Assembly (NCBI RefSeq): GCF_029504745.1
Contig: NZ_JAQFIQ010000013.1
Coordinates: 1 to 32,000 of the forward strand
Direction of reading: 5' to 3'
Source: Breznakia sp. PF5-3
GTDB lineage: Bacteria > Bacillota_I > Bacilli_A > Erysipelotrichales > Erysipelotrichaceae
DNA: 32,000 bases
In this document: piece after piece, positions 1 through 32,000 of the stretch
Layout of the letters: each line of letters opens with the position of its first letter
Numbering within the stretch: position 1 is the first letter of the stretch
The notes under the pieces: model-generated
Told to the model about the DNA's origin: nothing
The model's database searches: none
The model's input: only the letters and a program-made list of their open reading frames with translations
Position numbers and translations under genes: made by a program

Positions 1-679
1 AATGAGCATGAAAGAGTTTGTAGATCCGTTTAGTGAATAAAAGCCTCTTTTAGAGGCCTTAGGAGAAAGGTTGTAACTGTCAGGTATTTAGTAGTTGAAG
101 GACTACACAATAAAAGACCCTTACAGGGTCAGTACATACCACTGATTATATCAGTGGTTATGATACTTTGGTTTTGAAGATGGATAATCTAATATAATTG
201 AAATAGAAAATATATTCTTTAAAGAAGGCGTCCATACAAGTATAGGAAGACGGTTTAAAGTCTAGATATATTTTAGATTTTCATCTATTAATGTTTTGTA
301 TAATAGCATTATCAGCTGGTATGCCAACCCGAGATGTTGATCTTTTTTATCTTATACTCACTCATGCTAGATTATGGGATTTTGAGTAGCAAACGGATTT
401 CTAGTCCGTGTGGTAATAGATAGATGTTTTATACCTGCTTTTTTGATTTTGTCTTGCAATTGGGCAGATAATCAGATAAGGAATTTTAATATTTTGAAGT
501 TAATTATTTAATTGCTTAATGGAGTAATTGGTTAGTATTTGGAAAAATCTGCTGTAATTTCAAATTCAAATAGCGATATAATAAAAACATAATGTAAGAT
601 AGTCAAAAAATAGAGGAGGGAGCCATGAGAATATAAATTATTTACAATTAAACTATCAGCATTAGGAAAGGAGATTTCT

Positions 680-3600
680 ATGAAATCTAAAAAGAAGAGA
701 TTTAAAATTTTGTGTAGTTTACTATCATGTATTACATTATTCGTTTTTTTGAGTGATATATCATTTGCTAATATTGAAGAAGAACCAAACATAATTGATA
801 ATGATTTAGATTATCATCCTTTTTATGACTTTGATCAAGAGCTAATGACAGTAAATGGAATATATGAAGGACTGCCGATCAAGAATTTCAAGGAAGATTT
901 TCCAAAGGATTATATAATTAATATTTATCGAGGGAATAATCAAGTGAATAATGATAATAATGTAATTGAGAAAGATATGATAATTGAAATTATTCACGGA
1001 AATATAAATTATGGACAATTTAATGTTGATAAACTTATTTCTTCAAATATTCAGACACGAGCAAATTCTTTTGGATATACATCGCCATTAAAAAATTTGT
1101 CACCATCTGAAATGACTTCAGGGTATGGATGGAGATATCTTGAAGGATGGGGGAATGATTTTCACAGAGGTGTAGATTTTGGAAGACCACAAAATACAAT
1201 TATAAGAGCAACAAAAGCAGGAACCGTTGTATATAGTGGCTGGGCGATAGGTGGCTCAAATGACGATGGTGGAGGCTATCTAGTTAGGATTGATCATGGA
1301 GGAGGGATTCAGACAGTTTACTGCCATATGAATTCTCAACCGCCTGTTACAAAAAATCAAAATGTGACTCAAGGACAGACAATCGGGTACGTTGGAACAA
1401 CGGGATCTTCAACTGGATATCATTTGCACTATGAGGCGAGAATCAATGGAGTACATACTAATCCTTCTTCATATTTAAGCTATGACGAACCTTCAACTAC
1501 TCCTCCTTATGCAAAACCTAAATTAAGTAATATTAAAGTTTCGAATATAGACCATACAGGATATACGATTACTGCTGATATTTCAAATGTTAAAAATGTT
1601 TCTCATGTTTTAGTAGCTGCTTGGACAAGTTACAACGGTACGGACGATTTAGCTCCTAAAGCAAATTGGCCAAAAGCAACTATAAATGGAAATAAGGTAA
1701 CATACAGGGTAAAAATCAGTGACCATAACTTTGAAGCTGGAGAATATCAAACCCATTTTAATTTATACGAAAAAAATAATACTCAAACTACCATAGTAGC
1801 ACAAAATACAATAATTCCAGGATTATATGATGCTGAAGTAATTGATGCAGATCAAACAGGATATACAGTAAGTGTTAAAATAACAGATCCCAAAAATGCT
1901 CAATATATAGAGTTTCCATCATGGTCATTGTATAATGGACGAGATGACTTAGGTACTTGGCCTAGAGGGACAATCAATGGCGATACGGCAACATATAGAG
2001 TAAACACTAGTGATCATAATGACGAAACAGGGAAATATGAAACTCATATATATTTGCATAGTAAAACTACAACACGATATGTATACCCAAAATCTATGAT
2101 TGCATTAGTACCAGAACTAATAAATATTCAGATAAAAGATGTGAATAGAGATGGATACACGGTAGAAGCAGATGTAGTCAATGTTAATAAATTAAATAAA
2201 GTAATTGTGGCTACATGGACTACCCTAAATGGCCAAGACGACTTAAAACCAAAAAAAGATTGGCCTGAGGCTATAATTGACGGAAGTAAAATTTCTTATA
2301 GAGTAAAAACTAGCAATCATAACAATGAATTAGGAGAATATCAAACCCACTTATATTTTACTGATATTTATGGAGCTGAAACAGGCTATGCAGCATCCAA
2401 TGTAAATGTTAATTTTGTTAATGATATTCAAATAACAGATATTGATCAAACAGGATATACAATAAGTGGAAAAATTGATAATATCGATAATATATCCTCT
2501 ATAAAGTTTCCAACATGGACTTTATATAAAGGACAAGATGATCTTAAAAAGAAAGTTGATTGGCCTGAAGGGACAATAAATGGAAACACAGTAACCTATC
2601 GAGTAAATACAAGCGATCATAACAATGAAGGAGGTAAGTATCAAACTCATATTTACATGTATGATAAAGCTGGAAAAGAGTGGAAAGTGCCAATTTCTGA
2701 AGTAGAAGTACCACAATTTTATGATATAGAAATAAAAGATGTGGATTCTACAGGATATACAGTAAGTGCGAAAATTACAAATAAGGACATGTCTAGTAAG
2801 ATAACAATGCCTGTATGGACAACTAAAGATTGGCAAGACGATTTGATTTGGCATACACCAACAATTAGTGGAAATACACTCACTTATCGAGTGCAAACAA
2901 AGGAGCATAAGAATGAGAGTGGGGAATATCAAACCCATTTATATTATTATGATAAAGAAAATACGATGTATCGATACCAAGTTGAAAATGTATTGGTTCC
3001 AAGCAAACCATCAGTATCAAATATAGATATTATTGATGTCGATCATACGGGATATACACTTGTAGTAACAATTGATAATATGGAAGAAGTATCATCTGTC
3101 ACTTTCCCAACATGGACTCTATATAAAGGACAAGATGATCTTAAAAAGAAAGTTGATTGGCCTGAAGGGACAATAAATGGAAACAAAGTAACTTATCGAG
3201 TAAATACAAGCGATCATAATAATGAAGGAGGTAAGTATCAAACTCATATTTATGTAAATAACATACATGGAAGTTCTACAGCTAAAGCTGTTGATATTGT
3301 AGAAGTACCACAATTTTATGATATAGAGATAAAAGATGTGGATTCTACAGGGTATACGGTGAGTGCTAAAATCACAAACAAGGATATGTTTAGTAAGGTA
3401 ACAATACCTGTGTGGACAACTAAAAATTGGCAAGATGATTTGATATGGCATACACCAACAATAAGTGGAAATACACTCACATATAGAGTACAAGCAAAAG
3501 ACCATAAGAATGAAAGTGGCGAATATCAAACCCATTTATATTATTATGATAAAGAAAATACGATGTATCGATATCAAGTTGAAAATGTAGTGGTTCCAAG

Positions 3601-4213
3601 CAAACCATCCGTATCAAATATAGATATTGTAGATGTTGATCACACAGGATATACAGTTGTAGTAACAATTGATAATATGGAAGAAGTATCATCTATCACT
3701 TTCCCAACATGGACTCTATATAAAGGACAAGATGATCTTAAAAAGAAAATTGATTGGCCTGAAGGGACAATAAATGGAAACAAAGTAACTTATCGAGTAA
3801 ATACAAGCGATCATAATAATGAAGGAGGTAAGTATCAAACTCATATTTATGTAAATAACATACATGGAAGTTCTACAGCTAAAGCTGTTGATATTGTAGA
3901 AGTACCACAATTTTATGATATAGAAATAAAAGATGTGGATTCTACAGGGTATACGGTGAGTGCTAAAATCACAAACAAGGATATGTTTAGTAAGGTAACA
4001 ATACCTGTATGGACAACTAAAAATTGGCAAGATGATTTGATATGGCATACACCAACAATAAGTGGAAATACACTCACATATAGAGTACAAGCAAAAGACC
4101 ATAAGAATGAAAGTGGCGAATATCAAACCCATTTATATTATTATGATAAAGAAAATACGATGTATCGATATCAAGTTGAAAATGTAGTGATACCACTTGT
4201 AAGACTACCCTGA
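680..4213 (+). CDS. Secreted M23 (LytM-type) peptidoglycan endopeptidase followed by nine GBS Bsp-like repeats (1177 aa)
   Basis: SD aaaggag 7 nt upstream of the ATG. N-terminal signal peptide (MKSKKKRFKILCSLLSCITLFVFLSDISFA). Canonical M23 motifs HRGVDF and GYHLHYE. Then 9 units of ~99 aa, each with (D/N)xTGYT ... WT..NGQDDL ... TYRV...H..E.G.Y.TH.Y, matching the GBS Bsp-like repeat pattern. Confidence 0.85.
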   Translation: MKSKKKRFKILCSLLSCITLFVFLSDISFANIEEEPNIIDNDLDYHPFYDFDQELMTVNGIYEGLPIKNFKEDFPKDYIINIYRGNNQVNNDNNVIEKDMIIEIIHGNINYGQFNVDKLISSNIQTRANSFGYTSPLKNLSPSEMTSGYGWRYLEGWGNDFHRGVDFGRPQNTIIRATKAGTVVYSGWAIGGSNDDGGGYLVRIDHGGGIQTVYCHMNSQPPVTKNQNVTQGQTIGYVGTTGSSTGYHLHYEARINGVHTNPSSYLSYDEPSTTPPYAKPKLSNIKVSNIDHTGYTITADISNVKNVSHVLVAAWTSYNGTDDLAPKANWPKATINGNKVTYRVKISDHNFEAGEYQTHFNLYEKNNTQTTIVAQNTIIPGLYDAEVIDADQTGYTVSVKITDPKNAQYIEFPSWSLYNGRDDLGTWPRGTINGDTATYRVNTSDHNDETGKYETHIYLHSKTTTRYVYPKSMIALVPELINIQIKDVNRDGYTVEADVVNVNKLNKVIVATWTTLNGQDDLKPKKDWPEAIIDGSKISYRVKTSNHNNELGEYQTHLYFTDIYGAETGYAASNVNVNFVNDIQITDIDQTGYTISGKIDNIDNISSIKFPTWTLYKGQDDLKKKVDWPEGTINGNTVTYRVNTSDHNNEGGKYQTHIYMYDKAGKEWKVPISEVEVPQFYDIEIKDVDSTGYTVSAKITNKDMSSKITMPVWTTKDWQDDLIWHTPTISGNTLTYRVQTKEHKNESGEYQTHLYYYDKENTMYRYQVENVLVPSKPSVSNIDIIDVDHTGYTLVVTIDNMEEVSSVTFPTWTLYKGQDDLKKKVDWPEGTINGNKVTYRVNTSDHNNEGGKYQTHIYVNNIHGSSTAKAVDIVEVPQFYDIEIKDVDSTGYTVSAKITNKDMFSKVTIPVWTTKNWQDDLIWHTPTISGNTLTYRVQAKDHKNESGEYQTHLYYYDKENTMYRYQVENVVVPSKPSVSNIDIVDVDHTGYTVVVTIDNMEEVSSITFPTWTLYKGQDDLKKKIDWPEGTINGNKVTYRVNTSDHNNEGGKYQTHIYVNNIHGSSTAKAVDIVEVPQFYDIEIKDVDSTGYTVSAKITNKDMFSKVTIPVWTTKNWQDDLIWHTPTISGNTLTYRVQAKDHKNESGEYQTHLYYYDKENTMYRYQVENVVIPLVRLP
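1515..4213 (+). repeat. Coding tandem repeat, ~297-300 bp unit x9. The last six units form a 597-bp higher-order repeat whose last two copies are near-identical.
   Basis: Antisense shadow ORFs recur at 2522, 3119 and 3716 (period 597). The string aagcaaacca occurs at 3001 and 3598. Segment 3121-3180 differs from 3718-3777 by one base. Confidence 0.9.
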
Positions 4214-4295
4214 TTCTAAAATTATAATTAATTATATATTTAAAATAGAAAGTGAAGTAGAAATATTTTTATTTAATCATTAACTATCATAAAAG

Positions 4296-4338
4296 AGATG
4301 AATATACGTTTATAAAATATGATATTCATCTTTTTTTG
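4296..4338 (+). terminator. Rho-independent terminator after the M23 gene
   Basis: Perfect 10-bp stem agatgaatat (4296-4305) / atattcatct (4322-4331), then a T7 run. Confidence 0.75.
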
Positions 4339-4594
4339 TTTGCTATTTAAATATATGTGAGAATTTAGCTACTATATTATTTAATACTATGTACAATATT
4401 AATCTGGCTTATACTTAACCACTGCAAGAAAGAAAAAAATGTTAAAGGATAAACGAAATAATAGAATAAGAATCACTGATTACTGTAAAGTAACCACTTA
4501 AGAATAAGCTAATTCGGATTTTGGAATAGATGTTTAATAAAATCCTTATACTTCTTCTAGGTATCATAGTCCGTTTCTAATGTTCTTTACTTTT

Positions 4595-4645
4595 ACATTC
4601 ATAGATGTGAAAGTTTTCATATCTATGAATGTTGCTGTTTTTCTC
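4595..4645 (+). other. Strong 12-bp hairpin with T-rich tail inside the leader of the second hydrolase gene (terminator or attenuator-like)
   Basis: acattcatagat (4595-4606) pairs perfectly with atctatgaatgt (4621-4632), 14-nt loop, followed by tgctgtttttctc. Confidence 0.45.
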
Positions 4646-4870
4646 ATTAAGGATCTTACATCTAATAAAATATCAATCTTGCTTTTTTATCATCTAATTA
4701 TTTATAGTTCATATGAAGTTCCTTTCCAATGATTGAGCTTCTTTTATTATATGAAAAATCGTAACGAAGTGAGAGTAGTAAACTGTCTTTTTCTTAATAG
4801 CAAAACGTAGGGATAGAATATTATTAAAAATAATGTTAGAATTATAGCGTATATGAAAAGAGAGGATACT

Positions 4871-7800
4871 ATGAAGAAAAAAATTCTTACCGTCTTGGCT
4901 TTTTCACTGTGTTTGACATTTTTTTCAGGTATTGATACTAATATATTAAAAGCTGAAGAAAACACTACAGAAGTTGAAGAAAATCAAGATAATTCAAATA
5001 AAAATGATGAAGGAACGGAGGTATTACCTTTAGATGAATCACAGACTGAAAATGATACGATATCTGAGGAAAATGATGTTACTTCTAAAGAAACAAATGA
5101 TACAAAATCATCAGAACCTATTTATGAAGAGGGCTATTACACTGTAGGTGATAATGGAGAAATTGAATACATTGATTTAACTCCTCCTACTGAAGAAGAT
5201 GATAATGTTAATCAAAAAAACTTGGCAAGAAGCACTGAACTAGGTCTTTTAAAGCTAAGAACAAAGGGATCTGCTTCTTATATTACAAGTTATTCTGATA
5301 TTAATGGAAAATCAGGATATCTTAATGGTTATTATGCTGGAGATGCAGCTTATTTAGGTAATGTCACAGGAGGCGTAAAATTTAAAGTTGCGGGAACAAT
5401 AGGAACAATGGCACCAACAGAAAATCATAATGGAGTGGTGAAAAACAATTATAAAATAGTGCCATTAAGTAATGTTAAATCAGCTAGTTATTATTATGTG
5501 AGTAATGGTTTGTTATATCATCGTGTAGCAGCTGATATTGAAGTTGTTGATTCATATCTTAATACTACAGGGACGCCAATAGGTGTTGCCCCAAGTTATC
5601 TGAGTACAGGAACAAAATATTATAGTTATGATGGACATTACTTTTATACAACACTTCAACAAATGATTAATGATTACAAAGGGAATATTTATGCAAATAG
5701 TGTAAATCCAAACAATGTGTATTATAGTTATTATCAATATTTAAACACAAGAAGTAAAACAACACTGACAGCCAGTGAATTAAATGCAGCAGTTAGGCGT
5801 CATACGAGTTCAGGGGTGATGTTAGATAAATCAAGCTCATTTATTAGTGCACAAAATACAAATGGTGTGAATGCTTTATTAGCTACTGCACATGCGGCTT
5901 TAGAAAGTAATTGGGGTCGTAGTGATATGGCGGTTTCAAAAAATAATATTTTCGGTATCAATGCTGGAGATTTAGATCCTTCAGGCGCTAATAAATTTCC
6001 TTCAGTAGAAAAATGTATAGCTGCATATTCGGAAATGATATCTATTGATTTTTGTGATCCAAAAGATGGATTAGGTCGCTATTTTGGGGGACATTATGGA
6101 GATAAAGCGAGTGGAATTAATGTAAAATATGCCTCAGACCCTTATCTTGGAGAGAAAGTAGGAAGTATTGCACTATCGCTTGATAGTAGTAGAAAAGACT
6201 TAGATTACTATCAACTTGCTGTAAATGAAGGTAACAATTTAGTAGCGGTTAGAAAAGATGCAAGTCAAAGTGCAACGTCTTTGTATACAAATTCTAATAT
6301 AAGAAGTTATCCAGTAATTGTTTTACAAAAAAATGGAAGTTTCCAACAAATTCAAAGTGATGCAGTTTTAAAAAGCGATCGTAGTGGAATTTTGCAAGAT
6401 GTAGCTACATACAATTTTAGTTATATGTATGGTTATGTAGACAGTAGTACTTTTAAAGACATTAATGTAGGTAAAAATGAAATTAATACAGGAATTAAAA
6501 TTGACTCAACTGAGATTCTTGATTCAGATGCAACAGGATTTACAGTAAAAGTGACAACCAGTGGAGGAAATGGACTAAAAAGAGTAAGAATTCCTGTTTG
6601 GACAGATAAGAATTGGCAAGATGATTTGGTTTGGTATGAAGGTGTGGTTAATGGTAATGTGGCTACTTGTCGTGTGGAACTAAAAAATCACAATTATGAA
6701 GAAGGATTATATCATGTACATGCATATGCGTATGATAATGATGATAAAAAATTCATATATAATACAACAACAAATGTAACAAAGCCAAAATTTCAAATTG
6801 ATTCAACCGAAATACTTGATTCAGATGCAACAGGATTCACAGTGAAAGTGACCACAAGTAATGGCAATGGATTGAAGAGAGTAAGAATACCAGTTTGGAC
6901 AGATAAGAATGGACAGGATGATTTGGTTTGGTATGAAGGAATTGTTGTAGGAAACACAGCGACATACCGAGTGAATGTAAAGAATCATAATTATGAAGAT
7001 GGATTATATCATGTACATGCATATGCATATGATAATGATGATAAAAAATTCATATATAATACAACAACCACTGTAAAAATTCCACCATTAAAAATTGATT
7101 CAACTGAGATACTTGATTCGGATGAAACAGGATTTACAGTAAAAGTGACAACCAGTGGAGGAAGTGGATTAACAAGAGTAAGAATACCAGTTTGGACAGA
7201 TAAGAATTGGCAAGATGATTTGGTTTGGTATGAAGGTGTGGTAAAAGGAAACACAGCAACATACCGAGTGAATGTAAAGAACCATAATTATGAAGAAGGA
7301 TTATATCATGTACATGCATATGCATATGATAAAGGGAATCGAAAGTTTATTTATAATACGACAACCAATGTAACCATACCAAAGTTTCAAATTGATTCAA
7401 CTGAAATACTTGATTCAGATGCAACAGGATTCACAGTGAAAGTGACTACAAGTAATGGCAATGGATTGAAGAGAGTAAGAATACCAGTTTGGACAGATAA
7501 GAATTGGCAAGATGATTTGGTTTGGTATGAAGGAATTGTTGTAGGAAACACAGCGACATACCGAGTGGATGTAAAGAATCATAATTATGAAGATGGATTA
7601 TATCATGTACATGCATATGCATATGATAATGATGATAAAAAATTCATATATAATACAACAACCACTGTAAAAATTCCACCATTAAAAATTGATTCAACTG
7701 AGATACTTGATTCGGATGAAACAGGATTTACAGTAAAAGTGACAACCAGTGGAGGAAGTGGATTAACAAGAGTAAGAATACCAGTTTGGACAGATAAGAA

Positions 7801-9856
7801 TTGGCAAGATGATTTGGTTTGGTATGAAGGTGTGGTAAAAGGAAACACAGCAACATACCGAGTGAATGTAAAGAATCACAATTATGAAGAAGGGTTATAT
7901 CATGTACATGCATATGCATATGATAAAGGAAATCGAAAGTTTATTTATAATACGACAACCAATGTAACCATACCAAAGTTTCAAATTGATTCGACTGAGA
8001 TTTATAATCTTGATGAAACAGGATTTAATGTGAAAGTGACTACAAGTAATGGCAATGGATTGAAGAGAGTAAGAATACCAGTTTGGACAGATAAGAATTG
8101 GCAAGATGATTTGGTTTGGTATGAAGGAATTGTTGTAGGAAACACAGCGACATACCGAGTGGATGTAAAGAATCATAATTATGAAGATGGATTATATCAT
8201 GTACATGCATATGCATATGATAATGATGATAAAAAATTCATATATAATACAACAACCACTGTAAAAATTCCACCATTAAAAATTGATTCAACTGAGATAC
8301 TTGATTCGGATGAAACAGGATTTACAGTAAAAGTGACAACCAGTGGAGGAAGTGGATTAACAAGAGTAAGAATACCAGTTTGGACAGATAAGAATTGGCA
8401 AGATGATTTGGTTTGGTATGAAGGTGTGGTAAAAGGAAACACAGCGACATACCGAGTGAATGTAAAGAATCACAATTATGAAGAAGGACTATATCATGTA
8501 CATGCATATGCATATGATAAAGGAAATCGAAAGTTTATTTATAATACGACAACCAATGTAACCATACCAAAGTTTCAAATTGATTCGACTGAGATTTATA
8601 ATCTTGATGAAACAGGGTTTGATGTGAAAGTGACTACAAGCAACGGAACAGGATTGAAGAGAGTAAGAATACCAGTTTGGACAGAAAAGAATGGACAGGA
8701 TGATTTGATTTGGTATGAAGGTATAGTTAAGGGCAATACTGCGACTTGTCGGGTAAATATTAGTGATCATAAGAATGAAAGTGGAAAATATATTGTACAT
8801 GCATATGCGTATGATAATGATGATAAAAAATTTATTTATAATACTGAAACTGTAGTACCTTCCAAAGTGCTTGAAATAACAAGTGTTACAGCTACAAAAG
8901 TAAATAGTTATGGATATGAGATTACAGTAAAAGTAAATGATCCTATTCAAATAAAAGAAGTGAAGGTACCAGCATGGACAATGGCAAATGGGCAAGATGA
9001 TGTAGTTTGGCATAATGCAAAAATTGTGAATGGGCAAGCAAAAGTATTTATTTTAGCGGCAAGTCATAATTATGAAAAAGGAACTTATATTAATGATGTA
9101 TATGTATATGGAGTCAATGGTGATCGACTTATTAGTAGATATAATGTAACACTAAATTCTGTATCAGCTAAAATGACAGGTTGGAAAGTCATTGAGGGAG
9201 AAAAATATTTTTTTGATAAAGCAGGAGTTCCTTTCGGAAATGCACCAGCTCTTAAAGTAATTGATGTCAGTGAATGGCAAAAAGAGATTGATTGGAATAA
9301 AGTTAAGGCAAGCGATGTAGATGCTGTTATCCTTCGTTTAGGGTATGGATCAGCATATGAAGATAAATATTTTGCAAGAAATGTAAGGGAGTGTAGAAGA
9401 TTAAATATACCATTTGGTGTATATTTATATAGTTATGCAGAAACAGGACCAGAAGGGAAATTGGAAGGTGAATTTGTCGTAAGGACATTAAAAAAATATG
9501 GTATTACCTCAAAGGAATTATTTTTTCCAGTGTATTATGATTTAGAAGCATTTAGTATAGGGAGCACACCAATCTATGTGCCAACAAATTCTTATATTAG
9601 CATAGTTCATAATTTTGTAACAGTTACTAGAAATGGAGGATATAATCCACATCTATATAGCTATCGAAGTTATTTAAATAGTAATTTAAGAGATTCTAGA
9701 TTATGGCAATATGTTTCTTGGGCAGCAGCATATACAGATACATTAGGATGGTCTAATCCATATTATTCTGGTTCATTTGGATGGCAGTATTCATCATCTG
9801 GAAGCGTTCCAGGAATTAATGGATCAGTAGATATGAATTGTTGGGTAATCAAATAA
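4871..9856 (+). CDS. Giant secreted bifunctional autolysin: GH73-type N-acetylglucosaminidase, nine Bsp-like repeats, one choline-binding-type (CW_binding_1-like) repeat, C-terminal GH25 muramidase
   Basis: SD agagagg precedes ATG 4871 (MKKKILTVLAFSLCLTFFSG signal peptide), so the track start at 4853 is probably too early. Acidic linker. Glucosaminidase motif NALLATAHAALESNWGRS...NNIFGI. Nine 99-aa repeats with IPVWT.KN.QDDL.WYEG...Y.VHAYAYD. GWKVIEGEKYFFDKAG. GH25 motifs VIDVSEWQKEIDWNKVK and YYDLE. Confidence 0.85.
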   Translation: MKKKILTVLAFSLCLTFFSGIDTNILKAEENTTEVEENQDNSNKNDEGTEVLPLDESQTENDTISEENDVTSKETNDTKSSEPIYEEGYYTVGDNGEIEYIDLTPPTEEDDNVNQKNLARSTELGLLKLRTKGSASYITSYSDINGKSGYLNGYYAGDAAYLGNVTGGVKFKVAGTIGTMAPTENHNGVVKNNYKIVPLSNVKSASYYYVSNGLLYHRVAADIEVVDSYLNTTGTPIGVAPSYLSTGTKYYSYDGHYFYTTLQQMINDYKGNIYANSVNPNNVYYSYYQYLNTRSKTTLTASELNAAVRRHTSSGVMLDKSSSFISAQNTNGVNALLATAHAALESNWGRSDMAVSKNNIFGINAGDLDPSGANKFPSVEKCIAAYSEMISIDFCDPKDGLGRYFGGHYGDKASGINVKYASDPYLGEKVGSIALSLDSSRKDLDYYQLAVNEGNNLVAVRKDASQSATSLYTNSNIRSYPVIVLQKNGSFQQIQSDAVLKSDRSGILQDVATYNFSYMYGYVDSSTFKDINVGKNEINTGIKIDSTEILDSDATGFTVKVTTSGGNGLKRVRIPVWTDKNWQDDLVWYEGVVNGNVATCRVELKNHNYEEGLYHVHAYAYDNDDKKFIYNTTTNVTKPKFQIDSTEILDSDATGFTVKVTTSNGNGLKRVRIPVWTDKNGQDDLVWYEGIVVGNTATYRVNVKNHNYEDGLYHVHAYAYDNDDKKFIYNTTTTVKIPPLKIDSTEILDSDETGFTVKVTTSGGSGLTRVRIPVWTDKNWQDDLVWYEGVVKGNTATYRVNVKNHNYEEGLYHVHAYAYDKGNRKFIYNTTTNVTIPKFQIDSTEILDSDATGFTVKVTTSNGNGLKRVRIPVWTDKNWQDDLVWYEGIVVGNTATYRVDVKNHNYEDGLYHVHAYAYDNDDKKFIYNTTTTVKIPPLKIDSTEILDSDETGFTVKVTTSGGSGLTRVRIPVWTDKNWQDDLVWYEGVVKGNTATYRVNVKNHNYEEGLYHVHAYAYDKGNRKFIYNTTTNVTIPKFQIDSTEIYNLDETGFNVKVTTSNGNGLKRVRIPVWTDKNWQDDLVWYEGIVVGNTATYRVDVKNHNYEDGLYHVHAYAYDNDDKKFIYNTTTTVKIPPLKIDSTEILDSDETGFTVKVTTSGGSGLTRVRIPVWTDKNWQDDLVWYEGVVKGNTATYRVNVKNHNYEEGLYHVHAYAYDKGNRKFIYNTTTNVTIPKFQIDSTEIYNLDETGFDVKVTTSNGTGLKRVRIPVWTEKNGQDDLIWYEGIVKGNTATCRVNISDHKNESGKYIVHAYAYDNDDKKFIYNTETVVPSKVLEITSVTATKVNSYGYEITVKVNDPIQIKEVKVPAWTMANGQDDVVWHNAKIVNGQAKVFILAASHNYEKGTYINDVYVYGVNGDRLISRYNVTLNSVSAKMTGWKVIEGEKYFFDKAGVPFGNAPALKVIDVSEWQKEIDWNKVKASDVDAVILRLGYGSAYEDKYFARNVRECRRLNIPFGVYLYSYAETGPEGKLEGEFVVRTLKKYGITSKELFFPVYYDLEAFSIGSTPIYVPTNSYISIVHNFVTVTRNGGYNPHLYSYRSYLNSNLRDSRLWQYVSWAAAYTDTLGWSNPYYSGSFGWQYSSSGSVPGINGSVDMNCWVIK
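6493..9165 (+). repeat. Coding tandem repeat, 297-bp unit x9, with a 594-bp higher-order repeat (about 3 copies, 6793-8575)
   Basis: Unit starts at 6793, 7090, 7387, 7684, 7981, 8278, 8575 and 8872. Antisense shadow ORFs at 7009, 7603 and 8197 give identical 81-aa translations, so the copies are near-identical DNA. Confidence 0.9.
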
Positions 9857-10160
9857 TTAGTTAATACTTATAATTGCATTGATAAGAAGATAGGGTAAAA
9901 AGGTTAAATGGCAAATTTTTGTTAGATTAGCCTTTTTTTATGAATAGCATTCATTAGAAAAGGTTATTATACAAGGAATTGACAAATGAACACACCATAT
10001 ATTTGTCAATTTCAATAATACTGAGATAGTAAAAAATATAGTAAAAGTTGTTTTCGTTTATTCACTATAAATAAAAACTAAATTATAGTACAATATATGA
10101 GTAATGGTTTATATTATTTAATTGTGTATTGAAAGAAAATCATATAAGGAGAGAAATATT

Positions 10161-11219
10161 ATGAAATATTCAGATAGTTATATAAAAATGGATATGCAAA
10201 AAATTTATTGTGATGACTATGTTTCAAAAATAGAAAGCAAAAGTACAATTTTAGTAACAGGATGTAATGGAATGATTGCAACTTATTTGATTTATTTCTT
10301 TTTATTTCTAAACGATGAGCATAAAAAGAATATTCATGTTATTGGTATGACAAGAAGTCCAAATAAAACAATGAAAAAATATCAAGATATCATAGACCGT
10401 AAGGATTTTACAATCATAGAACATGATGTGAATAATGTATTTGATATAGATATAGATATTGATTATATTTTTCATTTTGCAAGTAATGCAGATCCGAAAA
10501 ATATTCTTGAACGACCAGTGGATATCATTCGAGCAAATACTTTGGGGTTAATGAATGTATTGGAATATGCAAAAGAAAAAAAGATAAAAAAAATTATTTT
10601 CCCCTCTACACGAGAAGTATATGGGAAGATGAGTGAAAATTATGAAGAAGTACATGAATATGATTTAGGAGTTCTAAATCAATTGGAAACAAGAGCATGT
10701 TATCCAGAAAGTAAGAAAATGGCAGAATGTATTTTAAATTCATACTATCTACAATATCAAGTTCCATATGCTATTTTCAGAATTGCACACTCTTATGGCC
10801 CAGGAATGCCAATTGAAAAAGATGGGCGAATTATGTCTGATTTAGTTGGGAATGTTGTTCGTGGAGAAGATATTTTATTAAATAGTGATGGCAGTGCAAT
10901 TCGTGGATTTATTTATTTGACTGATATGATTTCAGGGATGCTTTATGGTACCTTTATAGGTTTGGATGCTGAAGTTTATAATTTGGCAAATGAAAAGGAA
11001 AATTTATCAATTTTAGAGTTAGCTAAAATGCTTGTTTCCTTACAGCCTAATAAGGAATTAAAAGTGACTTATAAGAAGATTAGTGAAAAGGAAAAAGAAG
11101 GATATACAAAATTTAAACGAGTACGCTTGAATATGAATAAATTAGAAAAATTGGGATGGTCCCCGCAAGTGTCTTTGATTGATGGATTAAAAACAACCAT
11201 CAAGAGCTATGAAAGTTAG
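10161..11219 (+). CDS. NAD-dependent epimerase/dehydratase family protein (extended SDR)
   Basis: SD aaggagag precedes ATG 10161. Rossmann motif VTGCNGMIATYL. Catalytic YPESK (YxxxK). Length about 352 aa. Confidence 0.75.
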   Translation: MKYSDSYIKMDMQKIYCDDYVSKIESKSTILVTGCNGMIATYLIYFFLFLNDEHKKNIHVIGMTRSPNKTMKKYQDIIDRKDFTIIEHDVNNVFDIDIDIDYIFHFASNADPKNILERPVDIIRANTLGLMNVLEYAKEKKIKKIIFPSTREVYGKMSENYEEVHEYDLGVLNQLETRACYPESKKMAECILNSYYLQYQVPYAIFRIAHSYGPGMPIEKDGRIMSDLVGNVVRGEDILLNSDGSAIRGFIYLTDMISGMLYGTFIGLDAEVYNLANEKENLSILELAKMLVSLQPNKELKVTYKKISEKEKEGYTKFKRVRLNMNKLEKLGWSPQVSLIDGLKTTIKSYES

Positions 11220-11228
11220 GTGAATAAA

Positions 11229-11942
11229 ATGAATATTGCAGTAATTTTTGCAGGCGGCGTTGGTGCTAGAATGGGGAATATTGATAGGCCAAAGCAATTT
11301 TTAGAAGTAGATGGAATACCTGTAATCATCCATACACTTTTGCATTTCGAAAGATGTGAAAAAATAGATTATATTTCGATAGCTTGTATTTCAGAATATA
11401 TTTCATATCTTAAAGAACTATTAGAAAAATATCAGATAAAAAAAGTCCGTTGGATATCACCTGGAGGTGATACAGGACAATTATCAATTTTTAATGGCGT
11501 AAAAGCTGTCTATGATGATCTTGAAATAGATCGAAATGCTACAATCTTGGTACATGATGCTGTTCGTCCTATGATTGATGAAGAACTAATTTTAAATAAT
11601 ATTGATAATATTGAAAAGAATGGAAATTCTGTCACTGTTTGTGGTGCTATTGAAACTATTTTTATGAGTAAGAACAATAAAGACATTGACTCAATTTTAA
11701 ATCGTAATAATGCTTATCATGCAAAAGCGCCACAATGTTTTCGACTTGATGAATTATACAATGCTCATATAGATGCAATTGAAAAAAAAGATATCAACAA
11801 TTGGGATTCATGCTCACTAATGTTTAAAAATGGAGTAACTTTATCGTTTGTATTAGGTAAAAGCTCAAATATTAAAATAACCACAATGGAAGATTTTTAT
11901 ATTTTTGAAACAATGTATCATTTAAATAAAAAAAGAAAATAA
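11229..11942 (+). CDS. IspD/TarI-family cytidylyltransferase (likely ribitol-5-phosphate or other polyol-phosphate cytidylyltransferase)
   Basis: N-terminus MNIAVIFAGGVGARMG..PKQFL is the IspD/TarI signature. SD aggtg is 8 nt upstream of ATG 11229. Cell-wall polymer gene context. Confidence 0.7.
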   Translation: MNIAVIFAGGVGARMGNIDRPKQFLEVDGIPVIIHTLLHFERCEKIDYISIACISEYISYLKELLEKYQIKKVRWISPGGDTGQLSIFNGVKAVYDDLEIDRNATILVHDAVRPMIDEELILNNIDNIEKNGNSVTVCGAIETIFMSKNNKDIDSILNRNNAYHAKAPQCFRLDELYNAHIDAIEKKDINNWDSCSLMFKNGVTLSFVLGKSSNIKITTMEDFYIFETMYHLNKKRK

Positions 11943-12094
11943 ATAGTTGATATTATTTTTACATGTATATATAAATGATAGATTATATGTATGATTTTTA
12001 TGGATTCTTTCAACTGGAAAGATAATGACAATTATATTGATTAATGGTATAATTTATATATTATTTTATGAATTTTAATGAGGAGAATATTAGA

Positions 12095-13201
12095 ATGAAA
12101 ATTGCTACATTAAGTTTAAATGTAAATACAGATGATTTGAATTTTGGTGCTGTCATGCATAGTTATTCATTTCAACAAGTATTAATCAAATTGGGTTATA
12201 CAGATACTGAAATAATTAATTATATTCCCCAAAAAGTAGAACATATAAATAGAAAATATCCTTTATTTACTAGCTTTAAAAAATTTACCGTTATTAAGTT
12301 TGGCATGAGTATACTTACTTTTTTCTCTCATGCAAAAAAATATGATAAATTTGAAAAATTTATAAATACTAATATGAAACTTTCATCACAATCATTTACA
12401 CAAGAGCAACTAAATAATGCAGAGTTACCATACGATTGTATTATTTGTGAAAGTGATGTTATATGGAGTCCAGGTTTTTTTAATGGAGGTTTTGATAAAG
12501 CTTTTTTTATGGCATTGGATAGCATGAAAGAATGTAAGAAAATAGCATATTCAGCAAGTTTAGCAAATGGTGATTTTAATGAAAAACAAGATAAAGAATT
12601 TGCGAAGCTATTAGAAAATGTTGATTTCATTTCATGTAGAGAAAAATATGGAGTAGATTTAACAAAAGAACATACAACAAAAGATGTAGCACATGTATTA
12701 GATCCAACCCTATTATTAAAGGAAGCAGATTATACACATTTATTAAAAAAATCATCTATTGACGATAAGTATATTTTAATATATTTCCCTTTAAGCTATA
12801 ACAAAGCATTGGTAAATCTAGCAAAAAAATATGCTAAAAAGCATAATTATAAAACAATTGAGATTTCGAATTATGTTTGGGAGAAATTTTCTCACAAAAC
12901 ATATTGTTCTGCAGGAATAGAAGACTTTTTAACTTTAATAAAAAATGCTGAATGCATTTTCACGAATTCATTACACGCAGTTTGTTTTTCGATTATTTTT
13001 CATCGTCCTTTTTATGGGTTTGCTAGGGCAACAGGTCGTAAAACGGAAGATCTTTTAGAAAGTTTAAATTTAAGTGATCGGTATATTAAAGATAATAATT
13101 TTATTGAAGGCAATGATATTAATTATAATGAAGTTGATAAAATATTAGATGATAGAATTGATTACTCTATGAATTGGCTGAAAAATGCTTTAGCTAAATA
13201 A
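12095..13201 (+). CDS. Polysaccharide pyruvyl transferase family protein
   Basis: SD gaggag precedes ATG 12095. N-terminus MKIATLSLN....NFGAVMHSYSFQQVL and length about 368 aa are typical of the PS_pyruv_trans family. Confidence 0.65.
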   Translation: MKIATLSLNVNTDDLNFGAVMHSYSFQQVLIKLGYTDTEIINYIPQKVEHINRKYPLFTSFKKFTVIKFGMSILTFFSHAKKYDKFEKFINTNMKLSSQSFTQEQLNNAELPYDCIICESDVIWSPGFFNGGFDKAFFMALDSMKECKKIAYSASLANGDFNEKQDKEFAKLLENVDFISCREKYGVDLTKEHTTKDVAHVLDPTLLLKEADYTHLLKKSSIDDKYILIYFPLSYNKALVNLAKKYAKKHNYKTIEISNYVWEKFSHKTYCSAGIEDFLTLIKNAECIFTNSLHAVCFSIIFHRPFYGFARATGRKTEDLLESLNLSDRYIKDNNFIEGNDINYNEVDKILDDRIDYSMNWLKNALAK

Positions 13202-13213
13202 TTAAAGAAAGAG

Positions 13214-14044
13214 ATGATTATGGATAATACAAGTACTTTGAAAAATATTCAAAAAATTGAATTAGAGATAGCTGCACATATTTTTGATTTATGCAGAAAA
13301 CATAAGTTGACGTGTGTCCTTGCAGGAGGGAGTTGTTTGGGTGCAATTCGACACAAAGGGATGATTCCTTGGGATGATGATATTGACTTGGCTATGCCAC
13401 GTAATGACTATGAGCGCTTTATTGAATTATGCGAAAAAGAGTTAAGTTCAAAATATTTTTTCCAACATTTAGATAGTGAAGAGAATTGTGCCTATATTTT
13501 TGGGAAAGTAAGAAAAAATAATACAAAACTTACTGAGGAATATTCGCATAATATTAAAATGCATCAAGGAATTTGGGTTGATATATTTCCTTATGATAAT
13601 ATTTCTGATAGTCATTTACGAAGAAAATTTAACAATATGTGGATTTCATTTTATAAAAATCTTTTGATTGTTAAAGTGGGTTTCGGGATTCCTCGAAATA
13701 GTAGTTTCTTATTTTCTGTTGCTTATTATATTTCAAAAATTATTTCATTGTTTTTTTCGAAAAAATTTTTAAAGAAAAAACTCAGAAAACATATGCTCAA
13801 GTACAATAATCAAAAAACAGAAAAAATTCGCCCTTATGCTGGTGCTTATGGTGAAGCAGAGAATATGTCTAATGATTTATTTGAGAACCCAATAGAGGTG
13901 GATTTTAATGGATATAAGTTTTTAACATTTAAAGAATATGATATGTATTTGACAAAACTATATGGTGATTATATGACACCTCCACCTCCTGAAAAAAGAA
14001 ATGGTGGAAATCATCATATTAAAGAAGTTATTTGTGGGGAATAA
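13214..14044 (+). CDS. licD: LicD-family phosphotransferase (transfers phosphocholine, phosphoribitol or a similar head group onto a glycopolymer)
   Basis: Signature LAGGSCLGAIRHKGMIPWDDDIDLAMPRNDYERF. An alternative start is ATG 13220. Confidence 0.8.
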   Translation: MIMDNTSTLKNIQKIELEIAAHIFDLCRKHKLTCVLAGGSCLGAIRHKGMIPWDDDIDLAMPRNDYERFIELCEKELSSKYFFQHLDSEENCAYIFGKVRKNNTKLTEEYSHNIKMHQGIWVDIFPYDNISDSHLRRKFNNMWISFYKNLLIVKVGFGIPRNSSFLFSVAYYISKIISLFFSKKFLKKKLRKHMLKYNNQKTEKIRPYAGAYGEAENMSNDLFENPIEVDFNGYKFLTFKEYDMYLTKLYGDYMTPPPPEKRNGGNHHIKEVICGE

Positions 14045-14062
14045 GAAGTGTTTCGTATTATT

Positions 14063-14100
14063 AAAAAAGACTATTAAGGCATGTGAATAGTCTTTTTTTG
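14063..14100 (+). terminator. Rho-independent terminator after licD (A-run/T-run flanks, potentially bidirectional)
   Basis: aagactatt (14067-14075) pairs with aatagtctt (14086-14094), then a T run to 14099. Confidence 0.75.
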
Positions 14101-14153
14101 TGACATTATGTATTATATAAAAATGATAATTCATGTTATAATAATTTCATTTA

Positions 14154-15599
14154 ATGGAGATGATTATGGTTATAGAGATTATATTTATATTTATCACTTT
14201 AATATTATTATTTTCTGCTTCTTGGGCTTTGGATTACTTTGGTCTTTCATGCTTTGAGCAGATTGTTTTTCATTTAAAAGTGCCATTAGAAGGAACAAAT
14301 ACGGAGTTTATTTTTGATTGGATAAAGAAATGTGTTAGTAAAGCAGTTGTAAGCACATTGTTTATATGCTTACCGTTACTTAATGAAAATTATAAGAATA
14401 ACTTTTTTGTAATTTCAATGATATTAAGTTTGATATTTTTGTTTTTAGCTGCAAACCGTGTAGGACTCTTTGGGTTTGTGGGGAATCTCTTTAAAGGTAC
14501 TGAGTTATATGAAGAAGAATATATAGATGGCAAGAATATTAAAATAGAATTTCCTAAAAAGAAAAAAAATCTAATATATATCTATGTGGAATCTTTAGAA
14601 AATACCTACACATCAAAAGATAATGGAGGTAATAATAATGATGATTTACTTTACCCATTATCAAAATATGCTACGGACAATATAAATTTTTCCAATACAG
14701 AAACATTAGGTGGAGCTAAAGTTGTATCTGGTACGGGTTGGACAACTGGTGGTATTGTTGCTCAAAGTGGTGGTGTTCCCTTATTAGTACCCTTGAATCA
14801 AAAACGTTTTAGTAAGAAAACAGATTTTTTACCAGGTTTATATGCACTTGGTGATATTCTGGAAAAAGAAGGATATAATCAAGAATATATGATAGGATCA
14901 GATGCAATTTTTGGAGGTCGTGAATTTTATTTTAAAAAGCATGGGAATTATAAGGTTTTTGATTTAAATACAGCTTATAAGGAAAATAAGATTGCAAAAG
15001 ACTATAAAGAATTTTGGGGATATGAAGATGAAAAATTGATATCTTTCGCAAAAGAAGAAATTTTAAATCTTGCCAATGAAAATAAACCTTTTAATTTTAC
15101 TATGCTTACGGTTGATACACATCACCCATATGGCTATGTTTGTAAGAATTGTGAGAGCAAATATCCAGAGCGACTTTCCAATGTCATTGCATGTAATAGT
15201 AAGCAGATTGGTGAATTGGTTGAATGGATAACTAAACAAGAGTTTTATAAGGATACAACACTAATTATTACAGGAGATCATTTGAGCATGGCAGCTGAGT
15301 ATATACATAAGACATATGATAAGACATATGAGAGAACTATTTTTAATACTTTTATGAATAGTTCTATACCTGCTGCTAACACAACACATAGAAAGTTTAC
15401 AAGCTTCGATATGTTTCCTACAACATTAGCTAGTATGGGAGTTCATATTGAAGGAAACCGTTTGGGGTTAGGAACAAATTTATTTTCTAGTGAAAAGACC
15501 CTTATAGAAAAGTATGGATTTGATTTTATTGACCAAGAACTACGTAAGCAATCATTATATTATAAAAGAAATATTTTAAAAAGAGGTATCACTAAATAG
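14154..15599 (+). CDS. LtaS/MdoB-like membrane sulfatase-fold transferase (phosphoglycerol or LTA-synthase family)
   Basis: About three N-terminal TM helices, then a sulfatase-fold ectodomain (YIYVESLE, GTGWTTGGIVAQSGG, TVDTHHPYG, ITGDHL). The start could be ATG 14166. Confidence 0.65.
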   Translation: MEMIMVIEIIFIFITLILLFSASWALDYFGLSCFEQIVFHLKVPLEGTNTEFIFDWIKKCVSKAVVSTLFICLPLLNENYKNNFFVISMILSLIFLFLAANRVGLFGFVGNLFKGTELYEEEYIDGKNIKIEFPKKKKNLIYIYVESLENTYTSKDNGGNNNDDLLYPLSKYATDNINFSNTETLGGAKVVSGTGWTTGGIVAQSGGVPLLVPLNQKRFSKKTDFLPGLYALGDILEKEGYNQEYMIGSDAIFGGREFYFKKHGNYKVFDLNTAYKENKIAKDYKEFWGYEDEKLISFAKEEILNLANENKPFNFTMLTVDTHHPYGYVCKNCESKYPERLSNVIACNSKQIGELVEWITKQEFYKDTTLIITGDHLSMAAEYIHKTYDKTYERTIFNTFMNSSIPAANTTHRKFTSFDMFPTTLASMGVHIEGNRLGLGTNLFSSEKTLIEKYGFDFIDQELRKQSLYYKRNILKRGITK

Positions 15600-16023
15600 T
15601 GATACCTTTACTGTACAAGTCATCAAAAAATTGGAAAGCGATATTTTCTGGTACGCCTTTGGTAGTTAATAGATTTATAATATTTGTATTACTTATTTCC
15701 TCATCTTTAAGTAAGAATAAACAAGCAAACGTATTTGCTTCTCTTTCTAATTTGTTCTTTTTTATACGGATTGAGAAATTGAAATTAATATTTTGATCAT
15801 AATGTAAAATGCGATGACCAAGTTCATGTAAAATTAAAAAATTTTGATAAGAAATATCTAAATCCTTTTTCATAAACAACGTATTCATATTGATGAGCAT
15901 AGCATCTGTATTCATGGGAAGGATATTTTCCTCGAGGATGGAAATGTTATAAAAAGATAATAATTCTTCCAGTGTAAAATGGTGATAATTTTGTAAAGTG
16001 GATTCAATATGTTTTATATTCAT
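15592..16023 (-). CDS. ImmA/IrrE-family zinc metallopeptidase (anti-repressor protease)
   Basis: HEXXH motif in LHELGHRILH. 143 aa. Lies immediately downstream of the XRE repressor with a 2-nt gap, the ImmR/ImmA arrangement. Confidence 0.75.
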   Translation of the reverse strand: MNIKHIESTLQNYHHFTLEELLSFYNISILEENILPMNTDAMLINMNTLFMKKDLDISYQNFLILHELGHRILHYDQNINFNFSIRIKKNKLEREANTFACLFLLKDEEISNTNIINLLTTKGVPENIAFQFFDDLYSKGITI

Positions 16024-16025
16024 TA

Positions 16026-16406
16026 TTAAGTTATTTGCTTAGCAGCTACCTTTAATAAATCTAAAACCGTGTTGGCAAACTTTACAATTTCTTCATCACT
16101 CATTTTATCGATATCATAACCCCCATATGCTGCAATCATAGGTTGTTCAACTAAAAATTTCATAGCATCTTCGGCAGTTGAAAATCTTTGATCACTATCT
16201 CCAGTGAGTTCGTTCATACTCACATTTAAAATGTTTGCGAGTTTACTCATACGGTCAACACGAGGATAACTTTGAGCATTTACCCAACTTGAAATAGTAG
16301 ATAACGGTAAATCCATTTCCCGGGCAATTATTGTCTGCGAAATTTTTTTCTTTTCCATGATTCTTTTCAAATTTTTGACAAAAATATCTCTTGCATTCTT
16401 TTCCAT
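16026..16406 (-). CDS. XRE-family HTH repressor (cI/ImmR-like)
   Basis: HTH_3 segment KKISQTIIAREMDLPLSTISSWVNAQSYPRVDRMSKLANILNVSMNELTG. Divergent from the tail operon across an operator-rich intergenic region. Confidence 0.85.
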   Translation of the reverse strand: MEKNARDIFVKNLKRIMEKKKISQTIIAREMDLPLSTISSWVNAQSYPRVDRMSKLANILNVSMNELTGDSDQRFSTAEDAMKFLVEQPMIAAYGGYDIDKMSDEEIVKFANTVLDLLKVAAKQIT

Positions 16407-16423
16407 AAAAACTCCTTTCTTAA

Positions 16424-16510
16424 ATTATACGATATAATCGTAATAAATCAAGCTTGATATAAAAATATTACAGTTTAGTCGTTGACACTACGATTAAACT
16501 GTAATAAAAT
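16424..16510. promoter_or_regulatory. Divergent promoter/operator region of the genetic switch
   Basis: Rightward promoter: -35 ttgaca 16482-16487, 17-nt spacer, -10 taaaat 16505-16510. It sits inside a 16-bp inverted repeat, attacagtttagtcgt (16467-16482) / acgattaaactgtaat (16490-16505), with one mismatch. Leftward promoter on the minus strand: -35 ttgatt (16446-16451), -10 tataat (16424-16429), with the palindrome tacgat-ata-atcgta (16428-16442) in its spacer. Confidence 0.6.
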
Positions 16511-16560
16511 TTGATTGTAAGAAATTATATACGAATAAAATGTATGGAAGAAGGAGGAAA

Positions 16561-16977
16561 ATGAAACAGCAAGAAAAAATAGATCAATTTATAAGAGATT
16601 TAAAAAGTGTAAACTTCTACACAAAGAGCATTATAGAAATGAACTTGGAACTAGAAGATATTGCCAATCAATTACAAGGAGTTTCCTCTATTCAATTTAA
16701 TCAAGTTTATACTTCTAAGCAAAAAGGTCCATATAAATCTAAAGTGGTGAGTCTTATGATGTTGGAAGAGCAAATGATAAAGATTAAGGAAAAGTATGAG
16801 GATAGATTAGTAGAAATAGAGAATAAATTCGAAATGATTGAAGATTTAATCGTTAAAGACATGCTTGTGGATATCCATATTTTAGGGATTCGTCATGAAG
16901 CAGTAGCCATTAAGTATAACTACAACCGACAACACATTTATCGCAAAATCAACAGTGAGTTAAAAAAGATTTTATGA
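16561..16977 (+). CDS. Putative late-gene activator with a sigma-70 region-4-like C-terminal HTH (DUF1492/ArpU/RinA class)
   Basis: SD aaggagg precedes ATG 16561, so the track start at 16540 is rejected. C-terminus DMLVDIHILGIRHEAVAIKYNYNRQHIYRKINSELKKIL resembles region-4 HTHs of small phage activators. It is the first gene after the switch. Confidence 0.5.
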   Translation: MKQQEKIDQFIRDLKSVNFYTKSIIEMNLELEDIANQLQGVSSIQFNQVYTSKQKGPYKSKVVSLMMLEEQMIKIKEKYEDRLVEIENKFEMIEDLIVKDMLVDIHILGIRHEAVAIKYNYNRQHIYRKINSELKKIL

Positions 16978-17034
16978 CATGCGACACTGTACGCTTAAAA
17001 AGATGTTACTATGATATTGTGATAATTGCGTAGG

Positions 17035-17068
17035 TGTTGTTTAGATAAAAAACAACACTTTTATTTTA
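17035..17068 (+). terminator. Rho-independent terminator between the activator gene and the structural genes
   Basis: gtgttgttt (17035-17043) pairs with aaacaacac (17051-17059), 7-nt loop, then ttttatttt. Confidence 0.7.
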
Positions 17069-17082
17069 GAAAAGGAGCAAAC

Positions 17083-17265
17083 ATGAAAAACGTAATGAAA
17101 GTAAAATTAGTAGAATGTTATAAAGTAGAAAGTAAAGAATATCCAGAATTGTTTGCGATTGGAACTACGCAGACAGAAGCAATTGAGCGTTTAGAAGTCT
17201 TGATATATGAACATAGACAAATGCTAAGGATTGCAAAAGAAGTACAAAAACTAGCTTATCAATAA
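17083..17265 (+). CDS. Small hypothetical protein (60 aa), with weak resemblance to HicB/UPF0150-type folds
   Basis: SD aaaggag precedes ATG 17083. The segment YPELFAIGTTQTEAIERLEVLI loosely recalls HicB-like proteins. Function unknown. Confidence 0.5.
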   Translation: MKNVMKVKLVECYKVESKEYPELFAIGTTQTEAIERLEVLIYEHRQMLRIAKEVQKLAYQ

Positions 17266-17351
17266 TAGTTATTGGTCCAGGCTTATGACCTAAAAAGAAT
17301 TGCACGTTTGGTGATGGCTACCACCTAAAAAGTCTAAAACGAGAGGTTAGT

Positions 17352-17798
17352 ATGAAAACGAAAAACTTACAACGAATAGGTCTTACAAAAAAACAAATTG
17401 ATTTTGTAATGGCAGAAAATGGAAAAGATGTTAATCATGTGAAAGAACAAATGGTTTTGCGAGAAAAACAAATGAATGAGATGCAAAAAGAAAATGACCA
17501 TTTATATAAGGAACTTACTAAATTGAATCAAATAGTAGAGAGATATAACGGAATTGATGTAAAGGAGTTGTTAGAAACTCAAAAAAGATATGATAAAGAA
17601 CTGTTAGAATTGAAAAAATCGAATGCTATTGAGCGATTATTTGGCAATCTTCCTTTTGCTAGTAAACTGGCAAAGAAACAAGCAATACAAGAATTTGAAA
17701 AGCAAAACTTTATATTTAAGGATGATGTTTTTATTGGGGTTGACAGCTTTTTTGAAAATTTAATAAAAAATGATGCAAATGCATTTTATAAACGATGA
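17352..17798 (+). CDS. Phage GP20-like (scaffold-type) coiled-coil protein
   Basis: N-terminus LQRIGLTKKQIDFVMAENGKDVNHVKEQ plus a long coiled coil resembles the 'phage minor structural protein GP20'/scaffold family. SD gagagg. Confidence 0.5.
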   Translation: MKTKNLQRIGLTKKQIDFVMAENGKDVNHVKEQMVLREKQMNEMQKENDHLYKELTKLNQIVERYNGIDVKELLETQKRYDKELLELKKSNAIERLFGNLPFASKLAKKQAIQEFEKQNFIFKDDVFIGVDSFFENLIKNDANAFYKR

Positions 17799-17815
17799 AA
17801 GGATGAATATAAATT

Positions 17816-18439
17816 ATGGCAATTGAAAATAAAAGACCGCAGATTAAAGAGACAGTAGGAGCACAATATGTTTGTTTTGCTCTTGATAATGAAAATGGAG
17901 TATTTAATGGAGAATATGAAGCAAAAGTAGAAAAGACAGAGGTTGTGAAGAGTGTTAGTGTTACAGAAAATGCGACAAGTACAAAAGTAAGAGCTAGTGG
18001 AAAAGATTATGAAGTAGTATCTACTCTAGCTTCAACGGATATCAGTGTTGAAGTAGTTGCATTCCCTGCTGAAACATTAGCAAAGATGCGTGGAGATGTA
18101 ATTGACACTACAGGACTTATCATGAGTGGTGGCAATAGCGAACGTCCATACTTTGCTTATGGTAAGGTTGTTGAGCTTAAGAACGGATTCTATCGTTATG
18201 AATGGTATCCAAAATGTAAGCTTACAGCAAATACTGATGAAGTAACAACAAGTGATGTAGAGTTTGCAGAACAAAATGATACGTTTACGATTTCGGCTAT
18301 GGCATTTAATGATAATGGAGATAATCGTACAAAAGTTGAAACAGAGTTTAAATTGCCTGAAGGATTAACGGAAGAAAAGTTCTTCAGCAAACCGATTTTA
18401 TCACCAGAGGATTTAGCAGAAGTTATCCAAGGTACGTAA
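17816..18439 (+). CDS. Major tail protein (phi13-type, siphovirus non-contractile tail tube)
   Basis: 207 aa. N-terminal pattern TVGAQYVCFALDNENGVF...Y.. and its position directly before the chaperone/TMP genes fit phi13-family major tail proteins. Confidence 0.65.
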   Translation: MAIENKRPQIKETVGAQYVCFALDNENGVFNGEYEAKVEKTEVVKSVSVTENATSTKVRASGKDYEVVSTLASTDISVEVVAFPAETLAKMRGDVIDTTGLIMSGGNSERPYFAYGKVVELKNGFYRYEWYPKCKLTANTDEVTTSDVEFAEQNDTFTISAMAFNDNGDNRTKVETEFKLPEGLTEEKFFSKPILSPEDLAEVIQGT

Positions 18440-18440
18440 T

Positions 18441-18761
18441 ATGAGTGATATAACGTTAACAAATGGTGAAAATTTAGAAATTAGTATTAATTGGTTAACA
18501 TTAAAGCTTTTAAGTGATTACGGACTAGAAAAACTAAATAAAAAAATGAAAAGTGAAAATAATCAAATGGAGGTTGCTTCAATATTAATTTATTCAATTT
18601 TACGCTCGAATGGGAAAAAAATTTCACATGAAGAAGCACTGTCGTTAATTAGTGTTGATGATGATTCAATATTTAAAATTTTTAATATTTTTAGTGATAA
18701 GATGAAGGCATTCAAAAAAAAACAGGAAGGGAGAATAGAATTACAAAAAAATATGAAATAA
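18441..18761 (+). CDS. Tail assembly chaperone (gpG analogue)
   Basis: 106-aa ORF between the major tail and tape measure genes. It contains a slippery A9 run near its 3' end. Confidence 0.7.
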   Translation: MSDITLTNGENLEISINWLTLKLLSDYGLEKLNKKMKSENNQMEVASILIYSILRSNGKKISHEEALSLISVDDDSIFKIFNIFSDKMKAFKKKQEGRIELQKNMK

Positions 18762-18892
18762 AATGGGCAGAAATTTTATATTCTGCTCTTTTAATTGGAT
18801 TAAGTGAAGAAGAATTTTGGAAAATGGATCCGATAATTTTTAATGAAATGCTAATATATCACTTTGAATTAGAAAGGAGAAAATATGGATAA
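18441..18892 (+). CDS. Tail assembly chaperone frameshift product (gpGT analogue) made by a -1 slip in A9 (18714-18722)
   Basis: The -1 frame is open from 18701 to a stop at 18890-18892 and encodes ...TGRENRITKKYEIKWAEILYSALLIGLSEEEFWKMDPIIFNEMLIYHFELERRKYG. It ends 8 nt inside the TMP gene. Confidence 0.6.
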
Positions 18893-19943
18893 TAATTTAA
18901 ATATGAATGGAATTTTAGATGCAACAGAGATAATAGCAGACTCTTTTTCAGAGCTAATAGGTACAATGATTTCTGGATTTGAGAAAGTAATGGAATTGAC
19001 TAATAATATTATAAATCTATTTCAATCATTTATAGATTTGATTTTTGATGGCGGTACTATTATTGAAGCATTTCGTAATTTAGTTGCAGAAGCTTGGCAG
19101 GTTATTCAAGAAGCATTTTTATCTGGTTGGGATAGTGTGCTAAAACCTGTTTTTGAAGGACTTACAACAGCATTTTTAAATGTCATTGAATTAGGAATTG
19201 TTCCACTCTCAAACAGTTGGCAAGAGTTTATTGAAACAGCAATAGGACAAATATTTCTTTTATGGAATTCTATTCAACAAACAATTGGAAATATACTTTC
19301 AGTAATACAACCAGTAATTAGTTTTATAACGTCGATTCCATCATTAATACAAGAAACAATTAATACAGTTTTTTCTGAATTAAATACATTTACAGGTGAT
19401 GTATTTAAAAAAGTTTTATCTTTACTTCAAATAGTTACTGGCATAATAGCGTCTATGATTAAAGGAATTGTTACATATGTATCTGAATTGATAAATCAGG
19501 TATTTAGAGGTTTGGAGAATTTATTACCTAATATTATAATTGGTATTTTTAATGCAGTTATTAGAATAATAAATTCGATGATAAGAAAGCTTAATAAAAC
19601 TTTCAAATTTGAACTTCCAGATTGGATACCATTTATAGGTGGAAAAAAATATGGATTAAATTTAGATGAGCTAGAAGAAGTTAAAAGATTAGCTAAAGGT
19701 GGAGACTTAATGAATGGAATAGCAATGGTTGGAGAAGCAGGACCTGAGCTGTTATTGCAAAATGGAACAAGAACAACGGTAGCACCACTTACACGTGGAG
19801 GAGGCGCAGATCCAGTAGATATCATTGACTATAACAAAATGGCACAGATTTTCATGCATTCCGTAATGGGAATGATGGATGGTGTTAGTGTAAAAATGGA
19901 TCGTAGAGAATTTGGAAAACTAGTGAGTGAGGTGAATAAATGA
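18885..19943 (+). CDS. Tape measure protein, unusually short (352 aa)
   Basis: Position after G/GT. Helical, Ile/Leu-rich body. C-terminal motif MVGEAGPELLLQNGTRTTVAPLTRGGG is typical of TMP C-termini. SD aaaggag. Confidence 0.7.
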   Translation: MDNNLNMNGILDATEIIADSFSELIGTMISGFEKVMELTNNIINLFQSFIDLIFDGGTIIEAFRNLVAEAWQVIQEAFLSGWDSVLKPVFEGLTTAFLNVIELGIVPLSNSWQEFIETAIGQIFLLWNSIQQTIGNILSVIQPVISFITSIPSLIQETINTVFSELNTFTGDVFKKVLSLLQIVTGIIASMIKGIVTYVSELINQVFRGLENLLPNIIIGIFNAVIRIINSMIRKLNKTFKFELPDWIPFIGGKKYGLNLDELEEVKRLAKGGDLMNGIAMVGEAGPELLLQNGTRTTVAPLTRGGGADPVDIIDYNKMAQIFMHSVMGMMDGVSVKMDRREFGKLVSEVNK

Positions 19944-20773
19944 TGAAATATAAAATATCTTATGAAGGATTAGGTGGAGTGATTGATTTTTCAAAAGCTC
20001 CTTTTATTTATGCTGACCACAATCTTTTTGATTATGAGTTTTCATATGATAGTACCAATATGCCTTCTCAAAATAAAACAATACTAAATCAGATATACTC
20101 ACTAGGAAAAGTAAAAACTATATCTTTACAAGTTATAGGAACTAAAAAAGCAGAAATATTAAATGATTTAGAAACAAAATTAAACTATGATATTGAAGCA
20201 AAACAGCCTGGGAAATTGTATGTTAATGATGAGTATATAAACTGTTATTTAGTAGCTTCTTCAAAAAAGGAGTGGAATCAATATGCAGCAATGGAATATA
20301 TTACATTGTCATTGTTTTGTGAAAGTCCTAAATGGATTACAGAAAAAACATATGATTTCTCAATATATGAAAAAAATTCAATTGATGGAGGATTTCATTT
20401 TCCTTTGAGTTTTCCAGTTTCATTCAAATATTCATGGAAGAATATGGACATTTTAAATAATCACTATGCTCCAGTAAAGTGTAAGCTGTATTTTTATGGA
20501 CCTATTAAAGATCCGAAGGTAAGAATAGGTGAAAACTTATATGCTATGAATGGTGAGTTACTTGATAGTGAACGTTATATTATTGATCAAAATGATAAAA
20601 CGATTGTGAAGATTACTGCTGCTGGAGAAATAGTGAACTGTTTTGATGAAAGAGATAAGAGCAGCTCTATATTTTTACCAATTCAAATTGGTGAAAATAA
20701 AGTTGACTACGATGGAACGTTCTCTTTTTCAATTTGCCTATATACAGAAAGGAATGAGCCTAGATGGATATAG
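19940..20773 (+). CDS. Distal tail protein (Dit / phage tail family protein)
   Basis: 277 aa. ATGA overlap with the TMP stop. Canonical position after the TMP. Confidence 0.55.
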   Translation: MMKYKISYEGLGGVIDFSKAPFIYADHNLFDYEFSYDSTNMPSQNKTILNQIYSLGKVKTISLQVIGTKKAEILNDLETKLNYDIEAKQPGKLYVNDEYINCYLVASSKKEWNQYAAMEYITLSLFCESPKWITEKTYDFSIYEKNSIDGGFHFPLSFPVSFKYSWKNMDILNNHYAPVKCKLYFYGPIKDPKVRIGENLYAMNGELLDSERYIIDQNDKTIVKITAAGEIVNCFDERDKSSSIFLPIQIGENKVDYDGTFSFSICLYTERNEPRWI

Positions 20774-21801
20774 TACATGCAAAAGTAGTTAAAGAAGATG
20801 ATTTAAGATTTAAAGAATGCGGGATCATAAAAAACTACAGTAAGGCTGAATTTTCACTGCATAAAGAATTGGATATGAATAAAAATGATTTTGAAATTCA
20901 GATGAGTCAAAGTGCATGGTTGAGTGCACCAATTGTATGTGGAGATTGGGTATATATTGCAGAGAGTGAGTGGGGAGGAAGGGTAGAAAAGATAACTCAT
21001 ACAGAAGAAATGATAAAAGTATCAGGTGTAAACTTTCGCTATCTTTTAAATCGAGACGTTTTACTTCCTCCATATAATCAAACAACGAAGAAACGCGAGA
21101 AATTATTAAATGTTAATGGATATATAGAAGATTTGATAACACAGATAAAAGATTATTCATTGTCACAAGAATGTTTAGGACTTTGTATGATAGATGATAC
21201 AGGCGAGAATATATTAGTAGAAGGAGAAATCGGATATTTAACATATATGGAAGCATTAGAAAAACTAATTGAAAATGAAGATATTTATATTAGTGTTCGA
21301 CATAATAGTGTTAATGATAAATTAATGATTTCAATAAAAGAGCTTGGAGTGTATGAAGATACAATTAATAAAGACTATAATATCGAAATTGATTCTTCAA
21401 TAGATGAAAGTGAGAAAGTAGATCTCATTATTGGAAATAGCACAAGTGACGAGGGGAATTATCAAGTTTTTATGTATCGAGATGAAACGGGTGCGATTAC
21501 AGAATTGGATTTAAATGAAACACACATAGATACGAATACAATCATTAAGCAAATCTTTGTTGATGAAAAAGTAAATTCTCTTGATGAACTAAAGAAAAAA
21601 GTGCTGGAAACTTTTAGTAAACAGAGTTTAAAGAAAACAATAGAATTGTTTTTAAAAACAGAGATAGTAAATTTTAATATTGGTGATGTAATTTCTGGTA
21701 TTGATGAAATAACCACACTGGAAATCAAAACAAGGATTATAGAAAAGAAGTTAGTAATAAATGAAAAAGGCCATAGTATTGAATATAAGGTAGGTGATTA
21801 G
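20764..21801 (+). CDS. Tail tip protein (Sipho_Gp37-like / Tal position)
   Basis: 345 aa, overlapping Dit by 10 nt. The segment SEWGGRVEKITHTEEMIKVSGVNFRYLLNRDVLLP resembles the siphovirus Gp37-like family. Confidence 0.5.
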   Translation: MDIVHAKVVKEDDLRFKECGIIKNYSKAEFSLHKELDMNKNDFEIQMSQSAWLSAPIVCGDWVYIAESEWGGRVEKITHTEEMIKVSGVNFRYLLNRDVLLPPYNQTTKKREKLLNVNGYIEDLITQIKDYSLSQECLGLCMIDDTGENILVEGEIGYLTYMEALEKLIENEDIYISVRHNSVNDKLMISIKELGVYEDTINKDYNIEIDSSIDESEKVDLIIGNSTSDEGNYQVFMYRDETGAITELDLNETHIDTNTIIKQIFVDEKVNSLDELKKKVLETFSKQSLKKTIELFLKTEIVNFNIGDVISGIDEITTLEIKTRIIEKKLVINEKGHSIEYKVGD

Positions 21802-22641
21802 ATGGCACAAAAAGGAATTATTAAAAATACAACAGATAATGAATCATATATATCAGCTAGTGATTGGGCATATATGCAAGATTCATTAATAGGACAATCT
21901 GGGGTAATGGATTATAAAGAAAGATTAGAAGTAGTAAAAATTAACGATAATACAGTTAGGATTAAAAGTGGAGTATATTTTTTGAATGGAAAAGCAATTG
22001 TTGTCGATAATTATGAAGATATCACAATTGATAGTGGCTCGCTTGGAGTAAAACGATATGATTATATTATTGCTGAGTATGTCAAAGATGGAGAATCTGA
22101 AGGTAATGATTTTTTAGGGTTTAGAGTATTGAAAGGAATCCCATCAGCAGATATACCTCAAAAACCCGAGCTTACAAATAATGATGTAGTGGAACAAGAA
22201 ATATTATGTTTAATTTATATTGATGAGATTATACTTAGTATTCAAGAAAAGACAGAAAAAGGGATAATTCAATTAAGCCAATTGTATTCAAAAAATGAAA
22301 TAGATGATATGAGGTCAAAAAAAGTATTATTGACGAAACAATCTGTTTCAGCAAATACAAGTATTACTTTAAATGATAGTATTGAAAAATATGATTTTAT
22401 TCTTGTAGAAGTTCAAGGTGATAATTATGGCATTGGCTCTCTTTTAATCAGTGTAAGTGATATTGTTTATTCAAATTCAACATCTACACATCAATATGAA
22501 GCAGTGGCGTTTCAGAAGGCGGCGGTGTATGCAGCAGTACAATTTAGGTTTACAAATGCTACGACATTGACTACAACAGGACATGTTGTTGCAGCATGGT
22601 CGAAAGCTTGGTTTAGAAGAGCTTATGGTATTAGAATATAG
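21802..22641 (+). CDS. Hypothetical tail protein, candidate receptor-binding protein
   Basis: 279-aa ORF that starts directly after the upstream stop (TAG-ATG). It is the last structural gene before the holin. No recognisable motif, so the call rests on position only. Confidence 0.4.
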   Translation: MAQKGIIKNTTDNESYISASDWAYMQDSLIGQSGVMDYKERLEVVKINDNTVRIKSGVYFLNGKAIVVDNYEDITIDSGSLGVKRYDYIIAEYVKDGESEGNDFLGFRVLKGIPSADIPQKPELTNNDVVEQEILCLIYIDEIILSIQEKTEKGIIQLSQLYSKNEIDDMRSKKVLLTKQSVSANTSITLNDSIEKYDFILVEVQGDNYGIGSLLISVSDIVYSNSTSTHQYEAVAFQKAAVYAAVQFRFTNATTLTTTGHVVAAWSKAWFRRAYGIRI

Positions 22642-22646
22642 TATTT

Positions 22647-22880
22647 ATGAAAAACTTATTTAGAAAAGAATGGTGGATGTTGGCATGTGTAAGAGCATGT
22701 AAAACAATAGCTCAAACAGCAATAGGGATAATCGGGACAAATATCCTCATAACAGATGTTAATTGGATTATTGTCTTGTCATCATCACTTTTATCAGGGT
22801 TAATTTCACTTCTTACAAGCATTCAAGGATTGCCTGAATTGGAAAATGCTACCCATTTAGGTGAAGAAGGAGATGATTAG
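22647..22880 (+). CDS. Holin (two TM helices, LL-H/phiLC3-like)
   Basis: 77 aa. Motif RACKTIAQTAIGII, two hydrophobic helices and an acidic C-terminus EEGDD. Lies immediately upstream of the lysin. Confidence 0.7.
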   Translation: MKNLFRKEWWMLACVRACKTIAQTAIGIIGTNILITDVNWIIVLSSSLLSGLISLLTSIQGLPELENATHLGEEGDD

Positions 22881-23675
22881 TTGAAAAAAGGACAGACGAG
22901 TGTTCGTAATGGTATAGAAGATATTTTATTTCCAATGGAAATATGCAATATTACACAAGGTGATAATGAAGGAACACATAAAGGAACTTATGCTGTTGAT
23001 TTAGCTGGAAAAGACAGCGGAAGAGATTATGCCTATTTTCCCTTTAGTGCAAGAAGTGTAGCATTAGATAGTGCTAAAAATGGAAATGCAGTGATATGGG
23101 AAAGCTTACATAAAGTACGTTTTGCAGATGGAACGATTGACTATTGTTGTATGATGGTAATTCATGATAATGACCCAACTGGTTTTTCAATAGGGTCTTC
23201 CTATAAGCAAGGTGTTCAAATGGCACAAGAAGGAACCGCAGGAATCGCTAGTGGAAACCATTTGCATGTTGAAGTAGCCAAAGGAAAATACCAAAGAGGA
23301 AATGCAGGGATGTATGAGAAGAACAAATATGGAATTTATCATTTAAAGAATAATATGCCAATTGAAAAAGTATGTTTTATGGACAATACAAAGATTATTA
23401 GAGGTATTGCTGATTGGAAATATTTAAAAGATGTAGATGATGCTATTTCAAAAAAGTTGTATTTACCAAAAGAAGCAACAGGATGGTATGTATACCCTTT
23501 ACATAAACGTCCTGTAATTGGTAACCAAATCGGTTCATTAAATCCCTCAAAATATGGAGGGCTGAGTTATCAGATTTTAGCTACACCAATGAAAGATGTT
23601 GCAACAATTGAAACAAAAGAGTATGGAAAAGTAAATATTTATGTTGCTACCAATACAGGAGCAATTATAAAGTAG
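22881..23675 (+). CDS. Endolysin, LAS/M23-like metallopeptidase N-domain plus a C-terminal putative wall-binding domain
   Basis: TTG start 8 nt after SD aaggag. THKGTYAVD and GNHLHVEV resemble the H..D / HxH metal ligands of M23/LAS peptidases. The C-terminal ~90 aa are unassigned. Confidence 0.55.
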   Translation: MKKGQTSVRNGIEDILFPMEICNITQGDNEGTHKGTYAVDLAGKDSGRDYAYFPFSARSVALDSAKNGNAVIWESLHKVRFADGTIDYCCMMVIHDNDPTGFSIGSSYKQGVQMAQEGTAGIASGNHLHVEVAKGKYQRGNAGMYEKNKYGIYHLKNNMPIEKVCFMDNTKIIRGIADWKYLKDVDDAISKKLYLPKEATGWYVYPLHKRPVIGNQIGSLNPSKYGGLSYQILATPMKDVATIETKEYGKVNIYVATNTGAIIK

Positions 23676-23681
23676 ATAGGA

Positions 23682-23711
23682 GACGGTGGTATAAGCTACC
23701 GTCTTTTTTTA
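23682..23711 (+). terminator. Rho-independent terminator closing the tail/lysis operon
   Basis: gacggt (23682-23687) pairs with accgtc (23698-23703), then T7 (23704-23710). Confidence 0.75.
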
Positions 23712-23767
23712 TTGTCGCTTTTGTATATGCATAAAATTTAGTATAATAAGATATAGCGAGGTATGAT

Positions 23768-24826
23768 ATGAGATTATTTACAGTAGGTCCAGTGGAAATG
23801 TTTGAGCGAACATTAGAAGTTCGTAATAAACAAATCCCTTATTTTCGATGCCAAGAGTTTTCGGATGTAATGTTGGAGATTGAAGAGCGATTAAAAATAT
23901 TATTAAAAACCGATATTGATAGCAAATGTGCAATTATTACAGGTTCTGGTAGTGCTGCTATGGAAGCTGTTGTATCAAATAGCTTAGATGAAAGTGATCA
24001 TGTTTTAGTCATTGATGGTGGTAGCTTTGGAGCAAGGTTTGTCCAACTTTGTGAAATATATAAAATTCCTCATGATGTTGTTAAATTGAAATATGGTGAA
24101 ATTTTAAGTGAAGAACATCTAAAGGCTTATGAAGCAAATGAATATACAGCTATGTTAGTGAATGTTCATGAAACAAGCACAGGACAACTATATGATTTGA
24201 AAATGCTCAGTGAATTTTGTGAGAAGAAAAAAATGAAATTGATTGTTGATGCCATTTCAAGTTTCTTAAGTGATGAATATAAAATGGATGAAATGAAAAT
24301 TGATTGTACGATTATTAGTTCTCATAAAGCATTAGCACTAGCACCTGGTTTGAGTATGGTGATGATGAATGCATCTTTTTATGAAGAAAAGGTAAAAAAT
24401 AAACCAGTTAAGAATCTTTACTTGAATTTAAATGAGCATGTAAAGAATATGGAACGAGGGCAAACCCCAAACACTCCAGCAGTGGGTATTTGTTATGAAA
24501 TGCTAGATATGTTGCGTCATATACAAGAAAAAGGAATTCAAAATATTATTCGTGAGACAAGTGCAAGAGCGACTAAGTTTCGATCAAAAATCAAAGAAAT
24601 TGGTCTTGAGATACCAAACTATCCATTAAGTAATACATTAACACCAGTATATTTTAAAGATGGTAATGCATTTGAAATATATGAATATTTAAAAAATAAT
24701 TATGATATTTATGTTACACCTAGTGGAGGAGCGTTAAAAGATAAACTTCTTCGTGTAGGTCATATAGGGCATATGAAGGATGAATATTATGATGATTTAA
24801 TAATGAAAATGAGAGAGGTCTTATAA
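23768..24826 (+). CDS. Class-V PLP aminotransferase (Ser/Ala-glyoxylate/AEP:pyruvate aminotransferase family)
   Basis: N-terminus FTVGPVEM....IPYFRCQEFSDVMLEIE...ITGSGSAAMEAV and SSHKAL (PLP lysine) fit COG0075-type enzymes. A possible promoter has ttgtat at 23721 and tataat at 23743. Confidence 0.65.
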   Translation: MRLFTVGPVEMFERTLEVRNKQIPYFRCQEFSDVMLEIEERLKILLKTDIDSKCAIITGSGSAAMEAVVSNSLDESDHVLVIDGGSFGARFVQLCEIYKIPHDVVKLKYGEILSEEHLKAYEANEYTAMLVNVHETSTGQLYDLKMLSEFCEKKKMKLIVDAISSFLSDEYKMDEMKIDCTIISSHKALALAPGLSMVMMNASFYEEKVKNKPVKNLYLNLNEHVKNMERGQTPNTPAVGICYEMLDMLRHIQEKGIQNIIRETSARATKFRSKIKEIGLEIPNYPLSNTLTPVYFKDGNAFEIYEYLKNNYDIYVTPSGGALKDKLLRVGHIGHMKDEYYDDLIMKMREVL

Positions 24827-25521
24827 TGAAAGCAATTCTTATGGCTGCAGGAATGGGAACAAGAATTTCATCAGAAACCAATAAACCGAAGAGTTTATTA
24901 CCCCTTAAAAATGAAAGTTTGATTATGCATACGGTTAAGCTACTACAAAAAAATAATATCGATGTGTATATTATCTTAGGATATAAAGGATATACACTTC
25001 GTGAAGAATTAAAAGATATGAATATTACCTTTTTTGAAAATCCTTTTTATGAAGTTACAAATAGTATTGCATCATTATGGTTTGCTCGAGATTTATTAGA
25101 TGGTGAAGATATTCTACTAGCAAATGCAGATGTTTTTTATACACAAGAAATTTTGGATGAATTGGTGAAACAACAAGATGAAGTAACGATGCTTGCTGAT
25201 TCAAGTCGAATCAAAGAAGGTGATTATTTCTTTAAATGTGAAGGTAATAGATTAATAGATTATGGAAAAGAATTAAAGGAAAAAGATCGTAGTTGTGAAT
25301 ATGTTGGTATTGCTAAGATAAGTAAAACATTTTTACCAACATTTAAAAAACAATTGGAAGAGCTTGTGACTACAGGACAATATAATTTTTGGTGGGAAAA
25401 TACCTTGTATAGTATGAAAGACGAAGTTGATATTATCGTGAAAGATATCAATGGATATTTTTGGGGAGAAGTAGATACGAAAGAAGATTATCGTCGTATT
25501 TTAGATTATATTAATAGTTAA
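24826..25521 (+). CDS. LicC-like nucleotidyl (cytidylyl) transferase
   Basis: N-terminus MKAILMAAGMGTRIS....KPKSLLPL is the NTP-transferase signature. 231 aa. The start overlaps the upstream stop (ATAATG). Confidence 0.65.
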   Translation: MKAILMAAGMGTRISSETNKPKSLLPLKNESLIMHTVKLLQKNNIDVYIILGYKGYTLREELKDMNITFFENPFYEVTNSIASLWFARDLLDGEDILLANADVFYTQEILDELVKQQDEVTMLADSSRIKEGDYFFKCEGNRLIDYGKELKEKDRSCEYVGIAKISKTFLPTFKKQLEELVTTGQYNFWWENTLYSMKDEVDIIVKDINGYFWGEVDTKEDYRRILDYINS

Positions 25522-25536
25522 AAAGGGAGGACATGT

Positions 25537-26475
25537 ATGAGATTGAAAAATAGTTTTATAAAAATATTTATCATGTCTCTATGCAATGTCCTTTTTTTAA
25601 TGAATATAGGTTTTATATCTGCTGAAGAAGAGGATGAGGATGTTTGTGGTTTTATCGATGTTTGGTACAAAGAGAGCCGTGTGATTACACATGCACTTGG
25701 TGGCATTGATGGAAAAACTTATACAAATTCAATTGAGGCTTTAGAATATAATTATGAAAATGGAAAACGTTATTTTGAAGCTGATTTCCTAATGACCTCA
25801 GATGGAGGTATTGTATTAAATCATAAATGGGATACGCAAAGGAATTTAGTAGATTATCCAAATGGCTATATACCTAGTAAAGAAGAATTTAAATCCAACT
25901 TGGTACATTATAAGTATTCGCCTACAACAATTATAGAATTGCTAGATTTTATGGATGCACATCCAGATGTGCGAATTGCTACAGATATTAAATATGATGA
26001 TATAACTCAAGTAGAGCAAATCATTGAAAAAATTGTCTTTGTAGCGAAAGATAGAAAGTATGAAGATGTTTTAGATCAATTTATTATTCAGTTTTATTCA
26101 GAAGATAATTATTTTGAATTAAAAAAATTGTATCCGTTTAAAGATTGGATATATGCACTCTATGCAGAAAAAAACATGGATTATAAAAGAGTGGTTGGAT
26201 TTTGTAAAGAACAAGACATTCATGCTGTTCTAATGTCCTATAAATGGGTTGAAGATGAACACACATTGGATATATTTAATGAACATGATATAAAGGTTTA
26301 TGTTTATACTTTGAACAAATTAGAAGATATTTATACTATGTTAGATTTTGGTGCTTATGGCATTTATAGTGATTATGTCACAAATCGAGATTTGTATTTA
26401 AGAGAAATTTATACTTTAGAAGAAATTGCGAAAGTAAATATGGAGATTGCTATAAAATGGTTGATAAATCCTTGA
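25537..26475 (+). CDS. Secreted glycerophosphodiester phosphodiesterase (GDPD) family protein
   Basis: Signal peptide. HALGGIDGKTYTNSIEALEYNYENGKRYFEADF resembles the GDPD H-R/A-G ... E-x-D active-site region. Confidence 0.55.
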   Translation: MRLKNSFIKIFIMSLCNVLFLMNIGFISAEEEDEDVCGFIDVWYKESRVITHALGGIDGKTYTNSIEALEYNYENGKRYFEADFLMTSDGGIVLNHKWDTQRNLVDYPNGYIPSKEEFKSNLVHYKYSPTTIIELLDFMDAHPDVRIATDIKYDDITQVEQIIEKIVFVAKDRKYEDVLDQFIIQFYSEDNYFELKKLYPFKDWIYALYAEKNMDYKRVVGFCKEQDIHAVLMSYKWVEDEHTLDIFNEHDIKVYVYTLNKLEDIYTMLDFGAYGIYSDYVTNRDLYLREIYTLEEIAKVNMEIAIKWLINP

Positions 26476-26499
26476 CATTTTAATAAATAAGTTATACTA

Positions 26500-26640
26500 T
26501 TAGTGAGCAAGAAAGTTAGTAGAAAGCAGAAGTCCCACTTCTCACCTGCTGTCAGATAAGACAAAGGTTTACAGCTACATCATTAGATAACATAATGACA
26601 AGTATGTAAAGTGGGCAATTTATGCTCACTTTTTATATGC
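26500..26640 (+). promoter_or_regulatory. infC-rpmI-rplT leader with terminator/antiterminator alternatives (L20-leader type attenuator)
   Basis: Terminator aaagtgggca/tgctcacttt (26608-26632) plus a T run lies just before the infC SD. Upstream cccactt (26534-26540) is complementary to aagtggg (26609-26615), the 5' half of the terminator. A helix agcagaagt-ccc-acttct-cac-ctgct sits at 26525-26550. Confidence 0.5.
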
Positions 26641-26655
26641 GAGGAGGTGTCTGTT

Positions 26656-27198
26656 ATTAGAAAAGTAGTACCAAATAATGTCAATACAGATTTAGTAAAT
26701 GAAAAGATCCGTTTTAGAGAAGTGCTTGTAATTGACGCAGATGGAACACAATTAGGTGTGATGAGCCGTGATGAAGCATTGAAGGTGGCGTATGATCAAG
26801 AATTAGACTTGTTGTGTGTGGCTCCGAAAGGAAACCCACCAGTATGTAAGATTTTAGATTATGGACGTTATCGTTTTGAAGCGCAAAAAAAGGAAAAGGA
26901 AGCGAAGAAGAATCGACATGTTGTTGAGTTAAAATCGCTACGTTTGCCGCCAAATATTGATAAACATGATTTTGATACAAAATTACGTCATGCACGTAAG
27001 TTTATTGAGCAAGGTCATAAAGTAAAAATCGATATGCGTTTTAGAGGACGTTTGATTACTAGGGTTGATGTTGGTAGAAAAGCAATGAATCAATTCATTG
27101 AAGAAATATCAGATATTGCACAAGTAGAGAAAAGGGCGTCACTTGAAGGGAATACAATGTCTTGTGTGTTAGCCCCACTCACAAAGAAAGCTAAGTAG
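26656..27198 (+). CDS. infC: Translation initiation factor IF-3, probable AUU start
   Basis: SD gaggagg (26641-26647) lies 8 nt before ATT 26656. The product IRKVVPNNVNTDLVNEKIRFREVLVIDADGTQLGVMS aligns with IF-3 N-termini. The ORF upstream of this point has no SD. Confidence 0.85.
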   Translation: MRKVVPNNVNTDLVNEKIRFREVLVIDADGTQLGVMSRDEALKVAYDQELDLLCVAPKGNPPVCKILDYGRYRFEAQKKEKEAKKNRHVVELKSLRLPPNIDKHDFDTKLRHARKFIEQGHKVKIDMRFRGRLITRVDVGRKAMNQFIEEISDIAQVEKRASLEGNTMSCVLAPLTKKAK

Positions 27199-27210
27199 GA
27201 GGAAAAGAAT

Positions 27211-27405
27211 ATGCCAAAGATGAAATCACATAGTGGATTAGCAAAACGTGTGAAGAAAACAGGTTCTGGTAAATTAAAAAGAAGCCATGCTTATACATCT
27301 CACCGTTTCCATGGGAAAACAAAAAAACAAAGAAGACATTTAGCGAAGTCAGCATTAGTAAGTAAGAGCGATTATAAACGTATCAAGCTAATGCTGCCAA
27401 AATAG
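27211..27405 (+). CDS. rpmI: 50S ribosomal protein L35
   Basis: [31 protein letters not shown], 64 aa, SD aggagg. Confidence 0.95.
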
Positions 27406-27422
27406 GATAGGAGGAATTTGAT

Positions 27423-28013
27423 ATGCCAAGAGTAAAAGGTGGAACAGTAACACGCGCTAGAAGAAAAAAGACGATTAAATTAGCGAAGGGGTACTTTGGA
27501 TCAAAACACATCCTATACCGTACAGCTAACGAACAGGTAATGCATTCATTGAAATATGCTTACCGTGATAGAAGACAATTGAAACGTGATATGCGTAAAT
27601 TATGGATCTCACGTATCAATGCAGCTGCAAGAATGAATGGATTAAGCTATTCAAAATTAACTTGTGGATTAAAATGGGCGAACATTCAGATTAACCGTAA
27701 AATGTTATCAGAAATGGCAATCCATGATGAAAAAGGATTTACAGCAATCTGTGATGCAGCTAAGAAAGCATTAGAAAAAGGTCCACAAGCTGTTAAAGAA
27801 GAAAAAGCTCCAGCAGCTAAAAAAGCAGAAGCAAAAACAGTTGATACTGAAAAGAAAACAACAGCTAAAAAAGCACCTGCTAAAAAAGTAGCAAAAGCAG
27901 ACGAAGAAAAGCCTGCAGCTAAGAAAACAACTGCAAAAAAAGCAGATGAAGAGAAAAAGCCAGCAGCAAAGAAACCAGCGGCGAAAAAAACAGAAGCTAA
28001 GGACAAAGAGTAA
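27423..28013 (+). CDS. rplT: 50S ribosomal protein L20 with a ~75-aa Lys/Ala-rich C-terminal extension
   Basis: [26 protein letters not shown]... is canonical bL20 for about 120 aa. It is followed by [12 protein letters not shown]...[16 protein letters not shown]. Confidence 0.9.
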
Positions 28014-28031
28014 TCTTTACTATCTGCCCTT

Positions 28032-28496
28032 ATGGAAAAAAACTATGAAATTCGACACACTCTTAACGAACTATTAGTTGGGTTGTTCAACTATATTTTA
28101 TATATTGAGGAACGTAACTTAAAAGATAAGGGAGTAGACCTTTCAATGAATGAAGTTCATATCATTGAAAATATCGAAAAGGGAAGTGACAACTCTATGT
28201 CACATTTGGCTGGAAGAATGATGGTAACCCAAGGAACTTTAACTACCAATGTCGCTAAATTAATCAAAAAAGGATATGTTGAAAAATATCGTGATGAAAA
28301 AGATAAACGTGTATTTCGGTTAGTATTGACGGAAAAAGCGAAGCCTATTTTATCGATTCATGAAGATTTTCATCATAACTTGATTGACAAAGCTATTGGA
28401 GATTTAGGACTTGATGAAAATATTGTTCTGAACCAGACACTTGAAGGTATCTTAGCATACTTTCGAGAAGAATATCGAAATAAGGCGAATATTTAA
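28032..28496 (+). CDS. fabT: MarR-family regulator resembling FabT (fatty-acid synthesis repressor)
   Basis: LVGLFNYILYIEERNLK, MVTQGTLTTNVAKLIKKGYVEKYRDEKDKRVFRLVLTEKA and HEDFHHNLIDKAI parallel my recollection of streptococcal FabT. Located beside acpP/acc genes. Confidence 0.6.
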   Translation: MEKNYEIRHTLNELLVGLFNYILYIEERNLKDKGVDLSMNEVHIIENIEKGSDNSMSHLAGRMMVTQGTLTTNVAKLIKKGYVEKYRDEKDKRVFRLVLTEKAKPILSIHEDFHHNLIDKAIGDLGLDENIVLNQTLEGILAYFREEYRNKANI

Positions 28497-28518
28497 AGCA
28501 CCGAAAGGTGTTTTTTTT
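28495..28518 (+). terminator. Rho-independent terminator after fabT
   Basis: gcacc-gaaa-ggtgt stem with a GNRA loop (28498-28511), A3 upstream and T8 downstream. Confidence 0.65.
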
Positions 28519-28520
28519 GT

Positions 28521-28562
28521 ATCTATTGTAAACAAATGACAACAAAAACGTTTACAATAGAT
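28521..28562. promoter_or_regulatory. BirA-type biotin operator upstream of bioY
   Basis: Perfect 13-bp inverted repeat atctattgtaaac (28521-28533) / gtttacaatagat (28550-28562), 16-nt spacer. The half-sites TGTAAAC/GTTTACA match the bioO consensus. Confidence 0.7.
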
Positions 28563-28602
28563 ATAGGATATGCTATTCTTGTTTACGAAAAGGGGAAATC
28601 TT

Positions 28603-29154
28603 ATGAAATTAACAATCAAAGAAATGTGTATATCTTCTATGTTTGCACTTATTATTGCAATGGGTGCGTTTATAAAGATACCGATATCGCTTGTGCCTGT
28701 TACGATGCAGACATTATTTGTAATACTATGTGCACTATTATTAGGGTCTAAATTAGCCACTTTATCAGTACTCTTGTACATTGCGATAGGATTAGTTGGA
28801 ATTCCTGTGTTTGCAAATGGCGGAGGAATTACGTATGTCTTGCAACCATCTTTTGGTTATTTGCTAGGCTTTTTACTGGCCGCTAAAGTAGTGGGATCAC
28901 TCAAAGATAAATTTACTTCATTTGGGACAATGTTATGTCTTTGTATTTTTGGAATGCTTATTATTTATGCAATTGGGTTTGGTTATTTCTATTTCATTCA
29001 AAATATTTACTTTGGAAAGAATTTTAAATTTGGTTGGATGTTCTATAACTTATTCCTTGTATATCTTCCAGGAGATATTCTTGCATGTATAGCAGCAGCC
29101 ATAATAAAGCAAAAAGTAGCAATAGTTGTGAAATTACCGTCATCTTCTGTATGA
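28603..29154 (+). CDS. bioY: Biotin transporter BioY (ECF S-component)
   Basis: SD aaagggga precedes ATG 28603. Six-TM protein with FIKIPISLVPVTMQTLFV...GIPVFANGGG...PSFGYLLGF, typical of BioY. Confidence 0.85.
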   Translation: MKLTIKEMCISSMFALIIAMGAFIKIPISLVPVTMQTLFVILCALLLGSKLATLSVLLYIAIGLVGIPVFANGGGITYVLQPSFGYLLGFLLAAKVVGSLKDKFTSFGTMLCLCIFGMLIIYAIGFGYFYFIQNIYFGKNFKFGWMFYNLFLVYLPGDILACIAAAIIKQKVAIVVKLPSSSV

Positions 29155-29231
29155 AAACGGATGACATATAAAATAGAATGTTATATAATAGGAATGCTAA
29201 TGATAATAAACTATCCACGTTATTATTAGCT

Positions 29232-29274
29232 GGATGTAAGAATCCCCTCCAAGTTTTCTTACATCCTTTTTTTT
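29232..29274 (+). terminator. Rho-independent terminator after bioY
   Basis: ggatgtaagaa (29232-29242) pairs perfectly with ttcttacatcc (29256-29266), then T8. Confidence 0.8.
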
Positions 29275-29284
29275 ATAAAAAGTA

Positions 29285-29337
29285 TTTACTTTGATAATCG
29301 AACTATGTATAATAGAAACAGCTTTGAATTTCAAAGC
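29285..29337 (+). promoter_or_regulatory. acpP promoter with a FabT-type palindromic operator
   Basis: -35 tttact 29285-29290, 17-nt spacer, -10 tataat 29308-29313. A 17-bp perfect palindrome GCTTTGAAtTTCAAAGC (29321-29337) has the TTTGA-N3-TCAAA core of streptococcal FabT boxes. Confidence 0.55.
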
Positions 29338-29358
29338 AATTTAATTTAGGAGGAACAT

Positions 29359-29586
29359 ATGATGATAGAAGATATAAAAAAAGTATTAGTTGAAGCGATT
29401 AACGTTGATGAAAATGATGTTAAACCTGAAGCAAATTTAAAAGATGATTTAGGGATTGACTCTTTGTCTGCAGTAGAACTTGCATTGGAGCTTGAAACAG
29501 AGTTTGATGTTCGTATTGAAGATGATGAATTAGCTAAGTTAGAAACAGTACAAGATATCATTGATATAATTAATGCAAAGAAATAA
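29359..29586 (+). CDS. acpP: Acyl carrier protein
   Basis: 75 aa with the phosphopantetheine site LGIDSLSAVEL. SD aggagg. Confidence 0.9.
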   Translation: MMIEDIKKVLVEAINVDENDVKPEANLKDDLGIDSLSAVELALELETEFDVRIEDDELAKLETVQDIIDIINAKK

Positions 29587-29592
29587 ACATGT

Positions 29593-29617
29593 AAGCTAAG
29601 ATTTCTTAGCTTTTTTA
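29593..29617 (+). terminator. Hairpin plus T-run between acpP and accB (terminator or attenuator)
   Basis: aagctaag (29593-29600) pairs with cttagctt (29605-29612), then tttt. Confidence 0.55.
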
Positions 29618-29634
29618 TATAAGAGGTGATGGGT

Positions 29635-30054
29635 ATGGATACAAAAAAAGTAAAACAAATAATGGAGTTGTTTGAAGATAGTACACTTATGGAAATGGAT
29701 TTAGAAGTTGAAGATCTTAAAATTCGTATGAAAAAAGCAAGTGCTTCACAACACGTAGTTCCTTATGTGGAATCAATGCCAATCCAAATGGAGCAAGCAC
29801 AAAAGGATTCTTCACATTTAGGAGAGGCAATAAAAAGTCCCCTTGTTGGTACTTTCTATGCCGCTGCTAGTGAAGGAGCAAAACCTTTTGTAGAAGTTGG
29901 TACACAAGTAGCAAAAGGGGATACATTATGTATTATTGAAGCAATGAAAGTAATGAATGAAATCAAAGCAGAGCGTGATGGAACCATTACATCAATTGTG
30001 GTTAAAAATAACGATATGGTTCAATTTGATGATGTATTAATGTATATTGAATAG
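29635..30054 (+). CDS. accB: Acetyl-CoA carboxylase biotin carboxyl carrier protein
   Basis: Biotinylation motif CIIEAMKVMNEI. SD aagagg is 8 nt before ATG 29635. Confidence 0.9.
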   Translation: MDTKKVKQIMELFEDSTLMEMDLEVEDLKIRMKKASASQHVVPYVESMPIQMEQAQKDSSHLGEAIKSPLVGTFYAAASEGAKPFVEVGTQVAKGDTLCIIEAMKVMNEIKAERDGTITSIVVKNNDMVQFDDVLMYIE

Positions 30055-30062
30055 GAGTTTTT

Positions 30063-31430
30063 ATGATCAAAAAGATATTGATTGCAAATCGCGGAGAGAT
30101 TGCGGTAAGAATTATTCGCACATGTAAAGAGATGGGTATCGAAACGGTAGCTATTTATTCAAGTGCGGATAAAGATGCATTGCATGCTCAACTAGCAAAT
30201 GAGGCAATTTGTGTAGGGGGGCCTAAAGCGACAGATTCTTATTTAAATATGAATAATATTATTCAAGCAGCTTGTAGCAGTGGCTGTGATGCAATTCATC
30301 CAGGATTTGGTTTTTTAAGTGAGAATCCAAAGTTTGCTCGTTTAGTAAAACAGTGTGATTTGATTTTTATTGGACCAGACGCAGAGATTATTGAAAAGCT
30401 TGGAAATAAAGCAATGGCAAGAAAAATGATGATGGAAGCAGGCGTACCAGTAGTTCCAGGATCAAAGGAAATTTTGATGAATGTAGAACAAGGTATAGAA
30501 CTTGCTAAGGAAATGAGTTATCCAGTAATTATCAAAGCTTCTAATGGTGGCGGAGGACGTGGTATGCGTATCGTTCATCAAGAAGAGGATTTTGAAGCAG
30601 CATTTCATAGTGCCAAGGCAGAAGCAAAAGCTTGTTTTGGCGATGATGATGTTTATTTGGAAAAATATATTGAAAATCCTAAGCATATTGAGGTTCAGTT
30701 GATTGGTGATTCTTTTGGTAATGTGATTCATTTGTATGAACGTGATTGCTCTTTTCAAAGACGTAATCAAAAAATGATAGAAGAAGCACCATGCCATATT
30801 CTTGATCAAGAAACACGTGAAAAGATGGTAGATGCAGCTGTGCGAGCATGTAAATATGTTGGTTATAACAGTGTTGGAACAATTGAATTTTTGTTGGATA
30901 AATATAATAACTATTATTTTATGGAAATGAATACTCGTATCCAAGTTGAGCATCCGATTACAGAGATGATCACAGGTATTGATATTGTGAAACAACAGAT
31001 TCGTATTGCGGATCAAAAGAAATTAAATATTGAACAGGATGAAATTAAGTGTGAGGGTTATGCACTTGAATGTCGAATTAATGCAGAGGATATTCGTCGT
31101 GATTTTGCACCTAGTCCAGGAAAAATTAATTTTCTTCATATACCAGGAGGAAGAGGTATTCGTCATGATGGAGCTGTCTATTGTGGATATGAAATACCAC
31201 CATATTATGATTCAATGATTTTAAAAATGATCACCTTTGCACCAACGCGTTTAGAATGTATCAAAAAAATGCGTAGTGCTCTTTCTGAGTTGATTATTGA
31301 TGGAGTTCAAACCAATATAGAGTTTCATTATTTAGTATTACATAATAAAAAGTTTGTAGAAGGCAGATATGATACAGGGTTTGCTGAAGAATATATAAAG
31401 GAGTTGAACGCAAATGGAGAATTTATTTAA
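30063..31430 (+). CDS. accC: Acetyl-CoA carboxylase biotin carboxylase subunit
   Basis: MIKKILIANRGEIAVRIIRTCKEMGI, GGGGRGMRIV, MNTRIQVEHPITE. 455 aa. Confidence 0.95.
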   Translation: MIKKILIANRGEIAVRIIRTCKEMGIETVAIYSSADKDALHAQLANEAICVGGPKATDSYLNMNNIIQAACSSGCDAIHPGFGFLSENPKFARLVKQCDLIFIGPDAEIIEKLGNKAMARKMMMEAGVPVVPGSKEILMNVEQGIELAKEMSYPVIIKASNGGGGRGMRIVHQEEDFEAAFHSAKAEAKACFGDDDVYLEKYIENPKHIEVQLIGDSFGNVIHLYERDCSFQRRNQKMIEEAPCHILDQETREKMVDAAVRACKYVGYNSVGTIEFLLDKYNNYYFMEMNTRIQVEHPITEMITGIDIVKQQIRIADQKKLNIEQDEIKCEGYALECRINAEDIRRDFAPSPGKINFLHIPGGRGIRHDGAVYCGYEIPPYYDSMILKMITFAPTRLECIKKMRSALSELIIDGVQTNIEFHYLVLHNKKFVEGRYDTGFAEEYIKELNANGEFI

Positions 31431-32000
31431 GAAACGTCAAGAACGGCTGGATATATTTCATAGTTTAAGAAAAAAAGTTGTTCATGAAAACATAAAAAAA
31501 GAAATACCTGACAATGTTTTTAAGACGTGTGATAAATGTAATGAGAGTTTACCTTATATTGATTTAGTAAATAATTTATATGTTTGTGAACGTTGTGGAC
31601 ATCATATTAAAATTAGTGGTCGTGAAAGAATACGGCAGTTGTTTGATGAAAATACGTTTAAAGAGTTTGATAAACATATAAGTAGTAAAAATGATGATCA
31701 TTTTGCTGGATATGATGAAAAGCTAGATAAGTATAAACGTTCAACTGGATTAGAAGAAGCTGTAATTTGTGGAGTAGCTAAAATTGATAATCATAAAGTT
31801 GCTATCGCTATCATGGATTCTAATTTCATGATGGGAAGTATGGGACAAGTGGTAGGTGAGAAAATCACTAGAGTAATTGAATATGCAATGAAAAAGAAAC
31901 TACCTTTGATTATCAGTTCTACAAGTGGTGGAGCTAGAATGCAAGAAGGAATTATATCATTAATGCAGATGGCAAAAACTAGTAGTGCGTTAAAACGTTA
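31414..32000 (+). CDS. accD: Acetyl-CoA carboxylase carboxyltransferase beta subunit (partial, continues beyond the window)
   Basis: Not in the ORF track because it has no stop in the window. My own translation from ATG 31414 is MENLFKKRQERL...CDKCNESLPYIDLVNNLYVCERCGHH (C4 zinc finger) ...SGGARMQEGIISLMQMAKTS. It overlaps the accC end by 17 nt. Confidence 0.85.
   Translation, partial: MENLFKKRQERLDIFHSLRKKVVHENIKKEIPDNVFKTCDKCNESLPYIDLVNNLYVCERCGHHIKISGRERIRQLFDENTFKEFDKHISSKNDDHFAGYDEKLDKYKRSTGLEEAVICGVAKIDNHKVAIAIMDSNFMMGSMGQVVGEKITRVIEYAMKKKLPLIISSTSGGARMQEGIISLMQMAKTSSALKR

Follow-up and report, generated by a model that had tools for sequence, protein, structure and literature searches.

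Breznakia, an insect-gut bacterium of the class Erysipelotrichia, carries a tail-only gene cluster that is probably a domesticated, chromosomally fixed F-type tailocin locus whose tail, late-regulation and lysis modules came from an HK97-type siphophage lineage. Judged from its genes, the most likely product is a bacteria-killing particle of known type, the F-type (non-contractile) tailocin, which has not previously been reported in this class. The cluster spans positions 15592-23711 of the window, meaning the whole 32-kb stretch of DNA analyzed. It combines a switch, a late activator, a siphovirus tail module and a holin/endolysin pair, with 13 genes in 8.1 kb and a coding fraction of ~94%. 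Its features are as follows:

15592..16023, minus strand: ImmA/IrrE-type Zn metalloprotease, 143 aa (PF06114, E 6e-10; phrog_87, E 4e-18)
16026..16406, minus strand: XRE/CI-type HTH repressor, 126 aa (PF01381, E 8e-11; phrog_8/phrog_4 repressor families)
16407..16539, no strand: putative divergent promoter/operator region (promoter scan, 11/12 match)
16561..16977, plus strand: phage-derived late-gene activator, 138 aa (homologue in phage L003)
17032..17060, plus strand: terminator-like hairpin between the activator gene and the late genes
17083..17265, plus strand: small ORF, 60 aa (good ribosome-binding site)
17274..17336, plus strand: GP20-b candidate cis-regulatory RNA motif (Rfam RF03003, 40.5 bits vs gathering score 36.2)
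17352..17798, plus strand: head-scaffold (Phage_GP20/PF06810) homologue, 148 aa (PF06810, E 2e-8)
17816..18439, plus strand: major tail tube protein (TTP), phi13 family, 207 aa (phrog_88, E 1e-26; TIGR01603)
18441..18892, plus strand: tail assembly chaperone G (18441-18761, 106 aa) and its -1 frameshift product G-T
18885..19943, plus strand: tape measure protein (TMP), 352 aa (many TMP PHROGs, to E 1e-14)
19940..20773, plus strand: distal tail protein (Dit), 277 aa (phrog_33, E 6e-10)
20764..21801, plus strand: Gp37-like baseplate hub/Tal, 345 aa (PF14594, E 4e-6; phrog_538, E 1e-15)
21802..22641, plus strand: receptor-binding protein (RBP) candidate, 279 aa (position and modularity)
22647..22880, plus strand: holin, r1t type, 77 aa (PF16945, E 8e-13; hydrophobic segments)
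22881..23675, plus strand: endolysin, 264 aa, with N-terminal M23/LAS-type endopeptidase domain (phrog_9066)
23678..23707, plus strand: intrinsic terminator closing the operon (13-bp stem and T-run)

Gene content of the cluster

Every gene listed by an earlier, sequence-only reading was found where that reading placed it, and profile searches backed its calls. All 13 ORFs and the frameshift site were intact, and the four junctions it had described were present (ATGA at TMP/Dit, a 10-nt overlap at Dit/hub, TAG-ATG at hub/RBP and TAG-TTG at holin/lysin). By profile searches and tblastn, the gene set was complete for a siphovirus tail, a switch and lysis, and held nothing else: no head capsid, connector, packaging, integration or replication gene was found in 15592-23711. 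A tblastn of the whole 32-kb window with two related phages' TerL, portal, ClpP, capsid and connector proteins gave no match, and capsid or terminase homologues were sought among the ORFs at 17083-17798, unassigned in that reading, and not found. The claim that head genes are absent stood for capsid, portal, terminase and connectors, but not in full: one head-derived gene is retained, since the GP20-like protein is homologous to a head scaffolding protein. This absence holds for the 32-kb window, and head genes may lie elsewhere in the genome. Lacking a head and head-joining proteins, the predicted particle could not carry DNA.

A tail terminator gene was also not found in the cluster, which counts against the tailocin reading. 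Tube length is uncontrolled without the terminator in lambda, and likewise in F-pyocin expressed without its terminator. The flanks, previously described as host cell-wall genes, proved in a profile search to be cell-wall glycopolymer genes on both sides, and the cluster is embedded in a variable wall-glycopolymer gene cluster.

A conspecific strain (L108) carried the same tail-only cluster at this site, with 90-100% nucleotide identity outside two cassettes, and so did a species ~25% diverged in DNA (L007), whose flanking housekeeping proteins were 77-90% identical. B. pachnodae DSM 16784 (L011) carried a sister cluster at a different chromosomal site, with the same tube, chaperone and 437-aa TMP and a different Dit/Tal/fiber set.

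The switch and late activator

Inverted repeats I1 and I6 and direct repeat D2 mark the divergent region. Its putative rightward promoter (TTGACA-17-TAAAAT, 16482-16510) falls within a 17-bp inverted repeat (16466-16482 / 16490-16506), and its putative leftward promoter (TTGATT-16-TATAAT, 16451-16424) lies over the palindrome TACGATATAATCGTA (16428-16442). The ImmA-type protein, a candidate anti-repressor protease, was 36% identical to its counterpart in the B. pachnodae cluster. In the Listeria literature, the monocin switch is of the repressor/metalloprotease type.

Although the activator ORF is open from 16540, a GGAGG ribosome-binding site and the NCBI annotation (138 aa) favor 16561 as the most likely start. 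Its product was 33% identical (E 6e-14) to that of the gene directly upstream of HNH/TerS in the complete phage L003. The homologue in related phages sits immediately upstream of packaging genes, meaning that phage regulation was retained. The "sigma-like activator" of the sequence-only reading is indeed a phage-derived activator gene, but its sigma-likeness is weakly supported, with weak matches to phrog_36 (E 3e-4) and, for the B. pachnodae counterpart, to Sigma70_r4 (E 1.5e-3). The hairpin at 17032-17060 would separate early from late transcription.

Tail and lysis genes

The chaperone matched phrog_4888 weakly. Its frameshift signal, claimed to be intact, consists of a slippery A9 run at 18714-18722 with the -1 frame open to 18892, and the T extension stops at 18890-18892, overlapping the TMP start. 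Both the slippery site and the T-domain motif WAEILYSALLIGLSEE.FW.MDP were conserved in L007, L011 and phage L003. The 352-aa TMP was colinear with the C-terminal ~340 aa of ~800-980-aa phage TMPs and keeps hydrophobic segments; the conserved phage TMP N-terminus, sought in it by alignment, was absent. Short Breznakia TMPs correspond to the C-terminal 340-430 aa of phage TMPs.

In L008 and L009, both complete phages, a Dit homologue comes after the TMP, and the hub had only 7 relatives in a word-indexed search. Position and modularity make the protein encoded at 21802..22641 a candidate RBP (its AF2 model was of too low confidence to help, pLDDT 35), with a conserved N-terminal anchor (~1-160) and an exchangeable C-terminal head (~160-279). 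It was matched by 1,431 representative proteins, almost all over residues 1-130/160 only, and a separate protein set matched residues 160-279 only. The L108 counterpart was 78% identical over residues 1-170 and unrelated beyond, while that of L007 bears a Gp10_C head. Across the window, L108, L007, L089 and L090, the anchors are common and the heads differ. Other holin families stand in for the r1t holin in L007 and L108, and the endolysin matched the phi29 gp13 C-terminal endopeptidase domain (3csq, E 2e-15).

Comparison with complete phages

Related HK97-type siphophages of Erysipelotrichaceae and their relatives were represented by metagenomic loci L003, L004, L008, L009, L087 and L088, the nearest isolate being Erysipelothrix phage SE-1 (tube 47% identical). 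Their tubes were 39-67% identical to the Breznakia tube protein, and they share the chaperone frameshift site, a homologous TMP C-terminus and a homologous late activator; the L008 and L009 phages also have a Dit, hub and RBP anchor of the same type. In contrast to the Breznakia clusters, which have none of these genes, the phages encode TerS, TerL, portal, ClpP, capsid and four connector genes, and their TMPs are mostly ~700-1070 aa, whereas Breznakia TMPs are halved. The contrast also covered 70 homologous non-Breznakia loci having at least 1 kb of upstream flank. Connector genes adjoined the tube gene in all 70, head genes were found wherever the flank was long enough, and TMP ORFs were mostly 716-1073 aa. 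Reduction from a phage appears to have been multistep, with head and connector loss, 5' truncation of the TMP gene, and loss of integration and replication genes.

The scaffold homologue

The "GP20-like" protein of the sequence-only reading does match PF06810 (34.8 bits vs a cut-off of 35), and its identity can be refined to a C-terminally truncated head-scaffold homologue with a GP20-b motif upstream. Aligned with the 204-aa scaffold P0130, which belongs to an SPP1-like head module, it lacks ~55 C-terminal residues relative to full-length scaffolds. Its AF2 model was helical (pLDDT 84), with Foldseek matches only to GP20-type minor structural proteins, and its dN/dS was ~0.2 vs L007, an approximate value given saturated synonymous sites. 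The GP20-b motif also occurred in L007 (33.4 bits) and, in L017, ahead of a genuine scaffold gene (39.6 bits). By profile searches and tblastn, the scaffold homologue was absent from the B. pachnodae cluster. The 60-aa ORF had no family match in profile searches; it was 100% identical in L108, and in L007 a 50-aa counterpart with 41% identity occupies its position.

That the scaffold homologue and GP20-b leader are kept under purifying selection counts against the tailocin reading, as a pure tail weapon has no obvious need of them. Their retention beside the tube gene is what would be expected if the tails instead joined capsids encoded elsewhere, by a defective phage resident in the same cell, a satellite that forms capsids or a dispersed system of GTA type, with the scaffold homologue aiding head assembly. 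The tail terminator and head-joining protein, being missing from the cluster, could likewise be encoded elsewhere. We nevertheless consider such a split particle unlikely. Connector, terminator, portal and capsid genes are absent in 32 kb, the scaffold homologue has lost its C-terminal end, and the B. pachnodae cluster does without one. Moreover, the halved TMP is unlike that of all related phages bearing head genes, and a lysis cassette and switch belong to the cluster itself, as in known tailocins.

Conservation of the cluster

The tube protein was 84-99.5% identical among the four Breznakia-type clusters. Its pN/pS against L007 was 0.067/0.645 and its three-way dN/dS was 0.05-0.09, values that are approximate because synonymous sites are saturated vs L007 and L011. 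Strain differences were whole-cassette swaps with frames kept open. Two cassettes were swapped between the conspecific strains: one comprises the chaperone and TMP N-terminus (352 vs 437 aa), the other the RBP head and holin. Variation is concentrated in the RBP head, the holin and the tail-length determinant, as would be expected if a weapon were under diversifying selection, and it seems to coincide exactly with the probable seat of weapon specificity, the RBP head.

These comparisons bear on whether the cluster is a cryptic prophage remnant without its own function, left by deletions and pending erosion. Phage ancestry is clear, the truncated scaffold gene and 5'-truncated TMP resemble deletion scars, the terminator gene is absent, and presence appears patchy, a close tube protein having been found in only one GTDB species representative. 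A remnant is still very unlikely, given that four independent lineages have kept all 13 ORFs and the frameshift site intact, the tube protein shows 84-91% identity between species despite saturated synonymous sites, and the chromosomal site is conserved. Gene junctions are tight with translational coupling, the divergent regulatory region is 100% identical to that of strain L108, and strains differ by frame-preserving swaps rather than decay. A full prophage at the same site was looked for in relatives and not found, as L108 and L007 carry the tail-only cluster, and a search for broken orthologues returned intact ORFs and an intact programmed frameshift. Same-site tail-only clusters, intact frames and pN far below pS support the earlier proposal of domestication rather than decay.

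Regulated autolysis by the switch, holin and endolysin (e.g., releasing DNA, vesicles or cytoplasmic goods), with the tail genes as passengers, is highly improbable: all variants have the lysis cassette and switch and few genes are better conserved than the lysin (75% identical in L007; dN/dS ~0.04, approximate with synonymous sites saturated), but the tube is conserved more strongly (91%), Dit, hub and chaperone are likewise under purifying selection, and the holin, central to lysis, is swapped together with the RBP head.

Proposed working of the probable tailocin

Particle formation and killing by the Breznakia cluster are inferred from its genes. The repressor, protease and activator steps of our model draw on family knowledge, and their anatomy on the present analysis. 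The XRE repressor would keep the rightward promoter shut via the palindromic operator until a stress signal activates the ImmA-type protease and the repressor is removed. The early transcript would then yield the phage-type late activator, switching on the late genes beyond the hairpin. A Dit hexamer, hub trimer and RBP would assemble on the C-terminus of the 352-aa TMP, assisted by the G and G-T chaperones from the conserved -1 frameshift, before the tube protein polymerizes to a length set by the shortened TMP. We estimate tails of ~55 nm for the 352-aa TMP and ~70 nm for the 437-aa allele, against 120-150 nm for ancestral phages. Holin and M23-type endolysin would lyse the producer cell, and released particles would bind the wall glycopolymer of related strains through the exchangeable RBP head, killing via TMP or hub insertion that depolarizes the membrane.

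Comparison with known tailocins

The suggested resemblance to monocin and F-pyocin loci proved correct for architecture; sequence homology to monocin proteins was not detected. The PDB, which includes monocin chains, was searched with single sequences and with profiles and gave no match for the tube, scaffold-like protein, Dit, hub or RBP. That homology to experimentally proven tailocins was not detected counts against the tailocin reading. Monocin, efagin, F-pyocin and the Clostridium histolyticum particle share with the Breznakia locus a switch/tail/lysis layout.

The monocin (ftb) locus of Listeria monocytogenes has regulators, tube, two chaperones, TMP, Dit, hub, RBP, holin and lysin in the same order (PMC11830787). 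Both loci are chromosomal, without head genes, in Gram-positive hosts with wall-glycopolymer receptors, which are putative for Breznakia. Monocin has 18 genes, a 622-aa TMP (22 rings, 103 nm), the terminator FtbF and a three-protein side-fiber set (PMC11830787), whereas in Breznakia 13 genes fit into 8.1 kb, the TMP is 352 aa long, the only RBP candidate has 279 aa and a terminator gene is lacking.

F-type pyocins of Pseudomonas aeruginosa resemble the predicted Breznakia particle in their non-contractile tail-only form, G/GT-type chaperone pair and TMP-centered assembly. Their main cluster also lacks a terminator gene; the terminator AlpD is encoded outside it, and killing does not depend on it (PMC13455828; bioRxiv 10.64898/2026.02.24.707460). 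They differ in their lambda-like ancestry, Gram-negative host, 18 genes, and central and side fibers (PMC13455828; bioRxiv 10.64898/2026.02.24.707460). Their regulation and lysis are shared with R-pyocins, whereas the Breznakia locus encodes a switch and lysis genes of its own and comes from an HK97-type Gram-positive phage lineage with a phi13-type tube.

Efagin of Enterococcus faecalis and the C. histolyticum F-type tailocin are newly described, independently derived Gram-positive tail-only elements of monocin-like layout, likened here by description. Efagin (14.6 kb, 18 genes, ~160-nm tail) is core to its species and has an unlinked receptor locus, and its specificity resides in the C-terminal domain of one protein, matching variable wall-polysaccharide operons (PMC12713668). 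In contrast, the Breznakia tail is predicted to be about one third as long, and its locus lies inside the variable wall-glycopolymer gene cluster. C. histolyticum particles have been seen by EM and mass spectrometry, and in their locus the tube gene is duplicated and a terminator is annotated (bioRxiv 10.64898/2026.06.17.733002), while the Breznakia tube gene is single.

A tail-only cluster with its own switch and lysis genes

Comparative evidence supports interpreting the cluster at 15592-23711 as a putative F-type tailocin locus. It lies in chromosomal, low-GC (~30%) DNA of a Breznakia strain (Erysipelotrichaceae). The tube and hub proteins of the window are identical to those of Breznakia sp. 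isolates, and NCBI contigs of GCA_029504775.1 and GCA_029504715.1 match the window at 99.95-100% over 20 kb. The cluster is bordered by a sulfatase/LtaS-like gene on one side and a class-V aminotransferase gene on the other. ORF lists and profile searches recovered every gene that the sequence-only reading had listed here, in the following order:

minus strand, ImmA-type protease and XRE repressor
16561-16977, plus strand, activator
plus strand, 60-aa ORF
17352-17798, plus strand, PF06810 protein (GP20/scaffold)
17816-18439, plus strand, phi13-family tube protein
plus strand, chaperone
18885-19943, plus strand, 352-aa tape measure protein (TMP)
plus strand, Dit
20764-21801, plus strand, Gp37-like hub
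21802-22641, plus strand, 279-aa protein (candidate receptor-binding protein, RBP)
22647-22880, plus strand, r1t-type holin
22881-23675, plus strand, endolysin

The gene junctions were also as described in that reading, and 94% of the interval is coding. Gene by gene, profile matches make up a complete siphovirus-type tail set of tube, chaperone(s), TMP, Dit, hub/Tal and RBP, and no sheath or baseplate-wedge family was matched in the cluster. The endolysin's N-terminal domain shares homology with the phi29 gp13 domain of M23/LAS endopeptidase type.

The cluster carries its own switch and release genes, namely XRE/ImmA with divergent promoters and an operator, a late-activator homologue, a holin, an M23-type endolysin and flanking terminators. 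Within the switch intergenic region, a near-consensus rightward promoter lies inside a 17-bp inverted repeat and the leftward promoter overlies a palindrome. Strong hairpin terminators stand at both cluster ends, with a third hairpin 3' of the activator gene. No LexA (Cheo) box was found by the switch, and the two one-mismatch matches elsewhere were below the number expected by chance. An alignment of three loci over the stretch from the activator to the late genes gave no clear shared motif for a conserved late promoter. Neither att-like direct repeats nor a tRNA were found at the cluster borders, and PADLOC defence models gave only generic matches to the protease/HTH pair. The sulfatase-like gene converges with ImmA, the two overlapping by 8 nt at their stop codons (15584-15607), and a single hairpin common to both could terminate both.

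The chaperone frameshift signal was claimed to be intact, and comparison with relatives bears this out. The G gene contains a slippery run, C-AAA-AAA-AAA-C, at 18714-18722. From 18701, its -1 frame stays open until a stop codon at 18890-18892 and overlaps the start of the TMP gene. Both the run and the T-domain (WAEILYSALLIGLSEE.FW.MDP...) are kept in related clusters and in one related complete phage; the -1 frame is therefore a coding one, with an intact G/G-T pair.

Absence of head genes

Pfam, PHROG and NCBIfam scans of every ORF of the cluster found no capsid, portal, terminase, connector, replication or integration genes, with the exception of one truncated scaffold homologue. Proteins of two related phages (TerL, portal, ClpP protease, capsid and connectors) also served as tblastn queries. 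As a control, all queries were found in every phage relative; none was found in the 32-kb window, in the locus of another Breznakia species (L007) or in the sister cluster of B. pachnodae DSM 16784 (L011). The earlier statement that the cluster has no ORFs for head, integration or replication functions thus stood, with the truncated head-scaffold homologue as the one exception. A defective head-containing prophage or a PBSX-like gene transfer agent was rejected because neither the cluster nor the 32-kb window holds capsid or packaging genes.

Loci compared outside Breznakia were drawn from genomes, metagenomes and assemblies. Connector genes lay directly upstream in 70 of the 70 with at least 1 kb 5' of the tube gene, and capsid, protease and portal genes were present in all with ~4.5 kb or more upstream. 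Their TMP ORFs were mostly 716-1073 aa, and the set in phage context includes the two closest non-Breznakia tube proteins (67% and 63% identity). The tail-only arrangement is therefore specific to the Breznakia lineage and does not hold for the tube-protein family in general. In three complete-looking metagenome phage loci with head genes (L029, L079 and L070), the apparent first TMP ORF is short (337, 349 and 222 aa), perhaps because the gene is split or frameshifted or the assembly is in error.

Among GenBank phages, megablast with the cluster gave no match and tblastn with the hub or RBP returned nothing. The best GenBank phage match of the tube protein was 58% identical (a human-faecal "Bacteriophage sp." record), and the best isolated phage was Erysipelothrix phage SE-1 (47%). 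A metagenome scan with Breznakia-type tube proteins returned phage homologues only, at ≤60% identity, and no further tail-only clusters; these homologues served as a background set. An IMG/VR scan with the hub alignment found relatives at ≤31% identity only.

Conservation and selection across Breznakia

The tail-only cluster turned up in four independent versions.

Table. Versions of the tail-only cluster in Breznakia (locus; source; site; remarks)
Window; PF5-3-like strain; sulfatase / aminotransferase; reference
L108; Breznakia sp. OttesenSCG-928-G09 contig; same site as window; two replaced blocks
L007; Logan assembly SRR31245148, another species; same site; differs in TMP length, RBP head and holin
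L011; B. pachnodae DSM 16784; different site; differs in Dit, Tal, fibre and lysis set

In L007, the cluster is located upstream of genes for an aminotransferase and an NTP-transferase and of infC, rpmI, rplT and marR. The flanks share 74-78% DNA identity with the window, and the cluster shares 67-76%. Gene order is that of the window, including the small ORF and scaffold homologue, and the TMP is 437 aa. Protein identity is 91% for the tube, 75% for the lysin, 58% for Dit and 48% for the hub; flanking genes give 87% (accC), 90% (infC) and 77% (aminotransferase). The RBP-position protein shares only its N-terminal 140 aa with the window and ends in a Gp10_C domain, and the holin belongs to a different family.

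The B. pachnodae cluster has an ImmA/XRE pair, a 3D-domain gene, a weakly Sigma70_r4-like activator, a tube (87%), a chaperone and a 437-aa TMP, followed by Dit/Tal of the type of two related phages (L003 and L004). It has neither the scaffold homologue nor the small ORF before the tube gene. Its 3D-domain gene (8956-9225, plus strand) is small, of cell-wall-binding/lytic type, and lies between switch and activator.

Table. Approximate dN/dS (Nei-Gojobori; pS ~0.6-0.7, saturated, and pN much lower)
Tube; 0.05-0.09
Lysin; 0.04
Dit; 0.13
Chaperone; 0.08-0.22
Scaffold homologue; 0.20
Hub; 0.28
Tape measure; 0.16-0.57

Although saturation makes these values approximate, their direction, with pN far below pS, is unambiguous. 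The host lineage retains the cluster at a conserved site (L108 and L007), with intact frames and under purifying selection. The sequence-only reading had proposed looking for the same tail-only cluster at the same site in relatives with dN/dS<1, and this is what the comparison gave, with the site shared by L108 and L007 and dN/dS values of 0.04-0.57. Its inference of domestication rather than decay agrees with the shared site, the intact frames and the low pN.

Two further loci from one sample (L089 and L090; Logan SRR31913104) contain Dit, hub, RBP, holin and lysin genes, with the upstream parts beyond the contig ends. Their lysins are 68-71% identical to that of the window. The two share ~80% identical DNA except in the RBP C-terminal region (L089 2174-2735), and may be co-existing specificity variants.

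Derivation and tape-measure length

The short TMPs align colinearly with the last 340-430 residues of phage TMPs of 800-980 aa; they lack the conserved phage N-terminus MADDLKKVGLVFKADG and keep hydrophobic segments. Related phages encode a homologue of the activator (33%, E 6e-14) just 5' of their HNH/terminase genes, where a late activator usually lies. The element has therefore lost the head/connector block, half of the TMP and the integration and replication genes, while the switch, the late activator and the tail and lysis genes were kept. Several separate deletions argue for reduction under selection rather than a single accident.

Tail length is usually put at ~1.5 Å per TMP residue. 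Using this figure with the monocin calibration (TMP of 622 aa, 22 rings, 103 nm; PMC11830787), we predicted the following tail lengths:

352-aa TMP, ~55 nm
437-aa TMP, ~70 nm
ancestral phages, ~120-150 nm

Scaffold homologue, GP20-b leader and tail terminator

The homology of the 148-aa PF06810 protein to head scaffolding proteins is genuine. The gene for its 204-aa full-length relative (P0130) belongs to an SPP1-like head module, with portal/minor-capsid genes on one side and the capsid gene on the other, and the cluster protein lacks ~55 C-terminal residues. The AF2 model is helical (pLDDT 84), and its fold matches are GP20-type phage proteins only, not terminators. Absence of the homologue from B. 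pachnodae indicates that it is not essential to the tail-only design.

The gene is preceded, 15 nt upstream, by a match to Rfam RF03003 GP20-b, a candidate cis-regulatory RNA (17274-17336, plus strand; 40.5 bits against a gathering threshold of 36.2). GP20-b also occurs in L007 (920-982) and before a genuine scaffold gene in another locus (L017, 6281-6344), and its region is 100% identical in L108. This element is the conserved non-coding block of the late-promoter alignment, and its conservation between the window and L007 exceeds that of the adjoining ORFs. Because the first hairpin pairs poorly in the window copy, which has two ACCTAAAAAG repeats 35 nt apart, GP20-b could here work by binding protein or as a DNA element, and not through RNA structure. 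On a reading that we consider unlikely, the truncated scaffold homologue with its GP20-b leader would be an exapted part. It could then block, as a dominant negative, the capsid assembly of phages that are co-induced or infect the cell, or it could boost tube-gene expression.

We rejected the GP20-like protein as a missing terminator or cap, given its helical model and scaffold-type matches only; the monocin terminator has a tube-protein fold. None of the clusters has a tail terminator gene: no terminator-like ORF was found, the gene 5' of the tube gene encodes the helical scaffold homologue and not a TTP-fold protein, and the B. pachnodae cluster has no gene at this pre-tube position. A terminator caps the tube in monocin and F-pyocin particles and is not always cluster-encoded (PMC11830787; PMC13455828; bioRxiv 10.64898/2026.02.24.707460). 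The F-pyocin terminator AlpD is encoded outside the cluster, and without it length is uncontrolled and killing retained (PMC13455828; bioRxiv 10.64898/2026.02.24.707460). Hence, a missing terminator does not exclude function.

Within-species cassettes and neighbouring wall-glycan genes

Outside two blocks, the same-species locus L108 has 90-100% DNA identity to the window. Identity is 100% from the switch through the activator and small ORF to the GP20-b region, and 92-100% in the rest. The first block (18454-19680) replaces the chaperone G/T together with ~265 aa at the N-terminus of the TMP, with 67% chaperone identity and TMPs of 352 aa in the window versus 437 aa in L108. The second (22176-22895) replaces the C-terminal ~150 aa of the RBP candidate and the holin, which is r1t-type in the window versus Phage_holin_1 in L108.

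An exhaustive search with the 279-aa RBP candidate matched 1,431 cluster representatives of 110-996 aa, nearly all covering only residues 1-130/160 and at their own N-terminus, and a separate set of small proteins matched residues 160-279 only. This pattern supports an RBP-like two-module build. Counterparts in L108, L007, L089, L090 and two related phages (L008 and L009) mostly have only the anchor in common with the window protein; a few pairs align beyond it, at ~35% identity. AF2 modelling of the candidate from a single sequence gave pLDDT 35.

Wall-glycopolymer genes lie next to the cluster in the window (10122-15599; epimerase, IspD-like, pyruvyl-transferase and LicD). The counterpart region of L108 (1-2106) instead has a GH25/ChW protein and a GT11 glycosyltransferase, and L108 has an extra 843-aa CHAP/ChW protein between lysin and aminotransferase (12273-14804). 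Apart from such differences, the two strains are 94-99% identical. Same-species strains thus differ at once in RBP head and holin, in chaperone and TMP N-terminus, and in adjacent glycan-modifying genes. For the two strains compared, this is suggestive of wall-glycan genes varying alongside the RBP and TMP cassettes. A linked weapon-and-receptor "supergene", with a tailocin set within a strain-variable wall-glycopolymer gene cluster, seems to us an unlikely reading. If true, killing specificity and self-resistance would be co-inherited, and tail length itself would be a selected, polymorphic trait.

Comparison with known tailocins

Only a few F-type tailocins have been characterised by experiment, namely the F-pyocins, monocin, rhizoviticin and, most recently, efagin and a C. 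histolyticum particle. To our knowledge, their mode of killing is still unresolved. The architecture of the Breznakia locus is that of monocin (PMC11830787), F-pyocin (PMC13455828), efagin (PMC12713668) and the C. histolyticum particle (bioRxiv 10.64898/2026.06.17.733002), in keeping with the monocin- and F-pyocin-like layout first proposed. Searches of the PDB, monocin chains included, by phmmer and profile hmmsearch gave no relevant match for the tube, scaffold-like, Dit, hub or RBP proteins, and across the activator and structural proteins nothing was significant; the lysin was the exception. Membership of the monocin (ftb) family by homology was rejected, as no structural protein had a PDB sequence or profile match. 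Neither Hathewaya nor Enterococcus was represented among the loci from a pattern-based genome scan with the tube protein.

Monocin has a TP901-1-like baseplate and FtbN/O/P side fibres, whereas the Breznakia locus has one RBP-position gene only. The tube gene is duplicated in C. histolyticum and single in the window. With 13 genes in 8.1 kb, compared with 18-gene clusters in monocin, F-pyocin and efagin, the locus would be a natural minimal system for engineering. The Breznakia cluster appears to be an independently domesticated lineage of F-type tailocin genes. Its peculiarities are extreme compactness, a halved and polymorphic TMP, the RBP-head/holin cassette, the variable wall-glycan location, and the scaffold homologue with GP20-b.

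In full-text literature searches, no paper came up that connects tailocins with Breznakia or Erysipelotrichia. The locus adds a lineage from Erysipelotrichia and from the insect gut, and we found no earlier report for either. The authors of the efagin study asked why long tails are selected at all (PMC12713668), a question on which the 352-aa and 437-aa TMP alleles of same-species strains, each with its matching chaperone, bear. RBP-head cassettes swapped beside variable wall-glycan genes offer a natural test of co-evolution between specificity and self-resistance.

Other genes in the window

Ribosomal protein L20 (rplT; window 27423-28013, plus strand; L001 19608-20336; L007 10722-11360) has a ~75-aa lysine/alanine-rich, histone-H1-like C-terminal extension. 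The extension holds a 48-nt tandem repeat (27893-27994), and total length differs by strain (196, 212 and 242 aa). Two very large secreted or wall-associated proteins of 1177 and 1667 aa are encoded at 680-4213 and 4853-9856 (plus strand). The latter contains 7.9 tandem copies of a 297-nt unit at 6498-8844, encoding GBS_Bsp-like repeats, as well as glucosaminidase and GH25 muramidase domains.
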